Shown here piece after piece: positions 1 through 64,000 of a stretch of DNA of 64,000 bases. Location: assembly GCA_035575135.1 (NCBI GenBank), contig DATLYE010000057.1, forward strand, positions 13,961-77,960, read 5' to 3'. Position numbers and translations under genes: made by a program. Each line of letters opens with the position of its first letter. Within the stretch, counting starts at the first letter, position 1. The notes under the pieces are model-generated. The model did not search any database. It was not told where the DNA came from and was given only the letters and a program-made list of their open reading frames with translations. This DNA comes from Bryobacteraceae bacterium. GTDB taxonomy: Bacteria; Acidobacteriota; Terriglobia; Bryobacterales; Bryobacteraceae.

Positions 1-1
1 C

Positions 2-325
2 CCGCTTCCCAAGAAGCCGGAGCCGAAGATTCTTCCGAAGGAGCCGGTTGCTCAGGCTCCGCCGGTAGAGGCGCGGCCGCAGGAAGAAGCGCGCACGCCG
101 CCTCCGCCGCCCATCCCGCTGCGGTTTTACGGTTTCACGATGTCGGGGCGGCAGGGTCCGCGGCGGGCGTTTTTCCTGGACGGAGAAGACATCTACGTGG
201 CCTCCGAGGGAGAGATCGTCAAGAAGCGCTACAGGATCGTGCGTATCGGCATCACGTCCGCGGTGGTGGAGGACATCGAGAGCAAGAGTCAGCAGACGCT
301 GCCGCTGGTGGCGGAGGCGGGCTGA
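2..325 (+). CDS. PilP/GspC-like pilus or secretion assembly protein, C-terminal fragment (5' end upstream of window)
   Basis: The frame is open from nt 2, with no stop before the listed ATG at 140. A Pro/Lys/Glu-rich linker is followed by a beta-rich module, LRFYGFT..AFFLDGEDIYVASEGEIVKKRYRIVRIGITSAVVEDI, of the kind seen in PilP/GspC-type proteins. A pseudopilin-like gene follows 61 nt downstream. Confidence 0.4.
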   Translation, partial: PLPKKPEPKILPKEPVAQAPPVEARPQEEARTPPPPPIPLRFYGFTMSGRQGPRRAFFLDGEDIYVASEGEIVKKRYRIVRIGITSAVVEDIESKSQQTLPLVAEAG

Positions 326-386
326 GGCGGGAGGTCGGGCCGACTGCCCTGACCGGCGGCCGGGGGAGGACAATCGAGGAAGGCAG

Positions 387-1745
387 ATGGAAACGCACCG
401 CGAGAGCGAACGAGGCTACGCGCTGCTGTTCGTGTTTCTGCTGGCCGCCCTGGTGGCGATCACGCTGTACACGGAAATGCCGCGGGTGGCCTTCGAACGG
501 CAGCGGGAGCTAGAGCAGACACTGATTGATCGCGGCGAGCAGTACCGGCGGGCGATCCAGCTGTACTTCCGGCGGTTCCGGCGCTATCCGCCGAACCTGG
601 AGGCGCTCGAGAACACCAACAACATGCGCTTCCTGCGCCGGCGCTACAAGGATCCGATGACGGGAGAAAGCGAGTGGCGGCTGATCCACGTCGGGCCGGG
701 AGGCGTACTGGCGGACTCGCTCGTACGCAAGAGTTTGCAGACCGAGAAGCTGGCGAGCGCCAATCAGTTCATCACGGAGCTCGAGTCCATCGGAGCGACG
801 GCCGTGGGGCAAGGCTCGACTCCGGCGCCCCTGGCGGCGATCGCGGTGCGGCGCGCTGCCGAAGCCGCCTCCGGCACGGGTGGGGCGACGCAGGGAGAAA
901 CGCCGGCGAGCGAGGGGGAGAGCGGCGCGGGGGAGCCGCAGCCGGCAGGGGCGGGAGCGATGCCGCCACCGGGTCCGGAAGCGCCGCCGGGTCCCGAACA
1001 AACGGGCGCGCCCGGGCCGGTGCCGTTCATTCCATTGCCGCCGGGAACGCAGCCCGGGCAGGTCGCGCCGGGGCAGCCGGGTGTCGGTGGTCCGATCCCG
1101 GTGGCGCCCCCGGTGACGCCTTTCCCGCAGCCGCGGCCGGAACGCGAGCCCGGCGCCGTGCAGCCGCCGGTGCCTGTACCCGGGCTTCCCGCGCCGTACA
1201 CGCAGCCGATCGCACCCGGGGGTCAGGTTGTGGCGCCGGGCGTGAGTCCCGTGCCTGCGCCCGGAGGGGTTGTGACGCAGCCTGCCACCGGCCCGGTGCC
1301 GGGCGTGGGAGTCGAGCCGCCGGGCCAGAATCCTGCGGCGGAGCTGCTGCGCCGTATTCTGACGTCTCCGAACCCTCGTGGGTTGGCCACACTGCAACAA
1401 CAGCCGGCGCAGCCGCAGGCCGGATTCACTCTGCAGCCAGGTATCGCCGGCGTGGCCACCAAGGCCGAGGCGGAAGGGATCAAGGTGTACAACGAGCGGA
1501 CCAAGTACAACGAGTGGGAGTTCATCTACGACTTCAGCCAGGATGCAGCCATACTCCGGCAGCTGACCCAGGGCGCGCCGGGTCAGCCGGGAGCTCCGGG
1601 ACAGTCGGGGAGTCCCGGGCAGGCGGTTCCGCCGGGAGTGCAACCGGGGCCGGGCCAGCAGGCGCAACCGCCCGTCCCTCAGCCGGCGCCGGGCTTTGGG
1701 CTCCCGCCGGGGCCGGCGCCGCGGTCGGGGCCGGGGAGGAAGTGA
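387..1745 (+). CDS. Pseudopilin-like (GspG-type) protein with a long Pro/Gly/Ala-rich C-terminal extension
   Basis: A short charged leader precedes the hydrophobic helix GYALLFVFLLAALVAITLY. DRGEQYRRAIQLYFRRFRRYPPNLEALENT..RRRYKDPMTGESEWRLI follows the T2SS GspG-like pattern. Roughly aa 130-450 are low-complexity P/G/A/Q, apart from the island GIKVYNERTKYNEWEFIYDF. Confidence 0.5.
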   Translation: METHRESERGYALLFVFLLAALVAITLYTEMPRVAFERQRELEQTLIDRGEQYRRAIQLYFRRFRRYPPNLEALENTNNMRFLRRRYKDPMTGESEWRLIHVGPGGVLADSLVRKSLQTEKLASANQFITELESIGATAVGQGSTPAPLAAIAVRRAAEAASGTGGATQGETPASEGESGAGEPQPAGAGAMPPPGPEAPPGPEQTGAPGPVPFIPLPPGTQPGQVAPGQPGVGGPIPVAPPVTPFPQPRPEREPGAVQPPVPVPGLPAPYTQPIAPGGQVVAPGVSPVPAPGGVVTQPATGPVPGVGVEPPGQNPAAELLRRILTSPNPRGLATLQQQPAQPQAGFTLQPGIAGVATKAEAEGIKVYNERTKYNEWEFIYDFSQDAAILRQLTQGAPGQPGAPGQSGSPGQAVPPGVQPGPGQQAQPPVPQPAPGFGLPPGPAPRSGPGRK

Positions 1746-1763
1746 GGTGGGTGTGAGCGCCGC

Positions 1764-2645
1764 TCAACCGGCCAGGCGCGGGCGTGTTGCGGCAAACGCC
1801 CCAAGGGCCACCGCCACCCCGGCGAGGGCGTCCACCAGATAGTGGTAGCGCCCGTAGACCGTCGCCAGTGCGATCAGGACCGCCAAGACCATCAGAAAGC
1901 GCCAGGCCCAGGGCTTCTCCGGCAGCAGGCGGCGCATGGCCAGCGCCGCAGAGAACGCGCCTGAGACGTGAGCGCTCGGGAACACGCTGGTGTGGATGCC
2001 CCAGCCGCCCAGCAGCCAGAGATTGAAGCTGCGAAAGGGGGTCATGAAACTGGGGAGGTCTTCCGTGGGAAAAACGGTTCGCGGGGGTTCGGAAGGAAAG
2101 TACGGAAACAAAGCGTAGGCTCCGACCACGGCCAGCACGAAGACGGAGAGAAATCCGGCGGCGCGCTCGCGCCGGCGGTAAAGATACAAAACCGCAAGCG
2201 AAAAGTGCGGGATGACGTAGACGAGGGAGTAAGCGATCTCGAGCAAGGACGGCACCACGGGTCCCAGGATCTCGACGGCGGCACGCACTTTCAGGTCGTA
2301 GAGAAACACGCGGTCCCAGACGACCCAGGCACGCTCCAGTTCGTAGGTGTGGCGGCTGGGCGCGAACCATCCCATCTCGCGGTAGGCCAGCAGGACCAAA
2401 GGCAGGGGAAACCAGTCCCGGACGATGGAGAGGAACTTCCGGCGGCGGAGTGCGTCGGCATAGGCCAGCAGGAAGATGCCGGCGAGGACAGTGACGTTGA
2501 CGACGAACACGGTCCGGGGCACGGACGCCCGCACCGGGAGCAACTGGGAGACGGCGATGGCGTAGAGGAAGTAAACGATTAGGACGGCTTCCGAAAAGCG
2601 CAGCAGGCGCATTGGGGTAGAGTAAAGGAGAACCCAAAATACCAT
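1764..2645 (-). CDS. PAP2-superfamily phosphatase-like polytopic membrane protein
   Basis: Multiple hydrophobic segments. PAP2-like motifs FPSAHVSGA (PSGH-type) and GRYHYLVDALAG (HxxxD). I placed the start at the internal ATG (MVFWVLLYS..) because the upstream 70 codons are Arg/Pro-rich and run into the divergent gene. ATG 2612 is an alternative. Confidence 0.6.
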   Translation of the reverse strand: MVFWVLLYSTPMRLLRFSEAVLIVYFLYAIAVSQLLPVRASVPRTVFVVNVTVLAGIFLLAYADALRRRKFLSIVRDWFPLPLVLLAYREMGWFAPSRHTYELERAWVVWDRVFLYDLKVRAAVEILGPVVPSLLEIAYSLVYVIPHFSLAVLYLYRRRERAAGFLSVFVLAVVGAYALFPYFPSEPPRTVFPTEDLPSFMTPFRSFNLWLLGGWGIHTSVFPSAHVSGAFSAALAMRRLLPEKPWAWRFLMVLAVLIALATVYGRYHYLVDALAGVAVALGAFAATRPRLAG

Positions 2646-2698
2646 GAAAGCCGCGCGGCGGCGGGTTTGCCCGTCCGAGCGGCGGTTGCGAGCAGACC

Positions 2699-4036
2699 AT
2701 GAAAGCGACACGACGACAGTTTTTGCAGTCGGCCGGCGCCGGGCTGGCGGCGGCGCAAGGTCCGGAGGCGGCTTCGAAAATCGCGGCCAACGACACCATA
2801 CAGCTGGCGCTGATCGGCGCGGGCGGGATGGGTTTTGGCGACGCGCGCATGGCAAGTTCGCTTCCGGGTGTGAAGCTGGTGGCGGCCTGCGATCTGTACG
2901 ACGGCCGGCTGGTGCGGGCCCGCGAGGTCTTCGGCGCCGACATCGCCGTGACCCGGGACTACCGGGAGGTGCTGGCGCGGCGCGATGTGGATGCGGTGAT
3001 CATCGCCACGCCGGACCACTGGCACTTCCAGATCGCCGCCGATGCGCTGGCGGCGGGCAAAGACGTGTATCTGGAAAAGCCGATGGTGCAGAAGATCGAG
3101 CAGGGCAAGCCGCTGATTGACGCCGCGGCGCGCAGCGGGCGGATCCTTCAGGTGGGCAGCCAGTACGTGAGCTCGGTCATCTATCACAAGACGCGGGAGC
3201 TGATCCGGGCGGGGGCCATCGGGCAGGTGAACATGGTGGAGGCGTGGCTGGACCGGAACACGGCGATCGGCGCCTGGCAGTACTCGATCCCGCCGGATGC
3301 GTCGCCGGAGACGGTGGACTGGGAGCGATTCCTGGGCCCGGCGCCGAAGCGGCCGTTCGACCCGGTACGCTTCTTCCGCTGGCGCAACTACCGGGATTAC
3401 GGGACGGGGGTTGCGGGCGATCTGTTCGTGCATCTGCTGAGCGGCCTGCACGTGGCCCTCGATTCGCTGGGACCGACGCGCGTGTTCGCCACGGGCGGGC
3501 TCCGGTACTGGAAGGACGGGCGGGACGTGCCGGACGTGATGCTGGCCCTGCTCGACTATCCGGCGACGGAGGCGCATCCGGAGTTCACGCTGGCGCTGCG
3601 GGTCAATTTCAAGAGCGGCGTTTCCGGCGAGCAGTTCGGGTTCCGCTTTGTGGGCAGCGAGGGGACGATCCGCGCCGGGGCCTCAGTGGTGCTTTCCAAG
3701 ACGCCGCCCGAGGCCGAGCCGGGTTACATGATTGACACGTTTCCGCAGGCGGTGCAGCGGGAGTTCCTGCGCCAGTACCGGCAGAAATACCCGGAGCGCC
3801 CCGTAACCGCGGACGGGTTGCGCCCGGACGAAGAGCACGTCTTCACGCCGCCGCGCGGCTACAACGCGCACGTGGAGCATCACAAGAACTTCATCGCTGC
3901 GGTGCGCAGCCGCAGGCCGGTGGTGGAGGACGCGGTCTTCGGTTTCCGCGCGGCGGGACCCGCGCTGCTGTGCCTGGTGAGTTTCTTCGAGCAGCGCATC
4001 TGCCGGTGGGATCCGCGGCAGATGATTGCGAGCTAA
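2699..4036 (+). CDS. Gfo/Idh/MocA family oxidoreductase with twin-arginine signal
   Basis: TAT motif TRRQFLQSAGAGLAAAQG. Rossmann start LALIGAGGMG. Typical family blocks (EKPM, CDLYDGR..). Confidence 0.85.
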   Translation: MKATRRQFLQSAGAGLAAAQGPEAASKIAANDTIQLALIGAGGMGFGDARMASSLPGVKLVAACDLYDGRLVRAREVFGADIAVTRDYREVLARRDVDAVIIATPDHWHFQIAADALAAGKDVYLEKPMVQKIEQGKPLIDAAARSGRILQVGSQYVSSVIYHKTRELIRAGAIGQVNMVEAWLDRNTAIGAWQYSIPPDASPETVDWERFLGPAPKRPFDPVRFFRWRNYRDYGTGVAGDLFVHLLSGLHVALDSLGPTRVFATGGLRYWKDGRDVPDVMLALLDYPATEAHPEFTLALRVNFKSGVSGEQFGFRFVGSEGTIRAGASVVLSKTPPEAEPGYMIDTFPQAVQREFLRQYRQKYPERPVTADGLRPDEEHVFTPPRGYNAHVEHHKNFIAAVRSRRPVVEDAVFGFRAAGPALLCLVSFFEQRICRWDPRQMIAS

Positions 4037-4052
4037 CCAGGGGAGGAATCGG

Positions 4053-6026
4053 ATGCGGAGCGCTACGCTTTGGAGTTGTGTCTTCGTGGTCGCGCTGAGC
4101 GCGAGCGGGCAGCAAGGAGATCCGCGGGAGGCCGGAGTGCTCGATCTGCGCAAGTCTCCGCACGCCCGGCTGCGCAACGTGCCCGTGCGGGCGGTGACGA
4201 TTCGCGACGGGTTCTGGTCGGCGCGGCAAAGGGTGAATGTGGAGCGGAGTATTCCCACGCTGCTCGATCTGCTGGAAGAGCACGGGGTGCTCGACAACTT
4301 CCGGCGCCTGAGCGGGCGCAAAGCGGCGCCGCGGCGCGGCCCGCTGTACACCGACTCGGACATTTACAAGTGGCTGGAGGCGGCCGCCTTCGTGCTCCAG
4401 TCCGGGGACCGTCCGGAGCTGCGGGCCAAAGTGGACCGCGTGGTGGAGGAGATTCTGGCGGCGCAGGAGCCGAGCGGCTATCTGAACACCTACTACGTGG
4501 ACGAGCGCAAGGCGCTGCGCTTCACCGAGGTGACGCGGGGCCACGAAACCTACTGCCTCGGGCACCTGCTTCAGGCCGCCATTGCGCTCTACCGCGGCAG
4601 CGGCGACCGGCGGCTTCTGGATGCCGGCATCCGATTCGTCAACTACCTGATGGACAATTTCGGCCGCACCAAGCGACCGCTGTCTTCCGATCACCCGGAG
4701 ATCGAGCTGGCGCTGGTGGAGTTGTACCGCACCACAGGCGAGCGGCGGTATCTGGAGTTTGCGGCGTATTTTCTCGAGGGCGACGGGGAACGGTTGAAGC
4801 TCACACCGCGCGACATCGTCTACCTGTTCAGCGGCAAGCCGTTTACCGAGCGCACCAAACTGGAGGGCCATGCGGTGCGGGCCATGTATGCCTCCAGCGG
4901 GGCGACAGATTACTACCTGGAGACCGGCGAGGAGGCCTACTGGAAGACGCTCGAGCGGCTCTGGGAGGACATGACGCGGCGGAAGATGTACATCACGGGC
5001 GGCGTGGGTTCGCGAGCGGTGGGCGAGGCGTTCGGCGAGCCGTACGAGCTGCCTAATCAGCTGGCGTATACGGAAAGCTGCGCGGCCATCGGCAATCTGA
5101 TGTGGAACTGGCGCATGCTGGCCGCCACGGGGGAGGCCCGGTTTGCGGACGTGCTGGAGCGGGCTTTATATAACGGCGTCAACTCGGGCATGTCGCTCGA
5201 CGGGACACTGTATTGCTACCGCAATCCGCTCGAACTGGTGGGCAATCGCGAGGACAAGATCCGCAATCCGTGGTATTCGACCACCTGCTGCCCGCCGAAT
5301 CTGGAGCGGATTCTGGCGTCACTTTCGGGTTACTTTTACAGCACCAGCCGCGAAGGGCTTTACATCCACCTGTACGACAACAATGAACTGAACTGGCGGC
5401 TGGAAAACGGCGTGGCCCTGCGCCTGCGCCAGACGACGCGCTATCCGTGGGACGGCAAGGTGCGCATCGAGGTCGAACCTGCCTCCGCAACCGAGTTCAC
5501 GCTGTTTGTGCGGATTCCGTCCTGGAGCCGGCGGACGACGGTGACAGTGAACGGCGCGGCGGCGGGGCCGGCGCAACCGGGAACGTATCTGGCGTTGCGG
5601 CGTACCTGGAAGCCGGGCGATGCCGTGACGCTCGACTTCGAGATGACGCCGCGTTTGACCGCGGCCAATCCGCGCGTGCGGGACAGTTTCGGGCGGGTGG
5701 CGGTCGAGCGAGGTCCGCTCGTGTACGCCATGGAGGAAATTGACCAGAGGGGCGCCGGCTCGCTGTTCGATCTGTACCTGGATCTTCAGGGAGGCCGGTC
5801 TGGGTTCCGGGAAGCCTACGCGGCAGACAAGCTCGGCGGCATCGTGGAGCTGCGTCATGCCGGGCTTGAAGCCGAGCCGCCCTCGGCCACGCGCCCGCTC
5901 TATGAGCCGTTTGCGGCGGACGGGAAACTGCGCGGGCGCCCGCGCGAGCTGGTGCTGATCCCCTATTACGCGTTCGCCAATCGCGAGCCGACGGCGATGG
6001 CGGTGTGGATTCCGTACCACCGCTGA
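4053..6026 (+). CDS. Glycoside hydrolase family 127 (beta-L-arabinofuranosidase-like, DUF1680) protein
   Basis: Signal peptide MRSATLWSCVFVVALSASGQQ. Blocks HETYCLGHLLQAA, EGHAVRAMY and YTESCAAIGN, plus Cys-rich YCYRNPLE..STTCCPPNLER typical of the HypBA1 family. Start moved to ATG 4053 to avoid overlapping the upstream gene. Confidence 0.85.
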   Translation: MRSATLWSCVFVVALSASGQQGDPREAGVLDLRKSPHARLRNVPVRAVTIRDGFWSARQRVNVERSIPTLLDLLEEHGVLDNFRRLSGRKAAPRRGPLYTDSDIYKWLEAAAFVLQSGDRPELRAKVDRVVEEILAAQEPSGYLNTYYVDERKALRFTEVTRGHETYCLGHLLQAAIALYRGSGDRRLLDAGIRFVNYLMDNFGRTKRPLSSDHPEIELALVELYRTTGERRYLEFAAYFLEGDGERLKLTPRDIVYLFSGKPFTERTKLEGHAVRAMYASSGATDYYLETGEEAYWKTLERLWEDMTRRKMYITGGVGSRAVGEAFGEPYELPNQLAYTESCAAIGNLMWNWRMLAATGEARFADVLERALYNGVNSGMSLDGTLYCYRNPLELVGNREDKIRNPWYSTTCCPPNLERILASLSGYFYSTSREGLYIHLYDNNELNWRLENGVALRLRQTTRYPWDGKVRIEVEPASATEFTLFVRIPSWSRRTTVTVNGAAAGPAQPGTYLALRRTWKPGDAVTLDFEMTPRLTAANPRVRDSFGRVAVERGPLVYAMEEIDQRGAGSLFDLYLDLQGGRSGFREAYAADKLGGIVELRHAGLEAEPPSATRPLYEPFAADGKLRGRPRELVLIPYYAFANREPTAMAVWIPYHR

Positions 6027-6048
6027 ACGCCACCTCGACGCAGAGTCC

Positions 6049-7275
6049 GTGACCTCGCTGAGCCATCTGGAGTGCAGCCGCTGCCGGAAAACCTACGAGG
6101 CCGGCAAGGTGCACAACCTGTGCGGTTGCGGGGGTCCGCTGCTGGCTCGCTACGATCTGGCCAAAGTGCGGGGGAGCTGGAGCCGGGAGTGGCTGGCGAA
6201 TGCGCCGCCGAGCCTGTGGCGGTACGCGCCGGTGCTGCCGGTGAGCCGGCCGTCTGCGCTGGTCACGCTGGGGGAGGGGATGACGCCGCTGGTAGCGCTG
6301 CGGCGGCTCGGGGCGCGGCTCGGGCTGCGGCAGCTCTGGGTCAAGGACGAGGGTTTGAATCCCACCGGTTCATTCAAGGCGCGGGGCTTGTCGTGCGCCG
6401 TGTCCATGGCGGTGGAGCTGGGCATCCGGAGCCTGGCGATCCCCTCGGCGGGCAACGCCGGCGGCGCCCTGGCCGCGTACGCGGCGGCTGCGGGGCTGGA
6501 GGCGCACATCTTCATGCCGCAGGATGTGCCGCAGGCGAACTTCATCGAGTGCAAGGCGTACGGCGCCCGGGTCACGCTGGTTGACGGGCTGATCAGCGAT
6601 TGCGCGCGGCTGGTGGCTGAGGGCGCCGCCGAGGGCCGCTGGTTCGACGTGAGCACGCTCAAAGAGCCCTACCGTGTGGAAGGCAAGAAGACGATGGGCT
6701 ACGAACTGGCCGAGCAACTCCGCTGGGAGCTGCCGGATGCCGTGCTCTACCCGACGGGAGGCGGCGTGGGCCTGATCGGGATGTGGAAGGCGTTTGCGGA
6801 GATGGAGGAACTTGGCTGGGTCGGGCCGCGACGCCCAAAGATGATCGCGGTGCAGGCGGAGGGCTGCAAGCCGGTTGTGGACGCCTTCGAGCGGGGCGAG
6901 CCGGCCTGCCGGTACTGGCAGGACGCCTGGACCGTGGCGGCCGGCTTGCGAGTTCCCAAGCCTCTCGGTGACTTTCTAATGCTGGAGATTCTCCGCGCCA
7001 GCGGCGGCACGGCCGTGGCGGTCACAGACGCGGAGATCCTGGAAGCGGGCCTGCGACTGGCATCCGAAGAGGGGATGTTTGCCTGTCCGGAAGGCGCGGC
7101 CTGCGTGGCGGCGCTCGAGAAACTTGTGGCGGGCGGGTTTTTGGCGGCTTCGGACCGCGTGGTGATTTACAATACGGGCTCCGGTTTGAAGTACCTGGAG
7201 GCCTATGCGACGCGTTTTCCGCGCTGGGCGGAAAGCGAGTACGACAAGCTCGGGGGGCTGATCACGCCGCGGTAG
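6049..7275 (+). CDS. thrC: Threonine synthase
   Basis: N-terminal Cys4 ribbon (LECSRCRK..NLCGCGGPL). PLP-lysine motif GSFKARGL. Full-length similarity pattern to ThrC. GTG start. Confidence 0.9.
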   Translation: MTSLSHLECSRCRKTYEAGKVHNLCGCGGPLLARYDLAKVRGSWSREWLANAPPSLWRYAPVLPVSRPSALVTLGEGMTPLVALRRLGARLGLRQLWVKDEGLNPTGSFKARGLSCAVSMAVELGIRSLAIPSAGNAGGALAAYAAAAGLEAHIFMPQDVPQANFIECKAYGARVTLVDGLISDCARLVAEGAAEGRWFDVSTLKEPYRVEGKKTMGYELAEQLRWELPDAVLYPTGGGVGLIGMWKAFAEMEELGWVGPRRPKMIAVQAEGCKPVVDAFERGEPACRYWQDAWTVAAGLRVPKPLGDFLMLEILRASGGTAVAVTDAEILEAGLRLASEEGMFACPEGAACVAALEKLVAGGFLAASDRVVIYNTGSGLKYLEAYATRFPRWAESEYDKLGGLITPR

Positions 7276-7292
7276 GACGCCACCGGCTGAGC

Positions 7293-8525
7293 CTAGAGGG
7301 CGGGCAATTCATAGCCCTTGCGGCGCGGCCGCGACAGCAGGGAGTCGGCCTGTTCGTCTCCGATGAAGCGTTCGGTGGCGGGATCCCATCTTAGCCTGCG
7401 GCCCAGATCGCGGCAGATGTTGACGAGGTGGCAAACGGTGGTGGAGCGGTGGCCGATTTCTTCATGCGCGTTGGGCTTGCGGCGCGTGCGGATGCAGTCC
7501 AGGAAATTTTCGATGTGGTAGCGGTTCTCGCCCGGGCCCTCGGGCGTATCCGGGGGCGCGTCTTTGAGCAGCTCGGGCGGATCGGCGATGCAGGTGCCGC
7601 GTTTGATCTCGATGCGGCCCTTGTCGCCGATGAAGATCGCGCCGAGGTCGGAATGGTCGGGACGGCGGGCGCCGTGGAGCTTGAGCAGCGTTCCGCCGGC
7701 GTAGCGCGGGGTGACGGGAGCGTTCCAGGCGTCGGATTCGGGCCAGAGTTCCACGGGTCCGGTGTCGTCGGTTCCCAAGGCGCATTGCACCTGATCGAGG
7801 GCATGCGTTCCCCAACCGGTGACGCCCCAGGACTGCCCGCCGCCGTCGTAGTCCCACCACCAGGCCCAGCGGCGGTGGAGTTGGGGATGGTAGGGGCGCA
7901 GTTCGGTCTGATTGCACCACTGATCCCAGTCCATGCCTTCGGGAACGGGCTGCGGAGGTTTCGGATACCAGCCCTGAGGCCCTTCGAAGTTGCAGGCCAG
8001 CACGGTGTGGACTTTGCCGAGGGCGCCTTCACGGATCAGCCGGCTGGCGTAGACGTTGACGGGGATGGAACGCTGCTGCGTGCCGGTTTGCAGGATCCGG
8101 TTGTAGCGGCGCACGGCGTTGACGAGTGCGCGGCCTTCGGCGACGGTCAGGGTGAGGGGTTTTTCTGCGTAGACGTCGAGGCCGGCCTGTAAGGCGTGGA
8201 TGCAGATGAGCACGCGGGCGTGGGTGGTGGTTTCGACGAAGACCGCGTCGAGCTTTTCTTTTTCGAGCATGCGGCGGTAGTCGTGGTACTTGGCCCAGCG
8301 CTCGCCGCTCGGCTTGAGTTTGGCGGCCGCGTAGCAACTGGGCAGGTAGCAGTCGGCGAGGGCGACGATCTCCGCGCCCGGGAATTCCTCATGCTCGATG
8401 AGCCAGCGGGCGCGGCCGCCGACGCCGATGAAGGCGATGCGGATGCGATCGTTGGCGCCGAACAGGGTGGGGGGGACGACGTAGGGGGCCGCGACGGCGG
8501 CCTTAAGCCATTGGCGCCGGTTCAT
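7293..8525 (-). CDS. Gfo/Idh/MocA family oxidoreductase with TAT-like signal
   Basis: MNRRQWLKAAVAAP.., then IAFIGVGGRARW Rossmann and the EKPL block. The track ORF extends to 8894, but that extension is Pro/Arg-rich and overlaps the divergent DUF1080 gene region. ATG at 8525. Confidence 0.85.
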   Translation of the reverse strand: MNRRQWLKAAVAAPYVVPPTLFGANDRIRIAFIGVGGRARWLIEHEEFPGAEIVALADCYLPSCYAAAKLKPSGERWAKYHDYRRMLEKEKLDAVFVETTTHARVLICIHALQAGLDVYAEKPLTLTVAEGRALVNAVRRYNRILQTGTQQRSIPVNVYASRLIREGALGKVHTVLACNFEGPQGWYPKPPQPVPEGMDWDQWCNQTELRPYHPQLHRRWAWWWDYDGGGQSWGVTGWGTHALDQVQCALGTDDTGPVELWPESDAWNAPVTPRYAGGTLLKLHGARRPDHSDLGAIFIGDKGRIEIKRGTCIADPPELLKDAPPDTPEGPGENRYHIENFLDCIRTRRKPNAHEEIGHRSTTVCHLVNICRDLGRRLRWDPATERFIGDEQADSLLSRPRRKGYELPAL

Positions 8526-8730
8526 GAGGCACTCCCCTCTCATGCTATGCCGTGGGGCGGATGGGGGCAACCGAGGAGGATGGTCGGGCGGCCTGCGGGG
8601 CGCGCTGCGGTATGGTCGAGCCGAGGGCGGCCTGCGGGCAATCCTGCAACATCGTTGGGCCGGGGGCGGGCTTCGGGGTTTCGTCACGCGGTCGTGTTCT
8701 AATAGGATTCGAACGAGGAGGAAGCAACGA

Positions 8731-9327
8731 ATGAAGCCAACTGCATGGATGATCGCGGTGCTGATTCTTGGGGCGAGTGTCAACGCAGGGTGGTCCCAAG
8801 AAGAAGGCTGGAAGCGCATTTTCGACGGCAAGACGCTCAAGGGGTGGAAGGCCAGCGAGAATCCGGAGAGCTGGAGCGTGGAGGACGGCGCCATCGTGGG
8901 CCGGGGCCAGCGCAGCCACCTGTTCTACATGGAGGAGGAATGCGAGAACTGCGAGTTCAAGGCCACGGTCAAGATCAACAAGGGCGGCAACTCGGGGATG
9001 TATTTTCGGGCCCAGTTCGGTCCGGGATGGCCGAAGGGCTACGAGGCCCAGGTCAATAACAGCAGCAAGGACTGGCGGCGCACCGGGAGCCTGTACGGGA
9101 TCGTGGACATCAAAGAGCAACTGATTCCCGACGACACCTGGTGGACGCAACACATCATTGCCGACGGCAACCATATCGTCATCAAGGTCAACGACAAGGT
9201 GGTCGTGGACTACGTGGACGAGCAGAACCGTTACACCAAGGGGTACCTGGCCTTGCAGCAGCACGACCCGCAGAGCGTGGTTTACTACAAGGACATCATG
9301 ATGAAGAAGCTGCCGGCGAAGAAGTAA
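8731..9327 (+). CDS. DUF1080 (3-keto-disaccharide hydrolase-like) domain secreted protein
   Basis: SD aggagga upstream of ATG 8731. Signal peptide MKPTAWMIAVLILGASVNA. Blocks GWK..WSVEDGAIVG, GGNSGMYFR and GYEAQV characteristic of the family. Confidence 0.85.
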   Translation: MKPTAWMIAVLILGASVNAGWSQEEGWKRIFDGKTLKGWKASENPESWSVEDGAIVGRGQRSHLFYMEEECENCEFKATVKINKGGNSGMYFRAQFGPGWPKGYEAQVNNSSKDWRRTGSLYGIVDIKEQLIPDDTWWTQHIIADGNHIVIKVNDKVVVDYVDEQNRYTKGYLALQQHDPQSVVYYKDIMMKKLPAKK

Positions 9328-9397
9328 CGAAAAAAAGGGGACACACCAGGCTGACAGAATTTCCGAAAAAAGGGGACACACCAGGCTGACGGAATTT
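9328..9397. repeat. Tandem direct repeat (35 nt + 34 nt) filling a convergent intergenic spacer
   Basis: Copy 1, 9328-9362: CGAAAAAAAGGGGACACACCAGGCTGACAGAATTT. Copy 2, 9364-9397: CGAAAAAAGGGGACACACCAGGCTGACGGAATTT. They differ by one A in the A-tract and one A/G. The pair lies exactly between the stop codons at 9327 and 9401. Confidence 0.9.
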
Positions 9398-9400
9398 TGG

Positions 9401-11422
9401 CTAGAGGCCGAGGCGGGTGAGGAGGGCGGTGGGGTCGGGGTCGCGGCCCATAAAGGCGCGGAACAAGGCGGCGGGGTCGTCGCTGTCGCCGCGGGCCAGA
9501 ATGGCGTCGCGGAAGGCGCGGCCGGTGGCACGGTCGAAGATGCCGCGCTCCTGGAAGCGGGAAAAGGCGTCCGCGTCCAGCACCTCGGACCATTTGTAGG
9601 AGTAGTAGCCGGCGGCGTAGCCCACGGGGTTGCCGAACAGGTGGGTGAAAGAGGCGATCATCGCGTAGTCTTCCGGGAGAGGCGCGGGTGAGAATTCCTC
9701 GAGCAGGCGCCGGCTCCATGAGAGCAGATCCCGGCCCGGCTCCCAGTCCATGTGCAGGCTCAGATCGAGAAGGCCGAAGCCGAGCTGCCGCATCTGGGCG
9801 CTGGCGGCCCGGAAGGTACGCGCCCGTTTCATTTTCTGGAACAGTTCTTCCGGAAGGGGCTCACCGCTCTGCCAGTGCCGGGCAAACAGGTCCAGCGCCT
9901 CGCGTTCCCAGCACCAGTTCTCCATGATCTGCGACGGCAGCTCGACGAAGTCCCAGGCGACGTTGGTGCCGGCGAGGGTGCGAATCTCGACGCGGCTGAG
10001 GCAGTGATGGAGCAGGTGACCGAATTCGTGGAAGACGGTCTCGACCTCGCGATGGGTGAGCAATGGGGGCCGGTCTTCCAGCGGCGGCGTGAGGTTGCCG
10101 CACAAGACCGCCAGGTGGGGCCGGAAGCCGTCCGGACGCGGGCCGCCGGTCAATAAGGCGTCCATCCAGGCGCCGCCGCGCTTGTTTTCGCGCGGGCGCC
10201 AGTCCGTGTGAAATCCGCCCAGCAGTTCGCCGCTGTCGTCGTAGACTTCGTAATAACGCGTCCCCGGGTCCCAGGAAGGCACGCCGCAGCGCTCTTCGAT
10301 GCGGATTCCGAACAGGCGCGAGGCGATTTCAAAGAGCCCGGAGACGACCTTGTCGAGCGGGAAATAAGGCCGCAGTGCCTCTTCGTCGAAATCGAACAGC
10401 GCCTTACGCTGTTTTTCGGCGTAGTAGGCGATATCCCAGGGCGCCAAGGGAGGCGCGCCGTCCCCTTCCAGCTCGCGGCGGAAGGCTTCGAGCGCAGCTG
10501 TTTCCCGCCGGAAATGAGGCTCAGTTCTCCGCCGCAGATCGAGGAGAAACTCGCGGGCGCGGTCACCGGAGCCGGCCATGCGGTCCTCGAGGGCGTAGTC
10601 GGCGAAGTGGCGGTAGCCGAGCAAGCGGGCTTTCTCGTTGCGCAGCTCAAGAATCCGTTCGATCACGGCGAGGTTGTCGAACGTTCCACCGGCGGCGCGG
10701 GTGTGGTAGGCGCGCCAGACCTGCTCGCGCACGGCGGCATCGTCCAGATAGGTCATCACGGCGGTGTAGCTCGGGGCCTGCAGCGTGAAGCGCCAGCCAT
10801 CAAGTCCGCGGGCTGCGGCGGCCTGACGCGCCATCTCCAGAGCGGAAGGAGGCAGGCCGCGGAGCCGGTCCGGATCGGTGATCCGCAGTTCGAAAGCGTT
10901 GGTGGCGTCGAGGACGTTTTCGGAAAAGCGGGTGGTGAGGCGGGCCAGCTCGACCTCGATTTCCTGGAGTCGCTGCTTGCCGGCGGGTCCCAGCTCGGCG
11001 CCGTGGCGGCGGAAGTCGTCCAGAGTCTTCTTCAGGAAGCGCCGGCGCACACCCTCCAGCCGTGCAGCTTCGGCGGTGGCGGCGTAGTCTTTGATGCGGC
11101 GCCAGAGGTCCGGGTCGAGGGGAATGGCTGCATAGAAGGCGCTGACCTCGGGCTGCACGGCATTGTACGCAGCGCGTAGCTCGGGGGAGGTCGCGACGGC
11201 TTCCAGGTGGCGGACGACGGCGAAGGCGTCATCGAGAGGCTCGGTGAGCGCATCCAGAGCGCCGAGGACTGCCTCGAAGGTGGTGCCGGCGGAGTGAGCC
11301 AGAGCCGCTTTTCGCGAGGCGGCCTGTGCGAGCAGTTCCCGGATGCCAGGTTCGACGTGCTCCGGGCGGATGCGGTCGAAAGGGACGCGGAATTCGATCC
11401 GGAGTAAAGGATTCTCTTGCAT
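9401..11422 (-). CDS. M3 family metallopeptidase (oligopeptidase A / dipeptidyl carboxypeptidase-like)
   Basis: HEFGHLLHH zinc motif. Full-length M3 pattern (..FHTDWRPRENKRGGAWMD..). Starts 12 nt downstream of the lgt stop. Confidence 0.9.
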   Translation of the reverse strand: MQENPLLRIEFRVPFDRIRPEHVEPGIRELLAQAASRKAALAHSAGTTFEAVLGALDALTEPLDDAFAVVRHLEAVATSPELRAAYNAVQPEVSAFYAAIPLDPDLWRRIKDYAATAEAARLEGVRRRFLKKTLDDFRRHGAELGPAGKQRLQEIEVELARLTTRFSENVLDATNAFELRITDPDRLRGLPPSALEMARQAAAARGLDGWRFTLQAPSYTAVMTYLDDAAVREQVWRAYHTRAAGGTFDNLAVIERILELRNEKARLLGYRHFADYALEDRMAGSGDRAREFLLDLRRRTEPHFRRETAALEAFRRELEGDGAPPLAPWDIAYYAEKQRKALFDFDEEALRPYFPLDKVVSGLFEIASRLFGIRIEERCGVPSWDPGTRYYEVYDDSGELLGGFHTDWRPRENKRGGAWMDALLTGGPRPDGFRPHLAVLCGNLTPPLEDRPPLLTHREVETVFHEFGHLLHHCLSRVEIRTLAGTNVAWDFVELPSQIMENWCWEREALDLFARHWQSGEPLPEELFQKMKRARTFRAASAQMRQLGFGLLDLSLHMDWEPGRDLLSWSRRLLEEFSPAPLPEDYAMIASFTHLFGNPVGYAAGYYSYKWSEVLDADAFSRFQERGIFDRATGRAFRDAILARGDSDDPAALFRAFMGRDPDPTALLTRLGL

Positions 11423-11434
11423 CTTCGTGTTGGG

Positions 11435-12214
11435 TCAAGAAGCGCGGGCCGGGGCGCGAGCCAGCAGCCACAGGCCGGTTCCGGCCAAGGCCACGGCGAT
11501 CCACTGCGCGGCCGACAGCGGCCCGCCGAAGGGATTCGGCTGGTCGTGGGCGCGCACAAACTCGATCAGGAAGCGCGCGGTCGAGTAAAGCAGCAGGTAG
11601 AGGCCGATCACGGAGCCGGGGCGGGTGGTGCGCCGGAAGCGGCGCCAGAGGATTACGAAGATGCCGGCTTCGGCCGCCGCTTCGTAGAGCTGGGTGGGAT
11701 GCAGGGGCACATTGAGGGGCGTGCCGAACAGGCGGCCGGCTTCCGGATTGGTGAAGGTGACGGCCCAGGGCAGCGTGCAGGAGGTTCCCCAGCAGCAGCC
11801 GGCGGCAAAGCAGCCGAGTCGCCCGAGGGCGTGTCCGGCGGCGATTCCCGGGGCGAGGATATCGGCCGTTTGAAGGAACGGCATGCGGTGGCGGCGCAGG
11901 TACAGCCAGCCGACGAGCAACGCCAGCAGCAAGCCGCCCTGAAAAACGCCGCCGGCCTGAAGGGTGGAAAGAGAGATGATCTCACCGGGCCGGGCGCGGT
12001 AGTAGTCCCAATCGAGGGCAATCATGAGCACCTTGGCGCCCACGATGCCGGCCAATGCGCAGTAGACGCCGAGGCTGACGATGCGCTCGGGGTCGGCGCC
12101 GCGCACGCGCGCCAGCCGCGAGGCGATTCCCAAGCCCAGCAGGAAGCCGAGCGCGACCAGGAGGCCGTAGGTGGGGAGGAAGAAATCGCCAAACCGGACG
12201 AGGTGGGGGAGCAT
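11435..12214 (-). CDS. lgt: Prolipoprotein diacylglyceryl transferase
   Basis: [24 protein letters not shown].. N-terminus and the Lgt signature HPTQLYEA. The ATG overlaps the lspA stop (TGATG). The track ORF extends a further 100 codons inside lspA and that extension was rejected. Confidence 0.9.
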   Translation of the reverse strand: MLPHLVRFGDFFLPTYGLLVALGFLLGLGIASRLARVRGADPERIVSLGVYCALAGIVGAKVLMIALDWDYYRARPGEIISLSTLQAGGVFQGGLLLALLVGWLYLRRHRMPFLQTADILAPGIAAGHALGRLGCFAAGCCWGTSCTLPWAVTFTNPEAGRLFGTPLNVPLHPTQLYEAAAEAGIFVILWRRFRRTTRPGSVIGLYLLLYSTARFLIEFVRAHDQPNPFGGPLSAAQWIAVALAGTGLWLLARAPARAS

Positions 12215-12711
12215 CAGCGTTTCTCCGGGGGATGCGGGGTCCGCCAGAGCGTGACCAGGAGCAGGATGGCCCCGATGGTGATGGCGCTGTCGGCGATATT
12301 GAACGCGGGCCAGTGGTAGCGGCCGAGGTGGACGTCTATGAAGTCGGTCACCGCGCCGTGCACCAGGCGGTCGTAGAGGTTGCCGCAGGCTCCGCCCAGC
12401 ACGAGAGCCAATGCGACGCGCACGGCGCCCGGCTGCGGGCCGCGCTGCCAGAGCAGCGAGGCCACGAAGGCGAGCACAGCCGCCGAGACGGCGATGAGAA
12501 CCATGGAGCGCCATTCCCCGCCGCCGTCGCTGAAAAGGCCGAAGGCAATGCCCCGATTCTCGGTACGGACGATGTTAAGCAATCCGGGGAGGACCACGTA
12601 GGTGTCCCAGGGACTGACCCGGGCGCGGACGAGGGTCTTGGTGGCCAGATCCAGACTGAGGACGCCTGCGGCGAAGACCAAGGCGGCCAGGCGCGGGGAG
12701 ATTTCAGGCAA
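12214..12711 (-). CDS. lspA: Signal peptidase II (lipoprotein signal peptidase)
   Basis: Motifs NRGIAFGLF and [11 protein letters not shown]. Four hydrophobic segments. Position directly after ileS. Confidence 0.92.
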
Positions 12712-15526
12712 GGGCGATCTCCCGGACGGCGGCCGCGCAGGCGGCGCAGACCGTGGGCAATTCCGGATCGGCCCCGACGTCGAGCGTGTACTTCCAGCAG
12801 CGCTCGCATTTGACGCCGGAAGCGCGCTCTACATGAACCGCGAGCGTGGTGTCGGAGTGGCTTTCGAGTGAAACCTGGGAAACGATGAACAGGGCGGGCA
12901 GCTGGCTCGAATATTCTTCGAGCAGCGGATACAGATCGCTGTCGGCTTTCAGACGGACGTGCGCCTCCAGGGGGGCGCCGATGAATTTTTCCTGGCGCGC
13001 GGCTTCCAGGCTGCGGAGCACGCTTTCGCGCACCTCCATGAGGCGCTCCCAGTTGGCGGCGCGGCGCCGCTCGGCCTCTCCGAGCCCGGCCGTGAGCTCT
13101 TCGGGCTCCGGGAACAGAGCCAAGTGCACACTTTGGGGGGCCCCGGGAAGATGCGGCAGGTAGTCCCAGACCTCTTCCGCCGTGAAGCTCAGCACCGGTG
13201 CGAGCAGGCGCACCAAGGCGTGTGCGATGCGCCAGATGGCGGTCTGGGCGCTGCGGCGCGCCTTTGAGCGCGGCGGCGCCGTGTAGAGGCGGTCCTTGAG
13301 GATGTCGAAATAGACGGCGCTCAGGTCCGTGACCGCGAAGTCGTAGATGGCGTGATAGACCCGGTGGAACTCGAACTCACCGTACCAGGCCCGGCAGCGG
13401 CGCACCAGATCTTCGGCCCGGAACAGGATCCACTGATCGATTTCGAGGAGCTCGGCGGCCGGCACGGCATCCCGGGCGGGGTCGAAATCGCTCAGGTTGC
13501 CCAGGGCGAAACGGAAGGTGTTGCGCAGCTTGCGGTAGGCTTCCGACAGGCGGCTGAGAATGGTCTCCGACATGCGGACGTCTTCGTAGAACTCCACGGA
13601 GGCGGCCCAGAGCCGCAGCACGTCGGCTCCGTAGCGGCTGATGACTTCTTCCGGGGCGATGACGTTGCCGAGGGACTTGGACATGGCACGTCCCTCGCCG
13701 TCGAGGGCCCAGCCGTTGCAGGCGCATTCGCGGTAAGGAGAGGCTCCGCGCAGGCCGACCCCCACCAGCAGCGAGCTGTGGAACCAGCCGCGGTACTGAT
13801 CGCCGCCTTCCAGATAGAGGTCGGAGGGCCAGGGCAGGCCATTGTCCTCTGTGAGCACGGCCAGGTGGCTCGAGCCGGAGTCGAACCACACGTCCAGGAT
13901 GTCGGACTCTTTGGTGAATTCCGTGCGGCCGCATTTCGGGCAACGTGTGCCGGGCGGCAGGAGCTCGGCTGCGGTGCGCTCATACCAGACGTCGGCGCCG
14001 TGTTGGGCGAAGAGCTGGACGACGCCATCCAGGATGCGGCGCTCGGTGAGCGGCTCGCCGCAGTGGGCGCAGTAGAACACGATGATCGGCACGCCCCAGA
14101 TGCGCTGGCGGGAGATGCACCAGTCGGGACGGCCGGCGATCATGTTCGCGATGCGTTCTTCTCCCCAGGCGGGGAGCCAGCGAACCGTGCGGATGGCCTC
14201 GAGGGCCCGCCGGCGGAGGTCGTTGCGCTCCATGCCGATGAACCACTGTTCGGTGGCGCGAAAGATGGTCGGGTTGTGGCAGCGCCAGCAGTGCGGGTAG
14301 CTGTGGGAGACGACGCCTTCGTGGAGCAGGGCGCCGTGCTCGCGCAGGATGCCGATGACGATGGGGTTGGCTTCCCAGACGGTCTTGCCGATCAGTTCGT
14401 CGGGGAGGCGGCCTGCGGCTCCTTCGGCGTGGAAAAAACGCCCCTCGGCGTTGACCGGGCAGTAGGTGGGGATGCCGTATTGCTGGGCGACCAGGTAGTC
14501 CTCAAGGCCGTGTCCCGGGGCGGTGTGGACCGCGCCGGTGCCTTGCTCGAGCGTGACGTGCTCGGCAAGAATGCCCGCTGATTCCCGCTCGAGGAACGGA
14601 TGGCGGAAGCGCGTGCCTTCCAGACGGCTTCCCGGGAAACGGGCGAGGATGTGCGGATCGGGCCAGCCGCACTTTTCCGCGGTCGTTTTCACCAGATCGG
14701 CCGCGACGAGATAGACGTCCTCGCCTACGGCCACGGCCGCGTATTCGTACCGCGGATGGAAGGCGATGGCCATGTTGGCGGGGATGGTCCAGGGTGTCGT
14801 GGTCCAGATGAGCCCCCAGAGGCGCCGGCCGGCAAGGGATTCCTCCACCAGGGCCGGGTCCGAAAGCAGGGCGAAGCGGACCCAGATGGAGGGGCTGGTG
14901 TGGTCTTCGTACTCGACTTCGGCCTCGGCCAGCGCCGTGAGGCAGTGCAGGCACCAATGCACCGGCTTGAGGCCCTTGTAGACGTAGCCACGGTCCAGGA
15001 ATTCGACGAACGCGCCGGCGATGACGGACTGATAGTGCGGGCTCATGGTCAGGTAGGGCGCATCCCAGCGGCCGAGCACACCCAGGCGCTTGAACTCCTC
15101 ACGCTGGACGTTGACCCAGTGCTCGGCGTACTTGCGGCATTCGGACCGGATTTCTACCGGAGACATCTGCGCTTTGCGAGGGCCGAGCTCGCTGTCCACT
15201 TTGATCTCGATGGGCAGCCCGTGGCAGTCCCATCCGGGAATGTAAGGCGAGTCGTAGCCGGCCATCGTCTTGGACTTGACGATGAAATCCTTGAGGATCT
15301 TGTTGAAGGCCGTACCCAGATGGATATGACCGTTGGCGTAGGGAGGGCCGTCATGGAGGACGTACATGGGGCGCCCTCTGCGCGCCTCACGGATCTTGTC
15401 GTAGAGCCTGATCTCCTCCCACCGGGCCAGAATCTGCGGTTCCCGTTCGGGCAGATTGGCCTTCATCGGGAAGTCGGTTCGAGGCAGATTGACCGTCTTC
15501 TTGAGGTCTACGCTCTTGAGACTCAT
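12704..15526 (-). CDS. ileS: Isoleucine--tRNA ligase
   Basis: HIGH-type motif [16 protein letters not shown] motif AMSKSLGN and a C-terminal zinc-binding Cys cluster. 940 aa. 8-nt overlap with lspA. Confidence 0.97.
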
Positions 15527-15572
15527 GGGAGGTTGTTATACTAACATCGTACACGACAGGCGCGGCGGGCCC

Positions 15573-16601
15573 ATGATTGTTCACATTTTGACGGCGGCGC
15601 TCGCGGCCGCAGCCGCGCAGCAGGCGGTTGAGACGCAGGATCTTTCCACAGCGGAACGTGCGCTGGTCACCGTTGTGGGACGAGACAGCTCCGGTGCCCT
15701 GCGAGGCAGGGGCATCGGAGTGGCGGTCGCACCGGACGGGCACATCCTCACGAGCGCGCATCCGCTGCACGGCGCCGCCGTGGTGGAGGTCACAACCCAA
15801 GGCGGCGGCGCTACATTCGCGGTAAAGGCCACACTGGCGGAGTCGGTCCCTGCGGAGCTGGTGCGGCTGGCCGTGGAACCCGCCGGCTCCCTTCCCCACG
15901 CTGTGTTGAGCGACCAGGTTCCCGGCTCCGGCCAGCGTCTTTTCCTGCTGATTCCGGGGCGGCGGATCGAGGCGGTCGTCCAGACGGCTCGCAACATTTC
16001 GGGTCTGGGAACGGTGCTGGAACTGAGCGCGCGGGCCGAGGGAGAGCCGGCCGGGGCGCCGCTTGCGGACGCCGAGGGGCGCATTGCGGGGATGGTGCTG
16101 TGGCGATCCCGGAGCCGGCCCGACACCTACATCGCCGCCGCGGCCGACCTTGTGCAGTCGCTTCACCCGCGCCAGGACGCTGCGGGGCAGCATGCGAAGG
16201 CCTGCGGAACCCACGCCGAGCAACTGTACCGCGAGGGCGTGGAACAGCTGGTCGCCCAGCAGTTCGACGAGGCGCGCCGGTACTTCGAGCGGGCCACCGG
16301 CTCCGATCCTCAATGTGCGCCGGCCTGGTTCCATCTCGGTTTTGCGTTCGCCAAGCTGGGGCGGCCGGAAGAACGTGTGAACGCCTACCGGCAAGCCATC
16401 GCGGTGAAGCCGGACTTCGCCGAGGCGCACTACAGTCTGGGGGTGGTCTATGCGCTGGCGAACCGCCGCTCGGATGCCGTCGAAGAGCAGAAGATTCTCG
16501 AGAAGCTCGACGCGGACCTGGCGGCTCAGCTGGCGATGTTGATCGAAGCTGTGACGCACACTGAGCCGCAGGAAGTGCCCGAGACGAAGACGCGCATCTG
16601 A
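15573..16601 (+). CDS. Secreted degenerate trypsin-like (HtrA/S1C-type) domain fused to TPR repeats
   Basis: Signal-like MIVHILTAALAAAAAQQ. GRGIGVAVAPDGHILTSAHPL aligns with the His block of HtrA. LELSARAEGEPAGAPLADAEGRIAGM aligns without gaps to ..INPGNSGGPL.., with the catalytic Ser replaced by Ala. The C-terminus carries TPR units (AWFHLGFAFAKLGRPEE.., AEAHYSLGVVYA..). Confidence 0.6.
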   Translation: MIVHILTAALAAAAAQQAVETQDLSTAERALVTVVGRDSSGALRGRGIGVAVAPDGHILTSAHPLHGAAVVEVTTQGGGATFAVKATLAESVPAELVRLAVEPAGSLPHAVLSDQVPGSGQRLFLLIPGRRIEAVVQTARNISGLGTVLELSARAEGEPAGAPLADAEGRIAGMVLWRSRSRPDTYIAAAADLVQSLHPRQDAAGQHAKACGTHAEQLYREGVEQLVAQQFDEARRYFERATGSDPQCAPAWFHLGFAFAKLGRPEERVNAYRQAIAVKPDFAEAHYSLGVVYALANRRSDAVEEQKILEKLDADLAAQLAMLIEAVTHTEPQEVPETKTRI

Positions 16602-16631
16602 AGGGCGGGCCGATTTTCGGGCCTGCGGCGC

Positions 16632-17930
16632 TCAAGCGGCTCCCGAACACAGTCCGGGGGACGGGGCGGCGCGGTAAGGCTTCCGCTTCCGGTAGCTGCG
16701 CGCGAGTTCCAGATAGACGCCCAGGTCGCGATCCAGGTCGGACTGGGTGCCGTCGAAGTAAAAATTGCGGATCGGGATCCCGCCCAAGTCACGGCTCAAG
16801 CGCGGGTAGATGGCCTCCGAGACGATGCCGTTCATGCAAGTGAACGGGCTGATGTCTATGATGCCGTCCACACCTTTCCGGGCGAGGTAGACGACCTTGC
16901 CGACGTTCAGCACCATCTCGCCCATGGCTCCGTCGGGGGGCAGGTACGGGCGAGCGCACTCGAGGATCTCGTAGATATCCGGCTCCTCATGGCCGGCGAA
17001 ATCTTCGCGAAACGGTTCGAGCAAGGCCCGCTCGTCCCGGTGCTGGATCTTCCAGCGAATCCATGCTGCGAGGGCCTCCCGAGAGAAACGCCTCCCGGCG
17101 AGCTTCAGTTTGCGGAAGCGCTCGGCGCTCGTGTACCAGATCCATTCACTGATGTCGGAGAGCCACGCTTCGGCGCCGTAGCCCTCCAACCGCCGTACCA
17201 AGTCCTCGTTGGAGAAAGTGTGGAGGCGGCAAAAGATCTCGCCGACGACGCCGATCAAGGGAGTGGAAGGATCGCGGCTGACCGGGATGGCGCGGAAGCG
17301 GTCGCGGCAGCGGATCAGGGCCGAGCGGATGGCGCGGAGTTGCGGGGACGGATCCGGCGGGCTCGCTTCGATGGCCGCGCACAGATGGTCGAGGCATTCT
17401 TCGTACACGGCCTCGGTTTCGCCCTTGTTCCGCTCGTAAGGGCGGTAGCGGAGGAGGAGTTTTTGGAGGATGTCGGCCGCCACGAGGGCGCGCCAGCCGG
17501 TGCGCACGAAGGGCCGCGCCAGCTCGCCCAGCCCTTCGTAGGCGTTGTCGCTCGAAGGGGAGATCACTTCCGTTTGGGAGTATCCGCTCAGGGCGAGCAC
17601 ACGGCGGAGGTAGGGGGCGTACTGGCCGAAGCGGCAAGGTCCGTCGGCGGTGGGCATGAACAGGACCACGCGCGCAGGATCCACCCCGGGCGTTTCGAGC
17701 AGCTTCATGAAATCGCCCACCGTCACCTTGGCCGGATAGCATTCGTCGCCCGAGGTGTAGCGAGCTCCGAGTTCGCGGGTGCGCTCATCGGAGGGCGGCA
17801 GGATGTCGGCGTCAATGCCGATGGCGCGGAAGGCGGAAGCGAACGCCCGCGCGCTGCCGTAGGCCATCGGCGGGATATAGACCTTCTTGCCGCGCCAGGG
17901 GTTGCCTGCGGCGGGGCGCGCCGTGCTCAC
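16632..17930 (-). CDS. Acyl-CoA dehydratase activase-related protein (DUF2229-like, YjiM-type partner)
   Basis: KKVYIPPMAYGSARAFASAFRAIGIDADILPPSDERTRELGARYTSGDECYPAKV is typical of the uncharacterised domain accompanying BadF/BcrAD activases. The GTG start overlaps the upstream stop (GTGA). Confidence 0.65.
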   Translation of the reverse strand: MSTARPAAGNPWRGKKVYIPPMAYGSARAFASAFRAIGIDADILPPSDERTRELGARYTSGDECYPAKVTVGDFMKLLETPGVDPARVVLFMPTADGPCRFGQYAPYLRRVLALSGYSQTEVISPSSDNAYEGLGELARPFVRTGWRALVAADILQKLLLRYRPYERNKGETEAVYEECLDHLCAAIEASPPDPSPQLRAIRSALIRCRDRFRAIPVSRDPSTPLIGVVGEIFCRLHTFSNEDLVRRLEGYGAEAWLSDISEWIWYTSAERFRKLKLAGRRFSREALAAWIRWKIQHRDERALLEPFREDFAGHEEPDIYEILECARPYLPPDGAMGEMVLNVGKVVYLARKGVDGIIDISPFTCMNGIVSEAIYPRLSRDLGGIPIRNFYFDGTQSDLDRDLGVYLELARSYRKRKPYRAAPSPGLCSGAA

Positions 17931-20900
17931 TGCGGCCTCCCTGCCGTCTGAGCCGCGGCAGCCGCCCGGTAGCAGCGCAGGATTCCCTTGCTGTCCAGGT
18001 AAGCCTCACACCGCGTCATGTAGCCGGCATCGTTGCCGTGCCCGTCGAATTGGAGGACCAGATACGGTGAACCTGCGGCTTCGCGGGTGAAGTGTTTGAT
18101 ATAGGAGTCGGGCCCGCACTTGAAGTTGGAGATGTAGATCAGATGCAGGTTGGGGTGCGCGGCGGCCAGGCGCGCCGCGGCCAGAATTTTGCGGCCCGAG
18201 GTCCAGTACATGTTCGGATGCAGGTCGCTCACCGGTTCCCGGCCCGTGACCAGAAAGTCTATGGGGATGACGTTGGCGCCGTAGCGGTGGCGTAGTTTGC
18301 GGGGAACGTCGCAGTTCACGTTGCGATCGTAAATGTTGTAGCCCCGCCCCACGAGGATCAGGCCCGGCTCGCCCCAGCGTTCGAGCTCGGCGAGGGCGCG
18401 CCGGCCGGCTTCGAGCAGCCGTTGCTGAAACTCGCGCTGCGCGGCGTAGGCCGCATCCGCGGCACGGTCGCTCGAGCGGCGCGAGACGCCCAGCCGCCGC
18501 ACGGTCTCGGCGAGGCTCTTTTTGACGTGTTCGCGCCCGAGCTGGAAGTGCAGCGTCGGGATCAGGAACTTGTGGGCGTGGGCCTCCAGCCCGGGTGCGC
18601 TTCGCAGCACGAACGGCAGCGTCTGGTTCCAGGGGCAGAAGTGGGCGATCCGGTCGTCCTCCGACTCGGCATCGAGCATGTTCGGCACCAGGATATAGTC
18701 CACGCCGGCCTCGGCCAGTGCGGCCACGTGGCCGTGGGCGATCTGGACGGGGTAGCAGGGCTGGGCCAGCGCCAGCTCCACGCCGCGGGCGGCGATGGTC
18801 GGGTCCGTGGGAGGCGAAAGCACGACCTCGCAGCCGAGCTCGGTGAAGTAGCGGTGCCAGAAGGGATAGCGGTCGAAAGTGGACATGGCCCGCGGGATGC
18901 CGATGCGCGGCCCTGTGGCGGCTCGCTCCGCAGTCAAGGCGGTAAGGAGCTCTTCGCGGAACTCGAAGAGGTCTTCGATGACCGGCTTGCGGCCGGTGGC
19001 CGAGGGCTTGCGGAAGCGGTCCGAGCATTTGTCGCCCCAGTAGCTTTTCTGCCCTTCGATGTTGAACTCTTTGATGTCGCAGTAGTTGGAGCAGGCCTTG
19101 CAGACGAAGTCGCGGGTGGTGATCTTCAGGCGCGACAGATCGTAGCCGCGGAACCGGGTGGGTGCCCCGGTGGCGAGCCACCACTGGCGTGCGATGAGGG
19201 CCATACCGATGGCTCCCATCACGCCGTTGTAGGGCGGCACGATGATCTTTTTGCCCAGCAGGCCGGCGAAGGCGGCGGCGACGGCGTCGTTATAGGCCGT
19301 GCCGCCCTGGAAGTAGATCACGTTGCCGATGCGCCGCCCGCGGACGACGCGGTTCAGGTAGTTGAGTGCGATGGAGTAGGCCAGACCTGCCAGCAGGTTG
19401 GGCACGGTCTCGCCTTTGTGCAGCCAGCCGGTCACGTCGCGCTCCATGAAGACGGTGCAGCGTTCGCCGAGGCGGGTGGGCGCCGGGGCCGCGAGGGCGA
19501 GCCGGGCGAATTCACCTTTGATGCTGACGCCGAGTTTTTCGGCCTGCTCTTCGAGGAAAGAGCCGGTGCCGGCGGCGCAGGCCTCGTTCATGGCGAAATC
19601 CACGACGACGCCGTTTTCGATGGCGATGAACTTGGAGTCCTGGCCTCCGATTTCGAAGATGGTATCCACCATCTCAGTGCCGAGCGTGGTGCTGACGTGC
19701 ATGGCGCCGGTCTTGTGGGCGGTGATTTCGTCGTTGACCACGTCGGCGCCGATCAGTTCGGCGATGAGCTCGCGTCCGGAACCGGTGGTGCCCACGCCGC
19801 GGATGTCGAGCCGCCGGCCCCAGCGCTGCTCCACCTCGCGGAGGCCTTGCCGCACGGCCTCCACGGGCCGGCCTGCCGTGCGCAGATAGACGTCGTGGAT
19901 GACGCGGCCGAATTCGTCCATGGCGACCACGTTGGTGGAGACGGAACCGATGTCGAGGCCGAGGAAGGCGGCAATGGGACCCTCGCCGGGCGGGGCGGTG
20001 TAGGGCAGCACGCGATCGCGGAGCAGCACCACGTTGTCCATGGACAGCGGGACGGTGTCGCGGGGCCGCGCCTCGGCTTCATGCTGGTTGAGGCGGTGGA
20101 TATCGCGGAAGGAGCGCTTGCGGCGCTCGGCGGCTTCGAGCATGGCGGTGCCGATGGCTCCGCACCAGGCGTAAAGATCGGGAACGAACAGCTGGCCGGC
20201 GGCGAGCCCGAAGGCCTCGCGCAAGGCCTGGACGACACCGCTGTTCTGCGAGACGGCGCCGATCAAGGCCACGGGCGGGACCACAGGCCGGCCCTTGACG
20301 ATGCTCGCCTTGTAATTACGCGCCACGGCGTCGCAGAGGCCGCGGAGGATCTCGGCAGGCGTGTAGCCCTTTTGCTGCGCGTGGATCATGTCGGACTTGG
20401 CGAACACCGAGCAGCGTCCGGCAATGCGGGCGGCGCAGCCGGCGGTGGCCACCACGGCGCCCACCTCCTCGACGGCGTAGTCCATCCGGAGCGCCTGCTG
20501 GTCGAGGAAGGAGCCAGTGCCTGCCGCGCACTCGCCGCTGCGGTCGTAGTCCACGATGCCGCACTCTCCGGTCCCGGATTGCGGCTCCAGGCGGATGTAT
20601 TTGGAGCTCTCGCCGCCGATTTCAAAGATGGTTCGCACCTGCGGATAAAAGGCGGAGAACATCCGGGCGATGGCCTTGAATTCGTTTTCGAAGTAGATGC
20701 CGAGGATGCGGGCGATGGTGCGGCTCCCCGAGCCGGTGACACGAATGCCTTCGATCTGCCGTTCGGGGACCTTTTCGTAGAACTCCTGGAGGAGGTTAAA
20801 GGCGGCCTCGATGGGGCTGCCGGTAATGCGCCGGTAGGCGGAGATGACCAAGGGGAGGCCGTTCCATTCGAGCAGGCGGAAGGGAGCGCCTTCGCCCGCC

Positions 20901-20992
20901 AGGCTGCCGAGCGCGACCCGGTCTTCGGGGCCGCCCAAAGCAGCCAGCTTCAGGCTGATGGCGCCGATATCCAGGCCGATGTTGACCGCCAT
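17927..20992 (-). CDS. CoA-substrate-specific enzyme activase-like protein (two BadF/BadG/BcrA/BcrD ATPase domains plus C-terminal uncharacterised domain)
   Basis: Two ASKHA ATPase starts (NIGLDIGAISLK, FLGLDIGSVSTN). Two cluster-helix motifs (ECAAGTGSFLDQQA, ACAAGTGSFLEEQA). C-terminal Cys-rich CKACSNYCDIKEF.. domain. Confidence 0.8.
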   Translation of the reverse strand: MAVNIGLDIGAISLKLAALGGPEDRVALGSLAGEGAPFRLLEWNGLPLVISAYRRITGSPIEAAFNLLQEFYEKVPERQIEGIRVTGSGSRTIARILGIYFENEFKAIARMFSAFYPQVRTIFEIGGESSKYIRLEPQSGTGECGIVDYDRSGECAAGTGSFLDQQALRMDYAVEEVGAVVATAGCAARIAGRCSVFAKSDMIHAQQKGYTPAEILRGLCDAVARNYKASIVKGRPVVPPVALIGAVSQNSGVVQALREAFGLAAGQLFVPDLYAWCGAIGTAMLEAAERRKRSFRDIHRLNQHEAEARPRDTVPLSMDNVVLLRDRVLPYTAPPGEGPIAAFLGLDIGSVSTNVVAMDEFGRVIHDVYLRTAGRPVEAVRQGLREVEQRWGRRLDIRGVGTTGSGRELIAELIGADVVNDEITAHKTGAMHVSTTLGTEMVDTIFEIGGQDSKFIAIENGVVVDFAMNEACAAGTGSFLEEQAEKLGVSIKGEFARLALAAPAPTRLGERCTVFMERDVTGWLHKGETVPNLLAGLAYSIALNYLNRVVRGRRIGNVIYFQGGTAYNDAVAAAFAGLLGKKIIVPPYNGVMGAIGMALIARQWWLATGAPTRFRGYDLSRLKITTRDFVCKACSNYCDIKEFNIEGQKSYWGDKCSDRFRKPSATGRKPVIEDLFEFREELLTALTAERAATGPRIGIPRAMSTFDRYPFWHRYFTELGCEVVLSPPTDPTIAARGVELALAQPCYPVQIAHGHVAALAEAGVDYILVPNMLDAESEDDRIAHFCPWNQTLPFVLRSAPGLEAHAHKFLIPTLHFQLGREHVKKSLAETVRRLGVSRRSSDRAADAAYAAQREFQQRLLEAGRRALAELERWGEPGLILVGRGYNIYDRNVNCDVPRKLRHRYGANVIPIDFLVTGREPVSDLHPNMYWTSGRKILAAARLAAAHPNLHLIYISNFKCGPDSYIKHFTREAAGSPYLVLQFDGHGNDAGYMTRCEAYLDSKGILRCYRAAAAAQTAGRPQ

Positions 20993-21138
20993 GGCGGCAG
21001 CTACGGGGCGATTCCCGGAATATCATACCCCAAAGTCTCTTTATATCCGCCGGTTCGGCGGCGAACGGCTGCCGCCGGAGGCCGGACGGCGCCCGGCGGG
21101 CGGTGAACGGGAAGGCGCCGGCTGCTAGACTGAAAACC

Positions 21139-22233
21139 ATGACACGGCCGGTCGCTGTTGGATCAGGGTTTCTGCTCGTGGTGTGTTGGGTGCTCGCGCC
21201 GGCGGGCGCCCAGCAGGACGCCTGGCTTTCCAACCGCGAAGTCTTCGCGCTCCTGGACCGCGCCGTGGCGCTGATGGATTCCACGCGGGTTGCGGCTCCG
21301 GAGCTGGGCCGGGCCGGTGCGCCGCTCGCGGAAAATGCCCGCCAGGTTCTGGCGACGATGCGGGAGACCCCGGGCGCCGTGCAAAACGCGGCTCTGACCT
21401 ATCGCTTTCTGCACAACCTGCGGGCCTATCTGGCGGTGGCCGAGGCCGCACCGAAGCCGTTTCCGCTTCCGGAAGAGGCGCGCCGGCAGTTCGTGGAGCT
21501 TCGCGAGGCGGCCGAACGTCTGGAAGCCCATTTCCAGGCGCTGCTCGAGCGCAAGGAGGCCCAGTTGCGGAACCCGGATCGCGACAACCTGCGGCGGTAC
21601 GCCGAGGCGAACGCGAAGCTGGGGCCGCCGGCGCCGGGCAGGCCGCGTGTGGTGTTTCTCGGCGACTCCATCACCGACGGCTGGCGGCTGCACGAATACT
21701 TTCCGGATCGCGACTTCGTCAATCGCGGCATCAGCGGCCAGATCACCGGGGAGATGCTGGGGCGCATGAAGGCGGACGTGATTGACCTCAAGCCGGAGGC
21801 GGTTGTGGTGCTTGCCGGAACCAATGACATCGCGCGAGGCGTCCCGCTGCCGGTGATTCAGAACAACCTGACGATGATCGCCGACCTGGCGCAAGCACAC
21901 GGGATCAAGCCGCTGTTTGCCTCCCTGCTGCCTGTCAGCGATTACCACAAGGACGTCAATCCGCAGTATGAACAGACCCGGCGCCGGCCGCCCGAGACGA
22001 TCCGCGCTCTCAACCAGTGGCTGGAGCGCTTTTGCCGGGAGCGGAATTTCGTGTATGTGGACTATTACTCGAAGATGGCGGATGCGGCGGGGATGCTGGA
22101 AGCCAGTCTTTCCGACGACGGTTTGCACCCGAACGCCAAGGGTTACCGGGTCATGGCGCCGATCGTTTTGGAAGCGATCGAGCGGGCGCTGAAACCGGTC
22201 CGTCCGACCAGGAAAGGGCGCGCCCGGGGCTAA
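21139..22233 (+). CDS. Secreted SGNH/GDSL hydrolase with a helical N-terminal domain of about 165 aa
   Basis: Signal peptide MTRPVAVGSGFLLVVCWVLAPAGAQQ. SGNH blocks VVFLGDSITDGW, GTNDI and DDGLHPN. Confidence 0.8.
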   Translation: MTRPVAVGSGFLLVVCWVLAPAGAQQDAWLSNREVFALLDRAVALMDSTRVAAPELGRAGAPLAENARQVLATMRETPGAVQNAALTYRFLHNLRAYLAVAEAAPKPFPLPEEARRQFVELREAAERLEAHFQALLERKEAQLRNPDRDNLRRYAEANAKLGPPAPGRPRVVFLGDSITDGWRLHEYFPDRDFVNRGISGQITGEMLGRMKADVIDLKPEAVVVLAGTNDIARGVPLPVIQNNLTMIADLAQAHGIKPLFASLLPVSDYHKDVNPQYEQTRRRPPETIRALNQWLERFCRERNFVYVDYYSKMADAAGMLEASLSDDGLHPNAKGYRVMAPIVLEAIERALKPVRPTRKGRARG

Positions 22234-22275
22234 GAAGCAGGGAATCGCCAGCGGCGGCTGCTTCACGGATCCGGA

Positions 22276-22635
22276 TCAATCCGGGCAGTACTCGGCCGGC
22301 AGCGGGCCGCCCTGCACCAGCCGCGCCTTCAGTTCGCGGGCGTGCGAGCACTGTCCGCGGTACTGGAAGCCCGGGCAGCTGCAAGTGACATCGCCCGCCG
22401 CGTCGCATTCGAGCAGATAAGAAACGCCCGGTCGAGCCCGAATCAGTGGGGCGAGGAGGCGCAGGCGGTCCTTGCTCTGGCGCGCGGCCGAGCCCTCACC
22501 GCGCATGTTGGCCAGCAGCAGCCCCACGACGCGCGCCATTTCCGCGGCCCCGATGCCGGGCCGCACCTCCACGGGCAGCCACTGCCGCAGCTTCGGCGGC
22601 AGCGCCAGCACCTGGTCCTTGCTCCGCCTGAGCAT
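22276..22635 (-). CDS. Small SWIM zinc-finger protein, possibly a remnant of an SNF2-family helicase
   Basis: SWIM motif CSCPGFQYRGQCSH (CxCxnCxH). The N-terminus MLRRSKDQVLALPPKLRQWLPVEV resembles the SNF2 block LRRxKxxVLxxLPxK. A shifted frame just upstream reads ..NLDELAVQL. Confidence 0.45.
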   Translation of the reverse strand: MLRRSKDQVLALPPKLRQWLPVEVRPGIGAAEMARVVGLLLANMRGEGSAARQSKDRLRLLAPLIRARPGVSYLLECDAAGDVTCSCPGFQYRGQCSHARELKARLVQGGPLPAEYCPD

Positions 22636-22747
22636 GACGCGTGCAACTGTACGGCCAGCTCATCGAGGTTCGACGCCCCGTCGGTGACCCAGCCGTGGCC
22701 GTGCGGCTTCGTTCGCGCCACCAATGGGTTCAGTCGGAAGCCCGTGT

Positions 22748-24106
22748 TTACTCGAGGCCGAACTCGCGCAGTTTGTCATAGAGCAAGCGGCGGTTGATCT
22801 TGAGGAGCTCCGCCGCCCGTGTCCGGTTGCCGCCGCTGGCCTGGAGCGCGCGCACGATCATGGAGCGCTCCAGTTTCCGGACGGCTTCGTGCATCCCTTC
22901 TTCGAGCGGGATGGCTGAAAACGGATCGGCGGGGCGCAGGCCTGCCCCTTCTTCGACGTGCTCGGGGAGGATCAACCCGCCGCGGCTCAACACGAGCGCC
23001 CGTTCCAGGCAGTGCTCGAGTTCCCGGACGTTGCCGGGCCAGGAGCGGGCGCGCAAGGCCGTCAAGGTTTCGGGGGCGAGGGCCGGAGGGGGCAGCTTCA
23101 AGCGGGCGGCACAGCGCCGCAGGAGGAACTCGGCCAGCTCCGGCAGGTCTTCCATCCGTTCGCGCAGCGGCGGCACCCGGAGGATGACGACCTTGAGCCG
23201 GTAATAGAGGTCCTCGCGGAAGCGCCCCTCCTTGACGGCCCGCTCCAGATCCTGATTGGTGGCCGCGAGCACGCGCACATCCAGAGGAATGGGGGTGTTG
23301 GATCCGAGCCGCTCAATGGTGTGATCCTGGAGCACCCGCAGGAGCTTGGCCTGCGTGGCAGGGCTGAGTTCGCCGATCTCATCGAGGAAGATGGTTCCGC
23401 CGTCGGCGAATTCGAACTTGCCGGTGCGCCGCTGCAGGGCGCCGGTGAACGCTCCGCGTTCGTAGCCGAACAGCTCTGCCTCGAGGAGCGTTTCCGGGAT
23501 GCCGGCGCAGTTGACTTTGACGAGCCTGCGGCCGGCGCGGCGGCTGTGGGCGTGAATGGCCTCGGCCACCAGTTCCTTGCCGGTGCCGGATTCTCCGAGA
23601 ATGAGCACCGTGGATTCGGCGGGGGCCACCTGGCCGATGAGCTTGTAGAGGCGCTGCATGGCGGGGGAACGTCCCACCATCTCGGCCGGATGGGAGGCGG
23701 CCTCGAGCCGGTAGGCTTCCAGCTCCTCCATGCGGCGCCGGTTTTCAATCGCCCGAGCCAGCTGGATGCGGAGTTCGTCGAAGTGCACGGGCTTGATGAG
23801 GTAGTCGAAGGCGCCGAGCGCCATGGCTTCTATGGCCACGGCACTGGAGCCGTAGGCGGTCATCACCAGGACCGCGGGAGGCGAGGGTTGCGCGCGCAGT
23901 TCCCGCAGTACGGCCAAGCCGTCCTTGCCAGGCAACCGGATATCGAGCAGGACTGCGTCGGGCGTTCGTTCGCCGAGCACCCGTAACGTTTCCTCACCGT
24001 CTGCCGCCGTGAGGACCTCGTAGCCTTCGTCCTCGAGCAGAGCGCGCAGCGATTCCCTGGCCCGCGCCTCGTCCTCGGCTACGAGTACGGATCCCTTCCG
24101 CCTCAT
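22748..24106 (-). CDS. Sigma54-dependent Fis-family response regulator (NtrC-like)
   Basis: REC domain ([19 protein letters not shown]). AAA+ sigma54-interaction domain ([34 protein letters not shown]). C-terminal Fis HTH. The ATG overlaps the kinase stop (ATGA). Confidence 0.92.
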
Positions 24107-25566
24107 GTCTGCACACTCCGCACGGGAAGGCACAGCCGGAACGTCGTGCCCGCCGGACCGGTTTCGAAATCGAGTTGCCCGCCGTGCCGGCCGACGATCT
24201 CGCGCGATACGGCGAGGCCCAAGCCTGTGCCGTTCGGTTTGGTGGTGAAAAACGCATCAAAGACGTAGGGCCGGACTTCTTCCGGGATGCCGGGGCCGTG
24301 GTCCGTAACCGTAATCACGACCCCGTCATGCTGCGGGGTGCACCGCACTTCGACGGCTCGGCCCGGCGGTGATGCTTCGACGGCATTCAGCAGCAGGTTG
24401 AGCAGCACCTGCTGGATCTGGGCCGCATCCACTTCGGCGACCAGCGTGGTTTGGGGGGCGGGGTGTAGTTTCACCTCCACGCCTTTGGGGCGTGCGGACT
24501 CCGCGGCCATGCGCACGGCCTGCTCGACGACGGGCACGAGGTCCTGGGGGCGGCGGTCCGCCGGCGCGTCCCTGCCGAAGGCGAGCAGCCGCGTCAAGAT
24601 GGCGTCGAGGCGATCCACTTGTCCCAGGGCCGCCTCCACGTCCTCCGGGCGGGCGGCGCCCTTCTCCATCCGGCGCCAGAGCAGCTCCAGGGTGAGGCGG
24701 AGAGAGTTGAGCGGGTTGCGGATCTCGTGGGCGACGACAGCCACGAGCTTGCCGAGCACGGCCAGCCGGTCCTGGCGCCGGAGCTCGCCTTCGAGTGCGG
24801 CGCGGCGGCCGGCCATCTGATTCACCGCTTGTGCGATTTCCCCGAGCTCGCCCGGGATGGCGGGCAGGCGGTAAGAAAAATCCTGCTCCAGGCGGCGGAG
24901 GCCGCTACGGATGGTCTGCACTCCGGAGCGGAGGAACAGCCACACGGACAGGGTGCCGGCGATGCCCAAGGCGGCCGACAGCGCCAGTGCGGCGGTCCAG
25001 GCGGTGCGCCGGCCGGTTCCGGGTTCGTCCGCCCATGAGATGTGCTTGAGGGTCCAGGCAGCCGCGTCGCTGTCGCCAGCCGGTTCGGCCGCGGCCACGG
25101 CCCGGTCTCCGTTCCAGGATGCGGTGCGGGTGACGAGCCTGTTGCGGGCGCGGGCCTGCGCCACCGTTTCCGCGATGAGGGCCTTTTCCTGGGGGCGCGG
25201 TTCCTTTCCGGCGGCCCCGGTGGGAAAGACATATCCGGCCAGGCGGCCGGGCGCAAGGTAGAACCCGCCTTGCATTCCTTCGTAGGAGCGGAGAACGGCG
25301 GCGGCGAGTCCGCGCAGGGAGATGTCCTGGGCCTCGAAGGGAAGTTCGGCCAGCGCTTCGCCGCCGTAGGCCAGGCGGTCGCGGAACTGCTCGCTCAGTT
25401 CGCGGCAGGCGCCGATGGCCTGAAGGCGTGCCTCTTCGAGCAGCTTGCTTTCGGTGCCGCGAACGACTTCGCGCACGAGCAGGAAGGCCAGTGCGAGCGT
25501 GGCTGCGGAGGCCAGCGTGATGATGGAGACCTGAACGCGAAAGCTCGCGGGAACGGGCCAGGGCAC
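24103..25566 (-). CDS. Sensor histidine kinase (two TM segments, periplasmic domain, HAMP, HisKA, HATPase_c)
   Basis: H-box VAHEIRNPLNSL. N/G boxes LLNLLLNAVEA, DHGPGIPEE and GTGLGLAVSREIV. GTG 25566 proposed as the start (..PWPVPASFRVQVSIITLASAATLALAFLLV), 8 nt after the upstream stop. The start is uncertain. Confidence 0.85.
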   Translation of the reverse strand: MPWPVPASFRVQVSIITLASAATLALAFLLVREVVRGTESKLLEEARLQAIGACRELSEQFRDRLAYGGEALAELPFEAQDISLRGLAAAVLRSYEGMQGGFYLAPGRLAGYVFPTGAAGKEPRPQEKALIAETVAQARARNRLVTRTASWNGDRAVAAAEPAGDSDAAAWTLKHISWADEPGTGRRTAWTAALALSAALGIAGTLSVWLFLRSGVQTIRSGLRRLEQDFSYRLPAIPGELGEIAQAVNQMAGRRAALEGELRRQDRLAVLGKLVAVVAHEIRNPLNSLRLTLELLWRRMEKGAARPEDVEAALGQVDRLDAILTRLLAFGRDAPADRRPQDLVPVVEQAVRMAAESARPKGVEVKLHPAPQTTLVAEVDAAQIQQVLLNLLLNAVEASPPGRAVEVRCTPQHDGVVITVTDHGPGIPEEVRPYVFDAFFTTKPNGTGLGLAVSREIVGRHGGQLDFETGPAGTTFRLCLPVRSVQT

Positions 25567-25573
25567 GGCGGCG

Positions 25574-26173
25574 TCATTCCAGCCTCGGCGGTTCGGGGAT
25601 GCGGACCGCCGCTTGGGCGAGTTTCTCCAGGGCGCTGACAATCTCGCCGGCCGCTTCGCCCAGTTTCTGCGCCCGACGGTATTGCCGCGCGTCGTAGGCC
25701 CGGCGGGCCTGCTGGTACAGGCTCCGGGCATGCTGGACGTAGAGGTGCGCATCCGGCTCCCGGCTCAGCTCGGCGAAGTATTCGGCCTGGCGGACGCGGA
25801 AATAATAGCGCTGCAGGTCCAGGGCGGCTTCGCGCTGGGAGGCGTCCGCCGGCTGCCGTTCCGGCGAGCGGCTCTCGAAGAGCTCTTCGCTCGCCTCGAG
25901 CAGGTCGTCGGCGGCGCGGAGCAGGCGGTCAAAGACGTAGTCGTCGGCCCGCGCGCCACGGGCGCGTTCCAGGATGGCGGCGGCTCGCGCGTGCAGGAAA
26001 TCGTGTTCCGGCGCCGCGCTGGACCGCGACAGACGCCGGTTCAGTTTCCGCGACATTTCCTCGAGTTTTTCTTCCTGCTTGCGCTCGCGCTTGCGGTCCT
26101 GCTGCGCGGCGGTGATGCCGCAGCTCACGGCCGCCAGGGCGGCCAAGGTGCAACCGAGCCAAAGAATTTTCAC
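25574..26173 (-). CDS. Hypothetical all-helical secreted protein or lipoprotein
   Basis: Signal/lipobox-like MKILWLGCTLAALAAVSCG. Highly charged helical sequence with repeated Y..AR..Y patterns (LYVQHARSLYQQARRAYDARQYRRAQ). No family recognised. Sandwiched 19 nt after the receptor gene and 8 nt before the kinase. Confidence 0.55.
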   Translation of the reverse strand: MKILWLGCTLAALAAVSCGITAAQQDRKRERKQEEKLEEMSRKLNRRLSRSSAAPEHDFLHARAAAILERARGARADDYVFDRLLRAADDLLEASEELFESRSPERQPADASQREAALDLQRYYFRVRQAEYFAELSREPDAHLYVQHARSLYQQARRAYDARQYRRAQKLGEAAGEIVSALEKLAQAAVRIPEPPRLE

Positions 26174-26192
26174 CGGTTCATCTCATGGGATA

Positions 26193-28703
26193 TCAGAATT
26201 TCAGCTCGAGGGAAACCTGAAGGCGCCGGGGAGGTTCGGCGGCCACGGGGCGTCCGAAAAATGGGGAACTTTGGTTCCCTACTATTCGCGTTGGATTGAC
26301 CCGGTTGATGACGTTGAAGGCGTCCACAGCCAGCTCGACGGCGGGCGGCTCACCGCGGCCGTCGCGGCTTCGCAGAGGGAACGCACGGGACCAGCGCAGG
26401 TCCAGGTTGAAGGCGCCGGGGCCGCGCAGTCCGTTCCGGCTTGCCCCGGCAGGGCGGTCCAGCGCCCGGCCGTCACGGTTGTCGTCCCGTCCGGTGGTGA
26501 GCGTGTACGGCTGCCCGGACGCCGCTTCCACGATCGCACCCAGCGCGAACCAGCGTCCTGCGCGAAGACGCCCGTAGGCCCGGAAGCGATGGCGGCGATC
26601 GAAGCTTGCCGGACCCCACTCTCCGGTTAAATCGTGGCTGTCGGCGGGGAAAGAGTCGGGACCGTCGGTGTCATTTTCGCTGCGGCCGAGTTCGTAGATC
26701 AGAGCGCCTGTAAACCAGCGCGCCAGTTCGCCGCGCAGGCCTGCTTCCAGGGCATGGGCCGTCAGAGCCGCCGAGCCCTCGATCTGCTGGATCACGGCCG
26801 CCGAGGGATCCGGACGGAGGTACAAGGGCGGAAGAGGGGCATTGAGGTCGCGCGAGCGGAGCAGGCCGCGGCCCCGGATGCCCGAATAGTTCAGCGTGAG
26901 TGCGGTTTTCGGCTTCAGTTCGAGTTCGATTCCGGTACTGTAGTGCAGCAGCCGGGGCAGCCGGAGTCGTTCTTCGAGGCGCACCACGTTCGGAGGCAAG
27001 GCAAGCGGCGAGCCTGCCGCGCGGGGAAACGAGGGATCGAGGATGAGGATTTCGCGCAGGCGCCTGCCATCCAAAAGGAGCGAGTCTTGCACGACGCCGG
27101 TCGGGAGGCGGGAATAGTACAGCCCGGAGCCGGCACGCAGGAGCAATTTGGGATGCGGCGACCAGGCTGCCGCCAGGCGCGGAGCGAGGTTTTTATATCG
27201 GCGAGGGTGGCTGTGGCCTTCCCACCGCAGACCGATTGCGAGCGAAAGGTTGTTTTGGAGCCGCACGTCGTCTTGCACAAAGCCGGCCATCGCGGTCTTC
27301 CAGAAGCGCGCGCGGCCGTCTCCTTCGCGCCGGCTGAAGGAGAAGGGGCGGCCTTCGAGAAAATCTGCCAGCGAAGAGAAGCGAAACACGCCGTCGCGCA
27401 TCCGGAGGTCCGCCACCGCCCAGCGGGCGAATTCGGGGAACTGAAGCCCGGCGCGGATCGAGTGCCTGCCCCGCGAGGCTGCCCAGGCTTGGCTGAGTTC
27501 GATCCGCTGCCGCCGCAGGGTGTAGTCCTGCTGGGCGCCGCCCGCGGTGAATGCATCGAGAACGACCAATCTCGGCACGCCTGTATGCAGGCTGTTCCGG
27601 GAGACGTTCTCCGACTCCCAGCGCAGGTGGAGTTCGTGCAGGGCCGCCGGGCCGGCGAGTGCGCGCCAGCTCAGGCGGAGCCCGTGTTCCCGTTCCTGAT
27701 TCCGGTAGGCGGTCTCGGGCAGGTCAAAACCGCCGGCGCCTGCCAGCGCCGTTTCGCGGTCCAGATCATAGCGCAGCAGCAGTGCGCCGCCGCTCGCCAG
27801 ATCTTTTCGGAGCGTAAGCGAGAGTTCGGTCTCGCGCTCGGGCTGCGGGGTCTGCTGACTGACCAACCCCTGCGGGGTTCTGGCATAGACGGTGGCCCAC
27901 TCGTCCTGTTCGGAACGCTCGGCGCTCAGAACGAACGTGGTTCTGGCTCCGAGCGGCAGGGGGCCGGTCAGATGGCCCTCGACGATGCGCCGCTGTTCCG
28001 GCGGGCGCTCGGAGGCAAATGCATTGCGGGCGTTCAAGCGGTGATCCCGGAAGACAAACGCGGCTGTGCCGTGCAGGCGGGGCGTGCCTTGGCGTGTGAT
28101 GAATTCGATGCGCCCCCGGCCGGGGTCGCCGAACTCGGCCGAATACGGATTCCGGTTGATGCGCACTTCTTGGACGGCCGAGCGTGTGACTCCCAGCCGG
28201 TTTGTCTCCATACCGTCCACGACCAGCGCCGCAGCCCCGAGGGCGGGATCGAGATAGCGCGCCGCCAAGTTCAGGGGGTCGCGATCGAGCGACGGCAAGC
28301 CCTCGAGCAATTCGGGGTTGAAGGCGACGAGGTCTCGATTGGCCTCTGGGTTGACGCTGAGCTGCTCCGGCTCGCCACTCACGGTCATTTGCTGGCGCAT
28401 CGGCGCCAGGCGCAGCGCGATACGGAGGGGCGCCGAGCCGGGTTCCGCGGGAACGGAGGCGGGCTGGAAATGTTCGTGCCGGACCTCCACCGTGCACGCG
28501 CGGCCGTAGATGGCCGGCAGGCGGAAGCGGCCTTCGGCGTCCGTTGTCGTGCTTGCTTCGTCGCGGCCGTCGCAACGCAGGCGGACGAGTGCGGAAGGGA
28601 CGGAAGCGCCGCTCGGATCGAGCACCCGGCCGCGGAGCTCGGCCGCAACTTGGGTGACGAGCGGAAACGCGGACAGCAGACCCACCACGGGCAGGCGCCG
28701 CAT
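26193..28703 (-). CDS. TonB-dependent receptor-like outer membrane protein with CarboxypepD_reg N-domain
   Basis: Signal peptide. LRGRVLDPSGASVPSALVRL..TDAEGRFRL (carboxypeptidase regulatory-like fold). Plug-like VVDGMETN..VQEVRINRNPYSAEFGDPGRGRIEFITRQG. C-terminal LQVSLELKF. Confidence 0.8.
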   Translation of the reverse strand: MRRLPVVGLLSAFPLVTQVAAELRGRVLDPSGASVPSALVRLRCDGRDEASTTTDAEGRFRLPAIYGRACTVEVRHEHFQPASVPAEPGSAPLRIALRLAPMRQQMTVSGEPEQLSVNPEANRDLVAFNPELLEGLPSLDRDPLNLAARYLDPALGAAALVVDGMETNRLGVTRSAVQEVRINRNPYSAEFGDPGRGRIEFITRQGTPRLHGTAAFVFRDHRLNARNAFASERPPEQRRIVEGHLTGPLPLGARTTFVLSAERSEQDEWATVYARTPQGLVSQQTPQPERETELSLTLRKDLASGGALLLRYDLDRETALAGAGGFDLPETAYRNQEREHGLRLSWRALAGPAALHELHLRWESENVSRNSLHTGVPRLVVLDAFTAGGAQQDYTLRRQRIELSQAWAASRGRHSIRAGLQFPEFARWAVADLRMRDGVFRFSSLADFLEGRPFSFSRREGDGRARFWKTAMAGFVQDDVRLQNNLSLAIGLRWEGHSHPRRYKNLAPRLAAAWSPHPKLLLRAGSGLYYSRLPTGVVQDSLLLDGRRLREILILDPSFPRAAGSPLALPPNVVRLEERLRLPRLLHYSTGIELELKPKTALTLNYSGIRGRGLLRSRDLNAPLPPLYLRPDPSAAVIQQIEGSAALTAHALEAGLRGELARWFTGALIYELGRSENDTDGPDSFPADSHDLTGEWGPASFDRRHRFRAYGRLRAGRWFALGAIVEAASGQPYTLTTGRDDNRDGRALDRPAGASRNGLRGPGAFNLDLRWSRAFPLRSRDGRGEPPAVELAVDAFNVINRVNPTRIVGNQSSPFFGRPVAAEPPRRLQVSLELKF

Positions 28704-28870
28704 GGCACCCCGTAAGGGGGCACGGCGCGGGCCAAACTTCCCGTCGAGGTTACAGTGACTTAGAGCTCGTCACACCCTCGCGGCCGTCCGCTTTCCACAC
28801 AGGCGCTGTTCGCCCGGCTCACGGGTCCGGTTGCCCGGCCGTGTCTTCCGAGTGAAGCGGCTTTCTTTAC

Positions 28871-28886
28871 AGGCGTACGTACGCCT
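28871..28886. repeat. Perfect 16-bp palindrome AGGCGTACGTACGCCT
   Basis: Self-complementary as read directly. Overlaps the stop codon (28885-28887) of the upstream receptor gene and lies about 170 bp upstream of the next receptor gene's ATG. Confidence 0.9.
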
Positions 28887-31800
28887 ACCACAGCACCTTG
28901 AGTCCGAACTGGATCTGGCGCGGAGTGTTGGCCTGGGAGCTGATCACGCCGAAGGTCGAAGAGGTGACGCTGGTGTTTGGCGTACCGAACCGCGGCGTGT
29001 TCCAGGCGTTGAAAAACTCGGCCCGGAACTGGGTGGTGACACGCTCGGTCACGTAGAAATCTTTGAGCAGCGAAAGGTCCCAGTTTCTGACGCCGTCGTT
29101 ACGGATGTCGGGCGAGTAAGGCGAGTGATTGCCGAAGGTGAACGGCGCCGGCTGGCTGAAGACGCTGGTATCGAAGTACTGGTTGAGGCGGTCCTGAACG
29201 CGTCCGGTCTTCCTGCCGCTCCGGCCGTTATTGTTCGGCAGGGTCATGGGCGCGAAGATGCCGGAGGTGTTGCTGGCGGAAATGGCAATCGGAGCGCCGC
29301 TCTGGTACGTGACGATGCCGTTGACCTCCCAGCCGCCGAGCAGAAATTGGGCTGCGCTGCGCAAATCGGTGGCGAAGCGGCGGCCGCGGCCGAACGGCAA
29401 CTGGTAGACGAAGCCCATCACAAAGCGGTGGGCGATGTCGTCGGGGGAAAGCGAGCGGCTGGCGCGCACGTCGTAAGTGTTCTGGTGGCTCCAGCCCGTA
29501 TCGAGCAGTTTGGACCAGGTGTAGGAACCCTCAAAGAGGAGCCCGCCGGAGAACCGCCGTTTGATCGTGTTCTGCCAGGAGTGGTAAATGGAGCTGCCGC
29601 CGGCATCGTACAGCGGGATGATATCGGTGAACTGGGGATAGGGGCGTAGGAGCTGGGCCCGGGCAATGCGTCGTGAAAGATGCACGCCGTTGTTGACGAT
29701 GCCGAAGAAGGGGTTGTCCACCTGCTCGTTCAAGGCGGATCCGAGAGCCATGTGCTTGGGATCGAGCTGGTTGAGGTTCATCCCGCTCTCGGTGCTGCGG
29801 TGGAGCTGGAGTCCGCGATTGCCCACATAGGCGGTTTCGAGCAGGATGCCGCCGGGCAATTCCCGTTGCACCGAGAAGTTCCACATCATGTTCCAGGGCG
29901 AGGGCGATTCGTGGAGGAACGCCTGCAAGTTCGCTCCGGCCTGGGTCAGCAAGCCGTCGCGGTGGCCGGGAACGTCGCGGAAACCCTCCGGATAGGGATT
30001 GCTCAGGCGGTTGAAGGGTGTGATGCCGTCCACAGTAGTGACCCACAAGTACTCGACGCGGAAGCCGAACGGACCCACGGTTCCCTGCGCCGCCTGGCGC
30101 GAAGGGCCGAAGAAATGGCCGTAGCCGGCCCGGATCACGGTCTTGCGGTCCAGCTGGTAAGCCAGGCCGATGCGCGGCGCGAGGTTGTTCAAGTCTTTGC
30201 GGAACTGGTGGCGCGGATTGCCGTCTACGCCGACGAAGCGCACGCCGCCGCTCAGGTTGGGGAATCCGGGCACGACGCCGGCCAGCGGCGAGCGGGCGAA
30301 CGGATCGAACCAGTTCATCCGGTTGTAGCGTTCCGTTCTGGGGAAATCGATCTCGTAGCGCACGCCGAGGTTCAGCGTCAGTCTGGAGGTGACGCGCCAG
30401 TCGTCCTGGAAGTACCAGCCGTGATAGAAGCTTTGCGAAGCCACGTTCTTCCAGTTGCGGATCAGCGTATTGCCCGTCGTTCCCGTGCCGAGCAGCAGCG
30501 AGGCGATGCTGTTGCCGGCGTTGGCGCTGGCCCGGTTGGGATCCGGTCCCTGGGTGAAGCCGGCGCTGAAATTGAAGGTGCCGGCGGCGCGCGCCTCCCA
30601 GACGTTGACGCGGATCAGGCGGCCTTCCCAGCCGAATTTCAAGGCGTGGTCGCCCCGGATTTTGGTGACGTTGGCCAGCGCGGTGTAGGTCATGAAGGCG
30701 TTCCAGCGGTGGTCGTTGCCGCCGAGGTTGACGTAGCCGGAGGCGCCGAAGCGGGGGAACATCCAGCGGTCCACCACGGAATCCACGGCGGAAGGCAGCC
30801 CGAGGCTCGAGGGCTGGAATCCGAGACCCTGGTTGTCGAACATGAACAGCGATCGGGAAAAGCCGAGGCGCGCCGTCAAAATCGTGGTGGGGCTCAGCGT
30901 ATTGGAATAATCGAGTGCGGCCGATGGCTGGTGGACGCCTTCATTGACCCGGCCTTCGGCAATGGCCAGTTCCCCCGGGAACAAGGGCGGCGGTGCATTG
31001 ATGTTGTCGCGCCAGGAGAACCGGCCGAAGAGCCGCTGGGCGGCCGTGAGGTTATAATCCACGCGGCCGTCCAGCTGGTTCTGATCGAAGCGGTGCGCTC
31101 CGGTGGCGAAATAATTGTTCCGTTTGGTCACCGGATCGCCGGGCGTGTTCGGTTCCGGGAAGTAGCGGATGACGTTGCGGGCCACGGGATCCTGCATCAC
31201 CGGAGGGATCACGTTGCCCGGGAACGGATCGCGGATGAAGCCGCTGCCGGAGGGGTTGCGACGCGTAGTGAAGGGGTCGAAGATCTGGACGAGCCGGCCG
31301 TTGGAGGCCAGGGTTTGGGAGAAATCGCCCTGGCGTTCAAGCAGCGTCGGCACGCTGGTGGTCGTGCTGGTGAAGCTCCGCTGCCGCAAGGCTTCGTAGC
31401 TGGCCAGGAAAAAGAGCTTGTCCCGCCGGATGGGGCCGGCCACGTGTGCGCCGAACTGGTTGCGTTTGAAGCTGCCCAGGGGCTGCCCCAGGCGGTTGGC
31501 GAAAAAGTTGTTGGCATCGAGGGCGGAGTTGCGGAGAAACTCGAAGGCGCTGCCGTGCAGGTCGTTGGTGCCCGATTTGTAAACGACGTTGACCACGCCG
31601 CCGTTGCTGCGGCCGAACTCCGCCGAGTAGTTCGTTCCGAGGACGCGGAACTCGGCGATGGCGTCCACGGGAGGGAACGTGGAGTTGCCCGAGAAGCCGT
31701 TGACGGTGGGGTGGGCCGTGCTGACGCCGTCCACCAGGATGTCGAGCATCGAGGTCCGTGCGCCGTTGATGGCAAAGCCCGTCGTGTAGGTGGAGCTCAC

Positions 31801-32292
31801 ACTTCCGGTGACGCCGGGGGTCAGGTAGAGAAGGGTGTAGACGTTCCGCGAATTGAGGGGCAGCGAAACGATGCGCCGGTTGTCCACGACTTTGCTCAAG
31901 CCGGATTGGGTGGTCTCGAGCATCGGGGCGTCGGCAACCACTTCGATGGATTCGGTCACTTCGCCCACCTGGAGCGTGACATCCACGCGCGCGTGCCGCT
32001 GAATGTCCACCCGGATGCCGCGCTGGAGAAATTTCTTGAACCCGGAAGCCGAGACTTCCAGAGCGTACTCGCCCGGGGGCAGCTCGCCGGCGGCATAGTT
32101 GCCGTTGCTTTCGCTGGTGACGACGAGCGTGCGGTTGGTCCCGAGGTGGGTGATTTTGATCTCGGCGGAGGGCACGACCGCGCCGAGGGGGTCGGTGACG
32201 GTGCCGTAGATCCGCCCGGTAAAGGACTGCGCAGCGCAGTGTGCGGCCACCAGCGCGGCGGCGACGAACAGACGAAGGACGGTAAGGGACAT
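28885..32292 (-). CDS. TonB-dependent receptor-like outer membrane protein with CarboxypepD_reg N-domain (1135 aa)
   Basis: SD AAAGGAG before ATG 32292. Signal peptide [60 protein letters not shown]. Plug block [38 protein letters not shown]-terminal QFGLKVLW. The track extension to 32697 runs antisense into accC and was rejected. Confidence 0.85.
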
Positions 32293-32313
32293 GGACGTGG
32301 CTCCTTTCGGCGC

Positions 32314-32343
32314 ATTGTACCTGCCGGCGCCGGATGGGGTCAA
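32314..32343 (-). promoter_or_regulatory. Candidate sigma70-type promoter for the 1135-aa receptor gene
   Basis: The minus strand reads TTGACC-N18-TACAAT (-35 at 32343-32338, -10 at 32319-32314), followed by AAAGGAG and the ATG. The -35 overlaps the accC stop codon. Confidence 0.45.
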
Positions 32344-33707
32344 ACCGCTGCCGGAGCAAGGCGGCGGCGGCTCAAAAAGCGCTCGATGAAATGGGTGTCC
32401 AGTCTGCCGGCCAGGAATTCTTCGTCCTCGAGGATGCGCTGGTGGAGCGGAATCGAGGTGTGGATGCCTTCGATGACGAACATTTCGAGGGCCCGGCGCA
32501 TGCGGGCGACGGCTTCGGCGCGGTCGCGGCCGTAGGTGATCAGCTTGGCGACCAGGGAATCGTAGTAGGGCGGGATCACACAGTCGGTGTAGGCCGCCGT
32601 ATCCACCCGCACGCCGATTCCGCCGGGCACGTTGAAGGCGGTGATGCGGCCGGGCGAAGGAGCAAACGTCTCGGGGTGTTCGGCGTTGATGCGGCACTCC
32701 AGGGCATGTCCGCGGAGGGTAACGGGCGAGGGGATGAATTCGCGCAAGGGTACGCCCGCAGCGGCCAGAATCTGGCCTTTCACCAGGTCCACTCCCGTGA
32801 CAAACTCCGTGACGGGGTGCTCGACCTGAATGCGCGCGTTCACTTCGATGAAATAGAGGGCGCCGGAGTCATCCATGAGAAATTCCACGGTTCCGGCGTT
32901 GGTGTAGCCCACATCATGGAGCGCCTTGCGCAGGCGGTCGGACATGTCCTGGCGCAGGGCGGGCGTCATGACCGGAGAGGGAGATTCCTCGATCAGCTTC
33001 TGGTGGCGCCGCTGGATGGAGCATTCGCGCTCGCCGAACACCTCCACGTTGCCGTGCTCGTCGGCCAGGATCTGGAACTCGATGTGCCGGGGCGCGGGGA
33101 TGAATTTTTCCAGATAGACGTCGGGGCAGGAGAAGGCTGCGGCTGCCTCCTGCTGCGCCTGGATGAACAGGGAGGGCAGTTCGGAAGCCTCGCGCACCAC
33201 TCGCATGCCGCGGCCGCCGCCGCCCGCGGAAGCCTTGAGCATGACCGGGAAGCCGATGGCGCGAGCCGCCTCGAGGGCCTCCTCCGCGGAGCGAACCACA
33301 CCCTCCGAGCCGGGCAGCACCGGTACGCCCGCCGCAGCCATCGCCGCCCGGGCCTTGTCTTTCACGCCCATCAGGCGAGTGACTTCAGGGCGCGGCCCGA
33401 TGAACTTAATGCCGGAGAGTTCGCAGACTTCGGCGAACTCGGCATTCTCGCTCAGAAAACCGTAACCGGGGTGAATGGCCTCGGCATTGGTGATTTCCGC
33501 TGCGCTGATGATCGAGGGGATCTCCAGATAGCTCTTGCTGCTCTTGGCCGGCCCGATGCAGACGGCTTCGTCGGCGAAGCGAACGTGCAGGCTGTAGCGG
33601 TCGGCTTCCGAGTATACGGCCACGGTCCGGATGCCGAGTTCCTTGCAAGCGCAGATGACGCGGAGGGCGATCTCTCCGCGGTTGGCGATCAGGATCTTGC
33701 GAAACAT
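32340..33707 (-). CDS. accC: Acetyl-CoA carboxylase biotin carboxylase subunit
   Basis: [26 protein letters not shown].. N-terminus and ATP-grasp blocks ([10 protein letters not shown]). 455 aa. Follows accB. Confidence 0.96.
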
Positions 33708-33732
33708 GGGAGCGGATCCAGCAGGCGCCCGC

Positions 33733-34218
33733 TTACAGCGGCCGGATGGCGAAGAGCGCTTCGCCGTACTCGACCGGCTGGGCGTTTTCCACAAACCGCT
33801 TGGTGACGACGCCGGCCACCTCGGCCTCGATCTCGTTCATCAGTTTCATGGACTCGATAATGCACAAGACCTGGCCGGGCTGGACGGTGTCGCCGATCTG
33901 AACAAAAGGCGGTGCTTCTGGAGAGGGCGATTCGTAAAAGGTTCCGACGATCGGGGACTTGACGATGATGAGCGAACTATCCAGGTCCGCCTCGGGCTCC
34001 TGCGCCGCCGCTGCGGCGCCAGCGGATGCCGGGGGCGTGTTGTTCGAGCTGCGCTGCGGGGGCAATTCCGCCACGACGGTCTGCGAGGCGGGCGGGGGAG
34101 TCCGACGGATGCGCACGCGGCTGTCTCCGCGCTGGACTTCGAGCTCGTCCACACCGGATTCGGTGACCAGCCTGATGAACTCCTTGATCTCTTCGATGGT
34201 CATGTTTTCCTGCCGCAC
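33733..34218 (-). CDS. accB: Acetyl-CoA carboxylase biotin carboxyl carrier protein
   Basis: Pro/Ala linker. Biotinyl-lysine motif [13 protein letters not shown]. The start could instead be ATG 34203 (MTIEEIKE). Confidence 0.93.
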
Positions 34219-34224
34219 CGGCTC

Positions 34225-35304
34225 CTAGAGCTCCACGAGTTCCTTCGGCACAGGGGTCAGCGTCTCACATCCGGCCGGCGTTACGATTACCGTGTCCTCG
34301 ATGCGTATGCCTCCAAGCTCTTCGAAGTATACGCCAGGCTCGATGGTGAGCGCCATGCCCGCCTCCAGGCGGGTCACGTCGCCCTTTCCCAGCCGTGGCC
34401 GTTCGTGCACTTCGAGCCCCAGGCCGTGGCCGGTGGAGTGAACGAACGCTCGAGCGAGCCCGGCCTTGCGCAAAGTCCTGCGTGCGGCCCGGTCCACGCT
34501 TTCGGCCGTGGCGCCGGGGCGCACCGCTTCGAGGGCGGCCTGGTGGGCCTCCAGCACGGCCCGATAAAGATCACGAACCTTCCGGCTGGGGCGCCCGAGA
34601 TGGAGCATGCGGGTCATGTCACTGGCGTAACCGTCCTCGATAGCCCCCATATCAATCAATAGCAATTGGTTGGAGCCGAGGCAATTTGCCGTGGGGCGGG
34701 CGTGGGGGTGGGCGGAGCGGGGTCCTGCGGCCACAATGGTTTCAAAGGCGGGGCGCTCGGCCCCGAGCCGCCGCGCCCGGTAGTCGAGCTCGGCGGCGAC
34801 TTCGAGTTCCCGCATGCCGGGGCGAATCAGCGGCAAGGTTTCCAGGAACGCCTTGCAGGCGGTTTCCACCGAGCGGCGGATACGGGCGATCTCTTCGGCG
34901 GATTTCACCATGCGCCGGTTCTCCACCAGGCCGCCGGCGGGGACCAGCCGCGCCGCCTCGGGCAGCTCCTTGTCGAGTTGCTCGAAGAGGGCGTAAGAAA
35001 GATGGGCCGGATCAAAACCGATGCGCCGCAGCCGCAGGCGGCGGATCGAGGCTGCCAAGGGTCCGGTCAGAGGACCCTTGGCCACGGTGATGCGAGAGGC
35101 ACACTCCAGGGAGGCTTGCAACTTGTAGCGGGGGTCGGTAAAGAGGCGGCTGCCGTCACGAGTGACCAGGAGCAGTGCGTGGCTGCCGGTGAAGCCGCTG
35201 AGGTAACGGATGCTGGCGGGGGAGGAGACGATCAACGCGTCAAGGCCGTGCTCGGCCAGGTCGCAGGCGAGCCGGCGCTGCCGCGATTGCAACTCTGCCC
35301 GCAC
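34225..35304 (-). CDS. M24 family Xaa-Pro peptidase
   Basis: Creatinase-like N-domain, then the pita-bread metal-ligand blocks (DMGA..DGYASDMTR, HSTGHGLGLEVHE, LTIEPG, IRIEDTV). Confidence 0.9.
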   Translation of the reverse strand: MRAELQSRQRRLACDLAEHGLDALIVSSPASIRYLSGFTGSHALLLVTRDGSRLFTDPRYKLQASLECASRITVAKGPLTGPLAASIRRLRLRRIGFDPAHLSYALFEQLDKELPEAARLVPAGGLVENRRMVKSAEEIARIRRSVETACKAFLETLPLIRPGMRELEVAAELDYRARRLGAERPAFETIVAAGPRSAHPHARPTANCLGSNQLLLIDMGAIEDGYASDMTRMLHLGRPSRKVRDLYRAVLEAHQAALEAVRPGATAESVDRAARRTLRKAGLARAFVHSTGHGLGLEVHERPRLGKGDVTRLEAGMALTIEPGVYFEELGGIRIEDTVIVTPAGCETLTPVPKELVEL

Positions 35305-35310
35305 GCCGCG

Positions 35311-36282
35311 TCAGCCCGGCAGGAGCAAAAGCTTGCCGGAGGTGGCCCGAGAGGCCAGATCCCGGTGCGCCTGAGCGGCTTCGGAAAGCGGGTAGGTGCG
35401 CTCAATGCGGAGCTTGAGACGTCCGTCCGCGATCCAGTTCAGCACGTCGCCGGCCCTCCAGAGCAGCTCCTGGCGTGTCTGGCAGTAGTGGGCCAGGCTG
35501 GGTCTGGTCAAAAAGAGCGAGCCTTTCTGGCTGAGAATCAACGGCTGGATGGGCGGCACCGCACCGCTGGCGTTGCCGAAAGAAACCATCATCCCGCGGG
35601 GGCGCAGGCTGTCCAGGCTCTTCTCCCACGTCGCCGCGCCGACCGAGTCGTAGACCACGTCCACGCCGCGGCCGCCGGTCAGGCGCCGGACTTCGGCCTG
35701 GAAATCCTGCTCGGTGTAAAGGATGACCTCGTCGGCGCCCGCCTGGCGGGCCAGAGCGGCTTTGGCCGCCGTAGAGGTGGTGCCCAAGACCCGCGCACCG
35801 CGCATCTTCGCCATCTGCACGAGCAGCAGTCCCACCCCGCCGGCGGCGGCGTGGACCAGCGCGGTGTCGCCTTCTTTGAGCGGGAAGGTGGAGTGCGTCA
35901 GGTAATGGGCCGTCATGCCCTGGAGCATGGCGGCGGCGGCGGTCTGGAAGTCCATGCCGTGGGGGAGCTTCACGAGTTGCCAGGCCGGGACTACCTGGTA
36001 GTCGGCATACGAGCCGCGGCACATGGCGTAGGCCACCGGATCGCCGGGCGCCACTTCCGTCACTCCCTCCCCCACGGCTTCGACCACGCCAGCTCCTTCC
36101 ATGCCGATGGCGATCGGCGGGTCGGCCTTGTACAGCCCGGTGCGGTAGTAAATGTCGATGAAATTCACGCCCGCTGCGGCAATTTTGACGAGAGCCTCCC
36201 CGGGCCCGGGCGAGGGTTTGGGGATTTCCACCAGTTGCAATTGCTCCGGGCCGCCGGGAGTTTCCACAACAATTGCCTTCAT
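35311..36282 (-). CDS. qor: NADPH:quinone oxidoreductase (zeta-crystallin-type MDR)
   Basis: MKAIVVETPGGPEQLQLVEIPKPSPGPGEALVKIAAAGVNFIDIYYRTGLY. Nucleotide motif AAAGGVG. The ATG overlaps the upstream stop (ATGA). The track extension to 36957 was rejected. Confidence 0.88.
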   Translation of the reverse strand: MKAIVVETPGGPEQLQLVEIPKPSPGPGEALVKIAAAGVNFIDIYYRTGLYKADPPIAIGMEGAGVVEAVGEGVTEVAPGDPVAYAMCRGSYADYQVVPAWQLVKLPHGMDFQTAAAAMLQGMTAHYLTHSTFPLKEGDTALVHAAAGGVGLLLVQMAKMRGARVLGTTSTAAKAALARQAGADEVILYTEQDFQAEVRRLTGGRGVDVVYDSVGAATWEKSLDSLRPRGMMVSFGNASGAVPPIQPLILSQKGSLFLTRPSLAHYCQTRQELLWRAGDVLNWIADGRLKLRIERTYPLSEAAQAHRDLASRATSGKLLLLPG

Positions 36283-36827
36283 GAGAGCACCTTTCGCCTG
36301 AGATGGACCAGCGCCGCGTACAGCAGCAGATAGACCAGTGTAAACGGAAACGCCAGCAGGCGCAGCGCGCCGGAAACGGCGGCCGCCCCGGTGAGGCCCG
36401 AACGGACGGCGACAAACTGGCACACGGTGCGCCAGTTGGTCCGGTCCAGCCAGAAATAGTCTGCATTCTCGTTGACGATCAGGACCTTTACCGGCAGCAA
36501 GAGCGCGAGCGCCCACTTCCATTTCGTCATGACCGGCTCGCCGGAGCAGAGCATGACCAGCGCTGCGGGACGGTGCGAGCGGAGGGCGCGCGCCAGGCGG
36601 CGGAGCCCGTCGCGGCCGCGGTATTCGTGGATGCGCCAGACGGCGGTGCGCTGCGGGTCCAGACCAGCGGGCAGGCCGCCGTAACAGGTGACCAGATCCA
36701 CAGCCGCCTCCGGGCCGAAGGTCTGGTGCAGATACGGGAGGACCGCTTCCACGAGATGGCGCGAACCGCTTTCGACCAGGACCAGGCGGCCGGCGCGGGG
36801 CACGCGCCGCGTCAGCAAATAACGCAT
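36279..36827 (-). CDS. Hypothetical protein with C-terminal membrane anchor(s)
   Basis: 182 aa. Rossmann-like N-half (RLVLVESGSRHLVEAVLPYL..VDLVTC..ALVMLCSGEP). Hydrophobic KWKWALALLLPVKVLIV and the C-terminal LRLLAFPFTLVYLLLYAALV. No family recognised. Translationally coupled to qor. Confidence 0.5.
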   Translation of the reverse strand: MRYLLTRRVPRAGRLVLVESGSRHLVEAVLPYLHQTFGPEAAVDLVTCYGGLPAGLDPQRTAVWRIHEYRGRDGLRRLARALRSHRPAALVMLCSGEPVMTKWKWALALLLPVKVLIVNENADYFWLDRTNWRTVCQFVAVRSGLTGAAAVSGALRLLAFPFTLVYLLLYAALVHLRRKVLS

Positions 36828-36931
36828 ACGAGCGACCGATAGGGTAGCACGGCCGGGACAGATTCGTGCACGCCTGCGCTAATGCGTTGACCCACAGGCA
36901 CCGATCAGTACGGGGGTCCTCTGAAGATTCC

Positions 36932-38515
36932 ATGGTGTGCGCTCCCGATCGGGGCAAGACGGTGAAGTGGAGCGGGTGGTTGTCCCCCTCGTTGAGCGAC
37001 TGCTATCTGGTTGCGCTGCTGGCCTGGCTGTTTGCCGCCGGAGCCGGCTGGGAGGGGCTGCTGGCTGACGGCGACACGGGCTGGCACATCCGCACCGGCG
37101 ATTACATTCTCGAGACGGGCTCGATTCCGCGCCAGGATCTGTTCTCCTACACCCGGCCGGGCGAGCCCTGGTTCGCCTGGGAATGGCTCTCGGATTTGAT
37201 ACTGGCCTGGGTTCATCGCCAATGGGGTTTGCCGGGCGTCGCGGCGTTGGCAGGCGTCGTGATCGCTTCGGCCATGCTGGTTCTGTTCCGGTGGATGCTG
37301 TGGCGGGGAACGAATTTGTTCGTAGCGCTCGGGGTGGCGCTGCTGGCGGCCGGAGCCAGTTCTATTCACTTTCTGGCGCGGCCTCACGTGGCGACGTTAC
37401 TGTTGCTGCCGCTGTCGCTGTGGGCCGTGGAGCGCGACCTCAAGCGCGAGGGCGGCCGCCTGTGGCTGCTGGTTCCGCTGAGTGTGCTCTGGACCAATCT
37501 GCACGGCGGCTTTTTGGCGCTGCCCGCGACGCTGGCCGCCGTGGCGGCGGGGCTGTGTGTGGAAACGCTGCGGCGGAGGCGGGGTGAGCGCAACTGGCGC
37601 CGCCCGCTGCGATATGCCGTGCTGGCGGGCGCCTGCGGGCTGGCTTCGCTGTTGAACCCCTACGGGGCGGCCTTGCATGTGCACGTGGCGGGCTATCTGA
37701 ATTCCGATTGGATCCGCAACGTGGTCATGGAGTTCCGCGCGCCCAGTTTTCGCACCGAAAATCAGTTGCAGTTCGAGGCGTTGCTGCTTGGGGGGCTGCT
37801 GGCGGCCGGATGGCGGCTGTCGCAGGGGCGCATCCACGAAAGCCTCCCGGTGATTCTGTGGGCGCACCTGGCGCTGGGCTCGGTGCGCCACGCGCCCCTG
37901 TACGCGGTGGTGGCGGCTCCGCTGGTGGCTTCTGCGCTGAGCGAGCTGTGGGAGAAGTGGGAGGCCAGGGCCGGGCGGGGCTCGGTCGCGGCCGTGCTGG
38001 GGGCTGTGGCGCGCGATTTCGGCGCCCGAGGGGGCCGCCTGACGCCGTGGGCGGCGGCGGGCGTTGCGGCCGTGCTGCTCCTCACGCCGGAGCAGAAATG
38101 GCCGCGCGATTTTCCCGACCATGCCTTTCCGACCTCGCTGGTGCGCTCGCAGGCATCGCTGTTGCGCCAGGGGCGGGTGTTCACCTCCGATGAGTGGGCC
38201 GACTATCTGATCTACCGCAACTGGCCGCGGCAGCGCGTCTTCATGGACGGGCGCAGCGACTTTTACGGTCCCTCGATCGGCAATCAGTACATTGCGCTCA
38301 TGCAGGCGCAGCCGGGCTGGGAGCGGATCCTGGCCCGCTATGGCTGCGACGTCGTGCTGGTGCCGGCCCGCTGGGGGCTTGCCGCGTTGCTCGAAGCCGA
38401 CCCTGGATGGCGACTGGTTGCCGCCGACGGCCGGGCCAAGCTGTTCCGGCGGGCCGGCCCCCCAACCTCTGTGAAGGGAGAGCGCACTAATCTGACCGCT
38501 CGTTCCTACCGATAG
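36932..38515 (+). CDS. Polytopic membrane protein with C-terminal soluble domain (GT-C-like putative glycosyltransferase)
   Basis: About 10 or more hydrophobic segments. First-loop motif DGDTGWHIRTGDYILETGSIPRQDLFSYT. C-terminal non-membrane domain of about 120 aa. The start is uncertain (ATG 36932 or GTG 36866). Confidence 0.55.
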   Translation: MVCAPDRGKTVKWSGWLSPSLSDCYLVALLAWLFAAGAGWEGLLADGDTGWHIRTGDYILETGSIPRQDLFSYTRPGEPWFAWEWLSDLILAWVHRQWGLPGVAALAGVVIASAMLVLFRWMLWRGTNLFVALGVALLAAGASSIHFLARPHVATLLLLPLSLWAVERDLKREGGRLWLLVPLSVLWTNLHGGFLALPATLAAVAAGLCVETLRRRRGERNWRRPLRYAVLAGACGLASLLNPYGAALHVHVAGYLNSDWIRNVVMEFRAPSFRTENQLQFEALLLGGLLAAGWRLSQGRIHESLPVILWAHLALGSVRHAPLYAVVAAPLVASALSELWEKWEARAGRGSVAAVLGAVARDFGARGGRLTPWAAAGVAAVLLLTPEQKWPRDFPDHAFPTSLVRSQASLLRQGRVFTSDEWADYLIYRNWPRQRVFMDGRSDFYGPSIGNQYIALMQAQPGWERILARYGCDVVLVPARWGLAALLEADPGWRLVAADGRAKLFRRAGPPTSVKGERTNLTARSYR

Positions 38516-38651
38516 AACGCCAGGAGGAGTCCCGAGATGAACCAAGGAGCCAGTCTCGGCTGCCAGAGGGTCTGGGAAACGGGCCCGGCGCGGATGTGCT
38601 GCGGCGCGTCGCGGAGACGACACGGGTGAGGGGGGAGGAACGAGGGACTCT

Positions 38652-39530
38652 ATGGACCGCAGATTCATAACCGTTCTCGGCGTGAGCCTGCTGTTTGCGC
38701 TCATTGTTTCGAGCCTTTTTTATCAGGTGAGCCGCGGGCGCCGGTCTTCTCCCCGTGCGGCGGCGGTGCCGATGAAGGACGTGGTGGTGGCGGCGCGGGA
38801 GCTGGAGGTGGGGGCCACGATCCGCCCCGAAGACGTCAAGGCCGCCAAGCTGCCGGCTCCGCTGGTGCCGCAGGGTTCGTTTGCCCGCGTCGAGGAGGTG
38901 GTGGGGCGCCCGGTGACCAGCAAGATTCTGGCGGGCGAGCCGGTGCTGGCGGGCCGGCTGGCCGAACGAGGCAGCGGCTTCGGTCTGGCGCCCATCATTC
39001 CGACGGGCATGCGGGCGGTCTCGGTGCGGGTCAATGACGTCGCCAATGTGGCGGGCTTTGCCCTGCCGGGCATGCGGGTGGACGTGCTGGCGACGTTGCG
39101 GCCTCAGGGCGAGGAGGGACCTCGCACGACCACGGTACTGCAGAACATCCTGGTGCTTTCGGCCGGACAGCAGCTCCAGCCGGATGCCAGCGGCAAGCCG
39201 ATCAACGTGCCGGTGGTGACGCTGCTGGTGACGCCGGAGCAGGCCGAGACGCTGACGCTGGCGAGCAATGAGGGGCGCATCCAGCTGGTGCTGCGCAACG
39301 CGACCGATAAAGAGGTGCAGAAGACGCCCGGAAAGGCTCTGGCCGAACTGTACGGCGCGCCAAGGCCGGTGGCGCGGCCCGTGCGGGCTCCGGCGCCGGT
39401 CAGGGCCGCCGCGGCTCCGCCGCCGGCTCCACCGCCGCGGCCGGCGGTGGAACCGGAACCGGAGCAGATCGTGGTCATCCGCGGCACACAGAAAACCATC
39501 GAGGTGTTGGGCAATGCCAGGTCCAATTGA
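38652..39530 (+). CDS. cpaB: Flp/Tad pilus assembly protein CpaB (RcpC)
   Basis: N-terminal TM segment. SAF-like VVVAARELEVGATIRPEDVKAAKLP. Block MRAVSVRVNDVANVAGFALPGMRVDVLAT. Pro/Ala-rich tail. Confidence 0.88.
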   Translation: MDRRFITVLGVSLLFALIVSSLFYQVSRGRRSSPRAAAVPMKDVVVAARELEVGATIRPEDVKAAKLPAPLVPQGSFARVEEVVGRPVTSKILAGEPVLAGRLAERGSGFGLAPIIPTGMRAVSVRVNDVANVAGFALPGMRVDVLATLRPQGEEGPRTTTVLQNILVLSAGQQLQPDASGKPINVPVVTLLVTPEQAETLTLASNEGRIQLVLRNATDKEVQKTPGKALAELYGAPRPVARPVRAPAPVRAAAAPPPAPPPRPAVEPEPEQIVVIRGTQKTIEVLGNARSN

Positions 39531-40809
39531 CAGATTCGGCCGGCTGGCGGTGGCGTTGCTTATGGCCGCGGCTGTCGAGGCGGCCGAGCGGATCGAGCTC
39601 ACCGTGGGGGGCAGCGCGGTGATTGACTATCCGGCGGGAATCAGCCGCATATCTACCAGCAATCCCGAGGTCGTTGACCCCGTGCCGGTCAGCAAGCGGG
39701 AGGTGCTGCTGCAAGGCAAGTCCTACGGCCTGGCGACGGTGGTGATCTGGGGCCCTTCCGGGGAGCGGACGTTTTACTCGGTTACGGTGGGCCAGGATCT
39801 GGAGCCGTTGCGAAAGCTGTTGCGGGAGACCTTCCCGAACGAACGGATCGAAGTGCAGGCCGGGCGGGATGCCATTGCGCTGACCGGGGAGGTTTCCACC
39901 CCTGCGGTGGCCGAACGGGCGGTGGCGCTGGCGAGTCCGTTCGGCAAAAGCGTGGTCAACCAGCTTCAGGTGGCCCGGCGCGAGGCGGAAAAGCAGGTGT
40001 TGCTCCGGGTGCGCTTTGCCGAAGTGGACCGCAATGCGGCTTCGGCCCTGGGGGCGAATGTGATTCTGACGGGCGCGCTCAACACGGTGGGACGCACGAC
40101 CACCGGCCAGTTCCCGGCGCCGAATCTGGCGCAGGCCGGCGCCGGAACCTCTGCGGTCTTCACGCTCAGCGACGCCCTCAACGTGTTTGCATTCCGGCCT
40201 GACTTGAATCTGGGCGCCTTCGTGAAAGCGCTCCAGACCCAGGGGCTGCTGCAGATTCTGGCGGAGCCCAACCTGGTGGCGACGGAAGGCAAAGAGGCCA
40301 GCTTCCTTGCCGGGGGCGAATTTCCGGTGCCGGTGGTGCAGGGGGGCGCCAATGTGGGGGCCGTGACGATCCAGTTCCGGGAGTTCGGAATCCGGCTGTC
40401 GTTCACACCGCTGGTGACCGATCGCGACACCATCAAGCTGCATGTCAAACCCGAGGTCTCCTCGCTAGATTTTGCCAACGGCATCCAGATTTCCGGCTTT
40501 GTGGTCCCGGCGCTTTCGACGCGCCGCCTGGAGACGCACATCGAGCTACGCCAGGGCCAGAGTTTCGCGATTGCGGGGCTGTTGGACGACCGCGTGACGG
40601 AGAACCTCTCGCGGGTGCCCGGTCTGGCGAGCATTCCGCTGCTCGGGGCTTTGTTCAAGAGCCGGCAGGTGAGCAAGTCCAAGACGGAGTTGTTAGTGCT
40701 GGTGACGCCGGAAATCGCCCGGGCGGTGGAGGCCACTGCGGCGCCGTCGCTGAAGATGCCGCAGGAGTTTCTGAAACCGGAAGGCGAGGGTGGGGCGCAA
40801 CGGCGGTGA
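39514..40809 (+). CDS. cpaC: Tad secretin CpaC/RcpA (type II/III secretion system secretin family)
   Basis: Signal peptide. Pilus-formation N-domain (IELTVGGSAVIDYP..ISRISTSNPEVVD). Secretin core (LLQILAEPNLVATEGKEASFLAGGEFPVP, VPGLASIPLLGALFKS). 17-nt overlap with cpaB. Confidence 0.9.
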   Translation: MPGPIDRFGRLAVALLMAAAVEAAERIELTVGGSAVIDYPAGISRISTSNPEVVDPVPVSKREVLLQGKSYGLATVVIWGPSGERTFYSVTVGQDLEPLRKLLRETFPNERIEVQAGRDAIALTGEVSTPAVAERAVALASPFGKSVVNQLQVARREAEKQVLLRVRFAEVDRNAASALGANVILTGALNTVGRTTTGQFPAPNLAQAGAGTSAVFTLSDALNVFAFRPDLNLGAFVKALQTQGLLQILAEPNLVATEGKEASFLAGGEFPVPVVQGGANVGAVTIQFREFGIRLSFTPLVTDRDTIKLHVKPEVSSLDFANGIQISGFVVPALSTRRLETHIELRQGQSFAIAGLLDDRVTENLSRVPGLASIPLLGALFKSRQVSKSKTELLVLVTPEIARAVEATAAPSLKMPQEFLKPEGEGGAQRR

Positions 40810-40834
40810 GCAGGAGAGATTGTCCGACACGGTC

Positions 40835-42019
40835 ATGGCGGGGCTGCGAGCCATTCTGATTGCGCCGAACCGAGCTCTGGCGGCAGAGTTCCGCGGGAGT
40901 GTGAAGGCGAGCCGTGTCTTTGAGATTGTCGGGGATCTGGAGCACTATCCGGAGCCGCGGGCACTCGAGCGCGGAGTGCGGCAGTTGCGGGCCTCGGTCG
41001 TGCTGGTGGACATCTCGGCCGACCGCCAGGCTGCCGGTGAGCTGTTGCGTCTTGGCGCGTCGCAGCGCTGGGGAGTGCCGGTTGTGGCGCTGCACACGGC
41101 TCAGGATCCGGAGGCGGTTCTGTGGGCACTCCGCCAAGGCGCCAGTGAGTTTTTGCACGCGCCGTTTGAAGCGACTGCGCAGAAGGAAGCCGCCGAGGCG
41201 CTGCTGCGGCTGGGCGCCCCTGTGGAGACGGCCGAGCGCCAAGGACGGGTGCTGGCCTTTTCGAGCGTCAAGCCGGGGGCGGGAGCGACGACGCTAGCCT
41301 GCCACACCGCGCTCGAGCTGAAGCGGTTGACGGGAGAGGAGGTTCTGCTTGCGGATCTTGACCGTACGGCGGGGATGGTGGGCTTTTACCTGGGGATCCG
41401 GGCGACGCCCAATGCCGAAGATGCGCTGGCCCAGGTCGAGGCTCTCGACACGGCCCGCTGGACTGCGCTGACCACCCCGTGCCGGGGTGTGGCGGTGTTG
41501 CCGGCCCCGACGGCGCCGCCGGAGACTTCGTTCCAGCCGGGGCGGCTGGAGGAGCTGCTGGCAGCGGCACGCCGGGCCTACGACTGGGTGATTCTGGATC
41601 TTCCGGCCGCCTTCCACCGGCACAGTCTGCAAGTGTTGTGGAGTGCGGACACGTCGTTTCTGGTGACCACGCCGGATTTGGCCTCGCTTTATCTGGCACG
41701 GAAGGCCGTCCGCCTGCTGTCGAGCCTGGGCCTGACCGAGGAACGGGTCCGGATGCTCGTCAACCGCCAGGTGGCCGCGGCGGAGCTGGGGCCGACGGAG
41801 CTCAGAAAGATTCTGGAGTTCCCGGTTTATGGATCCTTTCCGGAGGGCGGCGACTCGGTCTCGCAGGCTCTCACGAGCGGGAACGGCCTGGAGCCGGGCA
41901 GTGCGATGGAGCAGGCCATCGGGGAGTTTGTGGCGGGCCTGGCGGGGGTGTCGGGAGAAGTCAAGCGCTCGGGGTTGTCCTGGGGCGCCGGGCTGGCGCT
42001 ATCCGGGATCCGGGCCTGA
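40835..42019 (+). CDS. cpaE: CpaE/TadZ-type pilus assembly ATPase-like protein (atypical receiver + MinD/ParA-like domain)
   Basis: Receiver-like N-domain (ILIAPN..VVLVDIS..). Deviant P-loop FSSVKPGAGATTLA. Position between the secretin and cpaF. Confidence 0.8.
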   Translation: MAGLRAILIAPNRALAAEFRGSVKASRVFEIVGDLEHYPEPRALERGVRQLRASVVLVDISADRQAAGELLRLGASQRWGVPVVALHTAQDPEAVLWALRQGASEFLHAPFEATAQKEAAEALLRLGAPVETAERQGRVLAFSSVKPGAGATTLACHTALELKRLTGEEVLLADLDRTAGMVGFYLGIRATPNAEDALAQVEALDTARWTALTTPCRGVAVLPAPTAPPETSFQPGRLEELLAAARRAYDWVILDLPAAFHRHSLQVLWSADTSFLVTTPDLASLYLARKAVRLLSSLGLTEERVRMLVNRQVAAAELGPTELRKILEFPVYGSFPEGGDSVSQALTSGNGLEPGSAMEQAIGEFVAGLAGVSGEVKRSGLSWGAGLALSGIRA

Positions 42020-42032
42020 GGAGGAGTGAACG

Positions 42033-43391
42033 ATGCCAGTCGAAGAGCGGTTGCGTGCCACGGAGACGAGCTGGGAGCAGCGTCTGCTGAGGGACACGGG
42101 ACGGCTGCGGGTGCCGCTCAAAGCCGAAGCCCAGGAACTGAAGTTCCGCCTGCATCGCAAGCTGCTCGAAAAGATCAACCTGGACGCCCTGGCGATGATT
42201 GACGATCAGCGCGTGCGCACGGAGGTGCGCCAGGCGCTGGTGTCGCTGCTCGAGGAGGAGCCGACGCTTTTGAGCGCGGCCGAAAAGCAGCAGATCTGCG
42301 AGGAGGTGCTGCATGAGGTCTTCGGGCTGGGCCCGCTCGAGCCGCTGCTGGCCGATCCCACCGTCTCCGACATTCTGGTGAACACGCACAAGGCCGTGTA
42401 TGTGGAGCGCGGGGGAGTGCTGGAGCTGACCAATGTCGTCTTCCGCGACGACAACCATCTGCTGCGGATCATTGACAAGATCGTTTCGCAGGTGGGGCGG
42501 CGGATTGACGAATCCACGCCCATGGTGGACGCGCGGCTCAAGGACGGCTCGCGGGTCAACGCCATCATTCCGCCGCTGGCGGTGGACGGGCCGCTGCTGT
42601 CCATCCGCAGGTTTTCGGTGGACAAGCTGATGCCCGCCGATCTGGTGGAGCGCAAGTCGCTGTCGCCGGGGATGATGGAACTGCTCGAGGCGGCGGTGCG
42701 GGCGCGGCTGAACATCATCATCTCCGGGGGCACGGGCGCCGGCAAAACGACGCTGCTCAACGCTCTTTCGGCCTTCATCTCGCCCAAGGAGCGCATCGTG
42801 ACCATTGAAGACGCGGCGGAGCTCCAGCTCAAGCAGCCGCACGTGGCGCGGCTGGAGACGCGCCCGCCGAACCTGGAAGGGCAGGGGGCGGTGCGCCAGC
42901 GGGAGCTGCTCATCAACAGCCTGCGCATGCGTCCGGACCGCATCGTGGTGGGCGAGGTGCGCGGCGAGGAGGCGCTGGACATGCTGCAGGCGATGAATAC
43001 CGGCCACGACGGCTCGCTGACCACGATCCACGCCAACTCGCCCCGGGATGCCATTTCGCGTCTGGAGGTGATGGTGTCGCTGGCCAGCGCCAACATGCGG
43101 CTGAGCGCCATCCGCCAGCAGATCGCCAGCGCGGTGCAGCTGTTTGTGCAGGTGTCGCGGCTGAGCGACGGGGCGCGGCGGGTGACCAGCATCACGGAGG
43201 TGACCGGCATGGAGGGGGACGTGGTGACGCTGCAGGACCTGTTCGTGTTCGAAAAGCTGGGGCTGACGCCGGAGGGACGCGTCCGGGGTCGGTTTGCGGC
43301 CACGGGCATCCGGCCGAAGTTCTACGAGCGGCTGCTGGCGGCGGGCATCCGGCTGCGGCCGGAGTTGTTTGACGAGGTGGTGGAGGTTTGA
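42033..43391 (+). CDS. cpaF: CpaF/TadA secretion ATPase
   Basis: Walker [15 protein letters not shown]. Blocks [24 protein letters not shown] and [12 protein letters not shown]. Confidence 0.95.
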
Positions 43392-43395
43392 AGTC

Positions 43396-44364
43396 ATGCT
43401 GACGGTTGTCGTCGCCGCCGTCGCCTCCTGGCTCTGTGCGGTGCTGTGCTGGTGGTTGCTGACGCGACTCTGGCGCAAGTCCGAGATCAAGCGGTTTCAG
43501 GACCGCCTGGGCACCGCTCCGGCCCGGAAGAGCAAGAAGGCGGAGGCGCCGGTGCTGCTGCCGCGGGAGGACACCGAGACCGGGCGGCTGGTGCGGCGCA
43601 TTCTGGAACGGTTCCGTCTGGATGCGAAGCTGGCGCTGCTGATCGAGCAGGCCGACCTGCGCTGGCACGTGGCGCGGATGATTCACGGTTCGCTGGCGCT
43701 GTTTCTGGCCGGCTTCGCCGTGGTCTGGTACGTGACTCCCGCCTGGCGGATGCTGGCTCTGCCCGTAGGGGCGCTGGCCGGGGCGCTGCCGCTCCTCTAC
43801 GTCCTGCGCCGGCGCCAGGCGCGGTTGCGGCGGTTCGAGGCGCAGTTTCCCGAGAGCCTGGATTTTGTGGCGCGCTCCCTGCGCGCCGGTCACGCCTTTT
43901 CGGTGTCTCTGGAGATGCTCCACAAAGAGTTCCAGGATCCGCTGGCTGCCGAGTTTCGCAGGACCTTTGAAGAACACAACCTGGGCCTTCCTCTGGAGGT
44001 GGCCCTGGAGAAGCTGGCCAAGCGGGTGCCGTTGATGGACGTGCAGTTTTTCGTGTCGGCGGTGATGTTGCAGAAACGTACGGGCGGCAACCTGGCCGAA
44101 CTGCTGGACAAGCTGGCGTATGTGATCCGCGAGCGCTTCAAGCTGCGGGGCCGGATCCGCGCGGTGAGCGCCCACGGGCGCATGACGGGCTACGCGCTTT
44201 CGGCGATTCCCGTCATGGTGGGACTGATGATGTTTCTGGTCAACCGGGAATGGGTCACGTTTTTCTTCACGGATGAAACGGGCCGCATGATGCTGGCGGC
44301 GGCGCTGGGCTTGCAGGTCATCGGATACGCCGTCATCAAGAAGATCGTCTCGATCGAAGTCTGA
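43396..44364 (+). CDS. tadB: TadB-type type II secretion system F-family inner membrane protein
   Basis: T2SSF pattern (FPESLDFVARSLRAGHAFSVSLE.., QKRTGGNLAELLD). N- and C-terminal TM segments. 4 nt after the cpaF stop. Confidence 0.88.
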   Translation: MLTVVVAAVASWLCAVLCWWLLTRLWRKSEIKRFQDRLGTAPARKSKKAEAPVLLPREDTETGRLVRRILERFRLDAKLALLIEQADLRWHVARMIHGSLALFLAGFAVVWYVTPAWRMLALPVGALAGALPLLYVLRRRQARLRRFEAQFPESLDFVARSLRAGHAFSVSLEMLHKEFQDPLAAEFRRTFEEHNLGLPLEVALEKLAKRVPLMDVQFFVSAVMLQKRTGGNLAELLDKLAYVIRERFKLRGRIRAVSAHGRMTGYALSAIPVMVGLMMFLVNREWVTFFFTDETGRMMLAAALGLQVIGYAVIKKIVSIEV

Positions 44365-44367
44365 GCT

Positions 44368-45285
44368 ATGGAACTGGCCGGCGCAGCGGTGGTGTTCTTT
44401 CTGGTGGCGGCGTTCACCGCGCTGGCGGGGCTGCGGCTGTGGGCGCGTCCGAAGGCGGTCATCGAGCGGCTGACAGGGCCCGGGGTCGAGACGGCTCCGG
44501 TGCCGTCCCATCCGAGCCTGGCGTTTCGCGAGCTGCTCAAGCGGCTGGGAGAGGCGGTGCCGACTCCGAGCAAGGAGGCGGGGCGGCTGGAGCGGCGGCT
44601 GATCCGGGCCGGCTACCGGAAGCCGGGGGCGGCCCGGGTGGTCAACGGGGCGCGGGTGCTGCTGGCGGTGGTAGTGCCGCTGGTGGTTTATGTGGTGATG
44701 CAATCCTGGGCTCCGGGCTCGGAGAACCTGCCCTTGCTGGTCGGTGGCGCGGTGGTGATGGGGTACGCGGCGCCGGGGGCGTGGGTGGACTGGAAGGCCA
44801 AGCGGCGCCAGCGGCGCATTCGGCGGGGCCTGCCCGACGCGCTCGACCTGTTGGTGATCTGCGTGGAATCCGGGCTGGGACTGGATCAGGCGATCATGCA
44901 GGCGGCCAAAGAGATGGAGATCGCCCATCCGGATATCAGCGACGAATTCGCCCTGGTGAACGTGGAGATGAAGGCCGGGGTGCGGCGCGCCGAGGCACTG
45001 CGCCATCTGGGAGAGCGCAGCGGCGTAGACGAACTCAAAAAGCTGGTGGCCGTGCTGATCCAGGCGGACCGCTTTGGCACCAGCGTGGCCCAGAGCCTGC
45101 GCACCCATTCGGACTTTCTGCGCGTGCAAATGCGCCAGAAAGCCGAGGAACAGGCCGCCAAGCTCGGCGTGAAGCTGGTGTTTCCGATCTTCTTCTGCAT
45201 CCTGCCGACGCTGTTCGTGGTGACCGTCGGCCCCATGGCGGTGCGCATCCTGCGGGAGGTGCTCCCCATGATCGCCAACATGTAA
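44368..45285 (+). CDS. tadC: TadC-type type II secretion system F-family inner membrane protein
   Basis: T2SSF pattern (LPDALDLLVICVESGLGLDQAI.., QADRFGTSVAQSLR). 3 nt after tadB. Confidence 0.88.
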   Translation: MELAGAAVVFFLVAAFTALAGLRLWARPKAVIERLTGPGVETAPVPSHPSLAFRELLKRLGEAVPTPSKEAGRLERRLIRAGYRKPGAARVVNGARVLLAVVVPLVVYVVMQSWAPGSENLPLLVGGAVVMGYAAPGAWVDWKAKRRQRRIRRGLPDALDLLVICVESGLGLDQAIMQAAKEMEIAHPDISDEFALVNVEMKAGVRRAEALRHLGERSGVDELKKLVAVLIQADRFGTSVAQSLRTHSDFLRVQMRQKAEEQAAKLGVKLVFPIFFCILPTLFVVTVGPMAVRILREVLPMIANM

Positions 45286-45321
45286 GGGCGGAGGAATTTT
45301 CAAAGGAAAGGAGGAAGTGCG

Positions 45322-45414
45322 ATGGATACGGCGACCATCCGAATCATCTGCGCGGTGCTGGCCGTGGTGCTGCTGGGGCTGATCATCCTGCGCCGCCGGC
45401 GCAGCGCCGAATGA
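45322..45414 (+). CDS. 30-aa single-pass membrane micropeptide (below the ORF-track length cut-off)
   Basis: I translated this by hand: MDTATIRIICAVLAVVLLGLIILRRRRSAE. Strong SD GGAGG at 45310-45314, 7 nt before the ATG. One TM helix followed by RRRR (positive-inside). An intrinsic terminator follows directly. Confidence 0.55.
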   Translation: MDTATIRIICAVLAVVLLGLIILRRRRSAE

Positions 45415-45437
45415 AGTGCTTGCGGCGGGAGCTCGAA

Positions 45438-45476
45438 GCGGGACGGAGCGGGGCGGCGCCGTCCCGCATGTTTTTT
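45438..45476 (+). terminator. Rho-independent terminator-like hairpin after the tad operon
   Basis: Perfect 9-bp GC-rich stem GCGGGACGG (45438-45446) / CCGTCCCGC (45459-45467), a 12-nt loop, then ATGTTTTTT. Confidence 0.6.
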
Positions 45477-45515
45477 CACTTGTTTCTGAAGTTTTCCCCG
45501 TAAGATTGAGAGTGA

Positions 45516-46445
45516 GTGTGGCGACGCGGCTGTCTCTGTACATGGGTCTTGTTGGCGCTCTGGTACGGCCCGGCCAAGGCTGCGCCGCCAACCAACGCCT
45601 ACGTCGGTAGCGAAGTCTGCCGGAAGTGCCACCCGGACGTCTGGCTCAATTTTTACAAGAATCCCCACTACAAGACCATTGCCTCGGGCAAAGAGCCGCC
45701 GGAGCGCACGGGTTGCGAAGGCTGTCACGGTCCCGGCCAGGCGCACGTTCAGGCGCTCGGCGACAAGGCCGCCATCCGCGCCTTTTCGGAGATGGCGCCG
45801 CGCCAGGTGCTGGACGCATGCCTGGCATGCCACGGCGGGGACATTTCTAAAGTCCACCTGGAGCGCTCCGCCCATACGCTGGCCGGGGTGGACTGTTCCG
45901 CCTGCCACTCCATTCACCGTTCCCCCGTTCCAAAGTTTCTGCTGGCCAAGGTGCAACGTGAAGTCTGCTACGGCTGCCATGGCACGGTGCGCAGCCAGTT
46001 CTCGATGCCCTTCAAACACCGGGTGAACGAAGGCTTCATGGAGTGCACGGACTGTCACAACCCGCATGGTGCGCCGGCGCCGGTGTGGCGGCTGGGATTG
46101 CGGCCGCGCCTGGTCGAGGCGGCACTGGCCACTGAGGAACCCTGCCTGAAGTGTCACTCCGACAAGCGCGGCCCGTTCGCCTTCGAACATCCGGCCGTGC
46201 GCGTGGACGGCTGCGAAACCTGTCATCAGCCCCACGGCTCGATGAACGCGCGCCTGCTGCGGAGGCCGGCGGTGTTCACGCTGTGTCTGGAGTGCCACAC
46301 GGGAATGGGGGACTTCGGAAGGCAGGGAGACGGCATTACGGTGCAGTCGGCGAGTCACGATATGACGAACCCGCGCTATCAGAACTGCACGAGCTGTCAC
46401 GTGCGGATTCACGGCTCGAACGCGGATTCACGGTTTCTGCGATGA
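45516..46445 (+). CDS. DmsE/MtrA-family decahaem c-type cytochrome (MtoA/PioA/MtrA-like)
   Basis: Ten CXXCH motifs: CRKCH, CEGCH, CLACH, CSACH, CYGCH, CTDCH, CLKCH, CETCH, CLECH, CTSCH. Signal peptide ..WVLLALWYGPAKA/APP. Family-typical C-terminus CTSCHVRIHGSN. About 300 aa. GTG start. Confidence 0.88.
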   Translation: MWRRGCLCTWVLLALWYGPAKAAPPTNAYVGSEVCRKCHPDVWLNFYKNPHYKTIASGKEPPERTGCEGCHGPGQAHVQALGDKAAIRAFSEMAPRQVLDACLACHGGDISKVHLERSAHTLAGVDCSACHSIHRSPVPKFLLAKVQREVCYGCHGTVRSQFSMPFKHRVNEGFMECTDCHNPHGAPAPVWRLGLRPRLVEAALATEEPCLKCHSDKRGPFAFEHPAVRVDGCETCHQPHGSMNARLLRRPAVFTLCLECHTGMGDFGRQGDGITVQSASHDMTNPRYQNCTSCHVRIHGSNADSRFLR

Positions 46446-48424
46446 GAGGTGCGGCGCAGGCTCTGGCGCTCCTGTGGGCGGCGATGCAGTTGGCCGCCCA
46501 GCCCACGGTTGCGCCCACGCCGGAAGCTGTCGGTCCGGCGCGCGGCCGCGAGGCCGGAAACTACAACGTCGTGCAGTGGTTCGAGACCGGCTACCGCCTG
46601 CGGTCCGTGGGCGGCAACGCCGGAAAGTACCGCAGCGACGTGAACTTCGGAAACGGGCTGCGGTTACTCGGAGGCCGGCTGAGCGTCAACTCGCGTGACG
46701 GTCACGGGCGGTTCTTCGACGAGATCGTGCTCGGGATGCAAGGCCTGGGCAACGATCCATACCAGCTTTCCTCGCTGCGCGTTCAGAAGAACGGCGCCTA
46801 CCGCTACGACTTCACCTGGCGCCTGGATCAGTACTACAATCCTGCGCTCACCATCGCCGAGGGGCAGCATTTCCTCAATACCGAGCGGCGCCTGCAAGAC
46901 CACGAGCTCACGCTGCTGCCCCAGTCGAGCTGGCGGCTGATCCTGGGCTACACGCGGAACCGGCAGGACGGGCCGGGATTGACCACGGTGCAGCAGTTCG
47001 ACTCGCGCGGCGACGAATTCCCGCTGTTCGCCAACGTCCGCCGCGAACGCAACGAGTACCGGCTCGGCGGTGAGATCCGGCTGTTCGGAGTGCGGCTGAA
47101 CTGGCTCCGGGGTTGGGACAACTACAAAGAGGACACGCGAGCGTTTCTCGGTCTTCCATCGGCGGGCAACAATCCGGCGGATCTGACCGCGCTCGAAGCG
47201 TTGCGCCGCGACGAGCCGTATCGGGGCAGCAGCCCGTACTGGCGCCTGAACCTGCGGGCGGAGGGCCGCGTCTTTGCCGCGAATGCACGCTTTGCGTACG
47301 CGGCGGGGCGCCGCCGTTTTGTCTTCGACGAGAGCGCCTCCGGGATTGACCGTCTGGGCGCGGCGCGCAACCGCCAGATTCTGTTGTCCGGCGCGGGCCG
47401 GCGGCCGGTTGCGGCGGGCAGTCTCACCCTGAGTGTTGCGCCCGGATCCCGCCTGAGGGTGGCAAGCCACACGGCGTTTCACCACACGCGGATGGAGGGC
47501 GATGCCTCGTTTCGCGAGGTGAACAACGCAACGCTCGGAAGCACGCTGGTTTTCTTCCAGTTTCTGGGGATCCGCACCATCAGCCAGACCACCGAGGCAA
47601 CCATGCGTCTGGCCGATCGCGTCGCGATCTACGGCGGCCATCACTACTCGGCGCGGCGCATCCGCTCGCTCGAGCAGTTCCGCACCGGGCCGGTGCTCGA
47701 ACGGTTGCCCGCCGAGCAGGACAACGTGTTCCACTCCGGACAGGCCGGGATCCGGCTGGCGCCGCGGAAGCACCTGAGCGTGAACCTGGAAGCCGAGGTG
47801 GGCCGGGCCGATCGTCCCTTTTTGCCAATTGCCGAGCGCAACTATCACGGTTTTGGGGCGCGCCTGCGGTACCGGACGCGCACTCTCACGTGGTCCGTGG
47901 CGGCGCGGACGAATTACAACACGAACGCTGTGTCGTTTTCGGCTCACAGTTCGCGCAGCCGTAACTATTCGGCGGAGCTTTCGTGGACGCCGGGCAGCCG
48001 GTTTTCGCTGGACGCCGCCTACGGGAAGCTTCATCTGGACACGATTTCCGCTCTGGCCTTTTTCGCGGCGGGCCGGCTCAACTTCCAGGATCGGTCGCTG
48101 TACGCCAGCAACCTGCACAGCGGGACTTTGGGCGCACGCTTTGAGATCGGGCGGGTCAGTTTGTATGCAGGTTACAGCCATGTGGAGGATACGGGCGGCG
48201 ATCGCCGTAGGGCGCCGGGAGCGGTTGCCTCGCTGCCGGCGTTTGTCGCCGCCCAGACGTTCCCGGCGGCTTTCCGCAGCCCGCTGGCTCGCCTGTCGTT
48301 GAGATTGCACAGCAAACTGCGCTGGAATTTCGGCTATCAGTATTACGGCTACCGCGAGGAATTCTCAGGGCGGCAGGGTTACCGGGCGCACACGGCCTAT
48401 TCGAGCGTGCTATGGTCATTTTGA
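46442..48424 (+). CDS. Large outer-membrane beta-barrel protein in MtrB/MtoB/PioB position (porin partner of the decahaem cytochrome)
   Basis: The ATG overlaps the cytochrome stop (ATGA). Signal peptide MRGAAQALALLWAAMQLAAQP. 660 aa with no Cys. Y/R/N/G-rich alternating strands. C-terminal ..YSSVLWSF. Family assignment rests on context and composition, not on a computed alignment. Confidence 0.6.
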   Translation: MRGAAQALALLWAAMQLAAQPTVAPTPEAVGPARGREAGNYNVVQWFETGYRLRSVGGNAGKYRSDVNFGNGLRLLGGRLSVNSRDGHGRFFDEIVLGMQGLGNDPYQLSSLRVQKNGAYRYDFTWRLDQYYNPALTIAEGQHFLNTERRLQDHELTLLPQSSWRLILGYTRNRQDGPGLTTVQQFDSRGDEFPLFANVRRERNEYRLGGEIRLFGVRLNWLRGWDNYKEDTRAFLGLPSAGNNPADLTALEALRRDEPYRGSSPYWRLNLRAEGRVFAANARFAYAAGRRRFVFDESASGIDRLGAARNRQILLSGAGRRPVAAGSLTLSVAPGSRLRVASHTAFHHTRMEGDASFREVNNATLGSTLVFFQFLGIRTISQTTEATMRLADRVAIYGGHHYSARRIRSLEQFRTGPVLERLPAEQDNVFHSGQAGIRLAPRKHLSVNLEAEVGRADRPFLPIAERNYHGFGARLRYRTRTLTWSVAARTNYNTNAVSFSAHSSRSRNYSAELSWTPGSRFSLDAAYGKLHLDTISALAFFAAGRLNFQDRSLYASNLHSGTLGARFEIGRVSLYAGYSHVEDTGGDRRRAPGAVASLPAFVAAQTFPAAFRSPLARLSLRLHSKLRWNFGYQYYGYREEFSGRQGYRAHTAYSSVLWSF

Positions 48425-48427
48425 CAG

Positions 48428-48769
48428 ATGCCGCTCCGCTTCACGCTGTTCAACGCGATCACGCTGGTGATCGCGGCCGTCACGCTCGCAACGGGAGTGG
48501 CGCTGGCGCGCGGCAAGCTGCGGCCCAACTGGCTGCTTGCCTACTACGTGCTCATCACAGCTTACTGGAAGGCTTTTGAGGGAGCTTTGAACGGCGTGTG
48601 GGTCTTCGCCGGCCTGAGCTGCGCCGTGCTTTTGCGATTGAACTTACCGGGAGGCGGCGGGGAGCGCGCCGTGCGGTGGAGCGCGCTGGCTGCTTTGGCT
48701 TACGTCTTCTTGCGGGGCGTGGACCTGATCCTCGGAGGGGAGCTTTTCTACTTACTCTTCCACCGGTAG
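48428..48769 (+). CDS. Hypothetical 113-aa polytopic (3-4 TM) membrane protein
   Basis: Starts 3 nt after the barrel gene's stop. Hydrophobic segments FTLFNAITLVIAAVTLATGVALA, WLLAYYVLITAYW, VWVFAGLSCAVLLRL and ALAALAYVFLRGVDLIL. No haem or metal motif. Confidence 0.5.
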   Translation: MPLRFTLFNAITLVIAAVTLATGVALARGKLRPNWLLAYYVLITAYWKAFEGALNGVWVFAGLSCAVLLRLNLPGGGGERAVRWSALAALAYVFLRGVDLILGGELFYLLFHR

Positions 48770-49132
48770 CCCCGCTTCCTTCCAGGCCCGCCAGCCTCCG
48801 TCGAGCGAGATGACATCCGTGTAGCCCATCTTGCCCAGGGATTCGGCCGAAAGCACCGAGCGGTAGCCCCCGCCGCAATAGAGCACGATTTTGGTGTTCT
48901 TGTCCGGGACGTGAGTTTCGATGTCGCGCTCCAGAATGCCGCGACAGATGTGGAGGGCGCCCTTGGCGTGGCCGGCCGCCCACTCGCTCTCCTCGCGGAC
49001 GTCAATCAGCACGAACTTCTCGCCGGAGGCGGCGAGCTTCCTGAATTCGTCAATACCGAAATGCTTGACCCGTGTTTTGGCCTCACTCACCAGCGCCAGA
49101 AACCCGGGGTTGTGACGGTGGCCGCTTGTCAT
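48752..49132 (-). CDS. Rhodanese-domain sulfurtransferase
   Basis: [21 protein letters not shown] and the active-site loop [10 protein letters not shown]. The ATG overlaps the murA stop (ATGA). The 3' end overlaps the convergent 113-aa ORF by 18 nt. Confidence 0.85.
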
Positions 49133-50391
49133 GGCGAGGAAATTCTCTCAATCCGGGCCCCGAGAGCGCCCAGCTTCTGCTCGATTCTCTCATATCCGCG
49201 GTCAATGTGGTAGACCCGGTCAATCAGCGTCTCACCGCGGGCCACGAGCGCCGCCAGGACCAACGAGGCGCTGGCGCGCAGGTCCGAAGCGATCACTGCG
49301 GCGCCGGTCAGTTGGCGGGGTCCCGTGACGATGGCCTGCCGTCCTTCCAGGCGGATGTCGGCTCCCATGCGCATGAGCTCGAGGGCGTGCATGAAACGGT
49401 TCTCGAAAATGGTCTCCGTAATGACGGAGACACCTTCGGCCTGAGTCATCAGAGCCATGAACTGGGCCTGGAGGTCGGTGGCAAAACCGGGGTACTCTTC
49501 GGTCGTGACGTCCACCGCCACCAGACGCCCGGGACGGCGCACGCGGAGCGCGCCGGCTCCGGCTTCGGTGATTTCTGCTCCGGCCTGGCGGAGCTTGACC
49601 AGAAGCGCGCCCAGGTGCTCGGGCACGCAGTCCGTCACGAGGACGTCGCCGCCGGTGATTGCGCCGGCGATGAGGAAGGTTCCGGCTTCGATCCGGTCCG
49701 GAATGATGGTGTGGGCGGCGCCGTGGAGGCGCGTGACTCCTTGCACGCGGATGGTCGAGGTGCCCACACCCTGGATGCGGGCGCCCATCCTGGAAAGCAG
49801 CTCCGCCAGGTCCACGACTTCGGGCTCGCGCGCGGCGTTTTCGAGTACGGTCTCGCCGTCGGCGAGCACCGCGGCCATGAGCAGGTCTTCCGTGCCGGTG
49901 ACGGTGATGCGGTCGAAATGGACGCGTGCGCCGCGCAACCCGTTCGGGGCTTGGGCCTGGATGTAGCCGTGTTCTTGAGAGATCCGGGCGCCGAGCGCCT
50001 CCAGGCCGGCCAGGTGCAGATTGATGGGGCGGGCTCCGATGGCGCACCCGCCGGGCAGAGAGACGCGCGCCCGGCCGCAGCGGGCCACGAGCGGTCCGAG
50101 GACAAGGCTCGAGGCGCGCATGGTCTTGACGAGCTCATAGGGAGCTTCCGGCCTGCGGATCTCCGCGGCGGTGACGGTGAGCGCTCCGTCGCGCTCCTCG
50201 ACCGCCGCGCCGCAGTATTCCAGCAACTGGCGCATGGTGCGGATGTCCCGCACGGCCGGGACGCGGTGGAGAATGACCGGCTCGGAGGTCAGAAGGCAGG
50301 CGGCCATGGCCGGCAGAGCGGCGTTCTTGGCGCCGCTTGTCGCCACCTGACCTTCCAGCCGCACACCGCCGCGCACCAGGAACCGGTCCAT
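49129..50391 (-). CDS. murA: UDP-N-acetylglucosamine 1-carboxyvinyltransferase
   Basis: [34 protein letters not shown].. with full-length MurA pattern. 420 aa. Confidence 0.96.
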
Positions 50392-50395
50392 CGCA

Positions 50396-51286
50396 TCAAC
50401 TCCTCAAGGCTTCCGAGAGGCGGCCCCCGGCCTCGGCAAGGCGGCGGAGGGCTTCGTCGCGGGGAAGCTTCAGCCGGGCCATGAGGATCGCCACTTTGAC
50501 GTCGCCCCGGGCCTCATCGAGTAACCGGGCGGCCTCCGCCGCATCCACACCCGCAACCTGCCGAATGATTCTGCGGGCGCGTTCGACGAGCTTGGTGTTC
50601 TTGGCCTGGACGTTCACCATCAGGTTACCGTAGACATGTCCCAGACGGATCATGACGGCCGTCGAGATCATGTTGAGGACGAGTTTGGCGGCCGTGCCCG
50701 CCTTCATACGCGTGGAGCCCGCGATGATTTCCGGGCCTGTGAGCGGAACGATGGCGATCTCCACCTGCCGCGCCAGTTGCGAATCAGGGTTCGCGGTCAG
50801 GCCCACCGTTACGGCGCCGAGGCGTCGTGCGGCAGCAACGGCGCCGAGCACGTAAGGAGTGCGGCCGCTGGCCGAAACGGCCACGAGAACGTCGCCGGCC
50901 CCAAAGCCGCGATCGAGCAGGTCGCGTTCGCCGGCCGCTGCATCATCTTCACTGGCCTCCGTGGCCCGGGCAAGAGCCTTTTCTCCTCCGGCGATGACGG
51001 CCTGGACAAGATCAGAGGAAACGCCGAAGGTGGGCGGGCACTCGGCCGCATCCAAGGCTGCGAGGCGGCCGCTGGTGCCGGCGCCGATATAGAACAGCCT
51101 TCCGCCACCGCGAAGCGCCGACTCGATGGCTTCGACGGCGCGTGCGATATTGGGGATCTCGGCGGCCACCGCCGGCGGGACCTTGTGGTCTTCGTCGTTG
51201 ATGATTCGAAGGATCTGCTCGACGGGCAGGGCGTCTATACCGCGGGAGGCGGGGTTGGATTGTTCGGTGAGGAGTTCGTCGGACAT
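50396..51286 (-). CDS. murQ: N-acetylmuramic acid 6-phosphate etherase
   Basis: [16 protein letters not shown].., [29 protein letters not shown] (SIS domain). The start is ATG 51286 or 51325. Confidence 0.9.
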
Positions 51287-51474
51287 ATGCCACAGAGCAC
51301 ATGCTCGGCTGGAATCATCGAGCATTGCCCACCCCCTAATGTAATCAGAAACTGAGGGGCCAGTGGATCTGCGCCGGAGGCAGGCGGGCGCTACGGTTCA
51401 GTGGGGGGATCCTCATAGGTCTGAGGGGGATATCCGACGCCCAGATCGAGACAACGTTTCGGCGCGCCATTTGG

Positions 51475-51514
51475 AGTACTTAAGTACTAGTACAACTTCG
51501 TTGTTTCTAGTACT
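51475..51514. repeat. Cluster of four AGTAC(T) palindromic units in an AT-rich spacer (candidate operator array)
   Basis: AGTACTTAAGTACT (51475-51488) is a perfect 14-bp palindrome. GTACTAGTAC (51484-51493) is an overlapping 10-bp palindrome. A fourth AGTACT lies at 51509-51514. TTGGAG direct repeats flank the cluster at 51471 and 51520. Confidence 0.85.
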
Positions 51515-51625
51515 TTAGTTTGGAGATTTGGTGGCGAAAGGTATAAACGGAATGTGATCAATAGGTTGCAATGATGACTCCCGCGCGCCTGGCGCTATGC
51601 CCCCGCTTTTAGCTGGAATAAAGTC

Positions 51626-51654
51626 TTGACCCGAATGAGGGTATAGATTATCAT
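51626..51654 (+). promoter_or_regulatory. Candidate sigma70-type promoter of the PEP-CTERM gene
   Basis: TTGACC (51626-51631), N17, TATCAT (49-54 of 516xx, i.e. 51649-51654), about 34 nt upstream of ATG 51688, with GGAGG at about 51674. Confidence 0.55.
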
Positions 51655-51687
51655 TGGTTGATGTTTGAAGACGGAGGCAGACACGAG

Positions 51688-52311
51688 ATGAAGAAGATCA
51701 TGCTGGGAGTCGCACTAGCTCTAACTCTGATGGTGGGAATGGCGGCGGCCACCCCGGTTTGTGCAAGCGGGGCGGACGTACTGACGCTGGGTACCTGCCA
51801 GTTCGGAGGCCTCACTTTCAGCGGATGGGGCGTTACTGGAGCGGGTTTGACGAGCGTAACTGTCTTTTTCGGACAGAACAGCAGCACTTCAGGTAGCACG
51901 GTGTACGTTAACTTCCAGATAACACACATGCCGAGTCCCGTGTCGGCGGCGGACATCCTGCTCTCGTACGCGGTCTCGGGTGGGCTGATCGGGGTAGACC
52001 TCTTTTTGGGTACACACGTGGCTCCCGTGACGATCATCGAGAATGTGTGTGCCGTGCCGTTCGTGCAAGGGTCCTGCCCGGCCGGGAACCTCTTGGCGAG
52101 CTACGCAGTGAACTCAGCCAATCCCACCAACGCGGCCTTTTTTGCCCCGCATCAGACCGTTTACATCGTCAAAGACATCCAGATGGGTCCGGGGTCGGCA
52201 ATCAGCGACTTCACCAACAGCCACCACGTTCCGGAACCTCTGACGCTTTCCTTGACGGGTCTGGGGCTGCTGGCAGCCGGTTGGCTTGGACGCCGCCGCG
52301 TGCGCGGATAG
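51688..52311 (+). CDS. PEP-CTERM sorting-domain secreted protein (exosortase substrate)
   Basis: Signal peptide MKKIMLGVALALTLMVGMAAA. C-terminal VPEPLTLSLTGLGLLAAGWLGRRRVRG, i.e. the PEP motif, a TM helix and an Arg cluster. The mature region is Gly/Ser/Thr/Val-rich. Visibly lower GC than the flanks. Confidence 0.85.
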   Translation: MKKIMLGVALALTLMVGMAAATPVCASGADVLTLGTCQFGGLTFSGWGVTGAGLTSVTVFFGQNSSTSGSTVYVNFQITHMPSPVSAADILLSYAVSGGLIGVDLFLGTHVAPVTIIENVCAVPFVQGSCPAGNLLASYAVNSANPTNAAFFAPHQTVYIVKDIQMGPGSAISDFTNSHHVPEPLTLSLTGLGLLAAGWLGRRRVRG

Positions 52312-52335
52312 ACATCGCCAAGTCCGACCACAGGC

Positions 52336-52374
52336 AGGAACAGCCGGGCGTAGAGCCCGGCTGTTCCTTTTTGT
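52336..52374 (+). terminator. Rho-independent terminator
   Basis: Perfect 14-bp stem AGGAACAGCCGGGC / GCCCGGCTGTTCCT, a 5-nt loop GTAGA and a T-tract TTTTTGT, 25 nt after the PEP-CTERM stop. Confidence 0.85.
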
Positions 52375-52491
52375 GGAAAGTTCTTTTCTTTGAGAAGAGA
52401 GCTTGGCGCGGGTAGCCGCCGCTCCGATGGGGGGCGAGCGGCTAGAATGGACCGCGCCCCTCAAGATTAAGAGGGGAATAATGGGGCGCGG

Positions 52492-52815
52492 TCAGGCCGA
52501 GAACGAGCTGCCGCAGCCGCAGGTCGAACGAACGTTTGGGTTGGTGAACTTGAAGCCTGAGCCCTCGATCGTTTCCACGTAATCCACCTCGGCCCCGTCA
52601 AGGTAGAGCATGCTGGCCTGGTCAATGAAGACCTTGAGACCGTCGAAGTTGTAGACCTTGTCGAGCAGCCCAGGGTTGTTTTCGAACGCCATAGAGTAGG
52701 TAAAGCCGGAGCAGCCGCCTCCGACCACCGCGATGCGGAGTCCCGCAGGCTTGGGGTCCTGCGTCTCCATAATCTCCTTGACTTTGCCTATGGCCCGTTC
52801 GGTCAATTGAATCAT
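52492..52815 (-). CDS. Iron-sulfur cluster insertion/assembly protein (HesB/IscA/ErpA family)
   Basis: 107 aa. GLRIAVVGGGCSGFTY and the C-terminal STCGCGSSF cysteine ligands. Confidence 0.92.
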   Translation of the reverse strand: MIQLTERAIGKVKEIMETQDPKPAGLRIAVVGGGCSGFTYSMAFENNPGLLDKVYNFDGLKVFIDQASMLYLDGAEVDYVETIEGSGFKFTNPNVRSTCGCGSSFSA

Positions 52816-52944
52816 TGCCGTTTCCCTCTGGTGGAATTCTCTTCTCTAGCCTTCATTGTAGCGGTTTACTCGGGAGATTTCCAGGGGCGGCTTGGGGGGT
52901 GGCCCACCTGATTTCGGGGGCAAGGCTGAGGGGGCGGATCTGCT

Positions 52945-53697
52945 ATGTTGAATGAGAAGCCGCCCGGAGACCCGCCCCGGGCGGCCTTCGGCCCGAAACC
53001 ACCGGAGTTTGCAGCGCGTCCCACTGGATGTATGAACGGGATGAGCGGTGCGCTCCCACTTGCGGTTTCCGGCGAGAGGATCCCGGTGAGGGCGAATGTG
53101 GACCACCGCAATTCCGAAGAAGCCCATCTGGTGCGCCGCATCCAGCAGGGCGACGAGATGGCGTTCCGAGAGGTCGTCGAGCGCTACCAGAGCAAAGTTT
53201 TCTCGATCATCTACGGGATCCTGCGCAACCGGAACGACGCCGAAGACATCGCCCAGCAGGTTTTTGCCAAGATCTATTTCTCGATCCGGAGCTTCGACTT
53301 TCGCAGTTCCCTGCTGACGTGGATCTACAAGATCACCATCAACGAGTGCTACGACTACCTGCGGAAACGGCGAGTGCGCAAGCTCGTCTACGAGAGCGAT
53401 TTTTCCGAGGAAGACGCCCTGCGCCTCCGTAATTCGGAGGCGGCGATGGATCAGGGGCCTTCGGTGGAAGGCGATCTGGCGCGGCGGGATTACGTAGTGA
53501 AGCTGCTGGCGAAGCTGCCGGAAGAAGATCGGACGCTGATGCTGCTCAAGGAAGTGGAAGGCCACTCGGTTGAGGAGCTTGCACAGATGACGGGGTTGAA
53601 TCAGAATACGATCAAGGTCAAGTTGTTCCGGGCGCGCCAGAAGTTGCTCAAGGCCGCCGAGAGGCTGGACCGGGCCCCGGGCGCGGCGCCGGCCTGA
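52945..53697 (+). CDS. ECF-type RNA polymerase sigma-70 family factor
   Basis: Region 2 (FREVVERYQSKVFSIIYGILRNRNDAEDIAQQVFAKIY..WIYKITINECYDYLRKRR). Region 4 (LPEEDRTLMLLKEVEGHSVEELAQMTGLNQNTIKVKLFRARQKL). The start is uncertain, with possible later starts at 53032 or 53041. Confidence 0.85.
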   Translation: MLNEKPPGDPPRAAFGPKPPEFAARPTGCMNGMSGALPLAVSGERIPVRANVDHRNSEEAHLVRRIQQGDEMAFREVVERYQSKVFSIIYGILRNRNDAEDIAQQVFAKIYFSIRSFDFRSSLLTWIYKITINECYDYLRKRRVRKLVYESDFSEEDALRLRNSEAAMDQGPSVEGDLARRDYVVKLLAKLPEEDRTLMLLKEVEGHSVEELAQMTGLNQNTIKVKLFRARQKLLKAAERLDRAPGAAPA

Positions 53698-53753
53698 GGC
53701 GGCAGGCTTTCCAAGGCGGGCAATCAGATCCGCCGGGAAGAGAAAGAGGCACA

Positions 53754-54242
53754 ATGAGGGAAGAAGACGCGATGCACGGCGTGATCAGGGAACACCTGGA
53801 GGAGTATCTGGAAGGCGATCCCCGGCACAGAGTTCCCCCGGACTTCCATGCTCACCTTCGGGAGTGCGGGGACTGCCGGCTGACGGTGGAGCGCATGCAG
53901 AGGCAGGCCGATCTGGTGCGGGGTCTGCGGTGTCCGACAGAGGGACTGGATCCGGCTGTCGGGTTTTATGCGCGTGTGACGATGCGAATTGAAGCCGAGC
54001 GCGCTGCGTCCTTCTGGAATGTGTTTGCCGACCCGGTGTTTGGCAAGGTCCTCGTATTCGCCTCGCTGGCGGCCTTTGTGTTGCTGGGCGGATACCTGAT
54101 CTCGAGCGAGCGCAGCTACGCCCACCGGGATGCCCCGATGATGCTGATCGCCCAGGAGCCGCCCGAATATGAGCTGGTCGGCTCGGGCCCCGAACAGGAC
54201 CGGCAGGCCGTACTGGTTACGCTGGCCAGCTACGAGGAGTGA
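53754..54242 (+). CDS. Anti-sigma factor (zf-HC2 type, single TM)
   Basis: HAHLRECGDCRLTVERM matches Hx3Cx2C. TM segment VLVFASLAAFVLLGGYLI. Lies immediately downstream of the ECF sigma gene. Confidence 0.8.
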   Translation: MREEDAMHGVIREHLEEYLEGDPRHRVPPDFHAHLRECGDCRLTVERMQRQADLVRGLRCPTEGLDPAVGFYARVTMRIEAERAASFWNVFADPVFGKVLVFASLAAFVLLGGYLISSERSYAHRDAPMMLIAQEPPEYELVGSGPEQDRQAVLVTLASYEE

Positions 54243-54246
54243 CCTG

Positions 54247-54621
54247 ATGGTCCCCCGATGCCCCTCCTGGCATAGCCCGCGCGTACTGCTCTCTCTGGTC
54301 CTGGTCTTTCTGTGCGGCATGATGGCCGGCGCGCTCCTGATGCGCTACGGCGTCCACGCGGCGCTGCACGGGCGGGAGCCGGGCCTCGATCCGAGACTCA
54401 CCGTCGAGAACCTCCGCAGAGAGCTGGATCTGACGCCGAAGCAGGCCGAAGAACTTAAAATCATTCTCGACGACTTTGTGATGTACGTCCAGAGCCTGCA
54501 GTCGCAGATGGACGAGCTCCGCGGAGCGGGCAAGGAGCGGATCCGCCGCATTCTCAACCCGGAACAACAACGAAAATTCGATCGCCTGCTGGGCCAGCTT
54601 CAGGCCCGCCAGCACCGCTGA
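54247..54621 (+). CDS. Membrane-anchored periplasmic LTXXQ-motif (Spy/CpxP-like) protein
   Basis: N-terminal TM segment VLLSLVLVFLCGMMAGALL. LDLTPKQAEEL and LNPEQQRKF repeats. Starts 4 nt after the anti-sigma stop. Confidence 0.65.
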   Translation: MVPRCPSWHSPRVLLSLVLVFLCGMMAGALLMRYGVHAALHGREPGLDPRLTVENLRRELDLTPKQAEELKIILDDFVMYVQSLQSQMDELRGAGKERIRRILNPEQQRKFDRLLGQLQARQHR

Positions 54622-54628
54622 AAGCGTT

Positions 54629-56935
54629 CTATCCCGTCTTCGCCATCAACTCGCGAATCCGCCCTTCTTCCTCTTTTGGCGGACGGTTGCGCAGCGCCGC
54701 CTGAAGTTCCTGGCGTGCAGCAGCTTTGTCGCCTTTTTGGAGCAGCGCCATGGCATAGTGATAGCGGAAGGTGGGATTGTTGGGCTGCCTGGCGATCAGC
54801 TCACGGTAGATGGCGATCGCATTGTCGCTCAGGTTTTTCTTGATGTAGATCCAGCCCAAGGTGTCGGAGACGTCGTCGGAGTTGGGCAGGCGCTGTTTGG
54901 CGCGCTGGGCATAAGTGAGCGCCAGATCCAGATCGCCTCCCATGTCGGCGATGACGTAGGCCAGGTTGTTGAGGGCGACAGGGCTGTCGGGTTCGAGCTT
55001 GAGGATCTGTTCGTAGGCCGCCTTCGCCTCGGCCACGCGTCCCGTGGCGTGAAGCAACAGGGCGAGGGGGTAGTGGAAATTCGGGTCGCGGGGGCGGAGG
55101 TCTCGGGCCTGTTTGAAGTGGTTCAAGGCGGCGTCCAGGTTGCCCAGGCGCCGGTAGACTTCACCGAGGCGGGCATGGTGCTCGGGGGAGCCCGGCTCCC
55201 GGGCCACGAGTCGCTCGTAGATCGGCGCTGCGGCGTCGTATTTTCCGGCGAGCACGAGCACATTGGCTTCCGCCAGCCAGAGGCGAGGTTCGTCCGGCAG
55301 GCGGCGTTGCTCCTGGCGGAGCATCCCGAGGGCCTGGTCAAATCGCCGCTCGGCGGCGTAGGTCTCAATCATCCCCAGGGAGCAGTCCAGATCCCCGGGT
55401 TGCTGGCGGTGGCACTGCTCAAAGGCCTTTTGGGCATCCGCGTAACGCTGTGACTGGTACTCGATGCGACCGAGCTGAAGCAAAGCTTCCCGGGAGTTCG
55501 GATAGACGCGCAGCAGCTCGATGAGCTGCCGGCGGGCCTGGTCCCTGTCTCCGGAGCCGGCCAAGGCCGCGGCGCGGATCAGGCCGGCCCCGAGATGATT
55601 GGGCGCCCGCGCAAGGATCTCGTTGGCCTGTTGCAGCGCGGGGGCCCATTCTCTCTTGTCCAGGTGGAGCTGGGCCAGGAGCAGGCGCGGGGGCAGGTAG
55701 TCGGCCTGCAAGCGGACGGCTTCCCGCAACTGGTTCTGTGCCGCCTCGAGGTTGCCCTGGAGGCGGTGGGCGCGGCCCAGATGGAAGCGCATGACCGCGT
55801 TGTTGGGCGAGCGCGCCACAGCGGCCTGGAGTTCTTTGAGCGCCGCTTCGACACGCTCCTTACCACCCAGGTCGAGCAATACGGCGGCATGCAAAGCCTG
55901 CAGATCCGCTTCGCCGGGATGCTCTTTCATGAGCTCGGTGAGATAGCGGGCGGCTTCCTCTCCGCGGCCCTGCGCGATCATGACCTCGGCGATCCGGCGC
56001 TGATAGCTGAGCCTGTCTTTGCTCTGGCCTTTACGCAAGCCTTCCCGGTAATAGGCCAAGGCCTTGTCGAAATCGTTGACCCGGGCAAAAAAATCGCCGG
56101 CATCGCGCCAGGCCTGGGGGAAATCGGCAGTCTGGGCGGTGAAGCGTTCCAAGACCTTGGCCGCTTCTTCTCTGCGCCCCACCGCGAAATAATGCTGTGC
56201 CAGTTCAATGTAGGGCTGGGGCCGTTTCGGGTTATTCTCGAGCTTCAGCCGGCGGATGTGCTCGGCTTTGTCGGCCTGGTTGCGGCGGACATACTGCAGA
56301 TAGAGGGCTTCGTAGATCGGCCCGTAATCTTTTTTGCGCGCGATCAGGTCCATGCCCAGTTTTTCCGCTTCCGCCAGCCGGTCCGCCTCTGCGAGTGTCT
56401 GGCACAGCGCCAGGATCAGATCGGGCTGATAGGGCTTGACCGCATTGGCGCGGGTGAAATAGTCCGTGGCGAGCTTCAGATCGCGGTCTCCCCAAGCCAG
56501 GTAGCCCATTAAGCGGAGTCCGTCGTAGGAGTTCGGATTCCTGCGCAGCATCTGCTGTGCGAGATCTTTGATTTCTTCGTAGACCTGGCGGGGTCTGCGA
56601 CCGTCGGCCAGGTAGGCCATCACGTAGAGATCGGCCAGGCGGGCGCGGGCATCGTCGTTGTCGGGCTGCAACTCCACGGCTCGCCGGAATGCGGGAACCG
56701 CCTGCTGCCATTCGCCGGTTTTGAGGTAGGTCAAACCGAGGCGGTAATACGCTTCTCCGTACCGGGCGTCTTTTCGGAGGGCGCTGCGGTACATGATGGA
56801 GGCTTCTTTGTACTTGCCGCGCTCGAAGTACTTGTTGCCGGTCTCTACGTATCGGCGCTTGATCACGTCGGGGTCGCGCGTGCAGGCGACGCTCAGAAAC
56901 AGCAGCGCCGCGCAGACCACAGCAGATGGCTTCAT
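54629..56935 (-). CDS. Large TPR-repeat lipoprotein (768 aa)
   Basis: Lipobox LLFLSVAC. TPR units run essentially end to end (YGEAYYRLGLTYLKTGEWQQAVPAFRRAVELQPDN.. and so on). Confidence 0.85.
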   Translation of the reverse strand: MKPSAVVCAALLFLSVACTRDPDVIKRRYVETGNKYFERGKYKEASIMYRSALRKDARYGEAYYRLGLTYLKTGEWQQAVPAFRRAVELQPDNDDARARLADLYVMAYLADGRRPRQVYEEIKDLAQQMLRRNPNSYDGLRLMGYLAWGDRDLKLATDYFTRANAVKPYQPDLILALCQTLAEADRLAEAEKLGMDLIARKKDYGPIYEALYLQYVRRNQADKAEHIRRLKLENNPKRPQPYIELAQHYFAVGRREEAAKVLERFTAQTADFPQAWRDAGDFFARVNDFDKALAYYREGLRKGQSKDRLSYQRRIAEVMIAQGRGEEAARYLTELMKEHPGEADLQALHAAVLLDLGGKERVEAALKELQAAVARSPNNAVMRFHLGRAHRLQGNLEAAQNQLREAVRLQADYLPPRLLLAQLHLDKREWAPALQQANEILARAPNHLGAGLIRAAALAGSGDRDQARRQLIELLRVYPNSREALLQLGRIEYQSQRYADAQKAFEQCHRQQPGDLDCSLGMIETYAAERRFDQALGMLRQEQRRLPDEPRLWLAEANVLVLAGKYDAAAPIYERLVAREPGSPEHHARLGEVYRRLGNLDAALNHFKQARDLRPRDPNFHYPLALLLHATGRVAEAKAAYEQILKLEPDSPVALNNLAYVIADMGGDLDLALTYAQRAKQRLPNSDDVSDTLGWIYIKKNLSDNAIAIYRELIARQPNNPTFRYHYAMALLQKGDKAAARQELQAALRNRPPKEEEGRIRELMAKTG

Positions 56936-56991
56936 CGCCTCGTCTCCGTCTCGGGTGTTTCCTTTTATGATAAATCGGCCGGTGGAGCGGT

Positions 56992-58275
56992 TTAGCGCAG
57001 CACGGCCAGCAGTTCACCGGTCTGGCGGAGCAGATCGAGCTGGGCCCGTTCCAGGGCATACTGGCTGTCGAAGAGCGCAATCCATTTTTCGTGCTCGGTG
57101 AATCGTGCCTCCTCGACCTGGCGCAGCGAGGCGCGCCCCTCCTCCATCTGGGCCAGCAGCAGGGACAGCTGCGCTCGCGCGACTTCGAGATCCAGGCGGG
57201 CCACCTCTCGTGCGGCCTGCGCTTCCCGAACCTGCTGCCACAGGCGCCGGGTTTCGACGACGATGCGCCGGCGCACGCGTTCCAGTTCGATGCGCAGGCG
57301 GGCTGCGTCGGCGGCCGCCTGAGCCTCCAGGGCCGAGCTGGCGGAACTGCGGAAGGCGGGGATTTGGAAGGCAAAGCCGATCTGCCCGTTGTGCCGCTGG
57401 AATTTGCGGAAGAAATCCTCGTAGTTGTTAAAGCGGCCGAGCACGGAATACTGCGCCACCAGATCCACGCGCGGAAGTCGCTCGGCTTGATGGGACCGGA
57501 TTTCGTAGTTCTTGGCGCGGAGGGAAGCATCAAGGCGGCGCAGTTCGAGACTGTGATCCAGCGCCGCTTGCACGGCCGCTTGTTCCGTGTCCGGCAGCGG
57601 CCAGGGTTTCCGATCCTCGAGGATCAGATCCAGCGGCTCATCGGGGTCCAACCCCAGGACCGTGGCAAGAAGGCCGATCCGGTAGGCGCGCTCGGCCTCG
57701 AGCGCCGCCAAGCGCTGGCGCGCGCGGGCCAGATTGAGTGCGGCACGGCTGGCCTCGATGGGCAGTTCACGGCCCTCGGAGACGCGCAGACGCGTGACCT
57801 GGCCGGCTCGCTCGAGGCTTTCCACCTGGCGGCGGGCTGACTCGAGCAGCCGCGAGGCTCGTTCCGCTTCCAGGAAAAGCACCGCCGCCCGGTGCGCCGC
57901 GTCCTCACGTCGGGCCGCCACGTCCAGCGCCGCTCCCCGGGCCGTTTCCCGCGCCTGGTCCACCCGGAACTTTTGCGGCCGGTTGAAGACAAACTGCACG
58001 GCCTGGGCCTGGAAGATCGAGGGCGCGGAGCCCTCGATGCTGAGCGGGAAGCCGTTGCTGTAGGCCAGGCCGCTGCCGCCGGCGATCTTCGGCAGAAACG
58101 GATCCCGGGCCACTCGGACGGCTTCGCGGGCCTTGCGTTCCTCCAGTCCGGCGAGCAGTACGTCGGCGTTCCGTTCGACGGCGAGCGCAACAGCCTGCTC
58201 GAGGGTCAACGTGCGCGGCTGGGCTCCGGCGGCCCAAGCGGTCATGAGGAAAACCAGAGACAAGCGCTTTGACAT
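56992..58275 (-). CDS. TolC-family outer membrane efflux protein
   Basis: Signal peptide. LTLEQAVALAVERNADVLLA start. Duplicated OEP repeat with coiled helices (..ARAQLSLLLAQMEEGRASLRQVEEA..YALERAQLDLLRQTG). Confidence 0.85.
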   Translation of the reverse strand: MSKRLSLVFLMTAWAAGAQPRTLTLEQAVALAVERNADVLLAGLEERKAREAVRVARDPFLPKIAGGSGLAYSNGFPLSIEGSAPSIFQAQAVQFVFNRPQKFRVDQARETARGAALDVAARREDAAHRAAVLFLEAERASRLLESARRQVESLERAGQVTRLRVSEGRELPIEASRAALNLARARQRLAALEAERAYRIGLLATVLGLDPDEPLDLILEDRKPWPLPDTEQAAVQAALDHSLELRRLDASLRAKNYEIRSHQAERLPRVDLVAQYSVLGRFNNYEDFFRKFQRHNGQIGFAFQIPAFRSSASSALEAQAAADAARLRIELERVRRRIVVETRRLWQQVREAQAAREVARLDLEVARAQLSLLLAQMEEGRASLRQVEEARFTEHEKWIALFDSQYALERAQLDLLRQTGELLAVLR

Positions 58276-58308
58276 ATTCCGATTGTGGACCGGGAAGGGG
58301 CAAGCCGG

Positions 58309-59163
58309 CTAGCCGCGGGCCGCCCGTTCGAGCAGCTTGCGGGCCTCCCGGCGTGGGGGATCGTCCGGGGTGAGCTCGGCCTCCAGATAGCGCTCCAGCA
58401 GGCGCCGGGCCGCCGCCAGATTCCGTCCGGTTTCAATCCACGCCGCGGCGCGAGAAAACCATACCCGAGGACTGTCGGGCGCCACCTTTTGCGCGCGCTC
58501 GAAGGCCTCGTCGCTCTCCGGATGGCGGCCTTGGCGGGCCAGGAACCGCGCCAGATCGATCCAGCGTCCCGGCTTGGAGGGTTCGAGCTCCGCCGCGCGG
58601 CGGTACTCCTTCTCGGCGGTGGAAAAGTCCTTCCGCTTCTCCGCCAGACGTGCCAGGGCCCAGTGGTATTCGGCGGGATCGAGTTTGGCGAAGCGCCCTG
58701 CCAGGGCCTCGGCTTTTTCGAGCCCTCCTCCCAGAATGCCGGGTGCTTCCAGATAGTATTCAAACAGATCGCTGAGAGCTTCGAGGTTGCCCGGATCCAG
58801 TTCGACGGCTTTTTCGAAACTCCTGCGAGCCTTGTTGGCGTAACCCGGGGCCGTCAGGAAACTGGAGGTTTCGGCGCGGCGGCCCCAGGCTTTGCCGAGC
58901 CAATCGTGGTAGACAGAGTTGGCGGGTTCGGCCTGAACCGCACGTTCGAAGGCCGCGACGGCCTTCTTGTAGTCGCCCAGCATGTACCAGCACCGGCCGA
59001 GGAGGTGATGGACTTCGGCGGAGCGCTCGCCAGAGGTCTCAAGCAAGCGGATGGCTTCTTCGTACTGCGTTTTCTGATAGAGCGCCCGTGCCTGCTGCAC
59101 AGCGGTCGTAGCCGCGCTGAGGAGAACGGTTGCGGAAAACCAGAGAAGGGCCCGGCGCCTCAT
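58309..59163 (-). CDS. Secreted TPR-repeat protein (284 aa)
   Basis: Signal peptide MRRRALLWFSATVLLSAATTA. TPR units (YEEAIRLLE.., HHLLGRCWYMLGDYKKAVAAFERAVQAEP..). Confidence 0.8.
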   Translation of the reverse strand: MRRRALLWFSATVLLSAATTAVQQARALYQKTQYEEAIRLLETSGERSAEVHHLLGRCWYMLGDYKKAVAAFERAVQAEPANSVYHDWLGKAWGRRAETSSFLTAPGYANKARRSFEKAVELDPGNLEALSDLFEYYLEAPGILGGGLEKAEALAGRFAKLDPAEYHWALARLAEKRKDFSTAEKEYRRAAELEPSKPGRWIDLARFLARQGRHPESDEAFERAQKVAPDSPRVWFSRAAAWIETGRNLAAARRLLERYLEAELTPDDPPRREARKLLERAARG

Positions 59164-59295
59164 AGAGGCTGCTCAGATTGTAGCAGGCCTGGAACATTGC
59201 CGCGCCTGAGAGTCTTGTACAATGAGAAAGTAGTGACCGGTTCGGCCGGCACGTTCCGGTATCCCGCAATTCTCACAACAGACACGAGGATGGGT

Positions 59296-59607
59296 ATGTA
59301 CGCAGTGATTCAGACGGGCGGCAAGCAGTACCGTGTGAGCCCGGGAGAAAAAATCAGGGTCGAAAAGCTTCCAGGAGCGGTGGGCGCTGAGGTTGAATTT
59401 GACCAGGTGCTGGCGGTGGTCAAGGAACCGGGCCACGTGCTGGCCGGCGCAGAAGCAGGCGGCGCCAAGGTGCGCGGCGTGATCACCGCGCAGGGCCGGG
59501 GAGAGAAGGTGGTGGTTTTCAAGTTCAAGCGGAAGAAGCAGTACAAGCGCACGATCGGTCACCGCCAGGCGTACACGGAAGTTCGCGTGAGCGAAATTGT
59601 GACCTGA
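59296..59607 (+). CDS. rplU: 50S ribosomal protein L21
   Basis: MYAVIQTGGKQYRVSPGEKI.. and the C-terminal HRQAYTEVRV. ATG 59290 (MGMYAV) is an alternative start. Confidence 0.96.
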   Translation: MYAVIQTGGKQYRVSPGEKIRVEKLPGAVGAEVEFDQVLAVVKEPGHVLAGAEAGGAKVRGVITAQGRGEKVVVFKFKRKKQYKRTIGHRQAYTEVRVSEIVT

Positions 59608-59619
59608 GGAGAGCAGAAC

Positions 59620-59895
59620 ATGGCGCACAAAAAGGGGCTCGGCAGTTCGAGGAACGGTCGCGATTCGCATTCCCAGCGGCTGGGAATCAAAGCATTCAGC
59701 GGGGAATTCGTGCCGGGCGGAGCGATTCTGGTCCGGCAGCGCGGCACGCGCTACAAGCCCGGCGAGAACGTGGGGCGCGGCAAAGACGACACGTTGTTTG
59801 CCCGTATCCCGGGCATCGTGGCGTTCCGTGATCGCGGGCGCCTCGGCAAGTTCGTCAGCGTCATTCCGGCTGCGCCTCCGGCTGCGGCGGACTGA
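59620..59895 (+). CDS. rpmA: 50S ribosomal protein L27
   Basis: [50 protein letters not shown]. Confidence 0.97.
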
Positions 59896-59960
59896 TCTTT
59901 CTCCGCGCGCCACGCTTTCGCGGTCCCGTTCCCCCGCCGCCCCGGGAAACCGACGTTTGC

Positions 59961-60998
59961 ATGTTTGTTGACGAAGTCACCATTCGCGTCAAGGCCGGGG
60001 ACGGAGGGAATGGTTGTGTTGCGTTCCGGCGGGAAAAGTATGTGCCGCGCGGCGGTCCGAGCGGGGGTGACGGGGGCCGGGGCGGAGACGTAATCCTGGT
60101 TTCCTCAGAGCATTACAATACCCTGCTTCATTTCCGCTTCGATCCGGAGCACCGCGCCGAGCGGGGCCGGCACGGGGAAGGGAGCAACCGAGCCGGCCGG
60201 GACGGGGCTTCCGTCGAGCTGCCCGTGCCCGTGGGCACGCTGGTTTATGATGCTGCTACGGGGGAACTCCTCCATGACTTCACAAGCCCGGGCGAGCGTT
60301 TCGTCGTGGCCCGTGGCGGGCGTGGCGGGCGGGGCAATGCCCGGTTCGCCACCTCACGGCGGCAAGCGCCGCGGTTTGCCGAACCCGGCCAACCGGGTGA
60401 GGAGCGCGTGCTGCGGCTGGAGTTGAAGCTCCTCGCCGATGTGGGCCTGGTCGGTTTCCCGAACGCAGGCAAGTCCACACTGATCTCGCGTATCTCCGCA
60501 GCTCGTCCGAAGGTCGCCGACTATCCCTTCACCACGCTCGAGCCGCACCTGGGAGTGGTATCGGTGGACGGGTACCGCACGTTTGTCGTGGCGGACATTC
60601 CTGGCCTGATCGAAGGCGCGCACGAGGGCCACGGACTGGGAATCCGATTCCTGCGGCACATTGAACGCACCCGCCTGCTCGCGCACCTGGTGGACGTCTC
60701 CGAGGCCAGTGGGCGTGATCCCGTACGCGATTTCCAGATCGTCATGGGGGAGCTCGAGAGTTTCAGCCCACTACTGACGGCGAAGCCCATGCTCCTGGTT
60801 GCCACCAAGCTCGATATTGCGCAGGATCCGCGCCGGCTGGAGGCCTTACGCCATCTGGCGGAGGAACGCGGCCTGCCGTTCTACGCGATCTCCAGCGTGA
60901 CCGGGGAAGGGATCGAGGCGCTCAAGCGCGCCATGGCGGGTGCGGTGCTGGAAGCCACAGAAGCGGTCGGATCGGCTCAGCGCATACAGCAGGATTGA
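59961..60998 (+). CDS. obg: GTPase Obg/CgtA
   Basis: [45 protein letters not shown]1 motif [11 protein letters not shown]3 motif DIPGLIEGA. Confidence 0.96.
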
Positions 60999-62137
60999 GT
61001 GGAAATCAACGCCGCGGGAGAGATCGGGCGGGCGGCGGCGAAGAAGTTCTTTTCCGAAAGGCGCCGGTAGACATTTCCGGCGATTTCGGCCGCTGTCGGC
61101 CCGCTGACACCGCGCCCTCCGGTCAGCAGCACGACGACGGTGAGCTTGTTGTGCCCCACGTCGTTAAAGGAACCGAACCAGCCCAGGTGGACCCGGTTTT
61201 CCGTGCAGGTTCCGGTCTTGCCGAGCACGGGCTCGGTGGGATCGTACGCGGCTTTGCGCGCCGTTCCATATTCGACGGCCGCCATCAATCCCTCCTTGAT
61301 GTCGTTGAGCCAGGGGCCGATGTTCAGATGGCGCTTGACGCGGGGGACAAGGTTGTCGGCCTCCTCCTGCGAGCGGGGATACTGCAGGTAGTACAGCGTG
61401 CCGCCGTTGGCGATGGCGGAAAGCAGGGCTGCCAGCTGGAGGGGGGTCATGGAAATACCCTCTCCGAAGCTTGCCATCATCCCCACTCCGCCAGGGGGCG
61501 GGGCTTCGGGCAACATGCCGGGTTGTTCCCCCTCGATGTTCAGTCCCGCCGGCTCGCCGAGTCCGAACAGGCGGGCGTAGTAGAGGAGGCGCTCGAAACC
61601 CAGCTTGACGCCGAGGGCGGCGAAGAAGGGATTGTCGGAGCGCGCCATCGCCTCGACCAGGTTCATCCTCCGGCGGCCTCCGACGCGAATCAGAGTGTTT
61701 CGCTCAATTAACCCTTCCATCAAGGCTGCCAGGGCCACAGGGATCTTGACGGTGGAACAAGGTTGGAAGCCGCTTTTCAGGATGAGCTTCTGATTGACCA
61801 TCGTGAGGATGCGTCCGGTCGAGGGATCCACGACCACGACCGAGCCGTTATAAGGACCCAGGGCCTCGACCGCCGCCAGCCGCACGACCAGGTCTTCCCC
61901 GTCCACGCTATCCCCGGCGGTTGAGTCGGCAAACGTCGGTTCCGTCCAGGGGCTCGCTCTGCGTGCGCGGCGTACTCTCTTGCGGGGCGTTTTCTTCTGA
62001 GCTGCGTCTCGCACCGCGACCGGGTTACCGGTCTTTGCAGGGGCGGCCGCGGTTCTCTTGCGCTTGGCCGCCTCCAGCGGGAAGGTCAGCAGAACCAGCA
62101 GGCAAAGAAAAACAAGAGCAAGCCTTCGCGTACGCAT
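60977..62137 (-). CDS. Penicillin-binding transpeptidase-domain protein (membrane-anchored, no obvious dimerisation domain)
   Basis: N-terminal anchor followed by a very basic linker. SxxK (CSTVKIP), SxN (RSDNPFF) and KTG (GKTGT) motifs. The 3' end overlaps obg by 22 nt (convergent). Confidence 0.8.
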
Positions 62138-62259
62138 CGTTGGATTGTGCCCGGAGCGCCACGGAGGAGCGCCGCGTCAATTCTACCCACTTGTATTGTG
62201 CTGAATCGTCCTGAATGCTGTCAAGGTTTAGGGCGACGCGCGGGCCCGGGTCTGCGGTC

Positions 62260-63009
62260 TCAGGCCGCCGTCCAGCCTCCATCAATCGTGAAGATGGAAC
62301 CCGTGACAAACTCCGCTTCCGGCGAAGCCAGGTACAGCGCCATGTGGGCAATCTCCTCCGGCCGTCCCATGCGTCCCACGGGCTGGCGCTGGTGGAGTTC
62401 GGCGCGGACTTTTTCCTTCTCGTGCTTGTGATACTTCTCCAGGTAGGCCTCCACGAAGGGGGTGTCCACGGTTCCGGGACAGATACAGTTGACACGGAGC
62501 TGGGTCGGGTAGTCCACGGCCAGCTGCCGCGTCATGGCGACGACGGCGCCTTTGGTGGCGCAGTAGGCGAAACGCCGCTTGACGCCCACCAGCCCCGCCA
62601 CCGAGCCGATGTTGATGATGACTCCGCGCGAGGCCAGCAACAGAGGCATGGCGTACTTGGTAACCAGATAAACGCCTTCCACATTGACGCGCAGGAGGCG
62701 CTCGAAGTCCTCGCGCGCCGTCTCTTCGACGGTTCCCACAAGGCCAATGCCCGCGTTGTTGACGAGGATGTGCAACACCTGGAGCCCCGCAAAGGCGCGC
62801 CGGACGCTCTCCTCGTCAGTGACGTCGCACTGCAGGGCGGAAGCCCGCGGCAGTGCGGCGGCCACCTGCCGGGCGCGCTCGCCGTCGAGGTCGGCCAGGA
62901 TCACCTCCGCTCCGGCGGCGGCGAAGACCCGCGCCGTCGCAGCGCCGATGCCGCTGGCGGCTCCGGTGATGAAGGCGCTGAGGCCGTCAAGGCGAAAGGT
63001 CGGGTTCAT
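62260..63009 (-). CDS. Short-chain dehydrogenase/reductase (SDR) family oxidoreductase
   Basis: TGAASGIGAATA cofactor motif, NNAG, and the catalytic YCATKGAV (YxxxK). Confidence 0.9.
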   Translation of the reverse strand: MNPTFRLDGLSAFITGAASGIGAATARVFAAAGAEVILADLDGERARQVAAALPRASALQCDVTDEESVRRAFAGLQVLHILVNNAGIGLVGTVEETAREDFERLLRVNVEGVYLVTKYAMPLLLASRGVIINIGSVAGLVGVKRRFAYCATKGAVVAMTRQLAVDYPTQLRVNCICPGTVDTPFVEAYLEKYHKHEKEKVRAELHQRQPVGRMGRPEEIAHMALYLASPEAEFVTGSIFTIDGGWTAA

Positions 63010-63061
63010 AGGGCGTCCTCTCCGGAGGAGGCGTCTGCCTTCGGCGGGCGGCTGCGGCGAG

Positions 63062-64000
63062 CTAGCCTGGGGGCAGCATCTTGGCGATGTCGTTGTACAG
63101 GACGAACACCATCAGTCCGAGCAGGAACACAAAACCGAGCTTGAAGATGGCTTCCTTGAGCTGAAGACTCAGATCGCGGCGCAGGATCATTTCGATCAAC
63201 AACATCAGGATCACGCCACCGTCCAGGATCGGAATGGGCAGCAGGTTGAGTATGGCCAGGTTCAGACTCACGGCGGCCATGAGCATGATGAACGAATACG
63301 GACCCTGCTGCGCGGCGTGGCGGGAGAGGCGGGCAATGCCGATCGGTCCCTCGATGGACTTCGGCGAAAGGCGGCGCTCCACGATGCCGTGCAGGAACTG
63401 GTAGATCAGACCGGCGTTCTTCACGTTGTGGCGCACGGATTCTGCGAGCGCCTGGCTGAAGGCCAGACGGGTGAAAGTGACCTTCGGCTCCGGTGCGACG
63501 CCGATCATCCAGCGCCGGGGCCCGTCCAGTTCCGCCAGTACGGGCTGCACGGTGATGGTCGCAGTGCGCCCGTTGCGCTTGTATTCGATCTCGACGGGCT
63601 TGCCCCCGCTGGCGCGGATGACTTCGTGCAATTTCTCCACGGAAAGAATGGGATGTCCGTTGACGGAGACGATGACGTCGCCCGGCCGGAGACCGGCTTT
63701 TTCGGCGGGCATGCCGGGCGACAGACGGCCGATTTGTATTTCCGCCACTTCAGCCCAGCCGGCATAGCCCAGCCCAGAGCGCTCGAGCAGGACAGGCGTC
63801 ACCGTAGTGTAAAACCGCTTGCCGTCGCGCTCTACTGTCACGGGCAGAGGCCGGTTGGCGTGGCTGACTTCCAGGATCGAGATGTCTTCCCAGCTGGGAT
63901 TGTTTTTCTCGCCGATACGGAGAATGCGGTCGCCCTCGCGGAGGCCTGCTTTGGCGGCGGGCGAGTCGGGCACGACGTAACCGATGACTCCGGAAAGACG
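63062..64000 (-). CDS. rseP: RIP metalloprotease RseP (M50 site-2 protease), C-terminal portion; 5' end beyond the window
   Basis: The frame stays open to nt 64000. Two PDZ domains (VVPDSPAAKAGLREGDRIL, LSPGMPAEKAGLRPGDVIV). C-terminal membrane motif LNLLPIPILDGG. Confidence 0.88.
   Translation of the reverse strand, partial: RLSGVIGYVVPDSPAAKAGLREGDRILRIGEKNNPSWEDISILEVSHANRPLPVTVERDGKRFYTTVTPVLLERSGLGYAGWAEVAEIQIGRLSPGMPAEKAGLRPGDVIVSVNGHPILSVEKLHEVIRASGGKPVEIEYKRNGRTATITVQPVLAELDGPRRWMIGVAPEPKVTFTRLAFSQALAESVRHNVKNAGLIYQFLHGIVERRLSPKSIEGPIGIARLSRHAAQQGPYSFIMLMAAVSLNLAILNLLPIPILDGGVILMLLIEMILRRDLSLQLKEAIFKLGFVFLLGLMVFVLYNDIAKMLPPG

Follow-up and report, generated by a model that had tools for sequence, protein, structure and literature searches.

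An MtrA/DmsE-family decahaem cytochrome and a predicted barrel distantly related to MtrB: a probable trans-outer-membrane conduit in Bryobacterales

Gene organization and the decahaem cytochrome

Within the window, the whole 64-kb stretch of DNA analysed here, two overlapping genes encode a multihaem cytochrome and a predicted outer-membrane barrel. These genes and the elements flanking them, all on the forward strand, are as follows.

45448..45477, + strand: terminator-like hairpin of 8 pairs (7 G-C) followed by a T-run, which may close the upstream Tad pilus operon and part it from the cytochrome gene
45480..45506, + strand: promoter-like element (TTGTTT, 15 nt, TAAGAT), ending 9 nt before the GTG start
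45516..46445, + strand: MtrA/DmsE-family decahaem c-type cytochrome by sequence, 309 aa, with a predicted Sec signal, ten CXXCH motifs and ten candidate distal His
46442..48424, + strand: predicted outer-membrane barrel, 660 aa, cysteine-free, plugless, with 26 predicted strands; putative distant MtrB homologue and proposed sheath of the decahaem
48428..48769, + strand: small membrane protein, 113 aa, with 3-4 predicted hydrophobic helices and the motifs NWPLxYY and ALLLRFEF, starting 3 nt past the barrel stop

The preliminary description of this DNA had reported a secreted 309-aa protein with ten CXXCH motifs, whose stop is fused through ATGA to the start of a 660-aa cysteine-free barrel ending in VLWSF, and these readings were all borne out. 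Reading on from an in-frame TGA at 45513, the first start codon is the GTG at 45516, with which the cytochrome begins. Its N-terminus (MWRRGCLCTWVLLALWYGPAKA/APP) reads as a Sec signal, and its C-terminus is CTSCHVRIHGSN. The CXXCH motifs number exactly ten, at residues 35, 67, 102, 127, 151, 177, 210, 233, 257 and 291. A six-frame scan of the 64 kb identified this frame as the sole stop-to-stop ORF with at least two CXXCH, excluding a chance origin of the array, and the only other CXXCH in a coding-like frame of the window belongs to the IleRS zinc finger.

The TIGR03508 model (DmsE/MtrA decahaem) matched the cytochrome with 264.5 bits (cut-off, 192.2) over model positions 1-257 of 258, confirming the DmsE-type assignment proposed earlier, and the second-best model was that of the GSU2203 family (218.8 bits). 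The NrfB models reached only 18-25 bits against cut-offs of 166-184; an NrfB-like grouping, which had been named as part of one outcome that would speak against a conduit, was not found. When the PDB was searched with the cytochrome, MtrA (6r2q_A) was retrieved at E = 1.9e-33 over residues 30-305, and the next match followed at 3e-5. The identity to MtrB-associated MtrAs is only about 33%. All ten CXXCH motifs, together with H51, H77, H120, H134, H168, H184, H225, H240 and H299, are invariant in the Bryobacterales partners and in 76 MtrB-associated MtrAs, and H281 is invariant among the cytochromes paired with the new barrel family. These ten non-motif histidines are candidate distal ligands, which would give bis-His haems. 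A haem-free AlphaFold2 model of the cytochrome had a pLDDT of 44 and a pTM of 0.25, too low to be of use. By these sequence comparisons, the product of 45516-46445 belongs to the MtrA/DmsE decahaem family.

Relationship of the barrel to MtrB

In the ATGA overlap, the cytochrome stop TGA occupies 46443-46445 and the barrel start ATG occupies 46442-46444. We preferred this start over a longer ORF from 46151, because it fits the homologues, which are 652-670 aa long and align over barrel residues 1-660. The 660-aa product contains 81 R, 63 G, 32 N and 30 Y, with 0 Cys.

The search with the MtrB_PioB family model, suggested in the preliminary description, came back empty. Neither PF11854 (MtrB_PioB; E<=1) nor the NCBIfam model TIGR03509 (E<=10) matched the window barrel or 10 distant family members, whereas true MtrBs, used as positive controls, scored 457-804 and 563-765 bits, respectively. 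The barrel is outside the MtrB/PioB family as currently defined. An MtrB HMM built for this analysis gave 1.5 bits, the Pfam and NCBIfam matches were confined to the sub-threshold Porin_4 (E = 0.003) and GSU2204 (E = 0.009), and sequence and profile searches of the PDB with the barrel returned only noise (nanobodies, Alr4995).

The relationship to MtrB emerged only from profile-profile comparison and from the predicted fold. Using hhalign, the barrel family was aligned co-linearly with the PF11854 barrels (MtrB alignment) at 99.2% and E = 6.6e-20 over 578-627 columns; the reversed control gave 1.5%, and restriction to members verified as Pfam-negative gave 98.6%. With 26 close relatives only, the match was weak, with values of 15.7% in local alignment and 90.8% in global alignment, the global value being poorly calibrated. 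The signal became clear once distant family members were added. The AlphaFold2 model, of moderate confidence (pLDDT 75.9, pTM 0.66), is a plugless barrel of 26 strands with short periplasmic turns and short predicted extracellular loops, which begins straight after the signal peptide, in agreement with the large unplugged barrel of about 26 strands that had been anticipated. In Foldseek, the best of 830 PDB matches was MtrB itself (6r2q_B; E = 3.4e-14, TM 0.59/0.60), with which the barrel shares 11% identity. Many TonB-dependent receptors were also retrieved, at TM 0.37-0.45. We rejected this identity on those scores, on the strand number (26, not 22) and on the lack of a plug domain, as neither Plug nor TonB_dep_Rec of Pfam matched the barrel. 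Taken together, the profile alignment and the modelled fold indicate that the barrel is a distant homologue of MtrB, at the level of the superfamily.

The likeness to the MtrAB core of Shewanella MtrCAB (PDB 6R2Q; PMC7198977) covers the decahaem, whose ten motifs and distal His align to those of MtrA, the gene order from cytochrome to barrel, and details of the modelled barrel, in which strands 2-4 of the 26 are shorter, the periplasmic turns are tight and the loop joining strands 1 and 2 contains a short helical turn. In contrast to MtrCAB, the pair here comes without MtrC, and its barrel has shorter surface loops, stands outside PF11854 and TIGR03509, and does not carry an N-terminal CXXC. 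This motif was present in 41 of the 41 PF11854 barrels retrieved, and the members of the new family mostly contain 0-1 Cys. Its absence had been read as a sign of the Fe(II)-oxidizing MtoB/PioB type, a reading that we could not support, since MtoB and PioB are inside the MtrB_PioB family and the barrel here is outside it. The lack of CXXC is a trait of the barrel family and is uninformative on the direction of electron flow.

Another relative may be the Geobacter pair GSU2203 (decahaem)/GSU2204, whose cytochrome family already appeared as the second-best model above. The GSU2204 model weakly matched the window barrel (see above), a distant family member (E = 2.4e-6) and a true MtrB (E = 2.6e-9). 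Since both barrel types are matched, the GSU2204 family suggests itself as a third branch of one superfamily with MtrB and the new barrels, although all scores stay far under the model thresholds (325 and 350 bits). Unlike the cysteine-free barrel here, GSU2204 proteins also have CXXCH or selenocysteine.

Conservation of the pair and its surroundings

The barrel family is large, with 1,646 clusters and an occurrence in 448 species genomes. Its nearest relatives, with 95-96% barrel identity, are in metagenome-assembled genomes (MAGs) of Bryobacterales (Acidobacteriota), in keeping with the acidobacterial look of the gene content that had been noted earlier. The gene pairing is strict across Acidobacteriota: in each of the 84 Bryobacterales loci whose sequence extends far enough, a ten-CXXCH ORF directly precedes the barrel gene, and a ten-haem gene takes this place in 6/6 distant loci. 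The surrounding synteny (Tad, rhodanese, MurA) is kept in only about half of the loci. Its transmission appears to have been vertical, with the pair staying at one conserved place in the chromosome and not travelling on a mobile cluster. In the named homologues seen, the barrel is always a "hypothetical protein" and the cytochrome carries only the generic name "DmsE family decaheme". A literature search of incomplete coverage, which leaves room for an earlier description, found neither the barrel family nor the Bryobacterales pair described.

A different MtrCAB type, 'Group 5', has been reported from Acidobacteriia/Bryobacterales (Baker et al. 2022, PMC8805035), and it shares with our pair the bacterial order, an MtrA-family cytochrome and an outer-membrane barrel. 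Group 5 has the canonical mtrCAB layout, in which MtrC is encoded and a tetrahaem gene comes after mtrB; it was reported from 5 genomes, and horizontal transfer was given as its origin (PMC8805035). By contrast, the pair here lacks MtrC and the tetrahaem, has a barrel of another family and extends over the 448 species genomes.

As the preliminary description had stated, the 64-kb window encodes no surface cytochrome, tetrahaem or periplasmic carrier: we found no second c-type cytochrome, NapC/NirT protein or HiPIP there, and no MtrC/OmcA-type surface decahaem, as a further ORF with at least two CXXCH is absent from the window and, in nearly all relatives, from the 10 kb on either side. An extra 5-7-haem gene occurs within 10 kb in a few Bryobacterales loci (L022, L057 and L068). 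The idea of a minimal pair stands in that no cytochrome or inner-membrane partner is nearby, but not in the number of genes, as 71 of the 84 Bryobacterales loci, including that of Paludibaculum fermentans, have the small membrane-protein gene immediately behind the barrel. This protein had no match in Pfam or NCBIfam, and its gene is not present at the distant loci L085-L087. Judged from its sequence, it is a possible third, non-redox component; we rejected it as a redox partner, since conserved His or Cys are absent.

Equivalents of the upstream hairpin and T-run are present in the relatives L005 and L001. Terminator-like sites in the region are not above chance (5 found, 4.1 expected), and the assignment of 45448..45477 as a terminator is suggestive only. 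The promoter-like element is kept in the window, L005 and L001, with the version TTGTTT..TATAGT in L059, and, judged from its position, the leader would be very short or missing altogether. No promoter was called by a strict sigma-70 scan of the 48 nt that separate the putative terminator from the cytochrome start codon. FNR/CRP boxes were not enriched upstream of the cytochrome gene (3/80 Bryobacterales loci versus 31/400 control segments, with one of the 80 upstream segments, L060, mis-extracted). We discarded a functional link with the Tad pilus operon in view of the intervening hairpin, the inserted genes in L003/L004 and the adjacency of Tad in only 44-45 of 80 loci.

The distant relatives of the pair have other neighbours. 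Beside them we found ImcH-like proteins with 3 TM helices, one CX3CH and 6-7 CXXCH, as well as a CbcL-like haem-c/haem-b fusion, c7-like multihaems, system II cytochrome maturation genes and Crp/FNR regulators. The only role connected with ImcH to date is quinol oxidation, and no mtrAB was reported to adjoin imcH (PMC6295460); if the pair is recognized as an MtrAB-type conduit, the latter statement would need revision, as distant relatives of the pair do adjoin ImcH-like genes.

Proposed electron route and alternatives

The overlapping genes quite probably encode an MtrAB-type trans-outer-membrane porin-cytochrome conduit, in which we infer both the insertion of the cytochrome and electron transfer through it. 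The decahaem would be exported by Sec, matured in the periplasm and threaded through the lumen of the 26-strand barrel, with its ten bis-His haems spanning the outer membrane; haem 1 would point towards periplasmic donors, and haem 10 would be exposed at the cell surface. As there is no nearby gene for an MtrC-like surface cytochrome, the decahaem would itself, through its exposed end, trade electrons with partners in soluble or colloidal form, for example chelated Fe(III)/Fe(II), humic quinones or shuttles. The inner-membrane quinol/quinone partner would be encoded elsewhere in the genome, and the small membrane protein encoded downstream would perhaps be an accessory, non-redox subunit.

Conduits of the MtrAB type are reversible in principle. 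We favour outward flow, serving respiratory electron disposal under oxygen limitation, with a confidence slightly better than even; in distant relatives, the ImcH-like quinol oxidases and Crp/FNR regulators next to the pair tip the balance this way and not towards Fe(II) oxidation. Inward electron uptake through the conduit is clearly the less probable direction, and it ranks a little lower still as a full rival explanation, in which the same architecture would oxidize extracellular Fe(II), reduced humics or minerals and pass the electrons to the respiratory chain, like MtoAB of Sideroxydans and PioAB of Rhodopseudomonas. Those systems likewise consist of two genes, with a decahaem of the same family as here and no surface cytochrome of the MtrC type, and their model barrels also have 26 strands (PMC10654088). 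Uptake would also suit the retention of the pair in lineages described as aerobes (PMC8407742) and the reported reversibility of Mtr-type conduits (PMC8805035). However, no MtoD, PioC/HiPIP, MtoC or CymA-type carrier is encoded nearby, the ImcH-like neighbours of distant members belong to a type connected so far with quinol oxidation only and are accompanied by Crp/FNR regulators, and the missing CXXC carries no directional information; nothing here supports Fe(II) oxidation.

We consider it unlikely that the wire works as a DmsEF-like delivery module, which would feed a dedicated terminal enzyme or cytochrome outside the cell or on its surface, encoded at another place in the genome, and would not react directly with substrates. 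The best cytochrome model is indeed that of the DmsE family, the same type of core has several surface partners in Shewanella (PMC8805035), and the extra 5-7-haem genes at L022, L057 and L068 might be such partners, but a candidate lies within 10 kb on either side in almost none of the 84 Bryobacterales loci, and the short predicted extracellular loops would offer little docking surface compared with MtrB. That the two proteins are neighbours without a complex, with the decahaem acting like NrfB as a soluble carrier in the periplasm and the barrel being a porin or transporter of no relation to it, is very improbable: the barrel is unmatched by any curated model of a decahaem-associated barrel and draws many TonB-dependent receptors in Foldseek, but the NrfB scores are far below their cut-offs, MtrB is the best structural match and the receptors are clearly worse, the barrel starts right behind the signal peptide with no Plug/TonB domain, the genes overlap through ATGA, and their adjacency is invariant in very distant members while the flanking synteny decays.

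Returning to the MtrAB-type conduit, it is an even call whether the pair represents an ancient acidobacterial branch of the MtrAB superfamily, passed on vertically, with a barrel invisible to the current MtrB/PioB models, no surface cytochrome, its own small membrane subunit in Bryobacterales, and a connection to ImcH-like/CbcL-like quinol oxidases in other Acidobacteriota. Bryobacterales are among the commonest bacteria of soil and peat, where carbon turnover and the release of methane are governed by the redox cycling of iron and humic matter. In surveys of extracellular electron transfer, MtrB is sought with PF11854/TIGR03509, and the FeGenie paper names TIGR03509 as the available mtrB model. 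Since the barrel is undetectable by the standard models, HMM-based surveys of electron exchange with iron and humus probably miss Bryobacterales. If the pair is such a branch, hundreds of mostly 'aerobic' soil and peat species of Acidobacteria would have an unrecognized route for electron exchange with iron and humics, and their number would be systematically underestimated in surveys of extracellular electron transfer that rely on HMMs. The MtrAB-type reading would also extend the Mtr superfamily well beyond Proteobacteria, in a seemingly vertically inherited form.

The same reading would point to a candidate, open to experimental test, for the molecular basis of Fe(III) reduction in P. fermentans, which has the pair (L058). 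This cultured Bryobacterales species is an Fe(III) reducer, a trait that sets it apart from the other described Bryobacterales (PMC8407742). The pair alone is no predictor of Fe(III) respiration, because it is also present in MAGs labelled Bryobacter and Ca. Solibacter, whereas, among the described Bryobacterales, that report confines the trait to P. fermentans (PMC8407742).

Finally, the proposed arrangement shares its principle, a porin sheathing a periplasmic multihaem, with the Geobacter Pcc systems (OmaB-OmbB-OmcB, ExtABCD), and the Geobacter pathway has in common with the distant relatives of the pair the ImcH-like and CbcL-like proteins. The Pcc components, an octahaem, a smaller porin and an outer-membrane dodecahaem, are not homologous to Mtr (PMC4282303, PMC6344600), whereas the cytochrome here is, by sequence, clearly of the MtrA type.

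Sequence and pairing of the two genes

The preliminary description had reported a 309-aa secreted protein with ten CXXCH motifs and, joined to it by a stop/start overlap, a 660-aa cysteine-free protein rich in R, G, N and Y that ends in VLWSF; both were confirmed in the sequence.

45516-46445, + strand: decahaem cytochrome gene, ORF of 309 aa with ten CXXCH motifs
46442-48424, + strand: barrel gene, ORF of 660 aa
48428-48769, + strand: small membrane-protein gene, 113 aa, beginning 3 nt past the barrel stop

The cytochrome begins with a GTG, the earliest in-frame start past a TGA at 45513, and has a Sec-type N-terminus (…LLALWYGPAKA/APP), CXXCH motifs at residues 35, 67, 102, 127, 151, 177, 210, 233, 257 and 291, and CTSCHVRIHGSN as its C-terminus. 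The barrel ATG (46442-46444) overlaps the cytochrome's TGA stop (46443-46445), and this start is backed by homologues 652-670 aa long whose alignments begin at residue 1. When all six frames of the window were scanned, no ORF other than the cytochrome had at least two CXXCH motifs, so a chance motif cluster is no concern. The sole other CXXCH in a frame of coding-like composition lies in the IleRS zinc finger.

Homologues of the cytochrome are already annotated publicly as "DmsE family decaheme c-type cytochrome", and the proposed assignment was upheld by TIGR03508, the curated model for DmsE-family decahaems (264.5 bits; cut-off 192.2); the NrfB and NrfH models scored far under their cut-offs. 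The best solved relative was MtrA from the MtrCAB crystal structure of Shewanella baltica (6r2q_A; E 1.9e-33; residues 30-305 aligned to 62-327; runner-up 3e-5). We aligned 73 cytochrome partners of the new barrel family with 76 decahaems adjoining true MtrBs. The ten motifs and nine further histidines did not vary in either set; a tenth histidine, H281, is invariant within the new family. This pattern is consistent with bis-His ligation of ten haems, as in MtrA (PMC7198977). The cytochrome shares about 66% identity with the Bryobacterales partners, 38-40% with the distant ones and about 33% with MtrB-associated MtrAs.

Relation of the barrel to MtrB

The expected match of the barrel to the MtrB/PioB models was not borne out: neither Pfam PF11854 nor NCBIfam TIGR03509 matched, and sequence and profile searches of the PDB did not find MtrB. 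The negative scans are meaningful because positive controls, drawn from 41 metagenomic barrels encoded 3' of MtrA homologues, scored 457-804 bits with PF11854 (8 of the 41 scanned) and 563-765 bits with TIGR03509 (2 scanned). In addition, the N-terminal CXXC present in all 41 PF11854 barrels is missing from the new family. The barrel is outside the MtrB/PioB family as now defined.

The predicted architecture of about 26 strands was reproduced by AlphaFold2 (pLDDT 75.9, pTM 0.66), which modelled 26 strands starting straight after the signal peptide. The model lacks a plug, its periplasmic turns are tight, strands 2-4 are shorter and the loop joining strands 1 and 2 holds a helical turn; the same details are described for MtrB (PMC7198977). 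In a Foldseek search of the PDB, the model's top match was MtrB (6r2q_B, E 3.4e-14, TM 0.59/0.60), with TonB-dependent receptors ranking behind (TM 0.37-0.45). A family profile of 80 members matched an MtrB alignment end to end with 99.2% probability (E 6.6e-20, 578-627 columns), against 1.5% for its reversed-sequence control; built with only verified Pfam-negative members, the profile still reached 98.6% (E 1.3e-15). Close relatives alone gave a weak signal (15.7%), indicating that the relationship is distant. Taken together, model fold, Foldseek and profile-profile comparison, three independent lines, place the barrel in the MtrB superfamily. Of the MtrAB-like pair proposed initially, the cytochrome and the MtrB-like fold stand, but membership of the MtrB/PioB family does not; judged by modelling and profiles, the barrel is a distant, structurally equivalent MtrB relative, and it defines a large family of Acidobacteriota that had gone unannotated.

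The NCBIfam model NF041027 (GSU2204 family), run on window 46442-48421, P0306 and L101 2732-4819, gave weak matches to a true MtrB (2.6e-9), a distant family member (2.4e-6) and the window barrel (0.009), suggesting that Geobacter GSU2203/GSU2204 may be another MtrAB-like pair.

Distribution and genomic surroundings

Close homologues of the barrel number more than 1,000. All lack a Pfam domain, and the few with a source name are "hypothetical protein" entries from Bryobacterales. An exhaustive profile search yielded 1,646 clusters at 50% identity, and relatives are encoded in 448 GTDB species genomes. Bryobacterales account for all of the best 80, among them Paludibaculum fermentans and MAGs labelled Ca. 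Solibacter, Ca. Sulfopaludibacter and Bryobacter. Every Bryobacterales locus with sufficient upstream DNA has a ten-CXXCH ORF immediately 5' of the barrel, while flanking synteny (Tad pilus genes before the pair; rhodanese and MurA after it) holds in only about half of the loci. By this comparison of loci, the pairing is functional, not just positional. The rest of the region consists of housekeeping genes and the pair matches its neighbours in third-codon-position GC content, which suggests vertical inheritance. "Group 5" of Baker et al. differs from this pair: it is a canonical mtrCAB plus tetrahaem cluster, which those authors reported from five Acidobacteriia and ascribed to horizontal transfer (PMC8805035).

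36866-45285, + strand: complete Tad/Flp pilus operon (CpaB, CpaC secretin, CpaE-like ATPase, CpaF, TadB, TadC)
45448-45477: terminator-like hairpin and T-run, 3' of the Tad operon

The Tad/Flp operon adjoins the pair in only about half of related genomes. The hairpin that follows it, together with a conserved TTGTTT-15 nt-TAAGAT element ending 9 nt before the cytochrome GTG, leads us to infer that the pair is probably transcribed from a promoter of its own, with a very short leader. A 549-aa protein without a Pfam match precedes the operon, and a hydrophobic 30-aa ORF (45322-45414, +; MDTATIRIICAVLAVVLLGLIILRRRRSAE) lies between tadC and the hairpin; 30-aa gene calls occupy this position in two related loci (L003 and L004).

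A counterpart of the 113-aa gene could be detected at the corresponding site in 71 of 84 Bryobacterales loci, P. fermentans included; the gene is absent from the distant loci. Its product contains 3-4 hydrophobic helices. NWPLxYY and ALLLRFEF are its motifs, but no His or Cys is conserved, and neither Pfam nor NCBIfam scans gave a match. If part of the system, it would be an accessory component rather than a redox one.

Distant members and the direction of electron flow

Distant family members, 700-790 aa in length and in some cases from Pyrinomonadaceae, are likewise preceded by a ten-haem gene (about 340 aa), and a Crp/FNR-type regulator lies upstream in five of six distant loci.

L085 11956-13590; L168 10202-11815, 11927-13870; L170 10160-11827: ImcH-like proteins / CbcL-like haem-c/haem-b fusion

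In these three distant loci, proteins of about 540 aa combine three N-terminal TM helices with one CX3CH and 6-7 CXXCH, as in the published architecture of the quinol oxidase ImcH (PMC6295460), and a CbcL-like protein fuses eight c-haems to a b-type membrane domain. With c7-like multihaems and ResB/CcsA maturation genes also encoded, the neighbourhoods are complete extracellular-electron-transfer gene sets. In the survey of Zhong and Shi, mtrAB never adjoined imcH (PMC6295460); the new family appears to be an exception, which went unseen because the barrel was unrecognised. In L168 the pair is in tandem duplicate (3276-6490 and 6961-10148).

The best-supported reading of these sequences and models is an MtrAB-type conduit, in which the decahaem would be threaded through the barrel and link periplasm and cell surface electrically, in a system that lacks a surface cytochrome. 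Two observations favour outward electron flow: ImcH-like and Crp/FNR genes neighbour the pair in distant relatives, and the Fe(III) reducer P. fermentans (PMC8407742) has the pair. Against a firm assignment of direction, lineages not known to reduce iron also have the pair, and Mtr conduits are reversible (PMC8805035).

In a few Bryobacterales loci, a further gene for a 5- or 7-haem cytochrome lies less than 10 kb from the pair; its product could be a candidate partner.

L022 12829-13365, - strand: extra 5-/7-haem cytochrome gene
L057 19671-20324, + strand: extra 5-/7-haem cytochrome gene
L068 2516-3175, + strand: extra 5-/7-haem cytochrome gene

Two other gene groups stand out in the window.

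26193-28703 and 28885-32697, - strand: CarboxypepD_reg-type TonB-dependent receptors
16632-20992, - strand: BadF/BcrAD-type ATPase with DUF2229 'CoA enzyme activase' domain (1021 aa) and a 432-aa partner

The very large tandem receptors (836 and 1270 aa) are typical of Acidobacteriota. The ATPase and its partner suggest a radical or dehydratase activase system, within an otherwise aerobic-looking gene set.
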